64,000 nt of DNA. Source: Nostoc sp. GTDB lineage: Bacteria > Cyanobacteriota > Cyanobacteriia > Cyanobacteriales > Nostocaceae. The stretch lies in the NCBI RefSeq assembly GCF_036916655.1, contig NZ_JBALFY010000011.1, positions 36,569 through 100,568 on the forward strand. Direction: 5' to 3'. Position numbers and translations under genes: made by a program. Shown here in pieces: positions 1-64,000 of this stretch. Within the stretch, counting starts at the first letter, position 1, and the number at the start of each line of letters is the position of its first letter. The notes beneath the pieces were generated by a model. The model was not told where the DNA came from. It worked only from the letters and a program-made list of their open reading frames with translations, and searched no databases.

Positions 1-1525
1 TATCTCGATGCACAATCATCGCCAAGGAATCCACAGGATCGCCGTTAATCATGATATCCAGCTTCACCAAAGGATTTTCACGGTAGCCGATGATGTGATA
101 TTCCATACTGGCATAACCGCGCGATCGCGATTTCATCTGGTCAAAAAAGTCAGTTACAACTTCCGCTAAAGGTAACTCATAAGTAAGGGTGGTTCGTCCT
201 TGAGTGAGATATTTCATATCTTTGAAGATGCCACGGCGATTTTGTGACAACTCCATCAAGCTGCCAACATAAGTTTCTGGCGTAATCATCTCTACTTGGA
301 CGTAGGGTTCTTCAATTCTTTCGCGATCGTTGGGAGAAGGTAAACGGCTAGGATTATCGATGTACAGTTCCTCACCTTTGAGGGTAATCACCTTATAAAC
401 CACCGATGGGGCTGTAATGATTAAATCTAGGTTATACTCTCGCTCTAGGCGTTCCTGAACGATTTCCATGTGCAGCAAACCCAAGAACCCACAACGGAAG
501 CCAAAACCCATCGCGCTGGAAGTTTCTGGTTCATAGTGCAGCGCTGCATCATTGAGTTCCAGCTTTTCCAAAGCTTCCCGCAAATCTTCAAATTGATCGG
601 CATCAATGGGGAACATCCCACAAAAAACCATCGGGTTCGCTTCTGCGTAACCTGGTAAGGGTGACTCTGCTTTCGCCTTACTTAAGGTAATTGTGTCTCC
701 TACCCGTGCATCAGCGACAGCTTTAATTGCCGCACCCAAATAGCCTACTTCGCCAGCGTGCAGTTCATCAACTTGCTTTTGAGTCGGAGAAAGGACACCC
801 AACTCATCAATTTCAAATTCTTTACCAGATGCCATTAAATGGATGCGATCGCCTTTTTTCACTGTGCCATCCATCACCCGGAAATAGACAATCACTCCCC
901 GGTAACTGTCGTAATAGCTATCAAAAATTAACGCTCGTAAGCGCTCATTTATGGTATTGGGCGGTGGCGGTATCCGTTCCACAACTGCTTCTAAAATCTC
1001 ATCAATTCCAATTCCTTCTTTAGCAGAAGCCAGAATTGCACCACTACAATCTAGACCGATAATTTCTTCAATTTCGCCAATTACCCGTTCTGGTTCAGCC
1101 CCCGGCAAATCGATTTTATTCAAAACCGGAATAATTTCCAGGTTACTCTCTAACGCTAAATATACATTCGCCAAAGTTTGTGCTTCCACACCTTGGGATG
1201 CATCTACTACCAATAGCGCTCCTTCGCAAGCAACAAGAGAGCGAGAAACTTCATACGAGAAATCCACATGCCCTGGAGTGTCAATTAAATTCAGTACATA
1301 CTGCTGGCCATCCTTAGCTGTGTAATTCATCCGGGCAGCTTGCAGCTTAATCGTAATGCCGCGCTCCCGTTCCAGATCCATGTTATCGAGAAACTGTTCC
1401 TTCATCTGTCGGTCTTCAACAGTGCCAGTAGCTTGTAGCAAGCGATCGGCGAGGGTTGATTTCCCGTGGTCGATGTGAGCAATAATACAAAAATTGCGAA
1501 TGCGAACTGCGGGAACGTCAGTCAT
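1..1525 (-). CDS. lepA: Elongation factor 4 (LepA), 3' end runs off the window
   Basis: Reverse strand from ATG at 1525 reads [31 protein letters not shown]...[20 protein letters not shown]; absent from the ORF track because it is truncated by the window edge. Confidence 0.96.
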
Positions 1526-1635
1526 ATACTATCTTTGCCTTAGCAGCAACCAAAGTTAAAAGGGCAATTTACTTAATGTATTTTAATGCTTTCTTAGCCA
1601 AGACGCTCCGCTTTTAGTGCTGAGTTAGGAGTTAC

Positions 1636-1670
1636 GTTAGCAGTAGCGGGGCGTTCAACCCGTGCTGAGT
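1636..1670 (+). repeat. Small dispersed repeat (GTTAGCAGTAGCGGGGCGTTCAACCCG) within STRR-like flanks
   Basis: Near-identical reverse-complement copy at 11238-11265 and a partial copy at 52171-52187. Confidence 0.7.
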
Positions 1671-1694
1671 GGGGCAGAGGGGAAATAACCCTTA

Positions 1695-1740
1695 ACTCAT
1701 TACTCATTACTCATTACTCAGCACTCATTACTCAGCACTC
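1695..1740. repeat. STRR 7-bp tandem repeat (ACTCATT/ACTCAGC)
   Basis: Directly visible heptamer array. Confidence 0.9.
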
Positions 1741-2127
1741 CCTTCACCCCATCTTTAACTTTCGATCTCAATAGGTGGACTTTTAAGAATATTATGAAAG
1801 TCTATTTGTCGTTGCTAGTATTCAACAGCTAGGAGCGTACAATAAATGTAAATAAGTACATGTAGGGATCGTGTAGCGATCGCGAGCAATTGCAACCTGT
1901 AATTGCTCAGAATCACTGATTGATCGGCAAAACATCTAAAGTCATTGTCTAGTCAGTTATATGAAAAATGCGATTTGAAACTTTAAGCTGTTACTTTGGT
2001 GCTATTTCAGGGAACTATTTAACTGTGCCCTTAAAGATTTCTCCGTAAATTAGCCCAAATAATGAATATAACTACTTTACAAAACTTTAGACCAAACCAA
2101 TTCAGAGAATTCAGAGTATATAAACCT

Positions 2128-2364
2128 ATGAATATGCAAGGAAAAACTACCGAAGCGGGAAACACACAAACCGATAAGGTAGAAATTGCTGTCCGCTTGG
2201 ACTCAGAGTTACTAGAGCAAATCCAGCATCTTACGAATGATCCAAGTAAGGTGATTGAAGTGGCAATTCGCCAGTGGTTGCGGGGTGAAATCCTCAGAGA
2301 TGACGAACTAACGCGCACACCTGTGCGTACTCCTGTTCCTCCTCGCGGTGAATGGAACGATTGA
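2128..2364 (+). CDS. Small ribbon-helix-helix-like protein (CcdA/CopG-like), no adjacent toxin
   Basis: KVEIAVRLDSELLEQIQHLTNDPSKVIEVAIRQWL fits the beta-alpha-alpha RHH pattern; start chosen at the internal ATG (track ORF begins at 2062). Confidence 0.65.
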   Translation: MNMQGKTTEAGNTQTDKVEIAVRLDSELLEQIQHLTNDPSKVIEVAIRQWLRGEILRDDELTRTPVRTPVPPRGEWND

Positions 2365-2536
2365 CGCCATTAGTCAACTGTCAATGCAAGTCAAAAAAGT
2401 AAAGTTTGCCAATCTGGTTTCCAGAACGCCAAAAAATACCCAATCAAACACAAAAAAGCTGTAAAAATTTATGTATAAATTTGAGCGGCTTTAGTAAAAT
2501 TACGGTCGGACACCCTTTGTCTATCCAACTCAATTA

Positions 2537-4300
2537 ATGACTATTACTGCCAATTCCCAATTGCCGAATGTATTTTCCCAAAATCTGGAATCTATTACCA
2601 GTAAGACTGACGGCTTATTACCAACTCTAGGAGCCGAGTTGATTTATACGCAAGATGGGGCAGGGCGCTATCTGACCTTTTGTTGGCAGTACAGCGAACT
2701 TCTGGGGTTAAATACTGAAAAAATAGTTGACGATCTGAACCAGACTCAAACCTTTGCCCCGGTGGATAAGGTTAGTTATTTGGAACGATTGCACCGAATT
2801 TTGACAAATTTAGTGCCAGAAAGGTTTCAGTGCTGGTTTAGCTACCACCAGGAATTATTTGAGTTGGACTTAGTGATTAGTCCAATTATGCCGAGTTTGG
2901 GAACCACTGCCACTACAGTTTTAGTGATGGGACGCTTAGTGCAAGCGACACTCAACAAAAAACAAGCGCGTGTGGCATCAAAAACGCCCACACAAATAGA
3001 GTTGGCTCTACGTTCGCAGCAACACCAAAAACTGGTAAATCGCATTACCAGAAATATTCGTCGGACATTAGATTTAAATATTATTTGGCAGCAAACAGTT
3101 GACAGTTTAGGGAAAGCACTGCGACTAGAACGCTGCATTATTTGTCCTTATCAGCCCTCAAGCTCAAAAGTGCAGGTGAAGGCTGAGTATCGCCAACCAG
3201 ACCTCAAATCAATGCTTGGCTCAGACATAGATATCGTTTCTGAGGCTGCCTTTGCTCAAGCCTTGGCAACTCTAGAACCAGTTGTGATGGAAGTGGCTGG
3301 ATATATGGGGTCTGGGCGGCAGAAAACTTTGGTGGTTGCTACTTGCTATCAAGATCAAGCGAATGGATTGATTGCCTTGAATTGGCAAGATGAATGCTAC
3401 ACATTAACAGAATCGGAATTAGAACTAGCCAAAGAAGCAGCAGATCAATTGGGAACTGCGATCGCACATGCTACTTTATATGAAGAATTAGAAATAGCGC
3501 GTCAAAAAGCCGAAGAAGCTTCCCGCCTCAAAAGTGAGTTTCTAGCCAATGTATCCCATGAAATTCGTACCCCCCTCAACGGGATGATTGGCTTTTTGAA
3601 GCTGATTTTAGAAGGTATGGCAGATGATCCAGAAGAACAAAACCAGTTTTTGACAGAAGCTCATCAATTATCGATACATCTGCTCAATATCATCAACGAC
3701 ATTTTGGACATTGCCAAAATCGAAGCTGGTAAAATGGAGCTAGCTTACGCTCCAGTCAAGCTAGATGAGCTATTCAGTCATGTAGAAGGTTTTATGCGTC
3801 CCCAAGCAGAAGCGAGAAACCTCAGTTTTCGGATGCAAATGCCTGCTACCTCTGATGAAATCATTGTCCAAAGCAACTATCAACGGTTGCTACAAGTGAT
3901 GATCAATTTAGTAGGTAATGCCATCAAATTTACCCATGAGGGTGGTGTCACCGTCAGCGCCGATTTAGTACTCAAAAAGGCGAACTTTCAAGATCAGCAA
4001 TTTCCTGGCATGGTGAGAGTACGTGTAGCAGACACCGGCATCGGTGTTTCTTTAGACAAACAAGATAAACTATTTCAATTATTCTCTCAGGTGGATGGTT
4101 CCCGCACTCGCCAGTACGGCGGCACAGGTTTAGGACTGGCAATATCCCAGAAGCTAGTAGAGGCAATGGGTGGCGAGGTACATTTTTACAGTCTGGGCGA
4201 AGGACTTGGCTCAACAGTCACATTCACCGTGCCACTATATCAACAACCAGTTATGGTTTCGTCTAATGATAGCGACTCAACAAGTGGTGCTGAATGTTGA
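2537..4300 (+). CDS. Sensor histidine kinase (PAS-like, GAF, HisKA, HATPase)
   Basis: H-box FLANVSHEIRTPLNG, N-box NLVGNAIKFT, G1 DTGIG, G2 GGTGLGL; no receiver domain. Confidence 0.9.
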   Translation: MTITANSQLPNVFSQNLESITSKTDGLLPTLGAELIYTQDGAGRYLTFCWQYSELLGLNTEKIVDDLNQTQTFAPVDKVSYLERLHRILTNLVPERFQCWFSYHQELFELDLVISPIMPSLGTTATTVLVMGRLVQATLNKKQARVASKTPTQIELALRSQQHQKLVNRITRNIRRTLDLNIIWQQTVDSLGKALRLERCIICPYQPSSSKVQVKAEYRQPDLKSMLGSDIDIVSEAAFAQALATLEPVVMEVAGYMGSGRQKTLVVATCYQDQANGLIALNWQDECYTLTESELELAKEAADQLGTAIAHATLYEELEIARQKAEEASRLKSEFLANVSHEIRTPLNGMIGFLKLILEGMADDPEEQNQFLTEAHQLSIHLLNIINDILDIAKIEAGKMELAYAPVKLDELFSHVEGFMRPQAEARNLSFRMQMPATSDEIIVQSNYQRLLQVMINLVGNAIKFTHEGGVTVSADLVLKKANFQDQQFPGMVRVRVADTGIGVSLDKQDKLFQLFSQVDGSRTRQYGGTGLGLAISQKLVEAMGGEVHFYSLGEGLGSTVTFTVPLYQQPVMVSSNDSDSTSGAEC

Positions 4301-4495
4301 GTAATGAGTAATGAGTAATGAGTAATGAGTAGAATTCCTTACTCACAACTCGGAACTGTTTTGCCCCATGCCTAGTATGGTTATTAAATAATAATTACTA
4401 AAAAACTTTAAAGTTTAAAACTCAAAACCCAGTATTACCAAGTATCCAAACTCAGCACTCATTACTCATTACTTAGCACTCATTACTCAGCACTC
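4298..4495. repeat. Inverted STRR arrays (TGAGTAA)n and (ACTCATT/ACTCAGC)n
   Basis: Arrays at 4298-4331 and 4450-4495 are reverse complements and could pair as a long hairpin after the kinase stop. Confidence 0.85.
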
Positions 4496-4844
4496 TTGAG
4501 GGGTATTGGGAAAAAACCTTCCTTGTCCTCACCTCCTGGCGTTCTCTTCAGTACTTTAAACGCTAAAGTAGAGTAGGAGGGCTTGCACTACAAATTGTTC
4601 AGCTAATCTAATATCAAATTGCTAAAATCAGCAGTGGTTGAGTCAAAAGTCATTAAAAACTGACACCTGACAATCTAGCGGCAATTAGATTTAGGAGCGA
4701 TTTAACAAAGCTGAAAAATAAAATTTTGGATAATGGTAAATGAGTAATGGCGCATTTGGTCAAGGGATCATGATTATTCAATGCCCAATGCCCAAGACCG
4801 CACTGCCTCCCCAATGCCCATCCTTAACTTAGCAGGTCTAAACT

Positions 4845-5075
4845 ATGGAACTCACAATTGACAACGTTGAAACAGTTTTAGATGAAATGCGCCCTTATCT
4901 TATGTCTGATGGCGGCAATGTAGAACTCGTAGAACTCGATGGGCCTGTTGTAAAACTGCGGCTGCAAGGTGCTTGTGGTTCTTGCCCCAGTTCTGCAATG
5001 ACCCTAAGAATGGGTATTGAGCGCCGTCTTAAGGAAATGATTCCCGAAATTGCAGAAATTGAGCAAGTAGTCTAG
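4845..5075 (+). CDS. NifU/NfuA-type Fe-S cluster scaffold (Nfu domain)
   Basis: [14 protein letters not shown]...[11 protein letters not shown] CxxC motif, 76 aa. Confidence 0.92.
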
Positions 5076-5213
5076 GGATTGGGGAAGGTGGGGCCCCCTC
5101 TGGGGTAATGGGGACTGGGGATTGGGGAAGAATGGATTTTTTCATTCATAATTTATCATTAATACCTAATCCCTAATTTGTAATCCCCAATCCCTAACTC
5201 CTAATCACTTGCT

Positions 5214-7448
5214 ATGTCCCATCCTCTCTACATTGCTTTTATCTGGCATCAACATCAACCGCTGTACAAATCTCCTGGCAGCGGTGTTTCGCTATCTCAG
5301 AGTCAGCAGTACCGTCTACCGTGGGTACGTTTGCATGGCACTAAAGATTATTTGGATTTGGTATTGCTGTTAGAGCGATATCCTAAGTTACACCAAACGG
5401 TGAATTTAGTTCCATCGTTGATATTGCAACTCGAAGATTATATTGCTGGCACTGCTTTTGACCCTTACCTCACAGCCAGTTTGACACCGGATGAGCAACT
5501 TACCTACCAACAGCGGGAATTCATCATCCAACACTTTTTCGATGCCAATCACCATACGCTGATTGACCCTCATCCCCGCTATGCCGAGTTGTACCAGCAA
5601 AGGCAGGAAAAAGGGCAAGCTTGGTGTTTAGCAAATTGGGAATTGCCAGATTATGGCGATTTGCTAGCTTGGCACAATTTGGCTTGGATCGATCCTCTGT
5701 TTTGGGATGACCCAGAAATTGCTGCTTGGTTAAAACAGGGATGGAATTTTACTTTAAGCGATCGCCAGCGCATTTATTCCAAACAGCGAGAAATTCTCAG
5801 TCGGATTATCCCCCAACATCGGAAAATGCAGGAGGCGGGGCAGCTAGAAGTTACTACCACGCCTTACACTCACCCGATTTTACCCTTGCTAGCTGATACT
5901 AACTCCGGTCGGGTAGCTGTGCCCAATATGACACTACCAAAGCAACGTTTTGAGTGGGCAGAAGATATTCCCCGCCACTTGCGAAAAGCTTGGGACTTAT
6001 ATAAAGAGCGCTTTGGACAGATACCTCGTGGTTTGTGGCCTTCGGAACAATCAGTAAGTCCGGCGGTTCTTCCACATATTATTAACCAAGGTTTTAAGTG
6101 GATATGCTCAGATGAAGCTGTCTTAGGGTGGACGCTGAAACACCTTTTTCATCGGGATGGGGCGGGGAATGTGGAGCAACCAGAATTGTTGTATCGACCC
6201 TATCGCCTACAAACCGCCGAGGGTGACTTGTCAATTGTGTTTCGCGACCACAGATTATCAGACTTGATTGGTTTTACTTATGGTGCAATGCCTGCAAAAC
6301 AGGCAGCCGCGGATTTAGTGGGACATTTGCAAGCGATCGCTAAAATGCAAAGAGATAGTCAAAGCGAACAACCTTGGTTAGTTACCATCGCCTTAGATGG
6401 GGAGAATTGCTGGGAATTTTATCCCCAAGATGGCAAACCCTTTCTAGAAGCTTTATATCAAAGCTTGAGCGATGAACCCCACCTCAAACTCGTCACTGTC
6501 TCCGAATTCCTCGAAGAATTTCCAGCTACAGCCACCATCCCCGGAGGACAACTACATAGCGGTTCTTGGGTAGATGGCAGCTTCACAACTTGGATCGGCG
6601 ATCCCGCCAAAAATCGTGCTTGGGATTATTTAACAGAAGCAAGAAAACTGCTGGCAAGTCATCCCGAAGCGACGGAAGAAAACAACCCGGAAGCGTGGGA
6701 AGCATTGTATGCCGCCGAGGGTTCCGACTGGTTCTGGTGGTTTGGTGCAGGACACTCGTCAAATCAGGATGCCATCTTTGATCGGTTGTTTCGAGAACAT
6801 CTGTTTGGTATTTACAAAGCATTGAATGAACCTGTACCACCCTATCTTAAGCAACCAGTGGAAAACCACGAAGCACAGGGAAACCAGACACCACAAGGAT
6901 TTATTCATCCCGTCATTGATGGTAAGGGTGATGAGCAAGATTGGGATAAAGCTGGGCGTATAGAAATCGGCGGGGCGCGGGGGACAATGCACAATAGCAG
7001 CGTCATCCAGCGACTTTGGTATGGAGTCGATCACTTAAATTTTTATTTGCGACTGGACTTTAAAGGTGGCGTTGCACCAGGACAAGATTTGCCAGCAGAG
7101 TTAAATTTGCTGTGGTTCTATCCAGAAAAAACAATGGTCAATAGCCCAATTCCCTTGGCAGATGTACCAGATGCAGCCCCACTTAATTACCATTTCCACC
7201 ATCTTCTGGAAGTTAACTTGCTGACGCAATCGATTCAGTTTCGGGAAGCTGGAGACAATTATCAATGGCAGCCCCGTTTTAGTCGCGCTCAAGTAGCTTT
7301 AAATAATTGTTTAGAGTTGGCGGTGCCGTGGGCAGATTTGCAAGTGCCGCCAGATTATCCTCTGCGCCTGATTTTAGTGCTTGCTGATGAAGGGCGTTTT
7401 TCCAACTACTTGCCAGAAAATGCTTTGATTCACATTGAGGTGCCTTAG
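5214..7448 (+). CDS. Glycoside hydrolase family 57 (amylopullanulase/alpha-amylase type)
   Basis: GH57 motifs WHQHQP, GLWPSEQSVS, IALDGENCWE, AEGSDWFWW. Confidence 0.9.
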   Translation: MSHPLYIAFIWHQHQPLYKSPGSGVSLSQSQQYRLPWVRLHGTKDYLDLVLLLERYPKLHQTVNLVPSLILQLEDYIAGTAFDPYLTASLTPDEQLTYQQREFIIQHFFDANHHTLIDPHPRYAELYQQRQEKGQAWCLANWELPDYGDLLAWHNLAWIDPLFWDDPEIAAWLKQGWNFTLSDRQRIYSKQREILSRIIPQHRKMQEAGQLEVTTTPYTHPILPLLADTNSGRVAVPNMTLPKQRFEWAEDIPRHLRKAWDLYKERFGQIPRGLWPSEQSVSPAVLPHIINQGFKWICSDEAVLGWTLKHLFHRDGAGNVEQPELLYRPYRLQTAEGDLSIVFRDHRLSDLIGFTYGAMPAKQAAADLVGHLQAIAKMQRDSQSEQPWLVTIALDGENCWEFYPQDGKPFLEALYQSLSDEPHLKLVTVSEFLEEFPATATIPGGQLHSGSWVDGSFTTWIGDPAKNRAWDYLTEARKLLASHPEATEENNPEAWEALYAAEGSDWFWWFGAGHSSNQDAIFDRLFREHLFGIYKALNEPVPPYLKQPVENHEAQGNQTPQGFIHPVIDGKGDEQDWDKAGRIEIGGARGTMHNSSVIQRLWYGVDHLNFYLRLDFKGGVAPGQDLPAELNLLWFYPEKTMVNSPIPLADVPDAAPLNYHFHHLLEVNLLTQSIQFREAGDNYQWQPRFSRAQVALNNCLELAVPWADLQVPPDYPLRLILVLADEGRFSNYLPENALIHIEVP

Positions 7449-7591
7449 AACTCAATACCCTTGGTTTTACGAAATACCTTTTAGGGGCATACAGATGTAT
7501 ACCCCTAAAGTTGATTTATTTGGAAATCATATTTAATTTTTCTAGTTCTATATCTAAATAATCGAGCAGTATTGGGATGCGATCGCCTACG

Positions 7592-7702
7592 CCCAGATTT
7601 CTCACGCATAGTGTAGGCCTCAGGGGAAGAGGAGTGTGGGGAGTAAGACTTCTTCCCCATCCTCCCACACCCCTTGGATTTCTCACCTGTGAGAAATCCA
7701 GG
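7592..7702. mobile_element. MITE family A, copy 1 (111 bp, 14-bp terminal inverted repeats, 5-bp flanking duplication CTACG)
   Basis: Ends CCCAGATTTCTCAC / GTGAGAAATCCAGG; CTACG at 7587-7591 and 7703-7707; second copy at 17117-17236. Confidence 0.8.
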
Positions 7703-7778
7703 CTACGGTGGGGTAAAACGTCATCCTTGGTGGAAGATAAGCAATAATCGAGTAACATCCAGATTCAGGAGTTGGTGC

Positions 7779-8405
7779 ATGACCGATAACGCAGATAGTA
7801 CAGCGAATAGACACTTCAGTTCAGGTACTAAAAAAATCAAAGACAAAGCTTCTCGAAATCAAGTGATCACGGCTCCATTACCAGACCCGATTGCAAAAAA
7901 TATTGAAGCGATTATTTCACTTCATAACCAGGAAGTTCGAGATATTCCCGTCCACCAGCGGATACTAGAAGCGATCGCAACATTCTTTGGGCGATCGATA
8001 TTTATGTATAGTTTGCTAATCATACTGGCCATCTGGATTTTTAGCAGTTTTTTTGATCGCTTTTTGCCATTCAATCTCCCCTCCTTTAGCTGGTCAGGTC
8101 AAGGCTTAGACGCAGCGTCATTGGTAATCTCAACCGGAGTACTGGTACGACAAACTCGCCAGGAAAACTTTGCCGAACAACGGGCGCAATTGATGCTACA
8201 GCTTAACCTGCTCTCCGAGCAAAAAATTGCCAAGATTATTGCTCTATTAGAAGAACTCCGTACCGATTTACCTGATGTGATAAATCGGCTTGATTCGGAA
8301 GCGAAATCGATGCAGGAACCGGCTGACCCGATCGCAGTATTGGAAGCACTCCAGAAAAACCTGGCTGAAGAACTCTCACCCACAGAAGAAAACAATATGA
8401 GTTGA
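7779..8405 (+). CDS. DUF1003-type membrane protein
   Basis: Two hydrophobic segments, then EQRAQLMLQLNLLSEQKIAKII; the track's 7674 start lies inside the MITE, so ATG 7779 is preferred. Confidence 0.75.
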   Translation: MTDNADSTANRHFSSGTKKIKDKASRNQVITAPLPDPIAKNIEAIISLHNQEVRDIPVHQRILEAIATFFGRSIFMYSLLIILAIWIFSSFFDRFLPFNLPSFSWSGQGLDAASLVISTGVLVRQTRQENFAEQRAQLMLQLNLLSEQKIAKIIALLEELRTDLPDVINRLDSEAKSMQEPADPIAVLEALQKNLAEELSPTEENNMS

Positions 8406-8518
8406 GCGCAGTTTTTTAGTAGATTTTTGTTTCTATTAAAAGACAAAAAATAAAACTTAATGTACAGTCATTGTGTCGCAAATCACAATTTATCGTAAAT
8501 TTTATTAGAGGGATAGAT

Positions 8519-9997
8519 ATGGCTCAACTGAATGGTGTAATGATGCAGTACTTCCATTGGTATATCCCTCCAGATGGCAATCTTTGGAATGAATTTAAAG
8601 ATAAAGTCAAAGAGTTAGCTGATGCAGGTGTTACATCTGTTTGGCTACCCCCAGCTTACAAAGGAACAGGGGGTGGCTACGATGTCGGCTATGGAGTCTA
8701 TGATATATACGATCTAGGCGAGTTTGACCAGAAAGGCTCGGTTCGGACAAAGTACGGCACAAAAGACGAGTATATCGCTGCTGTTAAAGCGGCTAAAGCT
8801 GCTGGCATTCGAGTATATGCTGATGTTGTGCTTAACCACAAGTTAGGTGCAGACAAAGAAGAAGAAGTGGAAGCAACGCCCTATAGTCCAGACGATCGCA
8901 CCCAGCCCATCGGTGAGATGCAAACAATTAAAGTGTGGACTCACTTTACCTTTCCAGGTCGCCAAGGCAAATACTCCGATCTGGAATGGCACTGGTGGCA
9001 CTTCGATGCGGTTGATTACAACGTTTACAACGAAGGTGAGAACGCAATTTATCTATTCAAAGATAAAAAATTTGATGATAACGTTGACCTGGAAAAAGGC
9101 GCTTTCGACTATCTCATGGGATGCGATCTGGATATGGAAAGTCCAGAAGTGCGCGAGGAGTTGAATCGCTGGGGTGAGTGGTTTGTAGAAACCACTGATG
9201 TAGATGGCTTTCGTTTTGATGCGGTTAAACACGTCAGAGCAGGCTTTTTCCCAGAATGGCTGCAACACTGTCGCCAAAAGGCTGGTCGCGATCTTTTTGC
9301 CGTCGGTGAATATTGGTCTTATGAAGTTGAAGCGCTGCACCATTTCATTAGCATCACCGGTGGCGATGTGTTGCTGTTTGATGCGCCATTGCACTATAAC
9401 TTTAGCGCTGCCAGCAAACAAGGCAATGACTACGATCTGCGGCAGATATTTGATAACACCTTGGTGCAACAGCAACCTGCTTTAGCCGTCACCTTAGTAG
9501 AGAATCATGATTCTCAACCCTTGCAGTCGTTGGAGTCTGTAGTAGAAAGCTGGTTTAAACCGTTAGCTTATGCGTTGATTCTACTGCGAAGTGATGGTTA
9601 TCCCTGTATCTTCTATGCGGATTACTATGGTGCTAATTACAAGGATACGGGCAGCGATGGCAATGAGCATGAGATTTGGCTCGATAGTCACAAATGGCTA
9701 ATTGATAAATTTTTGCACGTTCGTCAAACCTATGCCTATGGCGACCAATACGATTATTTCGATCACGCCAATACAATCGGCTGGACACGCTTAGGAGATG
9801 AAGAACATCCTGGCGGTATCGCGGTTGTTCTGAGTAATGGAGGAGAAGGAACTAAGTGGATGGAAGTTGGGCAACCCAACACCACTTACATTGATATTAC
9901 TGAACATATCAGCGAACCTGTGACAACGAATGATGAGGGCTGGGCTGATTTTCGATGCGATGCTGGTTCTGTTTCTGTGTGGGTTCCACAGTCTTAG
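8519..9997 (+). CDS. amyA: Alpha-amylase (GH13, Bacillus liquefying/AmyA type)
   Basis: MMQYFHWY, GFRFDAVKH, VGEYWS, VENHDSQP catalytic motifs; AGAGGGA ribosome-binding site before ATG 8519. Confidence 0.92.
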   Translation: MAQLNGVMMQYFHWYIPPDGNLWNEFKDKVKELADAGVTSVWLPPAYKGTGGGYDVGYGVYDIYDLGEFDQKGSVRTKYGTKDEYIAAVKAAKAAGIRVYADVVLNHKLGADKEEEVEATPYSPDDRTQPIGEMQTIKVWTHFTFPGRQGKYSDLEWHWWHFDAVDYNVYNEGENAIYLFKDKKFDDNVDLEKGAFDYLMGCDLDMESPEVREELNRWGEWFVETTDVDGFRFDAVKHVRAGFFPEWLQHCRQKAGRDLFAVGEYWSYEVEALHHFISITGGDVLLFDAPLHYNFSAASKQGNDYDLRQIFDNTLVQQQPALAVTLVENHDSQPLQSLESVVESWFKPLAYALILLRSDGYPCIFYADYYGANYKDTGSDGNEHEIWLDSHKWLIDKFLHVRQTYAYGDQYDYFDHANTIGWTRLGDEEHPGGIAVVLSNGGEGTKWMEVGQPNTTYIDITEHISEPVTTNDEGWADFRCDAGSVSVWVPQS

Positions 9998-10087
9998 TCG
10001 AGGTTTTAGTTGCATTCGCGCAGAAAGTTACGCACTGGACAAAATACTGCTTAAGGGACTTCCAAATAAAAAAATATCCAATAACTC

Positions 10088-10444
10088 TTGTGGGGTGGGC
10101 GTCTCGCCCGCCCAGTTCATAGGACGTTCATGTTCCCATACGTGTCAACTTAACGCGAAACCGCTTGTCCGCCGGAAATTGAAATTCCCGTATAATAGCT
10201 AAAGTCATCTGAAGATAACTAAATATCGCCAAAAATCTCCAGTCTACTTCAGTAGACTTAAGCTATTAGCCCGAAAATTTATTTTTGAAGTAATAAGTAA
10301 TAAGTAATGAGTAATGGGTATCACTTATTACTTATTACTTATTACTCATTACTCATTTATTTATTTCCGGGCGGGCATGGAAGCCAACAGATAAGCTATT
10401 TCCAGCTTAAGTTGACACCAATGCTCATGTTGCCCACCCCACAA
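10088..10444. repeat. REP-like palindromic element (TTGTGGGGTGGGC...GCCCACCCCACAA) interrupted by a MITE
   Basis: 13-bp inverted arms at 10088-10100 and 10432-10444 flank the family B MITE. Confidence 0.65.
10137..10423. mobile_element. MITE family B, copy 1 (IS4/IS231-like ends)
   Basis: Ends CATACGTGTCAACTTAA / TTAAGTTGACACCAATG; nearly the same sequence inverted at 37103-37383; degenerate 10-bp flanking duplication TTCATGTTCC / CTCATGTTGC. Confidence 0.8.
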
Positions 10445-10664
10445 TATTGGATATTCTATTTCTTGGAGTTCCCTAAAAGAGAAATTAAGCAGTATTTTGT
10501 GGATAAGCCACAACCCTTATTATTCCGTTATAAAGCAATTGAACATTGCCTAAAAAGATTCAATTTAGGCAATGTTTAGTTTAAATTTCATATATGCTTC
10601 TTACTGAACCTGACTATTTGTAGAACTATGGTTCAAACTATATATTTAGAATTAGGTCTGAAAA

Positions 10665-10749
10665 CGGAGAGGGGGGGATTCGAACCCCCGTTAAGTTTCC
10701 CTAAACAGACTTTCCAGGTCTGCGCCTTAAACCACTCGGCCACCTCTCC
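10665..10749 (-). tRNA. tRNA-Ser(GGA)
   Basis: Reverse complement GGAGAGGTGGCCGAGTGGTTTAAGGCGCAGACCTGGAAAGTCTG...GGTTCGAATCCCCCCCTCTCCG: acceptor stem, GGA anticodon, long variable arm, TTCGAAT loop; CCA not encoded. Confidence 0.96.
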
Positions 10750-10855
10750 AGGTGCCACAAGTTCCGATTATACTATAGAATCCTAGAAAATGCAAAGATA
10801 AAGAAAGATATTCTAGATTGAATCTGAAAGTCCTAATCCCAAAACGCAAATCCAG

Positions 10856-11224
10856 ATGTCTCGTACATACACAATTAAAGTTCGCGATCGCGCCACTGAT
10901 AAAACATACACCTTAGAAGTGCCAGAAGACCGCTACATCTTGCACACTGGCGAAAAACAAGGGGTAGAACTACCATTTTCCTGCCGCAACGGGGCTTGCA
11001 CCGCTTGTGCAGTGAGAGTTTTGTCAGGAGAAATTTATCAACCAGAGGCGATCGGGTTGTCGCCAGATTTACGTAAGCAAGGTTATGCCTTGTTGTGTGT
11101 GAGTTATCCCCGTTCTGACTTGGAAGTGGAGACACAAGATGAAGATGAAGTCTACGAACTCCAGTTTGGACGCTATTTTGCTAGGGGGAAAATTAAAGCG
11201 GGTTTACCCTTAGATGAGGAATGA
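10856..11224 (+). CDS. [2Fe-2S] ferredoxin with C-terminal extension (Fed2/FdC2-like)
   Basis: CRNGACTAC...C motif and EVYELQFG tail. Confidence 0.9.
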   Translation: MSRTYTIKVRDRATDKTYTLEVPEDRYILHTGEKQGVELPFSCRNGACTACAVRVLSGEIYQPEAIGLSPDLRKQGYALLCVSYPRSDLEVETQDEDEVYELQFGRYFARGKIKAGLPLDEE

Positions 11225-11228
11225 AGAA

Positions 11229-11286
11229 GAATTCAGAATGGGCTAAACGCCCCGCTACCGCTAACAGGAGTCAGAATTCAGAATTC
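11229..11286. repeat. GAATTCA-type STRR carrying the small dispersed repeat ATGGGCTAAACGCCCCGCTACCGCTAAC
   Basis: Reverse complement of the 1636 element; explains the odd N-terminus of the 11221 track ORF. Confidence 0.7.
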
Positions 11287-11322
11287 TGTCTCGATAAACA
11301 ATTCAAAATCACCGAATTTCTG

Positions 11323-11868
11323 ATGCCTGTAAATTTTGGTGGCTGGGTGCGAAAAATAGCGATTTTGGCTTGCTTATTGCTCTTGGTGAGTTGCCAAGCT
11401 AAAAACCAACTGCCGAACAGTGAAGCCCAGGTGAAAGTAGCACGGGTAGTTAGTGGGCAAAGCTTAGAAGTGTTAGGTATGGCTGAACAACCAAATTTGA
11501 TTTCCCAAGTGCGGTTAGTGGGTGTTGATGCACCAGATTTGCGACAGCGCCCTTGGGGGGAAGCAGCAAAAGAACAGTTAGAGAATCTAATTGGTGGTGT
11601 AGAACAATTGGTAACGCTGGAGTTTGATTTAGAAGCAAAAGACAAAATCGGACGAACTCTAGCTTATGTGTGGAAAAATAAGGTGTTGTTAAATGAAGAA
11701 CTAGTCAAACAAGGGAATGCAATGTTTGTGGGGCGATCGCCTAACCACAAGTACGATCAGCGTTTAGAACGTGCCCAACAATGGGCGAGACTTATGGGGC
11801 AAGGAATCTGGAACCCAGAAAAGCCCATGCGCCTCACTCCCGCCGAGTTTCGCCGCCAAAATCTTTGA
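11323..11868 (+). CDS. Thermonuclease (SNase-like) lipoprotein
   Basis: Lipobox LLVSC, VRLVGVDAP, DKIGRTLAYV, GQGIW. Confidence 0.85.
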   Translation: MPVNFGGWVRKIAILACLLLLVSCQAKNQLPNSEAQVKVARVVSGQSLEVLGMAEQPNLISQVRLVGVDAPDLRQRPWGEAAKEQLENLIGGVEQLVTLEFDLEAKDKIGRTLAYVWKNKVLLNEELVKQGNAMFVGRSPNHKYDQRLERAQQWARLMGQGIWNPEKPMRLTPAEFRRQNL

Positions 11869-11978
11869 AGAATGGGGACTGGGGAAGAAGCAAGGGCGCA
11901 GGGCGCAGGAGGCAGGGAGACAAGAAGAATAACCGATGCCCCAATGACCAATGACCAATGACTAATGACCAATGACTA

Positions 11979-12791
11979 ATGACAAATTTACAAATTTTTC
12001 TAGATATTGCTACAGAAGCAGCCTTAGCTGCTGGTGCTATTTTGCAAGGTTACTTGGGTAAGTTAGAAGACGCAATTATTGAAAAAGGACGCCCTGGTGA
12101 TTTAGTCACTGCTGCTGATAAAGCCTCAGAGGAGTTGATTTTAGAAATTTTGCGTCGTCACTTTCCTCAGCACTCTATCCTCGCTGAAGAATCAGGGAAA
12201 TTAGGTAATCAAGAAAATGAATACCTCTGGGCAATAGATCCTTTAGATGGCACAACCAACTACGCTCATCAATACCCATTTTTCGCTGTTTCCATCGGGC
12301 TGTTAATTAATGGCATTCCCCAAGTTGGTGTCATTTATGACCCCTTTCATAATGAGCTATTCAGTGCTGCTGCTGGCTTAGGGGCAACGCGTAATCATCA
12401 GCCCATCAAGGTTTCAGCAACATCTGAACTGGGTAAAAGCCTACTAGTAACAGGATTTGCCTACGATCGCCGTGAAACCTCTGATAACAACTACGCAGAA
12501 TTTAGTCATCTCACCCATCTTACCCAAGGAGTCAGACGCAGTGGTTCGGCATCGTTAGATTTGGCGTATGTTGCCTGTGGACGTGTGGATGGTTACTGGG
12601 AACGGGGGCTTTCCCCTTGGGATATTGCCGCCGGAATAATTTTGGTACAAGAAGGTGGGGGCAAAATCACCGCCTACGATGGTACTCCTGTCAAAATTGA
12701 GTCAGGTAGACTTCTTGCCACAAATAGTTATATTCACGACTCCCTCAGTAACGAACTTTTACGGGTTCCACCACTGTCAGCCTGGGTGTAA
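11979..12791 (+). CDS. suhB: Inositol monophosphatase family protein
   Basis: WAIDPLDGTTNYAH and WDIAAG motifs. Confidence 0.9.
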   Translation: MTNLQIFLDIATEAALAAGAILQGYLGKLEDAIIEKGRPGDLVTAADKASEELILEILRRHFPQHSILAEESGKLGNQENEYLWAIDPLDGTTNYAHQYPFFAVSIGLLINGIPQVGVIYDPFHNELFSAAAGLGATRNHQPIKVSATSELGKSLLVTGFAYDRRETSDNNYAEFSHLTHLTQGVRRSGSASLDLAYVACGRVDGYWERGLSPWDIAAGIILVQEGGGKITAYDGTPVKIESGRLLATNSYIHDSLSNELLRVPPLSAWV

Positions 12792-12865
12792 CAGATGGGG
12801 GCTTTCTCTACGACTTTGGGTACACTAAAAGCAATCTAACTGCTCCTTTAGTGTAAAACCTCTAT

Positions 12866-13828
12866 ATGTCTTTTAAAATAGACCGCGGACTATTTAAATA
12901 TGATTTCATAGATCATCACGCAGTATTGTGCGTTCCAGTTGATGCGGATGTCAAAGAGATTCGCAAACGCTATCTCCAAGTCGCCCGCCGTTTGCACCCA
13001 GATAGTAGTTTTACTGAAACGGCTGCTCAAAAACAGCTAGGTAACGAATTGTTATCAAAGTTGGTTAACCCAGCTTACGAAAAACTTGTCGGCGATCGCA
13101 CTCGCACTGAATATATTCTAATTTTGTCGCAAATTGGCAAGCGCCTGGTACAAGAGTCTACTTCGGTAACTCTCAACACCGACTTGGCTAAACAGTTAGT
13201 TGAGGCGGCTAATACCGATCATTTCTATAAAACTGCGATCGCAAAACTAGCCCAAACTCAATATGATTCTTTAGAACAAGCGCTGCAAGTCATTGCCCAA
13301 GCTAGCGAATTGAATTTAGTATATTTAATGCGGAGCGTGAGCAAATTACCCACAGCATCGCCATCGGCTCAATCCAAAGTCCAATCAGCTGCTACGCCTC
13401 AGCCAAATACACCAAAAAATCCCTTACCAGCGCCAGCAGCAGCGCCAGCAAAAGATGGCTTGGTTGTAGAACAGTATGTTCGTCGCGCTCAATCTTTGAT
13501 TGAGAAAAACCAGTTTGCCCAAGCCAAAGTAGAGTTGCAAGAGGCCCTAAAGCTAGAACCTAAAAATAGTCGCTGCCATAGCTTAATTGCAATGGTGTAT
13601 TTGAGGCAAAATCAGCTAAAAATGGCCAAAATCCACTTTGACAATGCTTTAAAACTAGACCCTAGTGACGAAACGGCTCTGCAATGGAAACCTAAAATAG
13701 ATAAGGCTTTAGGACAACAAATTAGCGATCATAAGGTGACTTCATCCCCCAATAATGGAGATAAGCAACCAGATAAATCTGGTAGTGGTGGTTTGTTCGG
13801 TGGTTTGTTTGGTGGGAAGAAAAAATAA
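12866..13828 (+). CDS. J-domain (DnaJ-like) protein with C-terminal TPR
   Basis: ARRLHPD motif; TPR-like ALKLEPKNSRCH..ALKLDPSD. Confidence 0.85.
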   Translation: MSFKIDRGLFKYDFIDHHAVLCVPVDADVKEIRKRYLQVARRLHPDSSFTETAAQKQLGNELLSKLVNPAYEKLVGDRTRTEYILILSQIGKRLVQESTSVTLNTDLAKQLVEAANTDHFYKTAIAKLAQTQYDSLEQALQVIAQASELNLVYLMRSVSKLPTASPSAQSKVQSAATPQPNTPKNPLPAPAAAPAKDGLVVEQYVRRAQSLIEKNQFAQAKVELQEALKLEPKNSRCHSLIAMVYLRQNQLKMAKIHFDNALKLDPSDETALQWKPKIDKALGQQISDHKVTSSPNNGDKQPDKSGSGGLFGGLFGGKKK

Positions 13829-15042
13829 TGGTGTATCAACCAGCAGCGGGAGCCAGGGATTTATTGCCCTTGGATGTGGAGAAAAAACGCTGGATTGAAG
13901 ATCGGTTACAACAAGTGTTTCATCGTTGGGGATATCACAGGATTATCACCTCGACTTTAGAACGGATGGATACCCTGATGGCGGGGGAAGCAATCCAGCG
14001 TCAGATGGTGATTCAACTACAGCAAAATGGCGAAGATGATGAGTTAGGGCTACGTCCAGAATTAACAGCCTCTATTGCTCGTACTGTTGTCACTCGGATG
14101 GCAGGTCTGCGTTATCCACAACGGCTGTACTACAATGCCAATGTGTTTCGCCGCACTTGGGAAAGTAGACACAATCGCCAACAAGAGTTTTATCAAGCTG
14201 GAGTAGAGTTGCTAGGTGCTGGCGGATTGCTAGCAAACGCCGAAGTCTTGCTGTTAGTAGCAGACTGTTTAGAAGCACTGGGTTTACAGGGATGGCATTT
14301 AATTTTAGGTGAGGCGGGAATTACGCGATCGCTCCTGAGTGCCTTTCCTGACAATCTCCAACATCAAGTTCGCAGTGCGATCGCTCATCTAGATCGCATT
14401 GCCATAGATAATTTACCTCTGAGTGACAAACTACGCGATCGTGCCCAAATCATCTTGGATTTACGTGGGTCAAGTGCAGACGTGTTGCAAAAAGTCAGTA
14501 GTTTGGATCTCGATGAAGAACAGCGAGAGGCAGTGAATAACCTCAAATCCCTAGTAGAATTACTAGAATCCGAGAAAAAACTGCCGTTAATCCTCGATCT
14601 CAGCCTCATCCAAACTATAGATTACTACACTGGTATCGTCTTTGAGGTTGTCAACGATACCGAATCCCAAGCCAGAGTTTTAGGGCGTGGTGGTCGCTAT
14701 GACCAGCTTTTGGGTCTATATCATCCTCAAGGAGAAAACATTCCCGGAATTGGTTTTGGACTGAATATCGAAGATTTATACCAGGTTTTATTATCTACCC
14801 AGCAATTACCACAGGTAACTCCAGCGAGTGACTGGTTAGTAGCACCAGAGACAGCCAGTGCTAACGCCGCCGCTTTTGCCTACGCGCAAAAACTCAGAGA
14901 TTCAACTGATTTGGTGCGGGTAGAAATTGATTTAGGAGGAAGGGATGCTGAGGCTATTCGTCAATATGCAGGCGATCGCAGCATAGCCCAAATTGCCTGG
15001 ATCAAAGCTGACGGCTCACCAGAAATTGAATCATTGCGTTAA
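13828..15042 (+). CDS. hisZ: ATP phosphoribosyltransferase regulatory subunit
   Basis: HisRS-like fold: LRPELTASIAR, QEFYQAGVELLG, DYYTGIVF, GGRYD. Confidence 0.92.
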   Translation: MVYQPAAGARDLLPLDVEKKRWIEDRLQQVFHRWGYHRIITSTLERMDTLMAGEAIQRQMVIQLQQNGEDDELGLRPELTASIARTVVTRMAGLRYPQRLYYNANVFRRTWESRHNRQQEFYQAGVELLGAGGLLANAEVLLLVADCLEALGLQGWHLILGEAGITRSLLSAFPDNLQHQVRSAIAHLDRIAIDNLPLSDKLRDRAQIILDLRGSSADVLQKVSSLDLDEEQREAVNNLKSLVELLESEKKLPLILDLSLIQTIDYYTGIVFEVVNDTESQARVLGRGGRYDQLLGLYHPQGENIPGIGFGLNIEDLYQVLLSTQQLPQVTPASDWLVAPETASANAAAFAYAQKLRDSTDLVRVEIDLGGRDAEAIRQYAGDRSIAQIAWIKADGSPEIESLR

Positions 15043-15229
15043 GTGAGTTGGGCATTGGGCATCGAGAAGAGACAAGGTAGACAAGGAAGAGAGGGGAGAC
15101 AACGGAGAGACTTGTCCAATAATTCCCCCTTGTCCCCTTGTCTCCCCTGCCCCTCTGCTCCCCTGCTCTCTCCTCCCTCCTCCCTGCTAGGCTAGAAATA
15201 GCCGATACAGAAAAGAGGGAATCGAGAAC

Positions 15230-15457
15230 ATGCCGCACACAATTGTTACAGAAGTCTGTGAAGGCGTTGCTGACTGCGTAGATGCCTGTCCAGTAGCTTG
15301 TATTCATGATGGTCCAGGCAAAAACGCCAAGGGAACTGATTGGTACTGGATTGACTTTGCCACTTGCATCGACTGTGGTATCTGTCTCCAAGTTTGCCCA
15401 GTAGAAGGGGCAATTCTTGCAGAAGAACGACCAGAGTTGCAAAAAACCCCACAATAG
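15230..15457 (+). CDS. Bacterial-type dicluster ferredoxin ([3Fe-4S]/[4Fe-4S])
   Basis: CEGVADCVDACP and CIDCGICLQVCP. Confidence 0.9.
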   Translation: MPHTIVTEVCEGVADCVDACPVACIHDGPGKNAKGTDWYWIDFATCIDCGICLQVCPVEGAILAEERPELQKTPQ

Positions 15458-15526
15458 TCCATAGTCAACAGTCAATAGTTATGTTTGACTGTTGACCAAT
15501 GACAAATGACCAATGACAAATGACCA

Positions 15527-16255
15527 ATGACAAATGACTATTTACTAGATGTTCAAAATGTCCACGCTGGATACATCAAAGATGTAGATATCCTGCAAGG
15601 TGTGAATTTTCAGGTTTCACCAGGAGAATTGGTGACAGTGATTGGCCCCAACGGTGCGGGGAAATCTACTTTAGCAAAAGCAATTTTTGGGCTTTTGATT
15701 CCCCACACAGGCACAATTACCTTCAAAGGTGAAAATATCGTGGGGCTAAAGTCTAATCAAATTGTCCAGCGAGGAATGTGCTACGTACCGCAAATCGCCA
15801 ATGTTTTCCCCTCTCTCAGTGTTGAAGAGAACTTGGAGATGGGTGCTTTTGTGCTTAACGTTCCCCTGAAGCCAATTAAAGATAAAATATTTACCATGTT
15901 CCCCAGACTAAGCGATCGCCGTCGTCAACGCGCTGGTACTCTCTCTGGAGGAGAACGCCAGATGTTAGCGATGGGCAAAGCTTTGATGTTGGAACCTGGT
16001 TTGCTGATTTTAGATGAACCATCTGCTGCCTTGTCGCCGATTTTAGTGACACAAGTGTTTGAGCAGATTAAACAAATTAATCAGGCTGGTACTGCGATCG
16101 TATTAGTAGAACAAAATGCCCGTAAGGCTTTAGAGATGGCTAATCGTGGATATGTATTAGAGTCGGGACGTGATGCGATCTCCGGCCCCGGTGAAGAATT
16201 GTTGAATGACCCGAAAGTGGGTGAGCTATATCTGGGAGCGGGTAAGAGACATTAA
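15527..16255 (+). CDS. Branched-chain/neutral amino acid ABC transporter ATPase (LivF/NatE-like)
   Basis: GPNGAGKST, LSGGERQMLA, ILDEPS, LVEQN. Confidence 0.9.
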   Translation: MTNDYLLDVQNVHAGYIKDVDILQGVNFQVSPGELVTVIGPNGAGKSTLAKAIFGLLIPHTGTITFKGENIVGLKSNQIVQRGMCYVPQIANVFPSLSVEENLEMGAFVLNVPLKPIKDKIFTMFPRLSDRRRQRAGTLSGGERQMLAMGKALMLEPGLLILDEPSAALSPILVTQVFEQIKQINQAGTAIVLVEQNARKALEMANRGYVLESGRDAISGPGEELLNDPKVGELYLGAGKRH

Positions 16256-16908
16256 TCCTTCTTAATCACTCTTGACCCCATTCAACATAACACCAGCTTA
16301 AGATAGGAGCTTCACTAGGCGATAGCGATGCCTAGCTTAGGCTGCGCCTACGCTATTCTATAACTAATATAAATCCTGCCACTGCCGCGTCCGTCGTTTT
16401 CGATGCTCAAAGAATTCTCCCCAATAATCCTTGCGTTTCTAATCACATCTACAGCTAGTCAAAAGACAAAACAGGACATTCATTGAGGAAAAATTGACCA
16501 AAACGTAAATTACCCTATTTGCCAGAACCCTCATTAGCAATTTGTAATTATGTTGAGCGCTTTCGGCAATTTGGCATCCAAAATTTTTTTGTTGCAGTTT
16601 TAATTGATATATCAGCAGGGTTACAGGGAAATTGAGAAAATTCTACAAGGGATTAATTCCCGTCTCAAAAACCCCACCCAATGGCCAGTTGTTGACCTTG
16701 ACGCTCTCCGAACCACCTTAAGGTGGATGCAGCGCCAACGTCTCCGCTTCACTACAACTGGCTAGAAATCAAACAGAAAACACATAGTACAAATGGACTT
16801 ATGCCATATCAGGTATTTCCTGAAATGGATGTAGGGGCCTACAGTCGATTCATTCTGCTGTAAATATTTTTGGCGGAGATATTAACATACTCAGGCGATC
16901 GCTACCAT

Positions 16909-17302
16909 TTATTTAATCTGTAATCGCTTTATTTTATTATTTGCCGATAGTAGTAATTCTTGAGCTTTCAAATAGGTTGTTGTGCCATTTTGTACCTTTT
17001 CTAATTGATTAATAATACTTTGCAATTGACTCAACACACGATTGCGCTCTCCATCATCAGCATCCGTAGGAATTGAAGCCGACAAGCTTTTGATTTCTCG
17101 TTGCGCTGCCTCCAAACCCGGATTTCTCACGCATAGTGTAGGCGGAGGAATGTGGGGGGTTGGGGGGTGTAGGGGGTAAGACTTCTTCCCCATCCTCCCA
17201 CACCCCTTGGATTTCTCACAAGTGAGAAATTCCAGGCAAAGCCTCCACGGCATCCGCCTCAGCTTGCCGTCTAACCTGAACTTGACCTAAATTAGCCTCA
17301 TA
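16909..17302 (-). pseudogene. C-terminal remnant of a helical hypothetical protein, frameshifted by MITE A copy 2
   Basis: Removing 17117-17236 plus one CAAA restores the frame YEANLGQVQVRRQAEADAVEALEAAQREIKSL...; an in-frame TGA at 17303-17305 and no start codon upstream. Confidence 0.65.
17117..17236. mobile_element. MITE family A, copy 2 (120 bp, 4-bp flanking duplication CAAA)
   Basis: Ends CCCGGATTTCTCAC / GTGAGAAATTCCAGG; CAAA at 17113-17116 and 17237-17240; interior matches 7592-7702. Confidence 0.82.
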
Positions 17303-17795
17303 TCAGAACTCAAATTGGTAGGAAGAAACTTGTTTTGTCCACCCTGCTGCAAAAAGTTTCAGTTATCCTGAAATAAGAGTTCGCAGTCAGCCGATTCGCC
17401 TCTATTCAATGGCTTAGGTATGTGGACATGAGTAGTAAAACAGTATTTGGGAACAAAATGATACTCATTTACGTTTTAAGCTGTTGCGCCTGCAAATTGC
17501 ATCACAAGCATGATTAGACAAAACCTCTAAATCCTCTCCCTTGCTCCCTGCACCCTGCTGCCACAATGTGCAAACTATAATCACAACAGCTTCTAAGTGT
17601 CTCGCCTCTAATTTGGAATGACGCACATTAGCAGGATAAAAATTCTGAAGAGTGATTGCGATCGCACAGACTTCCCATCATCATAAGTACTTTTATCTTC
17701 GGAATACGCTTATAGAGAGGTTTAAAAACAGTCAGAAACAAACTCAGTGAATCCTCGTCATTAAATACATCACATACACAAAGGATAATGCTCTT

Positions 17796-18518
17796 ATGAC
17801 TCGCCTACATCAATGGAAATATGGAACCGCTGCATTTATGGCAATGGCCGTTACTACAAGCACCATTAGCCCTCTATTCAGCTTGGCTCCTGCTAATGCT
17901 CAATACAACATTGGGCAAAACAGAAATAGTCAATACGGAAACGTGACCATTCCTTCTGGGGTTGCTTTTCCTGTCACCTACGAAAAAGAGACAATTACTA
18001 TTGCTCCTGGGGAAAGTAAATCTATAACCTTGAGAATAGCCAATGACATTATCGACAGAAATAGAAATGTCTTAATTCCTGCTGGTACTAAAGTTAATGG
18101 ACGGCTAGAATCTGTTGACTTAGATAGTTATTCAAGAGATACAAGAAATACAGATGATAACCAAGGAAAAGGCGTAAGGTTTGTAGCTCAAGAATTAGAA
18201 TTTTCTAACGGTCAGCGTCAGTCGATTAATGCAACTTCTCGGACATACACCACAACTCAAAAAGTCACACAAGGGCCTAGCACCAATCAGGTTTTAACTG
18301 ACGCAGCTATTGGTGGGGGTGCTGGTCTTTTAGGTTCGCTACTTACTGGTAATCGCAGAATTGACGATTTAAAACCTGTTCTCGGTGCAGCTGCGGGTGC
18401 TGGTGCGAGTGTGCTATTGCGGAAAAAAGAAGCAAATGTTTTTGTCATTAGACCTGCACAGGATTTAAGACTGACACTGAATTCTAACTTGAATTTAGTA
18501 CCATCATCTCGCTACTAG
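17796..18518 (+). CDS. Exported protein with beta-rich (TrbI-like) and glycine-zipper domain
   Basis: Signal peptide ending PANA-Q; IPAGTKVNGRL...AAIGGGAGLLG resembles the C-terminal half of the 21234 protein. Confidence 0.7.
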   Translation: MTRLHQWKYGTAAFMAMAVTTSTISPLFSLAPANAQYNIGQNRNSQYGNVTIPSGVAFPVTYEKETITIAPGESKSITLRIANDIIDRNRNVLIPAGTKVNGRLESVDLDSYSRDTRNTDDNQGKGVRFVAQELEFSNGQRQSINATSRTYTTTQKVTQGPSTNQVLTDAAIGGGAGLLGSLLTGNRRIDDLKPVLGAAAGAGASVLLRKKEANVFVIRPAQDLRLTLNSNLNLVPSSRY

Positions 18519-18786
18519 ATTTAGCTTCATTCAAGTCGTGAGTTTAATCATCCCTTATCTGCGATCGCCACTTTAACTATAGTGTGCGATCGCCTTCATT
18601 TTTAAACCTAAAAAATTATATTTACCAGCAACTCTTTTACCTCTATATCGTCTTAATTTAGTATCAATATTTATTGGAATACTTATTTAAGTATGTTATA
18701 GGAAAACTAGTAAATTTGACTCTATTGTATTCTCTATCCAAAAGAGTATTCAAACTTACGAAATATCCTGGTACTTTTATTAAGTA

Positions 18787-20832
18787 GTGACGATAAAGGA
18801 GTCTTTGATTATGGTACTTCAAGGTTTCGGTTTAAGTGCATATTTGGCAATTCCCATAGTATTAAATATTTTAGCTCCAGGAGAAAGGATAAAAGTATCT
18901 TTAGCTGAAAACGACCGTCAGGTTTCCACTAACAAGGAAATTAACTTATCCAGTCGTGAGCTAATCAGCGCGAATTCAACACCAAAAACATACTATGTTA
19001 GTGGTAACGGAAACGACAAAAATAACGGACTCTCTACATCATCCGCCTTTAGGACAATTCAAAAGGCAGCAGACCTTACCAACCCTGGCGATACAGTCTT
19101 GATTATGAACGGAATATACAAAAATTCACCCAAAGATGGGAGTGTAATAAGTATTAAACGTTCTGGAACTGCAAATGCCTGGATTAGGTATAAAGCATAT
19201 CCTGGGCATTTCCCGAAAATCCAACACAATACATGGAACGGTATCCTAATTTCAAGTGGAGCTTCGTATATCGAGATCAACGGGTTGGAAGTAGTTGGAA
19301 ACAATGCCAATATAACCCTTGATTATGCGATGAGTGAGAAGACTAACAAACAAAATCCGCTGACAAGTGGAAACTGTATCAACGTTGATGGACGAACTAA
19401 TGGTCATGTTCATCACATCCGTATTGTCAACAACAAAGTGCATGACTGCGGAGGAGCAGGTATTTCAGCGATTCAATCAGATTATGTGACAGTAGATAAT
19501 AACGTGGTATTTAATAATGCCTGGTATAGCGTTTATGGTTGCAGTGGCATTTCGATGTTGAGCAATTGGAATTTTGACAACAACCAAGGATACAAAATGT
19601 TTGTTACTAACAATAAGACTTACAACAATCGTATGTACATCCCTTGGATTGCAGTTGGAAAGATCACAGACGGGAATGGCATTATTATTGATAGTACAAG
19701 AAATGATGGCAACCCCAAATTAGGTGAATATAAAGGACGTACTTTAGTTCAAAATAATCTTGCATTTAACAATGGTGGATCGGGTATTCATGCCTTTTTC
19801 AGCGATCATGTTGATATTGTAAATAACACAGCGGTTTTAAATAATCAGAGTCCAGAAATTAAAGGTGGACAAATATTTGCTCATACATCATCTGATGTCA
19901 GAATTCTCAGGAACATTCTCTATGCTTTTCCTGGGAAGGATATTAATAACAACACTAAAAATCAAAACGTTGTTTATGATTATAATATCTACCTAAATAG
20001 TTCTAATATCAGTGTTAAAGGGCCTCACGATATTGTTGCAGACTCAGACTTTTTAAGTAAGCATCCCACTATAGAAAAAATATCTGGTGATTGGAAATCG
20101 CAACTAGATAAACAAAATCCGCCTACACGGACTGATGTAGAGCCTAAGTTGGCAAGTTTTGTTTGTGAACCAGTGACTTATCCTTCACAAGAGAAAGTTA
20201 CCAAAGTGGGATGTTCCCCGCTATCTTTAGCTCAAACTGCTTTTTCTGATGTTTCATCTGACTATTGGGCAGCACAATTTATTCAGCAATTATCTCAGCG
20301 AGGTGTAATTGCTGGATTTCCTGATGGCACTTTCCGCCCAGAAGACCCGGTGACACGCGCTCAATTTGCCGCGATGATCGATAAAGCTTTCCAAAAAGCA
20401 CAGCAACGGCAGGCAATCAATTTTACTGATGTGCCTAGCAACTATTGGGCATCTAGTGCCATTCAGCAAGCTTATGCGATTAGTTTCTTATCAGGATATC
20501 CTGGTAATCGCTTTCAGCCTAACCAAGCTATTCCCCGCGAACAGGTTTTAGTTTCTCTCGCTAATGGTTTGGGATATACTCCTGGCGGCAATACTAAAAG
20601 TACTCTGCAATATTTCAACGATGCCTCTAACATTGCTAGCTATGCCCGTAGCCCGATCGCAGCCGCAACCGAAAAGCAAATTGTGGTCAACTATCCTGAT
20701 GTGAAGTTACTGAAGCCAACTGCAAATGCTACACGGGCGCAAGTAGCAGCTTTTATCTACCAAGCATTAGTCAGTTCTAATCAAGCTTCAGCAATTAACT
20801 CGCCTTATGTTGTGTTAAGACTCAGCAATTAA
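18787..20832 (+). CDS. Right-handed beta-helix (pectate-lyase-like) protein fused to three SLH domains
   Basis: TYYVSGNGNDKNNG..FRTIQKAA..PGDTVLI, Asn-rich repeats, DGNGIIID; C-terminal FSDVSSDYWA/FRPEDPVTRAQFAAM SLH repeats; true start may be ATG 18811. Confidence 0.85.
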   Translation: MTIKESLIMVLQGFGLSAYLAIPIVLNILAPGERIKVSLAENDRQVSTNKEINLSSRELISANSTPKTYYVSGNGNDKNNGLSTSSAFRTIQKAADLTNPGDTVLIMNGIYKNSPKDGSVISIKRSGTANAWIRYKAYPGHFPKIQHNTWNGILISSGASYIEINGLEVVGNNANITLDYAMSEKTNKQNPLTSGNCINVDGRTNGHVHHIRIVNNKVHDCGGAGISAIQSDYVTVDNNVVFNNAWYSVYGCSGISMLSNWNFDNNQGYKMFVTNNKTYNNRMYIPWIAVGKITDGNGIIIDSTRNDGNPKLGEYKGRTLVQNNLAFNNGGSGIHAFFSDHVDIVNNTAVLNNQSPEIKGGQIFAHTSSDVRILRNILYAFPGKDINNNTKNQNVVYDYNIYLNSSNISVKGPHDIVADSDFLSKHPTIEKISGDWKSQLDKQNPPTRTDVEPKLASFVCEPVTYPSQEKVTKVGCSPLSLAQTAFSDVSSDYWAAQFIQQLSQRGVIAGFPDGTFRPEDPVTRAQFAAMIDKAFQKAQQRQAINFTDVPSNYWASSAIQQAYAISFLSGYPGNRFQPNQAIPREQVLVSLANGLGYTPGGNTKSTLQYFNDASNIASYARSPIAAATEKQIVVNYPDVKLLKPTANATRAQVAAFIYQALVSSNQASAINSPYVVLRLSN

Positions 20833-21233
20833 CTCGCTGTATATAGTGGGTGTTGGGTCTACTACTTCAACACCTGTATCGGTCACAATTAGAATCTCTT
20901 GACTTAGATAGCTATTCAATAGGCGATCGCCACTTTAAATATAGTGTGCGATCGCCTAAATTTTTAACCCTAAAAAATCCATTTTTCGGCAACTATTCTA
21001 TCTCTGTATCGTCTTTACTAAGTATAAATATTTGGAATACTAATTTTGTCAAGAGGTAATAGGGTGATGATACTACTTCTATTATCTACTCTGGCTCATG
21101 GAGATTTTTAGATTATCACTATATGACTAAAGTAATGGCTTTTACAAAAAGCACAAAAGAATGGAACCTAATACTTTAGTAAATGTCTAATTAATTAACA
21201 GTAAAAAAACTAATTGAACTGGAGTAAAAAATA

Positions 21234-22475
21234 ATGTTTAACTTAAATCGTTGGCAATCTAGAACAGCTGCACTTATGGCTTTGAGCGTCACAGTCGGAA
21301 CTGTAGCACCTTTCATGACAGCTTCGCCATCTTTAGCTCAAACTACTTTTTCTGATGTTTCATCTAACTATTGGGCAGCACAATTTATTCAACAATTGTC
21401 ACAGCGAGGTGTTATTGCCGGATTTCCTGATGGTAGCTTCCGCCCAGAAGAACCGGTGACACGCGCTCAATTTGCCGCGATGGTCAATAAAGCTTTCCAA
21501 AAAGCACAGCAACGGCAGCCAATCAATTTTGCTGATGTGCCTAGCAACTATTGGGCATCCAGTGCCATTCAGCAAGCTTATACCATTGGTTTCTTATCAG
21601 GATATCCTGGTAATCGCTTTGAGCCTAACCAAGCTATTCCCCGCGAACAGGTTTTAGTTTCCCTCGCTAACGGTCTGGAATATAACCCCAGTGGTAATAC
21701 CGAAAGTACTCTGCAATATTTCAATGATGCCTCTAGCATCGCTAGCTATGCCCGTAGCCCGATCGCAGCAGCAACCGAAAAGCAAATTGTGGTGAACTAT
21801 CCGAATGTGAAGTTCCTGAATCCAACTGCAACCGCCACTCGCGCCCAGGTAGCAGCTTTTATTTACCAAGCATTGGTTAGTTCTAATCAAGCTTCAGCAA
21901 TTAACTCACCCTATGTTGTGGCTGTCGGATCTACTAACCCAACACCTACATCAGTGACAATTGCTCAAGGGACTGCTATTCCTGTGAAGTATGACAAGGC
22001 AGAAAAAATTCTAGTTACAAAGGATGAAACATCACCTTTGACATTGACAGTATCCCAAAACGTGGTTACGCAAGACGGATCTGTAGTGATTCCTGCTGGT
22101 AGTCAAGTTATTGGTCAACTCAAACCGGCTACAGGCGGTTCTCAATTTATTGCTGAGAAACTGGTTTTAACCAATGGTCAAGAGTATCAACTTAACGCTA
22201 GTTCTAACGTGATTACCAAAACTGAAACCGTCAACAAGGGTACTAGTACTGGTGCAATTATCAGAAATACTGTATTAGGCGCAGGTGCAGCCGCAGCGGT
22301 ATCTGCTGTCACAGGCGATCGCGCCATTGCCACAGAAGAAGTCTTGGGTGGCGCTGGTATCGGTGCATTGATTGGTCTGTTCTTCGGTAAGAAAAGTGTT
22401 GACTTAATCGCTATTGATCCAAATACCGATTTACAAATGACAATCAATCAAAACTTGTTGGTTTCACTAAGATAG
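21234..22475 (+). CDS. S-layer homology (SLH) domain protein with C-terminal glycine-zipper domain
   Basis: Signal peptide ending SLA-Q, three SLH repeats, GGAG ribosome-binding site. Confidence 0.88.
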   Translation: MFNLNRWQSRTAALMALSVTVGTVAPFMTASPSLAQTTFSDVSSNYWAAQFIQQLSQRGVIAGFPDGSFRPEEPVTRAQFAAMVNKAFQKAQQRQPINFADVPSNYWASSAIQQAYTIGFLSGYPGNRFEPNQAIPREQVLVSLANGLEYNPSGNTESTLQYFNDASSIASYARSPIAAATEKQIVVNYPNVKFLNPTATATRAQVAAFIYQALVSSNQASAINSPYVVAVGSTNPTPTSVTIAQGTAIPVKYDKAEKILVTKDETSPLTLTVSQNVVTQDGSVVIPAGSQVIGQLKPATGGSQFIAEKLVLTNGQEYQLNASSNVITKTETVNKGTSTGAIIRNTVLGAGAAAAVSAVTGDRAIATEEVLGGAGIGALIGLFFGKKSVDLIAIDPNTDLQMTINQNLLVSLR

Positions 22476-22541
22476 TCATTAGTCATTAGTCATTGGTCAT
22501 CGGTCATTGGTCATTAGTCTTTACAAATGACAAATGACAAA
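22474..22541. repeat. Inverted STRR arms between convergent genes (probable bidirectional hairpin)
   Basis: (AGTCATT/GGTCATT)n followed by (CAAATGA)n. Confidence 0.75.
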
Positions 22542-22543
22542 TT

Positions 22544-23893
22544 CTAAACTTCCGGCAACCAAATAATAAATGTAGTTCCCGGTGCATTGGGTGAAGTTAG
22601 CTTAGAGTTGATTGCAGGGCTGAAAACCTCGATTTCGCCCTGCATTTGCTCTATTAATTGTTTAGCGATCGCTAACCCCAAACCTGTACCGGGGATTTCT
22701 GTTTGCGCTTGTACACCCCGATAATGTCGTTCTCCAAGATGTTCTAAATCTTGGGGTGGAATTCCAGGCCCGTTATCACTAATGACTATTCCCTGAAAAT
22801 TCGCTTTTTTTTGCCCCGCCTGAATCAAAATTTTGCCACCAGTGGGAGTGTATTTTAAAGCATTATCAATAATGTTAGTTAACACCTCTCGTAATGCTTT
22901 GACGTTGGCACGTACTAGAGATGAATTTTGTTGAATTTCAGTTATGAGTTTTAGCTTTCGCTCTTGGGCGATCGCTTTGGCTGATATTAATAATGGTTCT
23001 AATATATCTGCTAGGGAGCAGTCAACTGCTTTATCTCCTGTTCCCGGTAATAATAGCGGCGGTTTCGCGTCTTTTTGGATAGTTGCTTCTACAAATACTT
23101 CATCTTCTGTCAGATGTAATGGTGCTAAATCTGCCTCCGTCAAGTCAATTACTTGCTCAAATTGTTGCAGTAATTCTTGGAGGCGATCGCTTTCCCGCAC
23201 AATACTATTTGCCACATCTCGGTTAGCGTCTGCTGGTCGTAGTCGTTTCAACAGCAGTTTGCCAAAAGTCCGCAACGCCGTTAATGGGTTACGAAACTGA
23301 TGCAACAGGTTATCCAGTAAATCCTGCTGTTTTTCTTGGAGAATTTGTTGCTCGCGCAACTGCTGCTCAAACCAGGCTCGTCTCTGATCTAAAATACAAG
23401 CGATCGCTAATGTTTGGGCTATCCGTTGAATCTGACTTTGCTCATGTTCATTCCACGCCCGATCTTTTCTACCTGTCACTAGTAACCCCATCATCACACC
23501 CTCATAGACCAGAGGTAAAACAATTTGGTTGCCACTAAGTAGGTATTCCTCTTTTAGATCGGGTTGAGACGCATCTGGTATCTCAGACTCTCCCGACGAA
23601 TTTGGAGATTCTAAACCTGCTGTCAATAACCTTCCCTGATGATTGGGTAATACAAACACATTTCCAACTTGAAGTTGCTTGTATGCCGTCGCTTCAGCAG
23701 TCTCCTCCCCTGGTGGTAATAATGCCGTTTCTGGGTAAATCACCACAGGAATAAGTTTTGCATCACCCGCAGGAGTTTCTACCAATTCTTGTGTTAAGTA
23801 CACAATACTTAAAGTTGCTCCCAGCCCTTGGGTTAGCAGCGCTATTTGCTCTCGACACAGAGCAAGAAAATCGGAACTGGCAGACATTAACAT
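22544..23893 (-). CDS. hik2: GAF histidine kinase Hik2 (chloroplast sensor kinase homologue)
   Basis: FLALCREQIALLTQGLG N-terminus and LLDNLLHQFRNPLTALRTFGKLL H-box recalled as typical of Hik2/CSK. Confidence 0.78.
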   Translation of the reverse strand: MLMSASSDFLALCREQIALLTQGLGATLSIVYLTQELVETPAGDAKLIPVVIYPETALLPPGEETAEATAYKQLQVGNVFVLPNHQGRLLTAGLESPNSSGESEIPDASQPDLKEEYLLSGNQIVLPLVYEGVMMGLLVTGRKDRAWNEHEQSQIQRIAQTLAIACILDQRRAWFEQQLREQQILQEKQQDLLDNLLHQFRNPLTALRTFGKLLLKRLRPADANRDVANSIVRESDRLQELLQQFEQVIDLTEADLAPLHLTEDEVFVEATIQKDAKPPLLLPGTGDKAVDCSLADILEPLLISAKAIAQERKLKLITEIQQNSSLVRANVKALREVLTNIIDNALKYTPTGGKILIQAGQKKANFQGIVISDNGPGIPPQDLEHLGERHYRGVQAQTEIPGTGLGLAIAKQLIEQMQGEIEVFSPAINSKLTSPNAPGTTFIIWLPEV

Positions 23894-24178
23894 TTTTTAG
23901 CTCTTGCTCAAGATTATAGATTTTGAGGCATGATGTAAGAGAGGATACTTAATTTTTACCTCACTCATTTAATAAAGCTTAACTAAAATTTTCTTAGAGA
24001 TGGTTTCTACTAAGGGATTATATTCTTAGGTGATTTTGTTTTGTCTATTTTCAAAGATATTAACTTTCTTATATTAAAAGGTTAAAAACTATTGATATTC
24101 TGAACTAGAACCTATATAATGACGACGGATTTTGTAGCTATCACTACAATCTATAGCTTGAAAGAGGAGGACAATAGA

Positions 24179-24496
24179 TTGGCAAGGAGACGCAAAAGGA
24201 AGAGTCGTCGTCGTCAGGAAGGACGGCGCATTTTGGAACACGTGCCTCAATATAGCATCGAAAGTGGCGAAGAAAAGCCTGTGACAGCAGCGAGAAGATT
24301 CATTCAAGCTGAAGGGATTTTGCCACCAGCGTTGCTACTCGTAAAGCGCAATGAACACACTACAGATCGTTATTTCTGGGCAGAAAAGGGACTGTTTGGT
24401 GCTCAATACGTAGAGGAAAACCATTTCTTGTTTCCTAGTTTGAGGGTGTTAGAACCTTCGCCAGGTCAGGAACCTCTTGCTTTAGCTGGTAGGTGA
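24179..24496 (+). CDS. DUF3155-type conserved cyanobacterial protein
   Basis: MARRRKRKSRRRQEGRRIL...DRYFWAEKGLFGAQY; TTG start with GAGGAGG ribosome-binding site. Confidence 0.8.
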   Translation: MARRRKRKSRRRQEGRRILEHVPQYSIESGEEKPVTAARRFIQAEGILPPALLLVKRNEHTTDRYFWAEKGLFGAQYVEENHFLFPSLRVLEPSPGQEPLALAGR

Positions 24497-24944
24497 ACCA
24501 TCAATGGTCATCTTAGGCATTGAATGTGGCTCCTGACTATCATTAACTGGCAAAATTGCTAAGTTTATGCAAAATTTAATTTTTTTTTAGTTTGTAGCTG
24601 ATTGCCAGTAAATCTAGTCCAGGTAGTTGGAAAGTAAACCTGTCTCAAACCACGCTAGATTGCATGGGTTGATACTATTTTGATGATGCAGAAGGGAGTT
24701 GGTATGGAGCCAGGCGCGTCTAAAAGTGCTAGTGAAGTTGCGCTCTTATGCCGTAGATATTGAGAAAGCTCTGTCAATGAATTTAAGTTAATGAATTTAA
24801 ATTTTTTCCCCGCGACACAAGTCGTGGGGAAAACTGACAAAGCAGTGGTCTTGATTTCCTCCTTCCTACTTTCCATTGCCTAAAGAGTAGGTCAGGTCAG
24901 AAGTCTGCATATCATAGTTAAAAGATGGTCACGAAAATCAACAA

Positions 24945-25475
24945 TTATTTCCCAGGCTTTAACTGTAGAGTCCTTTGCAACTCACTGAGTTCATCTCGAT
25001 GGGCAACTACGGTGATCCTACTTGAGGAGGTTTGTTCGCTCTGAGTTGTTTCTACTTTGAGCGACACCTTCTCAAGTCTTCCAGACTTTTTCCAATAAAA
25101 TAGACCACTTAAAGGCGACAGCAGAACCATCGCCAGAACAACAGTACTCAGGCGAGGAAAAAGCAGGGATACAACCAGAGATAAACAAACAATCCCGGTA
25201 GCTGCAAGTAAAGTTAGGAATATAGCTAAGAACCAGCTGGGGCGAACAAAACCTTCAAAAGTCACTTGGTTTTGTTCTCGGTCTACCGCTGCCACTCGGT
25301 AAGACCGCGATCGAAAATACTCTTTTAATTGAGACATCAAAGCAGCTTCGTCTTGCTCGGATACCAGTTGCACTATTTCTGTGCGGTCTTTAGTCGAGGC
25401 ACGAATAAAGAAAAACAGCCCAACCGATAACAACAAGGTTAGCAGGAACGTAGATGGCAGAATAGCAGTATCCAT
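24945..25475 (-). CDS. ccb1: Cofactor assembly of complex C subunit B (CCB1)
   Basis: STFLLTLLLSVGLFFFIRASTKDRTE, three transmembrane segments. Confidence 0.82.
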   Translation of the reverse strand: MDTAILPSTFLLTLLLSVGLFFFIRASTKDRTEIVQLVSEQDEAALMSQLKEYFRSRSYRVAAVDREQNQVTFEGFVRPSWFLAIFLTLLAATGIVCLSLVVSLLFPRLSTVVLAMVLLSPLSGLFYWKKSGRLEKVSLKVETTQSEQTSSSRITVVAHRDELSELQRTLQLKPGK

Positions 25476-25609
25476 AACGAATTGTTAATGTTTGACTGGA
25501 GGAGACTTATTCATTATCAATTATTCGTTATACCAATTTGAACAATGATTGCGACAAATAGAGTGCCAAAAAGCGATTACCAGCGACTCTTACACAATCT
25601 AAAATCCTA

Positions 25610-25957
25610 TTACTTTGTCCTCCCGTTAATGTAGTGTTGCCAAAGAACAGCTAAATCCTGAGCTTGAACTTGCCATTCGGGAGAAACTTGGTACATCCGC
25701 CTGGGGCGTCCTCGTCCTTCGAGTTTCTTCCAATATCCAGTGATTGCCCCTTGGTCTTCCAGAAATTTGATTGCACTATAAAGTACGGTATCTGAAAGTC
25801 GATAGATGGGATACTCAGTTTCTAATTGCTCGATCAACTCGGTTCCGTAGGATTCACCTTGTAATAAAACAGACAGTATGTAACAAACTGCAAGTTCCTG
25901 ACAAAGGTAAGTTGGCGGAGGATTCTCAAAAAAATGATATATATCCTCAAGTTTCAT
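25610..25957 (-). CDS. pex: PadR-family regulator Pex (circadian period extender)
   Basis: FFENPPPTYLCQELAVCYIL...SYGTELI...LSDTVLYSAIKFL...GRGRPRRMY. Confidence 0.85.
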   Translation of the reverse strand: MKLEDIYHFFENPPPTYLCQELAVCYILSVLLQGESYGTELIEQLETEYPIYRLSDTVLYSAIKFLEDQGAITGYWKKLEGRGRPRRMYQVSPEWQVQAQDLAVLWQHYINGRTK

Positions 25958-26555
25958 GGTTAGTGAATGGCTAAAAAAATGCCTTAGGGTAAGGTCTACA
26001 ATCCTTGTAGTCAGTATACAGTGCTACTGCTAAGTGAGTAGTACATATAAAGCTACTTAGACTAGATATCCATTGCGTAAACACCAAATAATCACCCACA
26101 TCTGTGAAGTTGTGGGAAGAGTTTGCGAGTTCTAGGGGTACAAAATAATGTATCCCTACCCAAGCTCGATACAGTGTGTTGAGGAGCGAACAGACAGTGG
26201 CGAAGTCACTATCTTGGTGTTAAGTGATGCCAAAGTGGTTAGAACAGCTTAAGCAATAAAATGCCATCGAAGAAATTTTACAGGTAAAATGCTATTTTGT
26301 CTGTAAATGTTAATAAACACTTTGTTTTACAGTAATTTTCCCAGTGCGGATTATCAAAGCTTACGCTAAGGGATATGTCTGGGTTAAAGCTGCTACGCCA
26401 GTGAAAACACTTAAGTAGCAACCATTGCTGTCTCTTGTGGCAAGTGTGATAGTAAATTTATCAAATAAGACACAAGGGAGGTGGGTAAAAAACTCTCCAT
26501 GTCCCCACGTTCCTGTTTACTCTTGTCCCTTAATCAAGCGCAGCACATTGGTACT

Positions 26556-27134
26556 ATGTCACAAACTCCTGATGCCCCATCATCTTCCTCAACTCTGCGG
26601 GCAATTGCCCAAACTTTTCGCCTGACAGGTTGGATTAGCTTCTGGATTCAGCTAGTACTAGGCGTTGTTTCTAGCATAATTGTGCTGCTGTTCGCCGTCT
26701 TTAATCAAAGAACTGGCAGTCCTAGTAATAATCCTGGGACTGGCTTTGGTGTATTTTTAGCAATTTGTGGACTGGTTGTTTTGGGTGGGGGGATTTATTT
26801 AGCTTACCGTTATACGAGAATTGGCAAGCAATTAGAATCCTCCAATCCCAGCAACCGCCCTCGGAAAAGCGAGACTGTGCAAGTATTACGCTTAGGGGTG
26901 TGGGTGAATTTAGGGGGAACGCTAGTGACTCTTTTGGGGGCGCAGGCGATCGTTGGCACACTGGTAGCACGATCCATATCTCCGCAAGCGATAACTACCC
27001 AATTTTTTGACCCTACCCGGATTATTAGCGGTCTAGATATGCTTGTAGTACAGGCAAACACCAACACTGTCTCAGCCCACTTTGCAGGGCTGGTGGCGTC
27101 ACTTTGGTTACTCAATCGCATTAATCGTCCTTAA
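26556..27134 (+). CDS. DUF3611 (Tic21/PIC1-like) membrane protein
   Basis: GWISFWIQLVLGVVS, four hydrophobic segments, QANTNTVSAHF. Confidence 0.8.
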   Translation: MSQTPDAPSSSSTLRAIAQTFRLTGWISFWIQLVLGVVSSIIVLLFAVFNQRTGSPSNNPGTGFGVFLAICGLVVLGGGIYLAYRYTRIGKQLESSNPSNRPRKSETVQVLRLGVWVNLGGTLVTLLGAQAIVGTLVARSISPQAITTQFFDPTRIISGLDMLVVQANTNTVSAHFAGLVASLWLLNRINRP

Positions 27135-27329
27135 TACAAGTGGGGAGTCGGGGAGAGTAAATAATTTCCCCTGATCTTTTTTTATTTAGCAAATTAATTG
27201 CGTAATCCTATTCTACTTTTCCGTAACATATAGCCCAAGGTGTGAAGACAACTATAGATTATTTGAAAAAAACATCCTGCTAAAAAGTGGCACAGGGATG
27301 ATAAACATCTTTTTTGGAAGTCTTACACT

Positions 27330-27647
27330 ATGAAAAATCAACCAGGACGGAAATTTAATCAAGAAGCTTGGAGATTTGGCGTACAGGTTTTCTTTAGTAG
27401 CATCGTACTGGGACTGTGCATTTTCAAACTTGGTTCACTAGGGGATGAGAAGAATATTGCGCTTTACTGGGGTGGTTTATCAAGTGTACTTGCGTACTGG
27501 CTACCTTCACCTGGGCAAAATAGAGACGAGAAGGAACCACCGAATATCACTCAAAAGACGTTTTCCGCAACTGAAAACGCTAATGGCAATGGTCAAATTT
27601 TAGCTCAGGTTGCTGAAACGACAGTGACTTCAAATACCAGTCCATGA
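27330..27647 (+). CDS. Hypothetical two-transmembrane protein
   Basis: Two hydrophobic segments and a WLPSP motif; free-standing ORF. Confidence 0.6.
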   Translation: MKNQPGRKFNQEAWRFGVQVFFSSIVLGLCIFKLGSLGDEKNIALYWGGLSSVLAYWLPSPGQNRDEKEPPNITQKTFSATENANGNGQILAQVAETTVTSNTSP

Positions 27648-27840
27648 TTAGTTAAATGCATTATCTGCTTTCGTAGCCCTGGCAATGATGCTAGGGTAAA
27701 ATTTTGATAATAGGTTAAGACTAATTTTTCTAAAAAACTTTGTTTTTCCAGTCATAGCAAACCGAAATTACTATATGCTGGATGCTTATGTGTTAACTGT
27801 ATTGACAAAAAGATAATAGGCTAAAAACTGAGAAAAATCT

Positions 27841-29121
27841 GTGCTGGATATCAAGCAAATACGAGAAAATCCGCAATTCGTTCAAGAACGATTGAATAGT
27901 CGTAGTGGTAAATACGACATCGAACCGATATTACTGTTAGATCGGCAACAACGGGAACTTGAGGGGACGCGTAGTCAACTCCAAGCCCGGAGCAACGAAA
28001 TTGGTAAAATTGTCGGTCAGAAGATTAAATCTGGGATCAATCCTCAAGACCCAGAAATTCAAGCTTTGCGGGATGAAGGTAACTCTGTTAAAGCGACGTT
28101 GAGTCAACTGGAACCCCAAGAAAAAGACCTCAAAGCTGAAATTGCTCAACTTGTCTTGGCACTTCCGAACTTACCAAGCGACTCTACACCCCTTGGAAAG
28201 AATGAGGAAGATAACGTAGAAGTGCGCCGTTGGGGTGATGAGTATATTCCCCAAAATGCGAATATTCTCCCTCACTGGGAAATTGGCGAAAAGCTGGGTA
28301 TTCTCAATGTTGAACGAGCTGTAAAAGTTGCCCAAAGTCGCTTTGTGACATTAATGGGTGCTGGTGCGGCATTGGAGAGGGCATTAATTCAATTTATGCT
28401 GAGTCTCCATACTCAAGCTGGGTATGTAGAAGTCAGTCCGCCGTTGTTAGTGAATACTGAGTCTTTGACGGCGACCGGTCAGTTACCCAAGTTTGCGGAA
28501 GAAAGCTTTAAATGCGCTGATGATGACTTGTGGCTGATTCCGACAGCGGAAGTTCCAGTTACAAATCTCTATCGGGGTGAAATTCTCGCTGCTGAAGATT
28601 TGCCTATTTACCACTGTGCTTTTACTCCCTGTTTTCGCCGCGAAGCTGGTAGTTATGGGCGGGATATGCGGGGATTAATTCGCCTGCATCAGTTTAACAA
28701 GGTGGAAATGGTGAAATTTGTCGAACCCAGTACATCTTTTGATGAATTGGAGAAATTGGTAGGGAATGCAGAAGCAATTTTACAGGCGTTGAAGTTGCCT
28801 TACCGAGTAGTAAATTTAAGTACTGGAGATTTAGGATTTGCCTCTACCAAAACTTATGATTTAGAGGTTTGGTTGCCCTCTTCTGGCAAATACCGCGAAA
28901 TTTCTAGCTGTTCCAATACTATAGATTTCCAGGCGCGACGGGCTGATATTCGCTTCAAAGAGGCGGGGAAGAAAGGAACTCAGTTCGTACACACTCTGAA
29001 TGGTTCGGGTTTGGCAGTGGGAAGGACAATGGCAGCAATTTTGGAGAATTATCAACAACCTGATGGAACGGTGAAGATACCAGAAGTATTGCAACCTTAC
29101 TTGGGACGTGAAGTTTTGTAA
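27841..29121 (+). CDS. serS: Serine--tRNA ligase
   Basis: [40 protein letters not shown]. Confidence 0.97.
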
Positions 29122-29225
29122 TTTGTCCTTTGTTTTTTACTAATGACCTATGCTCAATGCCCAATACCCAATGCCCAATTAGAATGGAGATAACTATAGC
29201 TTAATATCTTCACTAAATTTACTCT

Positions 29226-30326
29226 ATGTCAGTTTTAGCAGCGATCGCAGTCTTGGCTGTTTTGATCTTGGTACACGAGTTGGGGCATTTTGTTGCAGCA
29301 CGTTCTCAAGGCATTCTCGTTAACCGTTTTTCTTTGGGTTTTGGCCCAGTTCTTTTGAAGTACCAAGGTTCACAAACCGAATATGCTGTCCGCGCCTTTC
29401 CTTTGGGCGGCTTTGTCGGCTTTCCCGATGATGACCCCGATAGCGATGTTCCACCCAATGACCCAAATCTGCTGCGTAACCGTCCAGTTTTAGACCGGGC
29501 GATTGTCATCAGTGCCGGAGTAATCGCCAATTTAATATTTGCTTACTTGGTGTTGGCTCTGCAATTGGGTATTGTTGGCATTCCCAAGGAATTAACCTAT
29601 CAAGCTGGTGTCCTTGTACAGCCTGTTAATCAAGAATCTGTTGCCTATCAAGCAGGAATTCGAGAAGGAGATATTATTCTGGCTGTTAACGGTCAAGAAC
29701 TCCCGGCTTCTGATAAATCAACTCCTTTGCTGACAAAAGAAATTCAAACTCATCCTAATCAGCAAATTGAACTGAAAATTCTGCGTGAAAATCAACAACA
29801 AACCCTGAAATTAACGCCAAAACTGGGAGGCGATGGCAAAGGTGTAGTTGGTGTGGCACTTAGTCCAAATGCTACAGCAATTTATCGCCGTCCTAATAGT
29901 CCTTTTGAAATTTTCGGTCTTGCTGCTAATAGATTTCAACAATTATTTGTTGGGACACTCAGCGGTTTTGGTCAGTTAATTACCAACTTTCAACAAACTG
30001 CTGGACAAGTCTCTGGCCCCGTTAATATCGTCAAAATAGGCGCGAAATTAGCTGAGGATAATAGTGTAAATCTGTTGTCTTTTGCAGCAATTATCAGCAT
30101 TAACTTGGCTATTATCAATATTTTGCCTTTACCAGCTTTGGATGGCGGACAACTAGCTTTTCTGCTGATTGAAGGTTTACGCGGTAAGCCCGTACCTGCC
30201 CGGATTCAAGAAGGCGTAATGCAAACCGGTTTGGTGCTACTCTTAGGGTTAGGAATTTTTCTGATTGTCAAAGAAACTACCCAATTAACTAGTCAATTGG
30301 AGTGGGTACAAAAATTATTCCAATGA
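29226..30326 (+). CDS. rseP: RIP zinc metalloprotease RseP with PDZ domain
   Basis: HELGH and NILPLPALDGG motifs. Confidence 0.93.
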   Translation: MSVLAAIAVLAVLILVHELGHFVAARSQGILVNRFSLGFGPVLLKYQGSQTEYAVRAFPLGGFVGFPDDDPDSDVPPNDPNLLRNRPVLDRAIVISAGVIANLIFAYLVLALQLGIVGIPKELTYQAGVLVQPVNQESVAYQAGIREGDIILAVNGQELPASDKSTPLLTKEIQTHPNQQIELKILRENQQQTLKLTPKLGGDGKGVVGVALSPNATAIYRRPNSPFEIFGLAANRFQQLFVGTLSGFGQLITNFQQTAGQVSGPVNIVKIGAKLAEDNSVNLLSFAAIISINLAIINILPLPALDGGQLAFLLIEGLRGKPVPARIQEGVMQTGLVLLLGLGIFLIVKETTQLTSQLEWVQKLFQ

Positions 30327-30349
30327 AAATAGAGAGCGGGGAATAGGGA

Positions 30350-31021
30350 GTGGGGAGTAGGAAAGAGAAACTTTCACCTTTAAAGAAGCGATCGCTAGAA
30401 ATTTTAGCTCGTCTGAAGCGTCTTTATCCAGATGCTACCTGCTCTTTGAATTACTCAACACCAGTACAACTATTGGTAGCAACGATTCTCTCGGCTCAAT
30501 GTACTGATGAGCGAGTGAATAAGGTAACACCAGCTTTATTTGGTAAGTTTCCTGATGCTGCAAGTTTAGCGATTGCTGACTTGGTAGAATTAGAAAGTTT
30601 GGTGCGTTCCACAGGGTTTTATCACAACAAAGCCAAAAACATTCAAGCCGCCTGTCGGATGATTGTCACCGAGTTTAACTCTGTTGTCCCCAACCAAATG
30701 GAGCAATTATTAAAGCTTCCAGGTGTGGCGCGGAAGACCGCAAATGTAGTATTGGCTCATGCTTATGGCATTAATGCCGGCGTGACAGTAGATACTCACG
30801 TCAAGCGCCTCAGCGGACGTTTGGGTTTAACTGAACATACAGACCCCGTTCGCATTGAACAAGATTTAATGAGTCTATTGCCCCAGCCTGATTGGGAAAA
30901 TTGGTCAATTCGGCTGATTTATCATGGTCGTGCTATTTGTAAAGCTCGCTCTCCCGCTTGCTTTGCTTGTGAGCTTGCTGATTTATGTCCTGCTGCGAAT
31001 CAGCCAGTAGTTGTAGGGTAA
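30350..31021 (+). CDS. nth: Endonuclease III
   Basis: LSAQCTD, HhH LPGVARKTA, VDTHVKR, CKARSPACFACELADLC. Confidence 0.96.
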   Translation: MGSRKEKLSPLKKRSLEILARLKRLYPDATCSLNYSTPVQLLVATILSAQCTDERVNKVTPALFGKFPDAASLAIADLVELESLVRSTGFYHNKAKNIQAACRMIVTEFNSVVPNQMEQLLKLPGVARKTANVVLAHAYGINAGVTVDTHVKRLSGRLGLTEHTDPVRIEQDLMSLLPQPDWENWSIRLIYHGRAICKARSPACFACELADLCPAANQPVVVG

Positions 31022-31098
31022 GCGACACAAGTAACCCCAGAATTGATGGCGAGACTGTAGAATGGAAAACGGTGTCTTTAAATTAAGTTAGAGAATTT

Positions 31099-31401
31099 AT
31101 GGCAAAAAAGAGCTTGATTGAGCGCGAGAAAAAGCGCACCAGGTTGATAGAAAAGTATGCTGACAAGCGAGAAGCGCTTCTAGAAGAGTTCAGAAGTGCA
31201 GCATCTCCTTTGGATAAGCTAGAAATCCACCGGAAGATTCAACAGCTACCCCGGAATAGTGCGCCCACCCGCCACCGCAACCGTTGCTGGTTGACTGGTC
31301 GTTCTAGAGGTGTTTACCGCGATTTTGGTTTGTCTCGGAACGTACTGCGAGAATGGGCGCATGAAGGTCTTTTACCTGGAGTTGTTAAGTCTAGCTGGTA
31401 G
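31099..31401 (+). CDS. rpsN: 30S ribosomal protein S14
   Basis: [13 protein letters not shown]...[12 protein letters not shown]...PGVVKSSW. Confidence 0.98.
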
Positions 31402-31409
31402 TCGAGAGT

Positions 31410-31483
31410 CATTAGTCATTAGTCATTAGTCATTAGTCATTGGTAAAGAACAAATGACAAAGGACAAATGACAAATGACAAAA
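31410..31483. repeat. Inverted STRR arms between convergent genes
   Basis: (AGTCATT)n then (CAAATGA)n. Confidence 0.75.
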
Positions 31484-31485
31484 TA

Positions 31486-31815
31486 TTATTGACCACAACA
31501 CTTATCAATTCCCAGACTTTCTAAGAGTAGATCGCTGACGGCGTTGGCGATCGCAAACTCTCCGTAAAAGCTATTAGAAAAATCATAGGACTGCATCTCT
31601 GTGACAATGGCAATTACCAGAGAACCAAGGTCGTTTTCTCCTTCCATCCGTTGACGCACAAAAATCTGTGCGGCTCGTTGGGCAATATTTTGGTTGACTG
31701 CTTCGGGGATAAATTCTGTATCTAGCCACCGTTGTAGGCGTTCTCGTAACCATTCACCTTCGAGCAGAGGGTTTTCGGGTGGTGGTAGGGTGATGGGTGG
31801 AATTGGTTGAGTCAT
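31486..31815 (-). CDS. Conserved hypothetical protein
   Basis: WLDTEFIPE...FVRQRMEGENDLGSLVIAI; protein-like composition, fills the gap. Confidence 0.75.
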   Translation of the reverse strand: MTQPIPPITLPPPENPLLEGEWLRERLQRWLDTEFIPEAVNQNIAQRAAQIFVRQRMEGENDLGSLVIAIVTEMQSYDFSNSFYGEFAIANAVSDLLLESLGIDKCCGQ

Positions 31816-31917
31816 TTTTTTTAAACGCAGAGGGACGCGGAGGGAAACGCAGAGGAATGCTGAGGTTGACTGTTAGCATCAAATTGCGTTTCTAAGAGTG
31901 TTTTTTTATATTTATTT

Positions 31918-32493
31918 ATGCAATATGATATCGCCGCTATTGTTGAGGGCTATGCACAAGGCTATTTTCTCATGGCTGATGAACGCGATCGCCTGAGTTG
32001 GTACGGAAGTCGCGATCGGACTTTGATTCCTTTGGATGAACGGTTTCGCTACCCGAAGTCTTTACAGCGCGTTATCAATCAAGAACGGTTTAGTGTGGCG
32101 ATTAATCAAGACTTCCAAGCTGTGGTGGCTGGCTGTGCTGACAGAGAGACAACCTGGATTTCACCAGAATTACGAGAGATTTATTCGCTACTTTACCAGA
32201 ATGGTTATGCTTATAGTTTTGAAACTTGGCAGGGTGAGGAACTAGCTGGGGGAATTTTAGGGATTGTCATTGGTGGCGCTTTGATTGGTGAGTCGATGTT
32301 CTACCGCATTCCCGAAGGTTCAAAGGTAGCGATGGTGAAGTTGGTAGAAAGATTGCGCCAGAGGAAATTTGTGTTTTTTGATGCCCAAATGATGAATCCC
32401 CATTTGGAAAGGTTTGGTGCTTATCGGGTTGGGGATAAAGAATATCAAATGCTACTTCAACAAGCGTTACAACGTGTTTGTAAATTAGTATAA
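31918..32493 (+). CDS. aat: Leucyl/phenylalanyl-tRNA--protein transferase
   Basis: [39 protein letters not shown]. Confidence 0.92.
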
Positions 32494-32746
32494 ATAATGA
32501 CAAAATTATTAATATTTAATAAGTGGTTTGATTAATGGTTTCCATTGGCAGGTCTAATCCCGCACAGATTCATTCTGACTTCTGAATTCTTCAATCTGTT
32601 TCGGTCAGATGCCCAATACCCCAATCTAGATGCATCTTATGGAAGTTCCTCAAATCTCAATATCCATAGGAGACTAAAGAAGGAAGAATAAAAAATATCT
32701 CATAAGTCTTGCAGTAGCGAAGGCTGTAACTAGTTAAGGAGAATTT

Positions 32747-35275
32747 ATGCGTGCAGTACTGATGGCAGGGGGTTCGGGAACGCGGCTTCGCCCATTAACT
32801 TGCGATCTGCCGAAACCGATGGTGCCGATTCTAAATCGACCAATTGCCGAACATATTATCAATCTCCTCAAAAGACATCAAATTACGGAAGTTATTGCGA
32901 CATTGCATTATTTACCTGATGTCTTGCGAGACTATTTTCAAGATGGCAGCGATTTTGGCGTCCAAATGACTTATGCGGTTGAAGAAGATCAGCCTTTGGG
33001 TACAGCCGGCTGTGTGAAAAACATTGCCGAACTTCTTGATGAAACTTTTTTAGTCATTAGCGGTGATAGCATAACAGATTTCGACCTTACAGCTGCGATC
33101 GCATTTCACAAACAAAAGAAGTCAAAAGCTACTTTGATTTTAACCAGGGTTCCCAACCCGATTGAGTTTGGGGTGGTGATTACCGATGAGGAAGCGCGAA
33201 TTCGGCGATTTTTAGAAAAACCCTCTAGTAGTGAAATTTTTTCTGATACCGTCAATACTGGTACTTACATTCTCGAACCAGAAGTTTTGGAATATCTGCC
33301 AGCAAATATTGAATGTGACTTTTCCAAAGACTTATTCCCCTTACTATTAGCAAAAGATGAGCCAATGTATGGTTACATTGCTCAAGGTTACTGGTGTGAT
33401 GTCGGTCACTTAGATGCCTATCGGGAAGCTCAGTATGACGCTCTAGATCGGAAAGTCAATCTCGATTTTGCCTACAAAGAAATTTCTCATGAGTTATGGG
33501 TAGGCCAAAATACTTACATTGACCAGACGGCTGTGATTGAAACCCCAGTAGTGATTGGTGATAATTGCCGCATCGGTGCAAGAGTCCAAATTGAGGCGGG
33601 AACCGTAATTGGGGATAATGTCACTATTGGCGCTGATGCTAATCTCAAACGTCCCATAGTATGGAATGGGGCATTTATTGGCGATGAAGCACATCTTTCG
33701 GCCTGTGTAATTTCCCGTGGCACTCGTGTAGACCGCCGCGCCCATGTATTAGAAGCTGCTGTTGTGGGTTCCCTTTCCACGGTGGGAGAAGAAGCCCAAA
33801 TTAGCCCTGGTGTGCGTGTTTGGCCTAGTAAAAAGATTGAGTCAGGGGCAGTTTTAAACATTAACTTGATTTGGGGAAACACCGCCCAACGAAATTTATT
33901 TGGGCAACGTGGTGTCCAAGGATTAGCTAATATCGACATCACCCCAGAATTCGCCGTGAAATTGGGATCTGCTTACGGTTCTACATTGAAACCTGGTTCT
34001 AAAGTAACGGTTTCCCGCGACCAGCGTAATGTCTCTCGGATGGTGACGCGATCGCTCATTGCTGGTTTAATGTCAGTAGGTATTGATATTCAAAATCTCG
34101 ATGCCACAGCTATTCCCATTGCCCGCACAGTTATACCCACAATGTCGGTAGCTGGTGGTATCCATGTGCGAGTACACCCCGATCGCCCTGATTACATTTT
34201 GATTGAATTCATGGATGCCAAGGGGATTAATATCTCCAAAGCCCTGGAAAAGAAAATTGAAGGGGCTTACTTTAAGGAAGATATGCGGCGGGCGCTAATT
34301 CATGAAATTGGCGATGTATCTTATCCTAGCCAAGTCATGGAGCGCTACTGCACTGCTTTTGAAAAATTGTTGCATGTTCATACACTCCGCAACAGTCGGG
34401 CAAAAGTGGTGATTGATTATGTTTATGCCGTATCAGGGGCAGTTTTACCCCAAATGTTAGATAAATTTGGCGCTGATGCAGTAGTGTTGAATGCCAGTGT
34501 CAATAAAACGGCAATGTCAATCACTGACCGCGAAGCATTGCTGACTCAATTAGGCCATGTTGTGGAAGCATTAAAAGCTAACTTTGGCGTGCAAGTATCC
34601 GCGAATGGGGAACAACTAATTTTAGTTGATGAATCAGGCTACCCAATTCGTGGAGAAACTTTAACTGCACTGATGGTAGACATGATTCTGACGGCTAACC
34701 CCAGAGGAACAGTAGTAGTACCAGTTCATGCTTCCAGTGCGATTGAACAAGTCGCCCGTCGCCATGATGGCAGAGTGATTCGCACCAAAGCCAACCCGAC
34801 AGCTTTAATGGAGGCTTGTCAGAAAAACCCAAATGTGGTATTGGGAGGTAGTGGAGAGACTGGTTTTATTTTCCCGCAACTGCATCCGGGATTTGATTCT
34901 ATGTTCTGCATTGCCAAGATCATTGAGATGTTGACTATACAAGAGCGATCGCTTGCGGCGGCGCGATCGGAATTACCCCGTGTAATTCACAAAACTTATA
35001 CAGTCCGCTGTCCGTGGACAGCTAAGGGTGCTTTGATGCGTTACTTAGTGGAAACTCACCCAGCCCAAAACCTAGAGTTAATCGATGGAGTGAAAATTTG
35101 TCAACCTTATGATGACAGTTGGCTGTTAGTTTTACCAGATGCCAGCGAACCACTGGTGCATTTGTATGCAAATAGCAACGATCGCGAATGGGTAGATGAG
35201 ACTGTGAGAAACTACCGCGCTCGTGTCCAGTCGTTTGTGGAAAGACAACAAGAATATCAACCCGCAGAAGTGTAA
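32747..35275 (+). CDS. Mannose-1-phosphate guanylyltransferase fused to hexapeptide repeats and a phosphomannomutase-like domain
   Basis: [17 protein letters not shown], left-handed beta-helix repeats, LFGQRGVQG start of the PGM/PMM fold. Confidence 0.88.
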
Positions 35276-35327
35276 TTCGTAATTCGTAATTAAAGAATTA
35301 CGAATTACGAATTAGTAATTACGAATT
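35275..35327. terminator. Inverted (AATTCGT)n / (AATTACG)n hairpin between convergent genes
   Basis: Palindromic heptamer arms directly after the stop codon. Confidence 0.55.
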
Positions 35328-35350
35328 ATGCTGAGAGGTGTTCACAATTC

Positions 35351-35653
35351 TCATCGCGGACATTCTGGTAAACTTCTCTCAGCGTAATTGCAATCAAAAT
35401 AAATTAGAGCTTCTCTACTAGAAGCAAATGCTCTAGTTGTGGAGTGTGCGTCACTGTTTTGACTTGCTTTAGATGACCAAATTTTCAAGTAGTAACCACT
35501 GTTATCATCACTAGACCATAATTCATAACGGTAATTACCTCCTGAACCCTGACTATTTAAATAGTCAGCTAGTGCTGTATTGGATGTAGATACAAAGCTA
35601 AATACAGTCAAAACAGGAATTACAGCTACCTTTAGTATTTGGATTAATTTCAT
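35351..35653 (-). CDS. Small secreted hypothetical protein
   Basis: Signal peptide ending TALA-D; mature part about 70 aa with a C-terminal Cys pair. Confidence 0.7.
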   Translation of the reverse strand: MKLIQILKVAVIPVLTVFSFVSTSNTALADYLNSQGSGGNYRYELWSSDDNSGYYLKIWSSKASQNSDAHSTTRAFASSREALIYFDCNYAERSLPECPR

Positions 35654-35889
35654 ATATCCAGAAAAAATTTACCTCCTCTAGCTTCCTGTACCGAAGTGAT
35701 TTTTGGAACCAGTAATTACCAGGAATGTTTTGTGAGGATATCATAAGTAAGCGGACAGAATTAATTACAGTCATTGTGTAATTAATTTTGTTTATCTACT
35801 TAATGTCTAACTTTTGCTGAAACGGCCTAATACAAAAGCCTGCTTGACTGTTAGATAAAACCTAAAACCCAATCCCTACTTGTCTAAAG

Positions 35890-36837
35890 TTAATACAACG
35901 ACTTAATCCACTCCCATTCCCGTGTCAAACCCTCTCTTAGGGAAACTTGCGGCTGATATCCCAGGAGTTTCTGCGCTTTAGATACATCAGCAGCCGTGTG
36001 GCGGGCATCTCCCATCGCCTTTTCTATGTGGTTTCTTTTAATTGGTTTTCCGACAATTTCTTCAATCGTATCCAAAACTTCTGCTAAAACTACTCTGCTA
36101 CCACCACCGATATTAAAGATTTCTCCCACGGCTTCGGGTGCGGTGGCGGCTGCTAAATTAGCGGCAATGATATCACTAACAAAGGTAAACTCCCGCGTTT
36201 GCTGTCCATCGCCGTAAATAGGAATCGCCTCATCTTGCAAAATGGATTTAAAAAACTTATTAAATGCCATATCTGGGCGCTGTTTAGGGCCATAAACTGT
36301 GAAATAACGCAATGCCACACAGGGTACGCCAAAGTTTTTGTGATACACTTCACATAAAAACTCCGCTGCTAGCTTCGTAATGCCGTAAGGAGAAACTGGT
36401 TGAGGACAAATTCTCTCATGGGTAGGTAATGTTTCCGCATCACCATATACACTTGATGAAGAAGCAAACACTAACCTTTTCAGGTGTTTAGCATCCTTAG
36501 CTGCTTCTAGCAAAACTTGTGTAGCATTAATATTTCGTTCTGTATAACCTCGAAAAGATTTACCCCAACTTGCTCTGACACCTGCTTGGGCTGCTTGATG
36601 GTAAACTACATCAACATCTTTTAGGAGTTGCTGCCAATCTAAAAACTGCATATCTCCTTCAATTAAAGTAAAGCCAGGTGACTGATGTAAGTGTGCAATA
36701 TTTTTAAACTTTAACATCGGATCGTAGTAATCATTGAATTCATCAATCCCGATCACTTCTTCCCCTTGTTGCAGCAATGTTTCTGTAAGATGAGAGCCAA
36801 TAAAGCCAGCGGCTCCAGTAATAATAATTTTAGCCAT
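35890..36837 (-). CDS. NAD-dependent nucleotide-sugar epimerase/dehydratase
   Basis: TGAAGFIG, AAQAGVR, ASSSSVYG, YGITK, RYFTVYGP. Confidence 0.92.
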   Translation of the reverse strand: MAKIIITGAAGFIGSHLTETLLQQGEEVIGIDEFNDYYDPMLKFKNIAHLHQSPGFTLIEGDMQFLDWQQLLKDVDVVYHQAAQAGVRASWGKSFRGYTERNINATQVLLEAAKDAKHLKRLVFASSSSVYGDAETLPTHERICPQPVSPYGITKLAAEFLCEVYHKNFGVPCVALRYFTVYGPKQRPDMAFNKFFKSILQDEAIPIYGDGQQTREFTFVSDIIAANLAAATAPEAVGEIFNIGGGSRVVLAEVLDTIEEIVGKPIKRNHIEKAMGDARHTAADVSKAQKLLGYQPQVSLREGLTREWEWIKSLY

Positions 36838-37102
36838 GTTGCTTATTTTTTGATATTTTCATTAATCTGCATATTCACAGGTTAATACTTGTAATCAATG
36901 ATCGTCATTACCTGAAGATGATTTTTTACTCAATTATTTCAATGCTTAAAAAAATCATTATAAACACTTAAGCTTTATACTTATACTTTAAAACCCTAAG
37001 TATATTTATTGAATTATTGCTATTAATAACATTGATTACATCTTTGCTTACAGCAGTTTTCATGTATTTGAACCACATCTGTCGTAAGGGCACAGCAATG
37101 CT

Positions 37103-37383
37103 CATTGGTGTCAACTTAAGCTGGAAATAGCTTAACTGTTGGCTTCCATGCCCGCCCGGAAATAAATAAATGAGTAATGAGTAATGAGTAATAAGTAATA
37201 AGTGATACCAATTACTTATTACTTATTACTTCAAAAATAAATTTTTTTGGCTTTTAGCTAAAGTCTACTGAAGTAGACTGGAGATTTTTGGCGATATCTA
37301 GTCATCTGAAGATGACTTTAGCGATGAGACGGGAATTTCAATTCCCGGCGGACAAGCGGTTTCGCGTTAAGTTGAGACTAATG
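37103..37383. mobile_element. MITE family B, copy 2 (inverted relative to 10137-10423), inside a REP-like GTAAGGGCACAGCA...CCGTGCCCCTAC palindrome
   Basis: Ends CATTGGTGTCAACTTAA / TTAAGTTGAGACTAATG; interior matches copy 1; no clean target duplication. Confidence 0.8.
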
Positions 37384-37408
37384 CCCCGTGCCCCTACCTC
37401 CTCTACCT

Positions 37409-40183
37409 TTAGTTAACTATTTTGGCTGGAGGTTTAATGGGAATCTCAATCCAGAACTCTGTACCTCTGCCTGGTTCTGAAATGCACTCCATTATTCCCC
37501 CATGTTTTTCGACAATAATCTGATAGCTAATTGACAGTCCCAAACCTGTACCCTTACCTACGGGTTTGGTAGTGTAAAACGGGTCAAAAATTCGCTTTTT
37601 CACTTCTTCAGTCATTCCAGTCCCATTGTCACTAATACGAATCAACAGACGAGAGTTGTCTGCTGAGGCTTTAGTAGAAATCTGAATAGTTGGAATTGGG
37701 CATGAATTATTCTCCTCATCTCCCTCATCCCTATTCCCTAGTTCCCACTTTCGACTCGCCACTCCCAAAGCATCTATGGCATTGCTGAAAATATTCATGA
37801 ATACCTGATTCATTTGACCGGCATAGCATTCTACCCGTGGAATGTTGCCATAGTCTTTGATTATCTCAATGCGTGGAGATCCAGCGCTTCCTTTTAGCCG
37901 ATGTTGCAAAATTAATAAGGTGTTGTCAAGACCTTCGTGAATGTCTACGCGCTTGTTTTCAGCCTCATCTAAGCGAGAAAAATTGCGTAACGACAACACT
38001 ATTGAACGGATGCGATCGCTTCCTACTTGCATTGATGTCAGAATTTTGGGGAGGTCTTCTATCAAAAATTCAAAATCGATCGCTTCGATCGCGGCGATAA
38101 TTTCAGGATGGGGATGGGGATAGTGTAGTCGGTAGAGACGTAAAATTTCTAGGAGTTGTTCGGTGTAGTCAGCGGCATGGCAGAGATTACCGTAAATAAA
38201 GTTAACGGGGTTATTGATTTCGTGAGCGATACCTGCTATCAACTGTCCCAAGCCAGACATTTTTTCGGTCTGAACCAATCTTGTCTGTGTTTCTTGGAGT
38301 TCACGTAGGGTATGCTCTACCTGAACAGCTTGATTTCTAGCTTCAATTTCAGCATCGTAGGTTTGTTTGTAGAGTTGTGCTTGTTGAATAGCGATCGCAG
38401 CTTGATCTCCTAACTGTTGCAATAAATCAATTTCTGCATCTTGCCAATTTCTGGGAGCCTCACATTCATGGGCAATTAATAAACCCCATAGTTCAATACC
38501 TATATTAATCGGAACTATTAAGTTTGCTTGCACTTGCAGACTTTCCAAAAACTCTCGATGACAATCACTTAAAGAATCCGCTGCAACGTTGTTAATTGCC
38601 CGTACCCGGCCCTGAAAGTATAGAGGGGTATACTCATCAGGAAAGCATTCTAGTGGTGCATTCACTCCTATAACTGACTGCCAATCGCCATTAATCTCTT
38701 CCACAATTACCGATTTACTCTTCAGTTCAAAAATCAGCACTCGGTCGGAATTTAGTAGGGAACGGACTTCCCGAACGATAGTTTGTAGGGTTTTCTGTAG
38801 GTCTAATGTACGGCGAATATGCTCTGTAACTTGCTTGAGTACTTTGGTAAACAATAATGATTTTTCCAGTTCAGCAGTTTGCTCTTGCACTCGCTGTTCT
38901 AGGTTGGCATTCAGGGCTTGCACCTGTTTATACATCTGTTGTTGCTCAATTGCCATTGAGAAATGCTCACATAAGGCTTGTGCCAATAAGATGTCTTCTG
39001 GCTTCCACTCAGGTGATTGTCCCTTTTTTTGCTCTCGCCAAACATCAAAGGAAACCTGGGGTAATAGTTGTCGCCGATTTTGATCGCATTGTCCCGCCCA
39101 CAAAATTTCTGTTTCAAATTCAGAGCGAAAAATACTTAATACACCGATAAATTCTTCACGGTAATGTAGAGGAATCACCATGAGTCCGCGAATTTGAGTA
39201 GAACGAAACGCTAAAGCCAAAACTCGTAAACGTGGTTCTTTGTATAGATCAGGGGTTGACCAAATATCACCTTGTTTACACTCAGCCATCCAGTTTTGCC
39301 AGATGGGATGCTGTTCGAGAATACTGTTATCTAATTCGTAAGGAAGTGTCGGTTGGTCGCCCCAAGTATATAGTTCTCCAGTCTGTTCAATGTAAAGTCT
39401 GCCACCGACTCCACTAAAGGCAACAATAACTTCTTCTAGCGCTCCCTGTAATTGGATTGTCGGCAGTTTATGCAATAGTGTGGTAACTCGATTAATAGTA
39501 GCTTCTCGCTCTTGTTTGGCGCGGGCTGTGGTGAGTATATTACTTTGAGCGATCGCGATCGTTACCTGGTCAACAACTTGCTGCAATACTTTTAGTTCCC
39601 GCTTCAAAATCTCTCGCGGTTCACTGTGGTGAGATACCAATAATCCCCACAATTTCGCTTTTGCTGATTGTTCTTGTGGATCGCAATGTAAAATTGGCAC
39701 TACTAATGAAGACTGCACGCCCATTGCCTTTAAGTATTGAATATGGCATGGGTCTACCTGCCGATAGTAGATATTAGTTTGTAGACGTTTACCAGTTTCT
39801 TTTGACTGTAGAGGCGATAGCCCAATCTTCTCATTTGCCACATCCACAATTGAGCGTTGCCCAGCTAACAAAAACATCTCTCTGGCGGCTTCTGGAATAT
39901 CGTGAACTGGAAAGCGTAACCCCAATACAGACGGCAGACGTTGCTCATAAATAGATTCAGCGATGACTTCACCACTACCATCAGCATCAAAGCGATATAC
40001 CTTTACCCGATCTGCACCCAAAAATAAACGCACTTCGCTCACAGTAGTCGTTAATATCTCTTGAAGGTCGAGCGATCGCCTGATCTGTTTTGTCATCCGG
40101 TGCAGTAAACTTTCTTGGTCTACTAAACTTTGCTGCAATCCGTTTGGTTTATCGCTAAGTGTCATTACTGGTATATGCCACAA
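37409..40183 (-). CDS. Knotless phytochrome / cyanobacteriochrome histidine kinase (GAF-PHY-GAF-HK, AphC-like)
   Basis: GAF1 with DIP and PCH motifs, PHY tongue PQVSF..W.E, GAF3 with ECF and DCH, H-box AHEINNP, GKGTGLGL. Confidence 0.85.
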   Translation of the reverse strand: MWHIPVMTLSDKPNGLQQSLVDQESLLHRMTKQIRRSLDLQEILTTTVSEVRLFLGADRVKVYRFDADGSGEVIAESIYEQRLPSVLGLRFPVHDIPEAAREMFLLAGQRSIVDVANEKIGLSPLQSKETGKRLQTNIYYRQVDPCHIQYLKAMGVQSSLVVPILHCDPQEQSAKAKLWGLLVSHHSEPREILKRELKVLQQVVDQVTIAIAQSNILTTARAKQEREATINRVTTLLHKLPTIQLQGALEEVIVAFSGVGGRLYIEQTGELYTWGDQPTLPYELDNSILEQHPIWQNWMAECKQGDIWSTPDLYKEPRLRVLALAFRSTQIRGLMVIPLHYREEFIGVLSIFRSEFETEILWAGQCDQNRRQLLPQVSFDVWREQKKGQSPEWKPEDILLAQALCEHFSMAIEQQQMYKQVQALNANLEQRVQEQTAELEKSLLFTKVLKQVTEHIRRTLDLQKTLQTIVREVRSLLNSDRVLIFELKSKSVIVEEINGDWQSVIGVNAPLECFPDEYTPLYFQGRVRAINNVAADSLSDCHREFLESLQVQANLIVPINIGIELWGLLIAHECEAPRNWQDAEIDLLQQLGDQAAIAIQQAQLYKQTYDAEIEARNQAVQVEHTLRELQETQTRLVQTEKMSGLGQLIAGIAHEINNPVNFIYGNLCHAADYTEQLLEILRLYRLHYPHPHPEIIAAIEAIDFEFLIEDLPKILTSMQVGSDRIRSIVLSLRNFSRLDEAENKRVDIHEGLDNTLLILQHRLKGSAGSPRIEIIKDYGNIPRVECYAGQMNQVFMNIFSNAIDALGVASRKWELGNRDEGDEENNSCPIPTIQISTKASADNSRLLIRISDNGTGMTEEVKKRIFDPFYTTKPVGKGTGLGLSISYQIIVEKHGGIMECISEPGRGTEFWIEIPIKPPAKIVN

Positions 40184-40719
40184 TTAAAGTATAATTTTTT
40201 ATAATCGTCTCTGATAGTAATTTCTAACTTACAATGCTTTGATTTTCACCATATTTCCAGGATTTTCCACTACAAATTTATTGCTAGAGGCGTACATTCA
40301 TTTATTGTAAATACTTTTGGAAATGGATTCAGAGGATATTTGAAAAGCATCAGATATTTTGCTTGATCCCCGTAGCCCTTCTAAAGTGGATTTAGAGAGA
40401 TATCAAAACGCTGTATCATTAAAGACTTTTAAGTATCATCTCAAATCTAAAGTTCAGAAAAGTTTAATCATTGACACTTATTAATTTTATATTCTCACCC
40501 ATTAAACTATTCCAGTAATTTCACTTAAATTATTTAGGCAATAATTTAGTGAAATTAAAAATATTTTTGATCATTTTTGCCCATGAATTCAATTAATTAA
40601 GATTTTTTAAAATCACTTCCTAAATTATTGGTAACTTTTTTAAATATTTTTGACTGGGGAATTTCTAAATTCCCCGTTTAATTGCTGACTTTATATTGAA
40701 TGTAACAATTTTGATTAAA

Positions 40720-41190
40720 CTATTCGTAAACTATCGTTAAAGATAGTAAATTCCGAATTTCTTCACGCACACTCATGAGAGTTTTACCGAGATAGTTTTG
40801 ACCAGCTTGATTAGCACCACAGCCCCAAAAAGAATCGGTTGGGGAGTTTTCCACCAAAATCTCATCACCTGTCTTCAAGAGAACTTCTCTAATATCAGTA
40901 TGAGTAAGAAACTTTTTGAGTACAGCCTCTCGCATAATTTGAGTTTTGACCAAATTCCAGTCTTGACGGAGTTGGCGAGTGCTACATCTTCCCAAAATGG
41001 CAGCTTCTTCTGGAGTGGCAGCGGCATGGATGAGGGGTATAATTGCTGCATCTGTGCTGCCGACAAACTTTTGTGCTTGATAATAATGCTCAACCGTTGG
41101 CCAGTAAGTACCCTCGATGTGGATTCCGTGGGGAGAAAAGTTAGAAAAACAGCCATAAGGCTGCCAAACCTTATAAAAGTAAATGGTCAT
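40720..41190 (-). CDS. NADAR (YbiA/RibX-like) N-glycosidase
   Basis: FSNF, TVEHYYQAQKF, KKFLTH, LVENSPTDSFWG, NYLGKTLM.VR. Confidence 0.92.
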   Translation of the reverse strand: MTIYFYKVWQPYGCFSNFSPHGIHIEGTYWPTVEHYYQAQKFVGSTDAAIIPLIHAAATPEEAAILGRCSTRQLRQDWNLVKTQIMREAVLKKFLTHTDIREVLLKTGDEILVENSPTDSFWGCGANQAGQNYLGKTLMSVREEIRNLLSLTIVYE

Positions 41191-41418
41191 TTTAAAATTG
41201 CTCTTTCATATATCAATTTCAGGGTAACTGAAAGTTTAGGATTCAAAACCGTTCCTTAGGATGAAGGGTTTTAACATTAGGTTAAGGGAATTATTTTATA
41301 CAACTTTACACAATTCCTGGAACCAGCTAACTTATGATATTTTTTTCTTGTAGCAAAATAACCACCTACAGTACTATTTTTTTGGGTGAAGTAGCAAATT
41401 ATATTTTGGACAGGTGAG

Positions 41419-43716
41419 ATGAGAATCTTGCTAATCGAAGATGAAGAGGTTTTAGCAAGTGTCTTGTTGAAGTCGCTTACTAAACAACATTATGTTGTTG
41501 ATGTAGTACAAGACGGACAAATGGGTTGGGAATATACGCAAAGTACTAACTACGACTTGCTCCTAATAGATGTTGGACTTCCGAAACTGGACGGTATTAC
41601 ATTGTGTCAGCGATTGCGTTCTGGTGGTTGTTTCACTCCCATTTTGCTGATGACGGCGAAAGATGGTAATAGAGAACGGATTCAGGGACTTGATGCAGGT
41701 GCAGACGATTATCTGATCAAACCTTTAGATTTGGAAGAACTGCAAGCACGGATACGGGCACTAATCCGTCGGGGCGATCGCCCCCGTACCCCAATACTGG
41801 AAGTAAGCGCACTACGACTAGACCCTAGTAGTTGCGAGGTTAAATATAACAACAAACTGCTGGAATTAACAGCCAAAGAATACAGCTTACTAGAGTTATT
41901 TCTACGGAATCCATCGCGTGTTTTTAGTCGGGGGGATATCATTGAACACCTGTGGACTTTTGACGATCCACCCCAAGAGGAGACTGTAAAATCACACATT
42001 AAATATTTACGACAAAAGTTGAAAGCCGCTGGAGCAGTAGACTGGATTGAAAATGTTTATGGTTTGGGATATCGGCTGAATCCTGGAAGAGGAGAGGCAG
42101 CAGAGAGCAGGAAGCAACGGGAAAAAGAAAAACCTCAAATCCCTAGTCGTGATGTTGAACAGCAGTTTAAGCAAGCAATGGGCGGCTTGTGGCAGCAATA
42201 TCAGGGGTTGATGGTGCAGCGGTTGAACGTATTGCAAGAATTTGCAGCCGCATTATCAAGTAAAACGCTGACTAAAGAATTGCGGCAATCGGCAGAACGA
42301 GAGGCGCACAAACTAGCTGGTGTCTTGGGAATGTTTGAGCAAGACAATGGCACTCAAATAGCGCGGAAAATTGAACAAATTTTAGGTAAAGATGGTGATT
42401 TTGCCGCAGGTGAAAAGCGGCAATTGCTGTCACTGATTGAAGATTTGGGTAGCTTAATCAATCTGATGGGGCAAAATGCAGATAACCAGATTTCAGGTGC
42501 GATCGCACCTGAAATTAGTACCCGATTGATATTAGTTGACCCCAATCCGCAACTAGGCGATCAGCTGCAACAACTGGTTGAAGGCTGGCAGCAAATCTCC
42601 AACTTAGAGGAGGCAAAAAACGTTCTACAAACCACATCACCCGATTTAGTAGTCTTAAATGTCGATGATGCCGGGTGGCGTAAAGAAAGCTTGGCATTAC
42701 TTTCGGACTTAGCAACACGTACCCCACCCGTACCCGTTCTCGTGCTGGCTGCCACTGATGAGTTAGCAGAACGGGTAACTTTCGCTCAGTACGGGGCGCG
42801 GGGTTTTCTGGTTAAGCCTGTAACAGCTGCTCAGGTTTGGGATGTTTCGTCTCAACTATTACAACGCACTCGTTCTTTACGGGTAAATATACTAGCAGTA
42901 GATGACGACCCGCTAATTTTAGCAACACTGCGCCCAATGTTAGAACCTTGGGGCATACGAATGACCGGATTAGAGAATCCGCTACGTTTCTGGGAAGTAC
43001 TGCAATCTACTGCACCAGATTTGTTGATTTTGGATGTAGAAATGCCTCATGTCACTGGTATCGAACTTTGCCAAGCAGTTCGTACCGATCCCCGATGGCA
43101 GGAATTACCAATTGTGTTTCTGACTGCTCACCGAGAGATGGAAACTGTGCAGCAAGTGTTTGCTGTTGGGGCCGATGATTATGTGGTTAAACCTGTTGTT
43201 GGGGCAGAATTGTTGGCACGCATTACCCATCGTTTAGAACGCAGCCGTTTACTACAGTCCCTTTCTAGCAAAGATTCTTTAACCGGATTAGCAAATCAGT
43301 TTCAGTCTAACCGCGACTTGCAGAATCTAATTGCTCAAGCCGAGAAAAATCAGCAATCTGTTTGCTTGGCGATTTTAAGCGTGACTGATTTTCGGCAAAT
43401 TAATATTAAATATGGTCATCAGGCTGGAAACCAGGTATTGCAAAGATGGAGTCGTTTATTTCAATTGGGATTTTGCAGTGGTGAAGTGCTGGGTTATTGG
43501 GGTAATGGTGAATTTGTCATGGGAGTTTCTGGGTTAACCAAAACAGAAATCAGCGATCGCCTTAACGACATTTTAACTACCCTCCGTCAGCAAATATTTA
43601 CAGCCTTCGATGGCGATCGCTTTCAGGTAACATGTAATTTTGCTGTAGTTGAATACCCCAGTGATGGACTAACGATCCAATCACTATATCAAGTTGCCGC
43701 TGGGCGTAATTTTTAA
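41419..43716 (+). CDS. Multidomain response regulator: REC-wHTH-Hpt-REC-REC-degenerate GGDEF
   Basis: OmpR-type N-terminus, Hpt REAHKLAG, receivers DLVVLNV and DLLILDV, GGDEF position reads GNGEF. Confidence 0.88.
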   Translation: MRILLIEDEEVLASVLLKSLTKQHYVVDVVQDGQMGWEYTQSTNYDLLLIDVGLPKLDGITLCQRLRSGGCFTPILLMTAKDGNRERIQGLDAGADDYLIKPLDLEELQARIRALIRRGDRPRTPILEVSALRLDPSSCEVKYNNKLLELTAKEYSLLELFLRNPSRVFSRGDIIEHLWTFDDPPQEETVKSHIKYLRQKLKAAGAVDWIENVYGLGYRLNPGRGEAAESRKQREKEKPQIPSRDVEQQFKQAMGGLWQQYQGLMVQRLNVLQEFAAALSSKTLTKELRQSAEREAHKLAGVLGMFEQDNGTQIARKIEQILGKDGDFAAGEKRQLLSLIEDLGSLINLMGQNADNQISGAIAPEISTRLILVDPNPQLGDQLQQLVEGWQQISNLEEAKNVLQTTSPDLVVLNVDDAGWRKESLALLSDLATRTPPVPVLVLAATDELAERVTFAQYGARGFLVKPVTAAQVWDVSSQLLQRTRSLRVNILAVDDDPLILATLRPMLEPWGIRMTGLENPLRFWEVLQSTAPDLLILDVEMPHVTGIELCQAVRTDPRWQELPIVFLTAHREMETVQQVFAVGADDYVVKPVVGAELLARITHRLERSRLLQSLSSKDSLTGLANQFQSNRDLQNLIAQAEKNQQSVCLAILSVTDFRQINIKYGHQAGNQVLQRWSRLFQLGFCSGEVLGYWGNGEFVMGVSGLTKTEISDRLNDILTTLRQQIFTAFDGDRFQVTCNFAVVEYPSDGLTIQSLYQVAAGRNF

Positions 43717-43895
43717 TTGCGATCAACAAAGGCAGTCCCGATGAAACAAGTTTCACAGCCTTGAATGAAAATGACTGGGGGCTGGGGATTGGGACTAGTA
43801 TTTTTACTCATTACTCATCACTCAGCCCTCAGTTCTTCTCATGCCATCTTCTATAATTAATAGAACCTGCACACCCTAATTTTAGGCATGAGACT

Positions 43896-46778
43896 GTGAC
43901 CGAACCAGGAAGTTATAAAGATACTGTAAACTTACCCAAGACTAACTTTGATATGCGGGCAAACGCCATCAAGCGCGAGCCTGAAATCCAAAAATTTTGG
44001 GAAGAAAATAAAATTTACGATCGCCTCTTTGAAAATAACCCCGGCGAATTATTTATACTGCACGATGGGCCTCCCTACGCTAATGGCTCACTCCATATTG
44101 GTCATGCCTTAAATAAAATTCTCAAAGATATTATTAATCGCTACCAACTACTAAAAGGTCGTAAAGTTCGCTACGTTCCTGGCTGGGATTGTCACGGATT
44201 GCCAATTGAGTTAAAAGTTTTGCAGAACATGAAGTCAGCAGAACGGCAGAATTTAACACCTTTACAACTGCGGCAAAAAGCGAAAGAATTTGCTCTAGCT
44301 ACGGTAGACGACCAGCGCCAAAATTTTAAACGCTACGGTATTTGGGGCGATTGGGACAACCCTTATCTAACTCTGAAGCCGGAATACGAAGCGGCTCAAA
44401 TTGGCGTATTTGGTCAGATGTTCTTAAAAGGCTATATCTATCGCGGTTTGAAGCCGGTTCACTGGAGTCCTAGTTCTAAAACAGCTTTAGCGGAAGCTGA
44501 GTTGGAATATCCAGAAGGTCACGTTTCCCGCAGTATCTATGCAGCTTTCCCAATCACGAGTTTGGCGTCAGCTGTAAAACCACTGTTGGCGGAATATCAG
44601 TCAGATTTGGGTGTGGCTATCTGGACAACTACACCTTGGACAATTCCGGCGAATTTGGCTGTGGCGGTGAACGCGGATTTGAATTATGCAGTGGTGGAAG
44701 TTTCCCACCCAGAAGCACAGGCGCAGAGTAATTTCAAATACCTGATTGTTGCTGCTGACTTAGTAGAACGTTTATCTTCAACGTTGGGAGTTGAGTTAAC
44801 TCTAAAAGCCACGTTCAAGGGGAATGATTTAGAACATACTACTTACCGTCATCCTCTATTTGACCGCGAAAGTCCGATTGTTGTGGGCGGTGATTACATC
44901 ACAACTGAGTCGGGTACTGGGTTGGTACATACTGCACCTGGTCATGGTCAAGAAGACTACATTGTTGGTCAGCGCTACGGTTTGCCCATCCTTGCACCAG
45001 TCGATGACAATGGCAATTTTACCGAAGAAGCGGGACAATTTGCGGGGTTAAATGTGCTGGGTGATGGAAATCAGGCGGTAATTGATGCATTAACGGTTGC
45101 TGGTTCCTTGTTGAAAGAAGAAGCATATCCCCACAAGTACCCTTATGATTGGCGGACGAAAAAACCAACGATTTTCCGCGCGACTGAACAATGGTTTGCT
45201 TCGGTGGAAGGATTTAGAGAAGAAGCACTAAAGGCGATCGCCACGGTAAAATGGATTCCAGCCCAAGGTGAAAATCGCATCACGCCAATGGTAGCGGAAC
45301 GTTCCGATTGGTGTATATCTCGTCAGCGTGCTTGGGGTGTACCCATTCCCGTTTTCTACGATGAAGCCACGGGAGAACCACTGCTGAATGAGGAAATTAT
45401 CAATCACGTTCAAGGAATCATCGCCGAAAAAGGTTCTGATGCTTGGTGGGAACTTTCGGTTGAGGAATTATTACCAGAATCCTATCGCCAAAATGGCAAG
45501 TCGTACCGCAGAGGTACAGACACAATGGATGTATGGTTTGATTCTGGCTCATCTTGGGCTGCTGTCGCTCAACAGCGTTCAGAGTTACACTACCCTGCTG
45601 AGATATATTTGGAAGGTTCCGACCAACATCGCGGCTGGTTCCAGTCAAGTTTGCTCACCAGTGTAGCGGTAAATGACATTGCACCTTACAAAACTGTGCT
45701 AACTCACGGCTTCGCTTTGGACGAACAAGGGCGAAAGATGAGTAAGTCAGAAGGTAATGTGGTTGACCCCAATACAATTATTGAAGGCGGGAAAAATCAA
45801 AAAGTAGAACCAGCCTACGGTGCAGATGTCTTGCGATTATGGGTATCATCGGTAGACTACTCCGGCGATGTCCGCATTGGGAAAAACATCATCAAACAGA
45901 TGAATGATGTTAGAGGCAAAATTCGCAATACAGCACGGTTTTTGTTGGGTAGCTTGGATGATTTTGACCCCGAAAAAGATGCAGTCCCCTTTGAAGAATT
46001 GCCAGAACTTGACCGTTATATGTTGCACCGCATCACCGAAGTGTTTGAGGAAGTAACAGAAGCTTTTGAGAGTTTCCAATTCTTCCGCTTCTTCCAAACA
46101 GTGCAGAATTTCTGCGTCGTAGATTTATCCAACTTCTATTTAGATGTTGCCAAAGATAGACTCTACATTAGTGCAAAAGATGCTTTCCGCCGTCGCAGTT
46201 GTCAAACGGTGCTGAAGATAGCAATAGATAATTTAGCTAGAGCGATCGCACCAGTATTATCCCACACCGCCGAAGATATCTGGCAATATCTCCCTTACAA
46301 AACACCTTACAAATCAGTGTTTGAAGCCGGTTGGATTCAGGTAGAGGAAAAATGGCGTAATCCTGAGTTAGCAGAATTTTGGCAAGCGCTGCGACAACTC
46401 CGCACCGATGTTAATAAGGTCTTAGAACAAGCCAGGATAGAAAAACTCATTGGTTCTTCCCTGGAAGCCAAAGCTTTGATTCATATATCTCACAAACAGT
46501 TAGGCGATGCTATCAAAGCCTTTAATCCTGTTAAAGGTAACGGGATTGACGAACTGCGGTATTTATTGCTGACTTCTCAGGTGGAATTATTAGATTCGGC
46601 TCAAGGGTTGCAAGGATTAGAATACACCGCGCAGACAGAAGACTGGACAATTGCTGTAGTAAAGGCAGATGGGCAAAAATGCGATCGCTGTTGGAACTAC
46701 TCTACTCGTATGGGAGAATCAGCAGAACATCCCTTAATTTGCGAACGATGCGTTGCCGCCTTAGCCGGAGAATTCTAG
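43896..46778 (+). CDS. ileS: Isoleucine--tRNA ligase
   Basis: HIGH and KMSKS motifs, C-terminal Zn finger KCDRCW. Confidence 0.98.
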   Translation: MTEPGSYKDTVNLPKTNFDMRANAIKREPEIQKFWEENKIYDRLFENNPGELFILHDGPPYANGSLHIGHALNKILKDIINRYQLLKGRKVRYVPGWDCHGLPIELKVLQNMKSAERQNLTPLQLRQKAKEFALATVDDQRQNFKRYGIWGDWDNPYLTLKPEYEAAQIGVFGQMFLKGYIYRGLKPVHWSPSSKTALAEAELEYPEGHVSRSIYAAFPITSLASAVKPLLAEYQSDLGVAIWTTTPWTIPANLAVAVNADLNYAVVEVSHPEAQAQSNFKYLIVAADLVERLSSTLGVELTLKATFKGNDLEHTTYRHPLFDRESPIVVGGDYITTESGTGLVHTAPGHGQEDYIVGQRYGLPILAPVDDNGNFTEEAGQFAGLNVLGDGNQAVIDALTVAGSLLKEEAYPHKYPYDWRTKKPTIFRATEQWFASVEGFREEALKAIATVKWIPAQGENRITPMVAERSDWCISRQRAWGVPIPVFYDEATGEPLLNEEIINHVQGIIAEKGSDAWWELSVEELLPESYRQNGKSYRRGTDTMDVWFDSGSSWAAVAQQRSELHYPAEIYLEGSDQHRGWFQSSLLTSVAVNDIAPYKTVLTHGFALDEQGRKMSKSEGNVVDPNTIIEGGKNQKVEPAYGADVLRLWVSSVDYSGDVRIGKNIIKQMNDVRGKIRNTARFLLGSLDDFDPEKDAVPFEELPELDRYMLHRITEVFEEVTEAFESFQFFRFFQTVQNFCVVDLSNFYLDVAKDRLYISAKDAFRRRSCQTVLKIAIDNLARAIAPVLSHTAEDIWQYLPYKTPYKSVFEAGWIQVEEKWRNPELAEFWQALRQLRTDVNKVLEQARIEKLIGSSLEAKALIHISHKQLGDAIKAFNPVKGNGIDELRYLLLTSQVELLDSAQGLQGLEYTAQTEDWTIAVVKADGQKCDRCWNYSTRMGESAEHPLICERCVAALAGEF

Positions 46779-46863
46779 TAAATATACGTTAATTCGCCGA
46801 ACTTCTCCCTATTTTTAACTAAATCTCCAGTCTTTCCCTCTCCAAATCGGAGAGGGATTGTTT

Positions 46864-47095
46864 TACGTAGTAAAACGAGGGAGAGGTCTTTTGAGTCAGC
46901 GCTGAAAATAGATATTTTACGTAATACACATTATAGTCATTTTGTAAAGTGCGTAAGTCCTAAGGGCAATATATTTTAGAACAAAAAAATCTAGTATTTT
47001 TACTGAAGATGGCTACGTATTTTAACTGTATCTTCTTTAAAGAAAGGGAAGCCGCTAGATTGTTAAGAAAATACAAAAGTATGGATTAATACGTA
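46864..47095. promoter_or_regulatory. Four TACGTA palindromes upstream of the decarboxylase (candidate operator sites)
   Basis: TACGTA at 46864, 46918, 47014 and 47090; no known factor assigned. Confidence 0.4.
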
Positions 47096-47145
47096 GATTT
47101 TTGACTAGAACATCCATTAACTCAAAATTCAAGAGAGAAAAAGAT

Positions 47146-48297
47146 ATGTCAGATACAGTTGCTAAAGAATTGGCAGATTTTTTGCTGCAAATAGAACAGC
47201 GATCGCAGTTTCACGCAGGTTATCCATATAATTTAAGTTGTGACTACAGTGCGATCGGCAAATTTTTCAATTTTCTGTTGAATAATGCTGGAGATCCTTA
47301 CGTAGAGCCAGATTTTGGACTGCATTCTCGGAAGTTTGAGCAAGAAGTATTATCTTTTTTTGCTAACCTCTATAAAATTCCAGAAAATAAGTTTTGGGGT
47401 TATGTTACTGCTGGCGGAACTGAAGGTAATTTATATGGAATATTCTTAGCAAGAGAAATCTACCCTAATGGGATTCTTTACTCATCACAAGATTCTCATT
47501 ACTCAATACCCAAAGCAGCCAAATTATTCCGCATCCAACACAATGTTGTTAATTCGCAAATTAACGGAGAGATGAATTATGAGCATTTTGAACAACTCAT
47601 TAGCGAAAACCGCAATTGTCCAGCGATTGTAAATTTAAATATTGGGACTACTGTCAAAGGTGCGATTGATAACTTAGACAAAGTTCTAGAAATTTTAGAG
47701 CGCAATCAGATAAAAGATTACTATATTCATTGCGATGCTGCACTTTCAGGATTAATATTACCTTTTCTAGATGGCGCTCCCCAAGTTAACTTTCAAAAAC
47801 CCATAGATAGTGTAGCTATTTCTGCTAAATTCATTGGTTCTCCCTTGCCTTGCGGTGTTGTTTTAACTAAGAAAAAATGGGTAGAAAAAGTTGAAACAGC
47901 AATTGAATATATCGGTTCAACAGATACAACAATTCTAGGTTCTAGAAACGGTCACACACCTCTGATTCTCTGGTATGCAATAAAAACAAGAGGTTATCAC
48001 GGATTAGCTAGAGAAGCAAAGACCTGTATTGATAACGCCCAATATCTTTTCCAACAACTTAAAATTAGAGAATATCCATGTATGCTCAATGATTTTTCCA
48101 ATACCGTAGTGTTTCAAAAACCTTCTCAAAGGTTAATTAAAAAGTGGCAGTTAGCAACTTGTGAAAACTGGGTACACCTGATAGTCATGCAAAATATAAA
48201 TCGGGATAAAATCGATATTTTTGTGAACGAACTTCTGTTAGAAGAAGGGTTAGTTAATAATGTCGATAATTTCCAGCTACAACCAGCACTACACTAA
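47146..48297 (+). CDS. Group II PLP-dependent amino-acid decarboxylase (histidine/serine decarboxylase family)
   Basis: GGTEGNLYG, SHYSIPKAA, GTTVKGAID, IHCDAALSG, KFIGSPLPCG, GSRNGH. Confidence 0.85.
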   Translation: MSDTVAKELADFLLQIEQRSQFHAGYPYNLSCDYSAIGKFFNFLLNNAGDPYVEPDFGLHSRKFEQEVLSFFANLYKIPENKFWGYVTAGGTEGNLYGIFLAREIYPNGILYSSQDSHYSIPKAAKLFRIQHNVVNSQINGEMNYEHFEQLISENRNCPAIVNLNIGTTVKGAIDNLDKVLEILERNQIKDYYIHCDAALSGLILPFLDGAPQVNFQKPIDSVAISAKFIGSPLPCGVVLTKKKWVEKVETAIEYIGSTDTTILGSRNGHTPLILWYAIKTRGYHGLAREAKTCIDNAQYLFQQLKIREYPCMLNDFSNTVVFQKPSQRLIKKWQLATCENWVHLIVMQNINRDKIDIFVNELLLEEGLVNNVDNFQLQPALH

Positions 48298-48364
48298 TTA
48301 ATCTAGATGTAGTTAAGCGACTTTATGGTTAGAGTATTCTGAATTCTGAATTCTGACTCCTGGT

Positions 48365-51300
48365 TTATCTCTTTAAAAAGTTTTTTCCGTACAAGTTAGC
48401 AGCAAGTAGTAGTTCCACTTCTGCACGTTCCATAGGTGGTAAGAAAAAATACCCTTGTCCATAATCACATTGCAAAGCCTTCAATTGTGCTAATTGCTCT
48501 ACAGTTTCTATCCCTTCTGCCGTTACAGACATATTCAAATTATGAGCCAATGTTACGATCGCTCGAATAATTTCTAAATTTTCTCCTCGACTACCTATAC
48601 TGGTGACAAAAGAGCGATCGATCTTAAGAGTTTTGATTGGTAGACGGTGCAAATAACTTAAGGATGAATAACCAGTACCAAAATCATCCATGTGCATCTC
48701 GACATTCAGCGCTGTTAACTGAGAAAGTACAGTGATAGCCAATTCAAAATTATCCATCAGCAAGGTTTCAGTAATCTCCAATTTCAAGCAGCACGGCTCC
48801 AATCCAGTTTGCTGTAATATATGTTTCACCTCTTTAAACACATCAGGTTGCGTAATTTGTTTACCAGAAAAATTCACACTAATTGTCAGAGGTGTTGAGG
48901 TAGGAAATTGTTTGTGCCATGTATGCATTTGGTGACAGGCTTCATACAGCACCCATTGTCCGATACTAACAATCATTCCAGTTTCCTCAGCCAGAGGAAT
49001 AAAATCTTGAGGAGAAATCAGTCCTCGTTCTGGATGATACCAACGTATCAGGGCCTCAAATCCAATAATTTTGCCAGTTGTCAGTGAAACAATTGGCTGG
49101 TAATCAAGGCGAAATTCTTCTTGCTTGAGTAGCGCATGACGTAAAGCAGTTTCTAACTCCAAAAGCAAAGCTGCACCCTCGTGCATCTTGGGATCAAAAA
49201 CCTCATAACGTGCCTTCCCAAGTGATTTAGCGCAATACATTGCCACATCAGCATCGCGTAGAATCTGCGCTGCTTGCTCATAATCTGCTTTACTTAAAGC
49301 AATGCCAATACTAACGTTAGTAAACACCCGATGCTCATTTAATTGAAATGGCAAAGCTAACACTTTTTTAATTCGCTCGGCTACCTGTATGGCGGTACTG
49401 ATATCCTCAATTTCTTCAATTAAGATTGTGAACTCATCTCCACCAAAACGAGCAACTATATCTCCACCTCGCAAAACTGACTTTAGCCGATGAGAAATTG
49501 CAATCAAAAGTTGATTTCCTAGTAGATGTCCAAGGCTGTCATTAACAACTTTAAAGCGGTCTAAGTCTAAGAAAAGTACAGCAAATAAATAATTATTTTC
49601 CTGTTTACTATGTTCTATTGCCTGCTGCACCCGCTCCATAAACAATCGTTGATTAGGTAATCCAGTTAGCCCATCATGAAGACTATTATGCAGTAATTGT
49701 TCTTGTGCTTCTTGACGCTTGATAATGTCTTGTTGCAGTTGTTGATTAACTCTAATAAGTTCAATAGTACGTTCTAGCACCAACTGCTCAAGCTGATAAC
49801 GATACTGGACTAATTCTTCCTCTGCTAGCTTCCGCTTAGTGATGTCACGGACAATCACAACATACTCCCGTAGCTGCGAATTAAATGGCTGTGAAATAGT
49901 CGATTCAACAATTCGTAAACCTTGGTTGATTTTTAAAGTTTGCTCACTTCTAATAGACCATTCCTCCGGTTTGCCGCGATAGCAGATTAGAATTTGATTC
50001 AAATTTTGCCCAAGTAACTGCTGAATACTTGTTTGAAATAATTCTTCAGCAGCGGCGTTTGTTTGAGAGATTGTACCGTCTTCATCTAAGACTAAAACTG
50101 TGTCGGGAACAGTATCGAGAGTAGTAATAAATAGGTTTCTGGCTTGTTTGCGTGCTTCGTCAATAGCAATAATTTGTGGTAAAGTTGTCCAGCAAGCGAT
50201 CGCTACTCCTGCAAAAGAAAGCGTTACTAATAAAATAGCTAGTAAAGAGTTTTGAGGATTGTCAGAAAATCTATCTAAAAAATCACGAATAATCCAACTG
50301 ATTGTAGCAGTAGTACAAATTAATGACACTAAAACAATCACTTGTAATACTACAAAATCGGGGTTATTTCTAGTAGACCTAGTATCGTAACGCTGTGTCC
50401 ACCAGTCCGGGTGTAATGGTGCAAATCTAAGGCGACGTAGTGCTAAATCTCCGCTCATCAAAATAATCGGTAATAATAAGCCCACTAAGAAATCTCTCCA
50501 ACTCCAAGCTAAACCTCCCACTATTAGCACTACCGCTTCTACCAAGAAAAAACCCAGTGACCACCAAGGCCATAACACGTGGGGTTTACCGCGACACAGC
50601 CATAATCCCAGATGTAATCCCATAATTGACATGAGATAACATGTACCTGCCACTGTGACAAGTTGAGATACATTTCCCAAATTTAGACAAAGCAAACTGA
50701 GTATAAAGGTAACTAAAATTGCAGGCCCAAGGACACCTTGACGAGAAACCAATGCAAATATGGGAGAAAGCTGTCGATCGCAGGCAAGTTGGTATAATAT
50801 CCGAGGAGAGTTGGAAACCGCCGTAGCAGAACTTAAAAGGCAAGATATAGTAATCAGAAGTGTTACTAAAAAAGGGGCAGATTCACCCCAAAAAGGCTTA
50901 GAAGCTGCCACCAGATTTAAGAACGTATCGTTACCTATTATAGGATTTTGAGCCGAACACATTAATACCCAAGAACCACCTAAAAACACTGGAGGAATTA
51001 ACCAAGCAGCAACAGTTAAGAACTTTAAAGTTTTATATGGGTGGCGACTATCAGCAACAAAAGAAGAAGTAGTTTCACAAGCATAAATTGAATAGCTAGC
51101 TAAAAAAAACCACTTTGCCCATTCTTCAAAACTCAAACTATGTGTGCTAGTTGAGATCAATTTAAAACTAGCAGATGAGAAGACTAACCAGAATACGCCT
51201 TGAATACAAAACAATAACATTAATAAAATCGCTGGGAACACAAAAAACAGATGCAGGAGCGCTAAAGCACGAGTACCACTGAAGGCTAAAATAAAAGGAA

Positions 51301-51748
51301 TCGCTGTAAATAAAACTCTTAATAAAGTTTCTGGACAAGAAATACCTAATGTTTCAAAATTGACTTTAATTAGGTCGGTGAGAATAATCGCATACAATGC
51401 TGGTGCTGCTGCCCAGCTAAAAAAGTATCCTAAAGCTGCGTAACGGCCTAATACAGGAAAGTTCTTTAATAGCCTTGTGGTATAGTTTGGTGTTCCTCCA
51501 GCGATATCTGGCCAATGTCTACCTAAACTTTGTACCTGCAAGTTAAGTAAAAAAGAAATAATCGTGCCAAAAAACCAAACTAAGATAGCTTTTGGCCCTA
51601 ACGCTGCATGAATGATAGGGGCAGTACCAATCCATCCAACATGACCTGTTAACCCAAAGCCCCAGGTTTCGAGATAACTCAGAGTCCGTGGTAGGCGTAT
51701 TAGCAAATGCTGATTGTTCTCTACCCGCGCAGAATCGTTACTAACCAT
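48365..51748 (-). CDS. APC-superfamily amino-acid permease fused to PAS-GGDEF-EAL
   Basis: About 14 hydrophobic segments with APC-like AGGTPNY and SPRILY, then PAS, intact RFGGDEF, FEALIRW and DDFGTGYSSL. Confidence 0.88.
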   Translation of the reverse strand: MVSNDSARVENNQHLLIRLPRTLSYLETWGFGLTGHVGWIGTAPIIHAALGPKAILVWFFGTIISFLLNLQVQSLGRHWPDIAGGTPNYTTRLLKNFPVLGRYAALGYFFSWAAAPALYAIILTDLIKVNFETLGISCPETLLRVLFTAIPFILAFSGTRALALLHLFFVFPAILLMLLFCIQGVFWLVFSSASFKLISTSTHSLSFEEWAKWFFLASYSIYACETTSSFVADSRHPYKTLKFLTVAAWLIPPVFLGGSWVLMCSAQNPIIGNDTFLNLVAASKPFWGESAPFLVTLLITISCLLSSATAVSNSPRILYQLACDRQLSPIFALVSRQGVLGPAILVTFILSLLCLNLGNVSQLVTVAGTCYLMSIMGLHLGLWLCRGKPHVLWPWWSLGFFLVEAVVLIVGGLAWSWRDFLVGLLLPIILMSGDLALRRLRFAPLHPDWWTQRYDTRSTRNNPDFVVLQVIVLVSLICTTATISWIIRDFLDRFSDNPQNSLLAILLVTLSFAGVAIACWTTLPQIIAIDEARKQARNLFITTLDTVPDTVLVLDEDGTISQTNAAAEELFQTSIQQLLGQNLNQILICYRGKPEEWSIRSEQTLKINQGLRIVESTISQPFNSQLREYVVIVRDITKRKLAEEELVQYRYQLEQLVLERTIELIRVNQQLQQDIIKRQEAQEQLLHNSLHDGLTGLPNQRLFMERVQQAIEHSKQENNYLFAVLFLDLDRFKVVNDSLGHLLGNQLLIAISHRLKSVLRGGDIVARFGGDEFTILIEEIEDISTAIQVAERIKKVLALPFQLNEHRVFTNVSIGIALSKADYEQAAQILRDADVAMYCAKSLGKARYEVFDPKMHEGAALLLELETALRHALLKQEEFRLDYQPIVSLTTGKIIGFEALIRWYHPERGLISPQDFIPLAEETGMIVSIGQWVLYEACHQMHTWHKQFPTSTPLTISVNFSGKQITQPDVFKEVKHILQQTGLEPCCLKLEITETLLMDNFELAITVLSQLTALNVEMHMDDFGTGYSSLSYLHRLPIKTLKIDRSFVTSIGSRGENLEIIRAIVTLAHNLNMSVTAEGIETVEQLAQLKALQCDYGQGYFFLPPMERAEVELLLAANLYGKNFLKR

Positions 51749-52187
51749 TAGTTTCTCAGTGAGTTTCTTAGTGAGATTTACTTACCTTTTCACTCAATAG
51801 CTGAATCTCACCAATTATAGCTTCCGTATAACTGCTGAACTTTAGAAAAAGATAAATTATTTGTCACTGAATTGTGGATTTTAGACTTTAGAATGACCCC
51901 ATACCTACAAGAATTTTTTTTTAATAGAGAATTTTAAAATGGGGATTTAAGATTTGTTTTACGTAGCTTTTTTTTTTGCCGAGTAAGTATAAATTCTCTT
52001 TCTTTAAAGCTTTATAAAAATCGAAAGATTCAGATTTCCGACCTAATTTAATAGATATATGCTGAAATTAATTATTATTTGTCGAAAACTCTTGTGTAAA
52101 CGCTAATTTTCACGTCTCTACATTCATTTTTACTCATATTGCTAATTTCTTGAAGAATTCAGAAGTCAGAATGGGCTACGCCCCGCT

Positions 52188-52381
52188 CATTTGTGTCAAC
52201 TTAAGCTAAAACCCTTTTCAAACCTCATTTCCAGCCGGAGGCTGGAAATGCTGCTCCTGGTGGCTCTGCCGCCAATAAGAGAGGCGGAGCCTCAAAGACG
52301 AGCATTCTCAGTCTCCGACTGGGAACGAGGCAATCTAAAAGCTAGTTATAGACTTACTTTTACGTTAAGTTGACACAAATG
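52188..52381. mobile_element. MITE family B, copy 3 (194 bp, different interior, exact 9-bp flanking duplication CGCCCCGCT)
   Basis: Ends CATTTGTGTCAACTTAA / TTAAGTTGACACAAATG (perfect 17 bp); duplication at 52179-52187 and 52382-52390. Confidence 0.85.
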
Positions 52382-52453
52382 CGCCCCGCTCCTGACTACT
52401 GAATTCTGTTGGATAAGTCGGAAATCGTTTAGCTCATCAATGATTAAGTAGGG

Positions 52454-53338
52454 CTACAGCTTTTGCAACAACTCCTGAGTTAACTGAAAGAATGCTTTTG
52501 AACCTGCTGATTGGGGAGCATTTAAAACAGCTGGCATAAAACTATCAACAGCTTTAGCAACATTGACATCAACTGGTATTTGTACTTTACAAATTTTTTC
52601 TACACCAAAATCTTCAACAACGCGGTGCATTACCTGTTTGTAGTATCTACCAGTGAGCAGGTTAGCACTGGACATACTAAATACGATTCCCAGCATTTTT
52701 ATATTTATCTTGGTTTCATGTCCGTGACTATCTTTTAATTGGGCAATTCGTCTTTCTAGCAGTTGAATACCCACTACAGATAATGGTTCTGGTTTAGCAG
52801 GAAGTATGTAGAAATCACTGGCAGCTAAAGCGCTACGAGTCAATAGATTATAGCCAGGGGCACAATCGAGCAGGATAAAATCATATTCTTGACGTACTGG
52901 TTTTAAGATATTATTGATCAAAACCCTTTCAAAGCGATTCCAAATCGTTTCAAAGTCTTGTTCGCCCAAAGCAGTTGCTTGCTTATGCAGCATTTCTGAA
53001 ACAACAAATTCATCATATAAATCGATGTCTCCTGGTAATAAATCCAGTCCGGGAAGATTACAAACCGGGGATTGAATGATATCCTGAATTGTGAGTTTTG
53101 CTTGTGGATCTGGATTGATAACTTCGTCTATCAGATATCTAAATGTCTTGCTTTGTTTACGGCGCTTGGCAAAATCTAAAGGCGACATCAAACTGAGTGT
53201 GGCGCTAATTTGGCTATCTAAATCAAGGACAAGCACCCGCTTGCCATGATTTTTAGCTAAACAGGTAGCTAAATTGACGGTGAGAGTGGTTTTACCAACG
53301 CCACCTTTCATATTTGCAGTAGCAATTACATATCCCAT
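52454..53338 (-). CDS. ParA/Soj-family ATPase (orphan)
   Basis: Deviant Walker A NMKGGVGKTT, LDLDSQ, DCAPG. Confidence 0.9.
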   Translation of the reverse strand: MGYVIATANMKGGVGKTTLTVNLATCLAKNHGKRVLVLDLDSQISATLSLMSPLDFAKRRKQSKTFRYLIDEVINPDPQAKLTIQDIIQSPVCNLPGLDLLPGDIDLYDEFVVSEMLHKQATALGEQDFETIWNRFERVLINNILKPVRQEYDFILLDCAPGYNLLTRSALAASDFYILPAKPEPLSVVGIQLLERRIAQLKDSHGHETKINIKMLGIVFSMSSANLLTGRYYKQVMHRVVEDFGVEKICKVQIPVDVNVAKAVDSFMPAVLNAPQSAGSKAFFQLTQELLQKL

Positions 53339-53834
53339 TGATTGAGTCCTCTATTGACGCATTCCCGCTGGTCTATCAAGAAATAGTTGAGGGGTGTGGA
53401 TTGTTTGTAGTTTGCGCTAAAGTGCAAACTACGAACCTATCAAATTAAACTTGACAGACTACTAGGTAGCGTACACCCTTCCTGATATCTTAAATCTTCC
53501 ATTAAATTTAATATTTTCGGAAATTTCAAAGAGTTGTTTCAGCGATATTTACTCGATTGAGGCAGCAAGATGTAGTGGGTTCTTTACCTGGAATCGAGCT
53601 AACAGAATCCTTTGGCTTAATGCCGTAATAGCGATCGCACTCATCAAAGTAATTATAGAGGTATTGACAAATACAGTAGCCATAAATCAATTGTGAGAAA
53701 ATAATAGTGTTGCGAATGTAACTAAGTATTGGGTGCAAAATGTGGATGCATTTGCTAATTGAATTGAACGAAGCGGATTGATAATTTCGTGAAATCAAAG
53801 GCGCATTTACACACAAACTTATAAGGTAATTAAA

Positions 53835-54245
53835 ATGACTTACGATTCTGAAGATGTAGAACAAATCCTGCAAAAAGCACTCACTCGTAAAGACAAAGGT
53901 GAATTTTCACGAGAACAGCTTTTAGAAATGGCATCTGAGTTAGGTATTTCTTCTAAGACGTTGGAAGCAACTGAACAAAAATGGTTGGCTCAACAAGAAG
54001 AGGAACGTTTACGACACAGATTTAATACTTTCCGACGCAGAGCCTTTGGGACACACGTTGTTTCTTTCCTCGCGGTGAATTTATTCCTCATTCTCTTAAA
54101 CTTAATCACTAGTCCTAGTTATTTTTGGGCTATTTTTCCAGTATTAGGATGGGGATTAGGACTATTTTTTCATTGGTGGAGTGTTTATCAGAGCAAATCA
54201 GAGGATTACGAGATCGCTTTTCAGAAATGGCGTACACAAATTTAA
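53835..54245 (+). CDS. 2TM-domain protein
   Basis: Helical N-terminus, two transmembrane segments, WAIFPVLGWGLGLFFH. Confidence 0.8.
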   Translation: MTYDSEDVEQILQKALTRKDKGEFSREQLLEMASELGISSKTLEATEQKWLAQQEEERLRHRFNTFRRRAFGTHVVSFLAVNLFLILLNLITSPSYFWAIFPVLGWGLGLFFHWWSVYQSKSEDYEIAFQKWRTQI

Positions 54246-54579
54246 CTTCTCTTTTAAGGATAAATCCTGATATTCAGCGATCGCTCCAAATTTGTGCCTC
54301 CTTCTAGATAAAATCTTCCCATGAACTACTCACACTCACCCTTTGCGGTGAATGTGAGCTTTGTAATTTATGGCAATCACCTCTGACATCGCCAAAATAG
54401 ATAAATTTGGACAACTTTAAACTTGAGGAGTTGTATAATCACGACCTTCGATCCTTATCCTTGTGCTTGCCAATTTGCCAAAATAGAGCTGTAGGCTAGA
54501 ATAACCACGCTTTAAGAAGCTTGATTGCCTACACTCAGGAGCAAGGGGCGACTGGTTAATAAGTTAAGAGGAAGGGAGT

Positions 54580-54903
54580 ATGGACAACAACAACTGGTTA
54601 CAACAGCTAATGATGGTCGGTCTTGGCACAACGTCTATAGTCGCAGAAAAACTGCGGCAAGTCAGCGATGATTTAGTTAAAGACGGTAAGCTCAATCCTG
54701 AGCAAGCCAAGGCAGTAATAGATGATATTGCCCAGCAGTTAAAGTCGGAACAGGGAAATTTCGATATCCAAATGCAGCGGCAAATGCGAAATATGATGCA
54801 GGATTTGGGGGTGGCTCGCCAGTCGGAAGTGGACGAACTGCGGGGTAGAATTGACCGTTTAGAGCGTCAATTGCGCGATTTAGAAAATAAGCTTTGGCGT
54901 TAA
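54580..54903 (+). CDS. Phasin-family-like coiled-coil protein
   Basis: VGLGTTSIVAEKL..DDLVKDGKL..EQAK...VARQSEVDELRGRIDRLE. Confidence 0.7.
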   Translation: MDNNNWLQQLMMVGLGTTSIVAEKLRQVSDDLVKDGKLNPEQAKAVIDDIAQQLKSEQGNFDIQMQRQMRNMMQDLGVARQSEVDELRGRIDRLERQLRDLENKLWR

Positions 54904-54981
54904 AACGCCCTTTCTGATTTAAACTAATTGTGTCCTGTTGGTAATGTTTTTGCCAGGATACTTAAGTAAGGAGAACTGATT

Positions 54982-55503
54982 TTGAAACCAATTTTCCTCA
55001 GCGTGGCGTTCATGCTGGTGTGTGTTGTGCTTTTATTTGTGGGGCAAGTAGGCAGTAAACAGAGTACTGCCATTGCTGCTGAGTTAACCCAAACTCCGCC
55101 AGTATCCACAGCTGTAACTGAAAACAATATCTTAATTGCGAGTAATACTATGTCAGATGCTAATGCTGTAACTACCCCCTCTGGATTAAAGTACGTCGAT
55201 TTAAAAGAGGGGACTGGGGCGACTCCTAAACCTGGACAAACGGTTGAAGTTCACTATGTCGGCACTCTAGAAGATGGTACTCAGTTTGATAGTTCACGCG
55301 ATCGCGGCCAACCGTTCAGCTTTAAAATTGGCGTTGGACAGGTAATCAAAGGTTGGGACGAAGGAGTTAGCACTATTAAAGTCGGCGGTCGTCGTAAGTT
55401 AATCATCCCATCTGAATTAGGCTATGGCGCTCGTGGTGCTGGTGGCGTGATTCCGCCCAATGCAACTCTAATTTTTGATGTGGAATTGCTGGGAGTAAAA
55501 TAG
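54982..55503 (+). CDS. FKBP-type peptidyl-prolyl isomerase
   Basis: [40 protein letters not shown]. Confidence 0.96.
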
Positions 55504-55687
55504 CGACTAGGAACTGGGGATTGGGTACTGGGGACAAGGGAGAATTATGAAAAGAAGTTTTCATTCTCTGTGTTCTCAATGCCCAGTAACCTATCAAATA
55601 AATTAAGTATTTTAGAGTACGGATAGGGCAGAAGTACAGCTAGAAAACATAAGAAAAGTATCTATAACTTTGATCGGATTGCCGCGA

Positions 55688-56206
55688 CTATACCAACAAT
55701 CTAAAGGTCAAACTGATACGTCCAAATGTTTCTGGTTGCTTAAGAATTCCATGCTTCCAGTATTGCTGTGTCTTCTGAGGCATAAAAAGTAGATAACCAC
55801 TTTTGAGTAAGTAACTATGTTCAATGCTTTTATCTTGTTTATTCTGAAATGTAATGATTCTTTCAGCTCCTAACGAAATAATAGAGATCCCAGTATCGTC
55901 CATTAGTTCATCAATTGAGTCAGAGTGAAATCCCATTGTTGAGTTACCATTTGTGTAGTAATTGACTAAACAATTGTTTGGTCGAAACCCAAAGTCTTTT
56001 TCAAGCCTATCAATAATAGGAAGTAACTCATTCAGCATTGGAGATGAATCGTAAGAAATGTTTGAGTAGTTATATGGTGAACCAAAACTAGCTGTTTTTC
56101 GTGCCCGTATACGCTCATCCCAGTTAATTATGGATATAAGACTATCAAATAGAGAATGACTATTTGGTAAAAATACATCATTAATGAGTAAATCAGGCTC
56201 ATTCAT
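55688..56206 (-). CDS. AlkB-like 2-oxoglutarate/Fe(II) dioxygenase
   Basis: NNCLVNYY, HSD, ISLG, KHGI, RISLTFR. Confidence 0.88.
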   Translation of the reverse strand: MNEPDLLINDVFLPNSHSLFDSLISIINWDERIRARKTASFGSPYNYSNISYDSSPMLNELLPIIDRLEKDFGFRPNNCLVNYYTNGNSTMGFHSDSIDELMDDTGISIISLGAERIITFQNKQDKSIEHSYLLKSGYLLFMPQKTQQYWKHGILKQPETFGRISLTFRLLV

Positions 56207-56230
56207 TGCTCAAATAATTACTTAGGCTGG

Positions 56231-58879
56231 CTAAATTTTTAAATTTTGAAACTTTGTAAATTGTGGATTGAACAAAAGTTTCGCTGTACCCGTAGGCCCA
56301 TTGCGGTGTTTAGCTATAATAACTTCTGCAATGCCGCGATCGGGAGTATCGGGAGAGTAATATTCATCGCGGTACAACATGATTACTAAATCCGCGTCTT
56401 GTTCAATTGAATTGTGAACAATAATATTATTTGCAACAAAATTATGCAAACCAGGAACGGTGAGGTCAAAAACTTCTTCCTCGCCGCTATATTGGATTGA
56501 AACTATTTCATCCCAATAAACATCACTTTTGGCAAGAGCGATCAGTTTAGATGATTTAACAACGTTGCCGACTTTTAAAGCTCTTTCTCGACTTAAATTT
56601 ACTTTATAAAGGGTAGAGCCACAATAGGATGTTCCAATGGAGGAATGTAATAGCCGTGTGGTCAAGCCAACAGATTGCATTGCAGGTACAACCTGTGTTT
56701 TCCAAACATCTTTGGGAATTATATCTCTGTTAGTGTTATGAATACACTTTTCAAGGTGTTCAGCAATTTTTTCTAATGAACTTAGCTTATATTCTCCTAC
56801 TGCTCCAACGTTTTGAATGAATAACTCAAGGTCAGGCTTGCCAGTGATTGTTACATGATATTGGTTTCTACCCTTGCCAACTTGAGGAACTGTTCTTAGT
56901 GTTGCATTAATACCAAGCCTTAATAAAAGTGTCTGTACATCAAAAGCTAGTCTCTCACTACTGCTTGCATAAAATGCAATAGGTCTTGGCTTTTTTCCTG
57001 CAATTAAGTTGATACAACCATCTGTACTCCAAAGGTGTCTTAGAAAGCAACCTATTAACTCTTGGGGTTGTGAGAACAATTCTTGAGGTACAAATTTTTC
57101 ATAAGACCTTAAACCAAAAACACCGAGAGAGTCTAGCCATTTGGCTATTGGATTTCTTACACGATGAGTTAGATTCTGTGCTGCGGATAAGTAAACTTGA
57201 TACCACCCACGTTCAGGTGAAATTCTAGGAACAATTGAATATCCAAAAACTTCTGTTGCCAAGAAAGCAACATTCTGAGCTAAATCTATCTCTCTGGTAG
57301 TGTACTGTATGGTATGACGTGGCAATGTACAACCGTCACCAATTAAATGCCCTAATAATGCAACTTCCGCATAAGTCATGGTCTTTTTACCAAAACTAGA
57401 GAGATGTCTTGGTAAACATAGATGTTGTTTAGGAGTTAATTCATCAAGTCTTTTCCAGCCATTAATTGTTAAAAACTTGTGATTACCTGTGGCACGTATT
57501 TTGCGGCCCAATCGAGTTGTTAAAGTAAACAGAGGCTTTACACCGGTGGAAAAAGCATTGCTAACAATTGCTTTTTCTAGCTGCATTGTAGCTTCGTTCA
57601 ACGCCCAAACTGCAAAACCAGATTTACCTGCTAATTCCTTAATTGGTACTTGCAATCCTGTATCTGCTAATGTCACCAGACTATCGCCTGCTAAACAACC
57701 AGATTCTCTCAAATCAGATAACATCGGGCGTTTATTAGTACGCGCTTCCACCCCGCGACTCAACTGAGATAAAGCAATAACTGGTACAGATAATTCACGC
57801 GCTAAACCTTTGAGTTGACGCGTAATTTTTGATAATTCTTGTACGCGATTATCGCCTGCTCCTTCCATCAATTGCAGGTAATCTATTACAATTAATCCTA
57901 ATTCAGTTCCTATTTCAGCTTGCAGTCTTCTTGACTGACTACGCATTTGTGTGACTGTAATATTCGGCGTGTCGTCAATATAAATTGGCATCTCGGAGAG
58001 GATACCAATAGCACGGCTTAAAGGTTCCCATTGTGTTTGACTTAGGCGGCCAGTTCGCAGATAACTACTTTCAATTTGCGCTTCGCTAGCTAATAGACGT
58101 TGCGTCAGTTGCTCTTTAGACATTTCCAAGCTGAAAAAAGCAACTGGTAATTTATAAGAAGCGGCAATATTATGAGCTAGGTTTAAGCAAAATGCTGTTT
58201 TTCCCATTGATGGCCTGCCAGCGATAATAATCAAATCAGAACGCTGAAAGCCGCTAGTCATAGCATCTAAATCGTAAAATCCGCAGGGAATTCCAGGTAA
58301 AGCGATGCCTTGATTTCTATCTTCAATATCCTGAAAATTATTAATTAAAGTATCAGAAATGTGAACTAAACCCGATTGCGGACGCTCTTGAGTAACGCCG
58401 AAAACTTTCTGTTCTGCCTGATCTAAAACCTGTGGTAACTCGGTTTCTGTCTCGTAACCAAGATGTACAATTTCATTGCCAGCTTTAATTAACTGTCGCC
58501 GCAGATATTTTTCCATCACCAACCCTGCTAAGGCGTCGATGTTAACGGCTGACACTGTACGGTCTACCAGAGTTGCTAATTTATTTCTGCCACCAATGCG
58601 GACTAGCATTTCATTGTCGGTTAGCCAACTGGTAACTGAGAGTAAGTCTGTGGGTTTACCTTGGGTGTGGAGCCTCACAGCTGCCTGATAAATATCTTTG
58701 TGAGCGCTAATGTAAAAAGCTTCGGGAAGGAGGCGATCGCTAACTCGACTAATCGCTTCTGGATCTAGCAAAATACCACCCAAAATCGCTTCTTCCGCTT
58801 CTATATTTTGGGGCGGGAGGCGTAGTTTACCGCCGTAGGCATCGCTACCATCGCCTTGAAAACTCCGTTCTTCAGCCAT
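56231..58879 (-). CDS. dnaB: Replicative DNA helicase with intein
   Basis: PPQNIEAEE, AGRPSMGKT, IDYLQL, SQLSR, DLRESG|intein|SIEQDAD. Confidence 0.97.
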   Translation of the reverse strand: MAEERSFQGDGSDAYGGKLRLPPQNIEAEEAILGGILLDPEAISRVSDRLLPEAFYISAHKDIYQAAVRLHTQGKPTDLLSVTSWLTDNEMLVRIGGRNKLATLVDRTVSAVNIDALAGLVMEKYLRRQLIKAGNEIVHLGYETETELPQVLDQAEQKVFGVTQERPQSGLVHISDTLINNFQDIEDRNQGIALPGIPCGFYDLDAMTSGFQRSDLIIIAGRPSMGKTAFCLNLAHNIAASYKLPVAFFSLEMSKEQLTQRLLASEAQIESSYLRTGRLSQTQWEPLSRAIGILSEMPIYIDDTPNITVTQMRSQSRRLQAEIGTELGLIVIDYLQLMEGAGDNRVQELSKITRQLKGLARELSVPVIALSQLSRGVEARTNKRPMLSDLRESGCLAGDSLVTLADTGLQVPIKELAGKSGFAVWALNEATMQLEKAIVSNAFSTGVKPLFTLTTRLGRKIRATGNHKFLTINGWKRLDELTPKQHLCLPRHLSSFGKKTMTYAEVALLGHLIGDGCTLPRHTIQYTTREIDLAQNVAFLATEVFGYSIVPRISPERGWYQVYLSAAQNLTHRVRNPIAKWLDSLGVFGLRSYEKFVPQELFSQPQELIGCFLRHLWSTDGCINLIAGKKPRPIAFYASSSERLAFDVQTLLLRLGINATLRTVPQVGKGRNQYHVTITGKPDLELFIQNVGAVGEYKLSSLEKIAEHLEKCIHNTNRDIIPKDVWKTQVVPAMQSVGLTTRLLHSSIGTSYCGSTLYKVNLSRERALKVGNVVKSSKLIALAKSDVYWDEIVSIQYSGEEEVFDLTVPGLHNFVANNIIVHNSIEQDADLVIMLYRDEYYSPDTPDRGIAEVIIAKHRNGPTGTAKLLFNPQFTKFQNLKI
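56411..57697 (-). mobile_element. DnaB intein (429 aa) with LAGLIDADG homing endonuclease
   Basis: Starts CLAGD after RESG, ends IIVHN before Ser; block B TGNHKF; motifs LLGHLIGDG and LRHLWSTDG. Confidence 0.95.
58820..58845 (-). mobile_element. 18-nt small dispersed element inserted in a HIP1 site in dnaB
   Basis: Minus strand GCGAT-[GCCTACGGCGGTAAACTA]-CGC; removing it restores GCGATCGC and the peptide SDRLPP. Confidence 0.75.
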
Positions 58880-58905
58880 AAACGATTTTAGTTTTGATAT
58901 TTTGC

Positions 58906-58933
58906 TAGAGACGCGATTAATCGCGTCTGTACA
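58906..58933. repeat. REP-like palindrome AGAGACGCGATTAATCGCGTCTGT
   Basis: Near-perfect inverted repeat between rplI and dnaB. Confidence 0.7.
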
Positions 58934-58990
58934 GGAGTTAGGAGTTATTATCCACTTTTACTTCCCTTGCTCCCTCATCGCTCTCCTAAG

Positions 58991-59449
58991 TTAGCTAGCC
59001 ACGACTTGAATATTGACTTGCGCCGCTACTTCCGAATGCAGCTTGATTTCGGCTTGATAAGTACCAAGGTGATTGATATCGGGGATGGTAATTCCACGCC
59101 GATCGATTTCTTGACCGGTGGCTGCCTTAATTGCATCTACAACATCTTGGGTGGTGATAGTACCGAAAATTGCTTCGTTTTCACCAACTGGCTTGGCAAT
59201 TGTCAAGCTGCCAACTTTTTCTAAAGATTCTTTTTGTTCAAGAGCTTGTTGTCTGAGTTCTAATTGCCGTTGACGTTCTTGCTCGCGACGGCGTTCTACT
59301 TGCTTGAGAATACCAGGGGTGGCATTGGTTGCCAATTTCTGGGGAATCAGATAGTTACGAGCGTAGCCAGGAGCTACTTCTACTAAGTCGCCAGATTTGC
59401 CCAGCTTGCTGATATCCTGATTTAAAACTAACTGCACACGTTTCGCCAT
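58991..59449 (-). CDS. rplI: 50S ribosomal protein L9
   Basis: [30 protein letters not shown]; start set at ATG 59449. Confidence 0.97.
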
Positions 59450-59656
59450 CGTTTTTCGTTTTTCCTGTAAAATCTGATTAATTTGGGTTTGGGCAGCATA
59501 GCTCACAATCTCAGTGCTGTATTCCAAGCTTTTTGGCCTAATTCCCTAAAGCTTACAGATCGTAGCGAAAGAAAGGGTGCGATCGCAACTATTAGCGCTA
59601 GAAAGTTGGAGGAGCAGGGGAGCAGGGGAGAAAAATCAATACCCCATGCCCAATAC

Positions 59657-60430
59657 CTAAAAGTTATTTTTCATTTCCCGTATCCGCGCAAAGGTTTGCA
59701 CTCCATCGCTACCCTTAACGGTTGATTGTAATGATGGTTGATCCCAACGTAAAAAGGGATTGGTTCGCTTCTCCACTCCCAGCTGCGACGGTATGGTAGC
59801 TTCTCCTCGACTACGGTAAGCCTTTACTTCATTGAAGCGTTTTTGTAAGTCGGCATTGTCGCCATCTACAGTTAGGGCAAATTGCAGATTATTTAAGGTG
59901 TATTCGTGGGCACACCAAATATATGTATCATCAGGGAGAGAACGTAGTTTGCTTAAAGAGTCCACCATTTGGGTTGGTGTTCCTTCAAACAAGCGACCGC
60001 AACCACCAGAAAATAAGGTGTCTCCGCAAAATAAATCGCCTGTCTCACCAACGTTTTCGGGGGGAAAGTAGTAAGCGATGTGAGCGCGGGTATGTCCGGG
60101 GACGAAGATAACTTCACCTATGCGGTCTGCAAACTGGACGCGATCGCTTTGTTGCAAAAACACCTGCTGTCCAGGAATTCTCCCACGATCTTCGGCTCCT
60201 CCGTAAACTATCAGTTGGGGAAATTCTTCTATTAATTGCTTGTTACCACCCACATGATCGTTATGGTGGTGGGTGTTGAAAATTGCTACCAACTCAGCTT
60301 TTAATTCTGCCAGTTTTTTTAATACTGGTTGAGATTCTGCTGGATCGACAACGGCGGCAATATTTTGTTTGCGATCGTGTAATAAAAATATGTAGTTGTC
60401 TGAGAGTGCTTCCAGACGGATTATCTGCAT
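59657..60430 (-). CDS. gloB: Hydroxyacylglutathione hydrolase (glyoxalase II)
   Basis: [36 protein letters not shown]. Confidence 0.95.
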
Positions 60431-60840
60431 TACCTCTGTCTCCCTTACAACATAGATGTTTGGTATCGGTAACAATCCTAAGTCTCAGCAATTAATCAGT
60501 GTACTTGTATAAAGCTTATTAAGCATTTATATTTGCTTTCGTACTAATCTAATGCTTCATCAATAGTTATTATAGTATACAACCGTGTTTATACGGCAAA
60601 CATAGCAGAATAAAGTATAAGGTGTCTAAATTTATCAGTGAATTTTCTCTGGGAAAAACCGCAAATACAAAGTTAGATTTATTTTGTTATTTTCTGTTCT
60701 CAAGATACCAAAAATCTATCTAATCATAGGGAATATTTTTTCATCTGTTAGGTCTGATAGAATTTAAATTTTATGTATAGATATTTATATATTAAATATT
60801 CAGTAAATCTGAGCATAGTTTATTTTTAGAGGTTTTATAT

Positions 60841-61767
60841 ATGTTAGTAATATCTGCAAAGTCTGGACAACTAGGCAACAGGTTATTGTTATCTGCTAAT
60901 TTTATGGCATTTGCGAGTGAAAATAACTTTACAGTTATCAATCCAGCATTTGAAGAGTATGCTGATTTTTTTAGATCGACATATCAAGATTTTTTATGTT
61001 GCTATCCTTCTAGACCATTTTCAATTGCCGGAAACAAATGGCTCCGCAAATACTACTATAATATCAATCGTTATTTGGCGGAAAGTGGACGTTTTAACAC
61101 AATTAATATTAAGCGTGATTACCCTTTTAACTGGAGCAATTCAACAAGCATTACAAAAGAGTTGAAATCACAGAATATAAGCTTTTTTCAAGGATGGATG
61201 TTTCGCGATGGATGGTTTATAGACGATATATCAAACCTACAGAAACATGGAGAAAAAATTCGTGCTTACTTTCAACCTTTAAAAAAGTATCAATTAAATG
61301 TAGAAAAGCTCATATCTAATATTCGTAGCCAGGCGGATATAATAATTGGAGTCCATATCCGTCATGGAGATTATCAGCAACATCAAAATGGTAGATTTTT
61401 TTATTTAATTGAAGACTATTTGAAGGTGATAGAATCAGCAAAGATATTATTTTCTAACAAAAAAGTGATATTTTTAATTTGCTCAAACCAAAGGCAAAAT
61501 GACGATTTTTTTCAACATTTATCTTATGTTTATGGCAATAATCATATAATTGAGGATATGTATTCCTTAGCTAAATGTGATTATATTATTGGCCCTCCTA
61601 GTAGTTATAGTATGTGGGCATCATTTTATGGTGAGCGACCTCTCTATATGATTAGAGACGTAAATAAAATGTTAGAACTCAAAGATTTTGTTCACTTTTA
61701 TCAATGGCAAGGAGTTTTCCACTATAACGAAGACTGGAGTAAAAGTTTCTGGGAATGGACACATTAA
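60841..61767 (+). CDS. Alpha-1,2-fucosyltransferase-like glycosyltransferase (GT11)
   Basis: GQLGN, IGVHIRHGDY, DMYSLAKCDYII..SSYSMWA. Confidence 0.8.
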   Translation: MLVISAKSGQLGNRLLLSANFMAFASENNFTVINPAFEEYADFFRSTYQDFLCCYPSRPFSIAGNKWLRKYYYNINRYLAESGRFNTINIKRDYPFNWSNSTSITKELKSQNISFFQGWMFRDGWFIDDISNLQKHGEKIRAYFQPLKKYQLNVEKLISNIRSQADIIIGVHIRHGDYQQHQNGRFFYLIEDYLKVIESAKILFSNKKVIFLICSNQRQNDDFFQHLSYVYGNNHIIEDMYSLAKCDYIIGPPSSYSMWASFYGERPLYMIRDVNKMLELKDFVHFYQWQGVFHYNEDWSKSFWEWTH

Positions 61768-61815
61768 ATTAGATTGAAGGACTAGGATTAAAAGTAACAA
61801 TTATTTAGCTTATTT

Positions 61816-62658
61816 ATGAAAAAAGAAACCAGAGGATTTATTACTATTTTAACCGGACTTTACTCTTTTCAAGATTGCATTCATTTTTTAGCCGCAATTA
61901 GAAAGTTTCATCAAGAGCCAATCATTATTTTAATTGACCAAGTTCCAGTAGTTCTCTATCCGTTACTAAAGGCTTTCAAAAATGTAATTTTAAAGCCGTC
62001 CCCTACAAATGAAAATACTGTTTTAGCATCTAGGCAAGCCAAACTGGCTTTATATGCAGCATCGGAGTTTGATAAAACGATTTACCTCGATTCAGATATT
62101 TGCTTACTTTCTGATATCAACGATGTATTTGAGTATTTAAATGAATATGATTTTCTGTTAACTGAAGATGTGCAACCTTCTATTCTAAAAGCTACAAATT
62201 TACTACGTGGAAAGCAAGAAGACCTTTTACCGAATGTTTTGCCGATTTTGCAATCTGTAGGGTTACCATTACAAGCAGATAGTGTCCAGTATAATGGCGG
62301 TTTTATGGCTTTTCGTAAAACAGAAGTAACCAAGATATTCTTTGAAGAATTTCAACGTTATTTTGAGATTGTCAAAAACAATCAAGATAAATTGCTTCTA
62401 AAAGATCAAGGGGCTTTTGCATCTGCGATCGCATCTGTACAACCCCATAAAAAAATACTACCACCTACCTATAATTATCTCAGTAAGTGGGAAGAGGATT
62501 ATGATATTCAAGATAAAATTAAAGTTCTTCATTGTACTTATCCTTATCGACCCCAGTATGCTAAAAATATTACTCGTTCCTTATATACAAGGATTTTTGA
62601 CAGATTCGCTCAAGTATTTTTACCGAATCAAGTTACAAATCCTTGGCGCACTAAATAA
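61816..62658 (+). CDS. GT-A fold glycosyltransferase (GT8-like)
   Basis: KTIYLDSD (DxD), YNGGF, KDQG, YNY, VLH. Confidence 0.7.
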   Translation: MKKETRGFITILTGLYSFQDCIHFLAAIRKFHQEPIIILIDQVPVVLYPLLKAFKNVILKPSPTNENTVLASRQAKLALYAASEFDKTIYLDSDICLLSDINDVFEYLNEYDFLLTEDVQPSILKATNLLRGKQEDLLPNVLPILQSVGLPLQADSVQYNGGFMAFRKTEVTKIFFEEFQRYFEIVKNNQDKLLLKDQGAFASAIASVQPHKKILPPTYNYLSKWEEDYDIQDKIKVLHCTYPYRPQYAKNITRSLYTRIFDRFAQVFLPNQVTNPWRTK

Positions 62659-62675
62659 AAATAAGTATAAAAATC

Positions 62676-63839
62676 GTGAAAAAATTTTTCAAGATATCGC
62701 TGTTAGTTTCAGATTTATCAAGTGCAGCTATTTTGCGTGCATACTTGATAGCAACAGCCCTCAGAACTTTAGAATATGAAGTTGAAATTATGGGGTTTTT
62801 ATTTGGAAATAACTTATATCGAAATTTACCATCGGAATTAAAAGTTTATAATTTGCCAGGCAAAAATTTCCCAGAGTTTTTTGGAGAAATTAGTAAATTT
62901 TTACCAAATATTAATGGAGATATAGTTTATGCTATCAAACCACAAATAGCGAGTTTTGGAGTAGCTCTACTAAACAAAATATTTAGCAGAAAACCATTAA
63001 TTCTAGACATAGATGATTGGGAACTCAGTTGGTATGGTGGCGATGACTGGCATTATAGTCCCACACCTAAAAAATTAGCCAGGGAATTATTGAAACCAGA
63101 CGGCGCACTCAGGAATCCTTATCATCCTTTGTATGTGAAATGGATGGAAGGTTTAGTAAGTCATGCTGATGCTGTGACGGTGCATACTGAATTTTTGCAG
63201 CAGCGTTTTGGCGGTACATTTGTTCCTAATGGTAAAGATATTTCTCTATTCGATCCCACTCGATATGATGCTGAGTCCAGCAGAAATCGTTATGGTTTAT
63301 CTGAATATCGTATTTTAATGTTTCCTGGTGCGCCAAGACCCTACAAAGGTCTAGAAGATATTCTTATGGCATTGGATAAAATTAATCAACCAGACTTAAG
63401 ACTAGTGATTGTAGGTGGTAGTCCCTATGATGATTACGATCGACAACTCCAACAAAAGTGGGGACGCTGGATTATTAAATTACCAAAGTATCCAGCTGAT
63501 GTTATGCCTGATTTAGTAGCAGCAGCTCATATTGTAGTCGTTCCCCAGCGAAACACCCCAGAAACTCGCGCTCAATTTCCCTTAAAGTTGACAGATGGAA
63601 TGGCAATGGCTAAACCTGTATTATCAACGCGTGTTGGAGATATTCCTAAAATTTTAGGTGATACTGGTTATTTAGTCGAACCTGCTTCTCCTGAACAACT
63701 TGCTGAACAAATTCAATTGATTTTTCAGAATTTAGAGTCAGCAAACCAGCAAGGTATCAAGGCAAGAGAAAGGTGTGTGAAACACTATAGCATAGAAGCG
63801 ATGGCTTCCACCCTCAAGTTAGTAATTTCTCGGTTATGA
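62676..63839 (+). CDS. Glycosyltransferase family 4
   Basis: PYKGLED, FPLKLTDGMAMAKPVLSTRVGDIP. Confidence 0.88.
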   Translation: MKKFFKISLLVSDLSSAAILRAYLIATALRTLEYEVEIMGFLFGNNLYRNLPSELKVYNLPGKNFPEFFGEISKFLPNINGDIVYAIKPQIASFGVALLNKIFSRKPLILDIDDWELSWYGGDDWHYSPTPKKLARELLKPDGALRNPYHPLYVKWMEGLVSHADAVTVHTEFLQQRFGGTFVPNGKDISLFDPTRYDAESSRNRYGLSEYRILMFPGAPRPYKGLEDILMALDKINQPDLRLVIVGGSPYDDYDRQLQQKWGRWIIKLPKYPADVMPDLVAAAHIVVVPQRNTPETRAQFPLKLTDGMAMAKPVLSTRVGDIPKILGDTGYLVEPASPEQLAEQIQLIFQNLESANQQGIKARERCVKHYSIEAMASTLKLVISRL

Positions 63840-64000
63840 ATCTTGATTTGGGATTAGGAATCCAACCAAATCTTAATCATATTTTCTTTCCCAGTACCCA
63901 GTCCCGTATTTCTTTGATGATTAGCTTTATTTGGCAAGTAATTTTGTGAATAATATTAATAAGTAAAAGTGTCATAAAAATATCCAATGTCTACCAGAAA

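Follow-up and report, generated by a model that had tools for sequence, protein, structure and literature searches.

A decarboxylase gene and a transporter-shaped c-di-GMP sensor gene form a candidate amine-signalling pair in Nostoc

The analysis of a window of 64,000 nucleotides from Nostoc sp. (contig NZ_JBALFY010000011.1) suggests an undescribed amine-signalling pair, consisting of a decarboxylase and a transporter-shaped c-di-GMP sensor (Table 1). The best explanation, which we hold with a confidence slightly better than even, is a functional enzyme-plus-sensor pair in which an amine is sensed by the APC-fold module of the sensor and the c-di-GMP level is changed. If this is true, an enzyme and the sensor of its product are encoded as a pair across distant cyanobacteria. 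No biochemical or genetic data were found in the literature for any member.

In the initial annotation, a decarboxylase was described as facing a permease/PAS/GGDEF/EAL fusion across 67 bp, and the ORFs and their spacing were exactly as described. In the ORF list, the mechanical ORF of the decarboxylase opens earlier, at a TTG (47101). The convergent arrangement was confirmed as well, so the two genes are not co-transcribed and do not form an operon, as the annotation had pointed out. The hairpin after ileS provides an upstream boundary, leaving the decarboxylase with its own promoter region (46858-47145). The terminator scan found no canonical intrinsic terminator in the spacer. Both genes were present in RNA-seq assemblies of related Nostoc at depths similar to that of ileS; one contig (X28) breaks at the spacer, and two others (X33 and X34) run through it.

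Table 1 Features of the locus (positions in the window)
Feature	Position	Strand	Remarks
Terminator-like hairpin 3' of ileS	46835-46857	+	Terminator scan, sequence
Conserved palindrome GTATGGATTAATAC (GTA-N8-TAC, NtcA-box-like)	47079-47092	+	54-67 bp upstream of decarboxylase start
Decarboxylase ORF, 383 aa	47146-48297	+	ATG start at 47146
Spacer between convergent stop codons, 67 bp	48298-48364	.	Sequence
Sensor (fusion protein) ORF, 1127 aa: APC-fold module, two extra TM helices, PAS, GGDEF, EAL	48365-51748	-	
APC/LeuT-fold 12-helix core, aa ~17-440	50429-51700	-	AF2 model, Foldseek
Additional helices TM13 and TM14, aa ~466-523	50144-50356	-	AF2 model, helices H466-493 and H499-534
PAS region, aa ~540-650	49799-50131	-	Pfam PAS, PAS_4, PAS_8 and PAS_9 at aa 540-596
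GGDEF diguanylate-cyclase domain, aa 690-845	49196-49690	-	Pfam E 3.4e-45; TIGR00254
EAL phosphodiesterase domain, aa 868-1105	48434-49147	-	Pfam E 1.3e-75

Co-occurrence and synteny had been proposed as a check on the link between the two genes. The sensor adjoined the decarboxylase in 77 of 79 informative decarboxylase loci, and the decarboxylase adjoined the sensor in 73 of 75 informative loci of the sensor clade, the sampled loci being mostly from closely related Nostoc; co-occurrence is thus anything but rare. Both genomes without adjacency keep the two genes on other contigs (L077 with L349; L079 with L387). Of the 13 Nostocales loci that lie farthest away (85% decarboxylase identity or less), 11 still have the sensor and 6 still have ParA, but IleRS is missing from all of them. 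The pair is divergent in Aliterella (L084 and L332-L334) and in several metagenome contigs (L256, L259, L261, L271 and L305), and in these loci HisKA/HATPase forms the C-terminal end of the sensor, with a REC-PATAN-REC regulator coming next. A linkage that outlasts the loss of flanking genes, inversion and a swap of the output domain is therefore supported. Additionally, the decarboxylase and sensor trees, both built by neighbour joining only, mirror each other, showing co-diversification: the decarboxylases with the His deletion (see below) form a clade with 99% support, and their partner sensors form a 99% clade containing HK and GGDEF-EAL subclades with 100% each. No sensor neighbour was present at L166, a close relative of the decarboxylase at 72% identity.

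The N-terminal part of the sensor matched Pfam AA_permease (aa 33-366; 41.5 bits, cut-off 24.6). The AlphaFold model of aa 1-535 showed an APC/LeuT fold (pLDDT 83.8, pTM 0.85), and the best Foldseek matches of the modelled module were LAT1, AdiC, y+LAT1, ApcT and BasC (probability 1.0), with a TM of ~0.7 and ~15% identity for LAT1, AdiC and ApcT. A PDB sequence search gave no match of the module to any solved transporter, and the scores on NCBIfam permease models were weak (23-25 bits). The motifs ETWGFGLTGH in TM1 (aa 27-36) and YACETTSSFVADS in TM6 (aa 222-234) are invariant in the family, and they are conserved in 89 orthologues. The loop at aa 437-465 carries many positive charges, and the helix at aa 499-534 leaves the membrane toward the PAS region, which places the output domains in the cytoplasm. 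The annotated fusion of a permease-like region to PAS and to intact GGDEF and EAL domains was borne out: GGDEF is intact (aa 769-773) and accompanied by an RxxD I-site (RGGD, aa 760-763), and all EAL catalytic motifs are present (EALIR 898, EITE 991, DDFGTGYS 1021, KID 1042, EGIE 1078 and QGY 1098). Across 89 distinct full-length orthologues, GGDEF was kept in 89, the I-site in 86 and the EAL motifs in essentially all. The domain and fold matches are far beyond chance.

The module matched 206 of 1.84 billion representative proteins, nearly all of them 800-1600 aa long, and it occurs fused to HK, SpoIIE, GGDEF or GGDEF-EAL outputs. As judged from these matches, it is a small cyanobacterial APC-fold family whose members nearly always carry signalling outputs, which speaks against an ordinary permease fused by accident and makes the annotated flux-sensing transceptor only one possibility among others. 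The name 'sensor' suits it better than 'transporter', any transport role being putative. No enzyme neighbour was conserved among the 80 generic family members, of which just one lay near a decarboxylase, so the enzyme link is clade-specific and not a property of the whole family. In sister clades, the sensor is linked to another amine-forming enzyme, an A-MT-T-R (glycine-type NRPS-like) reductase with a specificity code (DILQLGMIW) that resembles the one for glycine.

The decarboxylase matched Pyridoxal_deC (Pfam, E 1.9e-23) and scored 533 bits on NCBIfam NF002748 ("histidine decarboxylase"; cut-off 305). AtSerDC, a proven serine decarboxylase, also passes this model, at 465 bits, so a pass is uninformative on the substrate. 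The best PDB matches were the plant enzymes CsAlaDC (8JIK, 390 bits) and AtSerDC (8JG7, 381 bits), whereas the histidine decarboxylase of Photobacterium phosphoreum (7ERV), of common family and length, reached 310 bits. In the alignment, the specificity position is Tyr28 (GYPY), the same residue as Tyr111 of AtSerDC (PMC11407765), whereas HDC has GYPE. Meanwhile, HDC fell outside the cyanobacterial and plant group in the neighbour-joining tree. In sequence, the plant Ser/Ala decarboxylases are nearer to the enzyme than the bacterial histidine decarboxylase is. Unlike the plant enzymes, the Nostoc protein lacks a C-terminal zinc finger, and the PLP ligands are conserved but for one: PLP-Lys228 lies within 'AISA-KFIGSP', in which the usual His before Lys is deleted, and this deletion is conserved in 133 loci. 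The His forms a hydrogen bond to the PLP phosphate in SerDC/AlaDC (PMC11407765), so the activity or reaction type of the enzyme may be altered.

Near other clades of the decarboxylase family, a second permease-sensor clade was found in co-directional pairing (L113, L167 and L168), dCache_1 sensor kinases occurred at L086 and L087, and ethanolamine-permease-like transporters occurred at L085, L152, L249 and L278 (341 bits on TIGR00908, below the curated cut-off of 382). The real transporter in such loci is a separate, ordinary permease of 481 aa. These associations are independent of the main pair. The higher plant Ser/Ala scores, the GYPY motif, the ethanolamine-permease-like neighbours and the unspecific NCBIfam model make ethanolamine-type amines a likelier product than histamine, the substrate assignment being based on one specificity residue and on the neighbours in other decarboxylase clades. 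Of the two products named in the initial annotation, ethanolamine thus gained ground and histamine lost it. Cyanobacteria are not known to require ethanolamine for lipids, and phosphatidylethanolamine synthesis is not expected in this bacterial host, in contrast to plants.

In the proposed mechanism, the cytoplasmic PLP decarboxylase would convert a small polar amino acid into a small primary amine, most likely L-serine into ethanolamine and less likely histidine into histamine. The sensor would be a 14-helix membrane protein whose APC/LeuT core serves as a ligand-binding input and no longer as an ordinary nutrient permease. The amine, acting from inside or outside the cell, would bind the module or perhaps cross it slowly; the precursor amino acid is a less likely ligand. 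A rocking-bundle conformational change might then be passed through TM14 and the cytoplasmic helix to PAS, and this would tip the balance between cyclase (GGDEF) and phosphodiesterase (EAL), both intact, raising or lowering c-di-GMP. The likely output would be surface behaviour, such as type IV pilus motility or hormogonia, and also aggregation or development. The module of the sister lineage would drive a histidine kinase, after which comes a PATAN-type response regulator, a class that acts on the pilus motor.

The ligand might instead be the precursor, with the APC-fold module binding or transporting the amino acid of the decarboxylase (e.g., serine) and reporting its availability as c-di-GMP, while the decarboxylase is a metabolic partner by which this amino acid is removed or converted. 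LysP, a lysine co-sensor for the Cad system, is comparable. APC-fold proteins, including the Foldseek matches LAT1, AdiC and ApcT, typically bind amino acids; TM1 and TM6 keep their invariant motifs whatever the partner enzyme, which would fit a common amino-acid-type ligand; and the conserved linkage is explained equally well. We regard this as unlikely: the dCache sensors and ethanolamine-permease-like transporters beside other decarboxylase clades point to an amine handled outside or across the membrane, and product sensing fits more simply with the reductase-linked sister clades, in which a decarboxy-type product arises from a different amino acid. An absence of any functional link, with gene order inherited in Nostocales and its sister order, the decarboxylase in ordinary metabolism and the sensor answering an unrelated signal, seems quite improbable, given that the adjacency outlasts all other flanking genes and survives inversion and output replacement, that the trees mirror each other, that a second decarboxylase clade is separately paired with a sensor clade, and that generic sensors are practically never near a decarboxylase. 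It would agree with convergent genes that each have their own promoter, with the predominance of closely related Nostoc, with the two genomes in which the genes are separated, and with a neighbouring 2TM protein that is also common to Nostoc and Aliterella loci; some of the conserved gene order might have come down to both sister orders by inheritance.

Pairs of a decarboxylase and an APC exchanger (AdiA/AdiC, CadA/CadB, GadB/GadC and HdcA/HdcP) are well established; in them, as here, the gene for a decarboxylase (PLP-dependent, or pyruvoyl-type in some of the pairs) lies beside a gene for an APC-fold protein. The sensor could accordingly be an AdiC/HdcP-type exchanger whose PAS-GGDEF-EAL tail regulates transport, e.g., by c-di-GMP feedback; AdiC ranks near the top of the structural matches, and the I-site could bind c-di-GMP. 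We consider this very improbable, as the module resembles no solved transporter in sequence, scores poorly on permease models and is almost never unfused, the HK and SpoIIE transmitter domains of its relatives mark it as an input domain, and the decarboxylase relatives that pair with a real transporter use a different permease. Unlike in the antiporter pairs, the membrane protein carries a PAS-GGDEF-EAL tail (an HK in relatives), the genes are convergent and not operonic, and the decarboxylase is a small SerDC/HDC-type enzyme, not of AdiA/CadA type. The annotated analogy with AdiA/AdiC acid-resistance pairs fails on this architecture; of the overall interpretation, the linkage was supported, and the histamine option, the view of the module as a permease and this analogy call for revision.

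An enzyme-plus-sensor pair would have other parallels. In the 'trigger transporter' co-sensing of CadC/LysP, the permease and regulator are separate and the output is decarboxylase transcription; an APC-fold sensor would likewise couple amino-acid or amine status to a decarboxylase-linked response here, but with sensor and enzymatic output in one polypeptide and c-di-GMP as the output. Signal synthases are also paired with receptors for amino-acid-derived small molecules (NRPS-like A-T-R PvfC signals and Tdh-derived pyrazinones). The present locus similarly has an amino-acid-modifying enzyme gene beside a dedicated membrane sensor gene, and sister sensor clades adjoin the A-MT-T-R reductase, whereas the receptor type would be new and release or intercellular action of the product is hypothetical. 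CbrA and CrbS are SSS-fold kinases that, like the Amt-histidine kinase Ks-Amt5 (PMC5764959) and the Amt-HAMP-GGDEF protein Sd-Amt1 (PMC11152129), have a transporter fold that serves a cytoplasmic kinase or diguanylate cyclase as its ligand-binding input. The sensor would share with them one input module with alternative outputs, but its fold is APC/LeuT (amino-acid/amine type) instead of Amt or SSS, its output is a GGDEF and EAL tandem reached through PAS, and the gene for an enzyme that might supply the ligand accompanies the module in the genome.

The palindrome upstream of the decarboxylase is a possible regulatory site and only a lead, because its spacing to the -10 box is non-canonical. 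Of 78 orthologous Nostoc loci, 54 have it at -71 or -67 and 61 have GTA-N8-TAC anywhere within 250 bp upstream; more distant loci carry ATA-N8-TAC.

Both open reading frames of the pair that the initial annotation had put forward as a candidate amine-signalling system, a PLP-dependent decarboxylase and a permease-like protein with c-di-GMP domains (hereafter the sensor), were confirmed at the positions and orientations listed below, and the sequence places 67 bp between the two genes. The described fusion also stood, as AA_permease, PAS, GGDEF and EAL were all matched in Pfam and NCBIfam; the GGDEF and EAL domains are intact, with all standard motifs present and conserved across 89 orthologues. 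The top matches were lichen-associated Nostoc MAGs (98% protein identity), and the sole sequencing run containing every sampled word of the window was a lichen metagenome.

Table. Positions of the features discussed, in the window and in homologous loci (L-numbers) gathered from searches
Locus	Feature	Position	Strand	Remark
Window	Phytochrome/GAF histidine kinase	37409-40183		
Window	Regulator: REC, OmpR-type DNA-binding, Hpt, further REC, GGDEF	41419-43716		Three Response_reg stretches in total
Window	ileS	43896-46778		Upstream of decarboxylase
Window	Terminator-like hairpin	46835-46857		After ileS
Window	GTA-N8-TAC palindrome	47079-47092		Upstream of decarboxylase
Window	Decarboxylase gene	47146-48297	+	383 aa
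Window	One-residue deletion in decarboxylase	~47818-47835		Lys228 region
Window	Sensor gene	48365-51748	-	1127 aa
Window	2TM-domain (PF13239) protein	53835-54245		
Window	DnaB helicase gene	56231-58879		
L084; L261	Homologues of the 2TM-domain protein	10149-10643; 4113-4607		Aliterella-type, near decarboxylase
L084	Short-chain dehydrogenase gene	9148-9954		Aliterella, after decarboxylase
L078; L077	Short-chain dehydrogenase gene	9408-10172; 9342-10106		Nostoc subclade, after decarboxylase
L078; L077	611-613-aa ORF	10514-12355; 10194-12029		Directly 3' of sensor gene in L078
L113; L167; L168	Permease-sensor of a separate clade			With 'SAYK' decarboxylase, co-directional, gaps 110-220 bp
L086; L087	dCache_1-HAMP-PAS hybrid kinase, GAF-guanylate-cyclase-domain protein, receiver	5272-10281; 11247-16500		With GYPF decarboxylase clade
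L085; L152; L249; L278	Stand-alone ~480-aa permease	9700-11145; 8277-9719; 3924-5354; 7148-8563		With canonical SGHK decarboxylases
L081; L082; L329; L330	A-MT-T-R gene	848-5311; 5534-9991; 2525-6991; 8668-13107		L082 duplicated as L083 144-4601
L330	692-aa permease-like protein, then separate 501-aa PAS-GGDEF-EAL protein	4898-6976; 7076-8581		Split architecture

The survey of co-occurrence and synteny that had been called for bore out the pairing from both sides. Among 80 Nostocales decarboxylase loci (80-98% identity), 79 were informative, and the sensor lay directly downstream and convergent in 77 of these. The downstream neighbour of the pair is a ParA-like gene. Of the 13 loci at greatest distance, 11 kept the sensor, 6 ParA and none IleRS. 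Starting from the sensor, a decarboxylase was found within 6 kb in 73 of 80 loci; the other seven comprised three members of other sensor clades, two loci ended by the contig and two unlinked cases, N. spongiaeforme FACHB-130 and Nostoc CHAB 5844, whose decarboxylase loci are without the sensor as well. Because each unlinked pair turned up from both sides, these two strains keep both genes, apart from each other.

The nearest decarboxylases outside the Nostocales, from Aliterella and metagenome contigs (72-77% identity), have the same one-residue deletion as the window enzyme. Their genes stand divergent to and about 200 bp from that of an orthologous sensor (61-63% identity) whose C-terminus is a histidine kinase, and in the three genome-derived Aliterella-type loci long enough downstream, a REC-PATAN-REC response regulator follows this kinase-type sensor. 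The decarboxylases with the deletion form a 99% clade (neighbour-joining), and so do the partner sensors, within which the histidine kinase and GGDEF-EAL subclades reach 100% each. These mirror trees and the divergent kinase-type loci indicate that the pair was kept through inversion and output swap while its surroundings changed. We regard the gene pair and its linkage as solid, and the chemistry and physiology as hypotheses.

In Aliterella and in a Nostoc subclade, a short-chain dehydrogenase gene that the window lacks follows the decarboxylase; its product could oxidise an amino alcohol to an amino aldehyde. One Nostoc subclade also has an ORF without Pfam match next to the sensor gene, overlapping the sensor stop by 11 nt in L078 and staying by the decarboxylase where the sensor has relocated.

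Because a terminator-like hairpin closes ileS, the decarboxylase has its own 5' region. A GTA-N8-TAC palindrome lies there; of 78 Nostoc loci compared, 54 share the motif at position -71 or -67. Across the window, it was matched 23 times against 10.4 expected, a number reached in none of 100 shuffles. These observations hint at NtcA-type (nitrogen-status) control, with a spacing to the -10 element that is non-canonical. An Rfam search of positions 46500-52600 gave no match at E 1 or better, and hence no known riboswitch or sRNA. In RNA-seq assemblies of related strains, both genes were present at a depth similar to that of ileS; as these are assembled contigs of ~90%-identical strains, which show presence rather than regulation and may include DNA carry-over, they are weak evidence that both genes are expressed. 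The unusual GGDEF-containing regulator and the phytochrome-type kinase upstream of ileS were considered as parts of the system and rejected, because their proximity to the pair is not conserved.

The decarboxylase matched PF00282 (83.3 bits, cut-off 27) and the NCBIfam histidine decarboxylase equivalog NF002748 (533 bits, cut-off 305). The latter match is uninformative on substrate, because AtSerDC, a proven serine decarboxylase, passes too (464.8 bits; a true histidine decarboxylase scores 590 bits). Among proteins of solved structure, the plant enzymes CsAlaDC and AtSerDC came closest, at 390 and 381 bits, compared with 310 bits for the bacterial histidine decarboxylase 7ERV. In the plant enzymes, one residue of the YP[x] motif sets specificity, Tyr111 for serine and Phe106 for alanine (PMC11407765). 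The window enzyme has Tyr28, in GYPYNL, at the position of AtSerDC Tyr111, and its GYPY contrasts with the GYPE of true histidine decarboxylase. In the neighbour-joining tree, histidine decarboxylase branches outside the group formed by the cyanobacterial enzymes and plant SerDC/AlaDC. Of the earlier designation as a histidine/serine-type enzyme, the serine half is thus favoured by motif and scores, and the histidine half becomes less likely. About 100 database entries called "histidine decarboxylase" probably carry the wrong substrate.

The PLP-binding lysine, the stacking His, the Asp facing pyridine N1 and the catalytic-loop Tyr named for the plant enzymes (PMC11407765) align with Lys228, the His of SHYS, the Asp of HCDAAL and the Tyr of EYIGS. 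The C-terminal zinc finger of plant SerDC (3 Cys and 1 His; PMC11407765) is absent, as the window protein stops at residue 383 with the Cys-free tail LLLEEGLVNNVDNFQLQPALH. Across the wider bacterial family, the YP[x] position is occupied by Y, F, L, C, I, V, A or S, as if substrates had diversified. The literature searched, which was incomplete, contained nothing on a cyanobacterial serine(-type) decarboxylase or on histidine decarboxylase or histamine in Nostoc.

One residue sets the window enzyme apart: 'AISA-KFIG' replaces the 'VSGHKF' of relatives, a deletion of the His preceding the PLP-lysine. In the plant enzymes this His (S-x-H-K) hydrogen-bonds the PLP phosphate, and it is not in the list of 13 universally conserved residues (PMC11407765). 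The deletion, 'IS[A/G]-KF' for 'SGHKF', occurs in all 133 loci of the clade (including L001-L080, L084, L256 and L259) and is therefore real and ancient; the remaining PLP ligands are all retained. In a second sensor-linked clade, Tyr takes the place of His ('SAYK'). A metagenome scan for further His-to-Tyr type decarboxylases found none and returned mainly distant SGHK-type enzymes. As a side observation, the His is lacking in both clades paired with permease-type sensors and kept by all transporter-linked or unlinked relatives.

The N-terminal part of the sensor matched PF00324 (41.5 bits, cut-off 24.6). An AlphaFold (AF2) model of residues 1-535, built with 43 homologues (pLDDT 83.8, pTM 0.85), was matched by Foldseek to LAT1, AdiC, y+LAT1, ApcT, BasC and KimA with probability 1.0, a target-normalised TM of ~0.7 and ~15% identity. 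The predicted structure firmly indicates an APC/LeuT-type fold with a 12-helix core. Two additional helices (residues ~466-523) are modelled behind the core, the last running into the cytoplasm toward PAS, and the positive loop at residues 437-465 fits a cytoplasmic side for the output domains. The module nevertheless fell outside every characterised transporter subfamily tested with PDB, NCBIfam and hhalign: a PDB sequence search gave no solved transporter at E 1 or better, and the top NCBIfam matches, at 25 and 23 bits, stayed far below their cut-offs (690 and 579). Compared with the stand-alone Eat-like permease beside a Fischerella decarboxylase, hhalign gave a probability of 21% and blastp nothing, so the fused module is not simply that permease.

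Relatives of the module were rare, just 206 in 1.84 billion representative proteins, nearly all of 800-1600 aa; in the same search, ordinary 450-490-aa permeases surfaced only near E 1e-11 with 24-28% identity. The transporter-fold part is N-terminal to a cytoplasmic transmitter and almost exclusively fused. In a word-indexed search, HisKA/HATPase was the commonest partner, followed by SpoIIE, GGDEF alone, PAS alone and GGDEF-EAL. Because such swapping of transmitter domains is a signature of sensors, the module was read as a candidate APC-fold receptor domain. Two motifs, ETWGFGLTG in TM1 and CETTSSFVADS in TM6, vary little or not at all across the family; they match the unwound segments that form the substrate site in APC transporters, which suggests that a ligand pocket with acidic residues is preserved. 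One A-MT-T-R-linked locus, L330, has a split architecture, with the membrane and signalling parts in separate proteins.

At the output end, GGDEF lies at residue 769 and an RGGD I-site (RxxD) at residue 760; among 89 distinct full-length orthologues, they are retained in 89 and 86, respectively. The EAL domain (Pfam E 1.3e-75) has conserved EALxR, N, ExxE, the DDFGTGYSS loop 6, KxD, EGxE and QG. Judged by these motifs, the sensor could make as well as degrade c-di-GMP.

Related decarboxylase clades have other partners, as the table lists. The stand-alone permease beside canonical SGHK enzymes scored best against TIGR00908, the ethanolamine permease family (341 bits, below the cut-off of 382; next family, 117 bits). 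Among 80 generic sensor-kinase relatives, only one lay near a decarboxylase and no neighbour was conserved beyond within-genus synteny; the idea that all members are enzyme-linked was therefore rejected.

The sensor clades closest to that of Nostoc adjoin a gene for a ~1485-aa NRPS-like adenylation/methyltransferase/carrier/reductase (A-MT-T-R) protein. This link was found at four distinct loci that differ in arrangement and output (histidine kinase, GGDEF and GGDEF-EAL), and the sensor-side scan added two more, L335 and L358; in L330, a PPTase follows. The A-domain specificity codes, read by hand with anchors verified on E. coli EntF, were DILQLGMIW in L081 and L330 and DIPQITMVW in L082 and L329. 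The former equals what we take to be the glycine code, DILQLGLIWK, at 8 of 9 positions, the tenth (Lys) lying outside the reading. Reduction of a glycyl or N-methylglycyl thioester leads to aminoacetaldehyde or ethanolamine-type products. From the serine-type decarboxylase, the ethanolamine-permease-like neighbours and the glycine-type reductase, we infer two-carbon amino-alcohol chemistry.

We lean, with modest confidence, towards a reading in which the enzyme makes an amine and the APC-fold sensor reads it. The decarboxylase would make a small amine, our first guess being ethanolamine from serine; this amine would bind the APC-fold module, and a conformational change passed on via TM14 and PAS would shift the balance of cyclase and phosphodiesterase. 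The target might be motility or surface behaviour, an output that fits the c-di-GMP biology of cyanobacteria. In Synechocystis, the motor of the type IV pili is a target of PATAN regulators (bioRxiv 10.1101/2021.06.11.447907; PMC11181946), and the adjoining of a PATAN-type regulator to the sister-lineage kinase suggests, by analogy, that such an output is plausible.

The same linked genes and putative pocket would also suit a sensor that reports the precursor amino acid, which we consider rather unlikely. That the genes are neighbours through inherited synteny alone, without working together, seems improbable; the two strains with separated genes stand on one side of this question, and the pairing kept through inversion and output swap on the other. 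Least probable is a genuine decarboxylase/antiporter pair with a regulatory tail. The likeness to decarboxylase and APC permease pairs drawn in the initial annotation holds in gene content only: the acid-resistance modules have a stand-alone, co-transcribed exchanger, whereas the membrane protein of this pair carries fused signalling domains and the two genes converge, so the defining architecture is not matched.

For the amine-reading sensor, the nearest functional precedents are transporter-fold receptors, from which the pair differs in fold and ligand class: in Ks-Amt5, an Amt domain is joined to a kinase (PMC5764959), and in Sd-Amt1 to HAMP-GGDEF (PMC11152129). The genetic coupling of a transporter-fold receptor to a candidate ligand-making enzyme is new. 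In the literature searched, which was incomplete, nothing was found on APC/permease-fold sensors fused to GGDEF/c-di-GMP enzymes or kinases, and a paper on an Anabaena c-di-GMP enzyme leaves a permease domain unmentioned. To our knowledge, nearly all c-di-GMP inputs known in filamentous cyanobacteria are light or redox; if the amine reading is true, the pair would supply a defined chemical input. APC/LeuT would then join Amt and SSS, the fold of further receptor kinases, among the few transporter folds taken over for use as receptors, and a self-made small amine would act as a cue for behaviour in Nostoc, a genus in which choices about motility and hormogonium formation govern symbiosis with plants and in lichens. 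The pair is directly testable, with one soluble enzyme, one sensor and inexpensive candidate ligands.

Much more tentatively, the pair might belong to undescribed cyanobacterial signal-synthase/receptor pairs. The synthase may be a small enzyme that removes the carboxyl group from a simple amino acid or reduces it, either a His-less serine-type decarboxylase or a glycine-type A-MT-T-R reductase. The signal may be a C2 amino alcohol or amino aldehyde, such as ethanolamine, N-methyl derivatives or condensation products, and the APC-fold receptor family may feed c-di-GMP enzymes, histidine kinases or SpoIIE phosphatases. In Nostoc, lichen symbionts included, such a self-produced amine cue could be autocrine, a quorum signal or one exchanged by the partners, with motility, hormogonia, aggregation or symbiosis under its control.

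Some minor observations concern the wider surroundings. The 2TM-domain protein near the pair has Aliterella-type homologues (42% identity) and is either a neighbour inherited from a common ancestor or a third part of the system. An intein that includes a LAGLIDADG endonuclease domain interrupts the DnaB helicase gene. Finally, two contigs assigned to a MAG named Tatlockia sp. (L334) and to an Acetobacteraceae MAG (L231) carry plainly cyanobacterial sensor and decarboxylase genes and are probably mis-binned.
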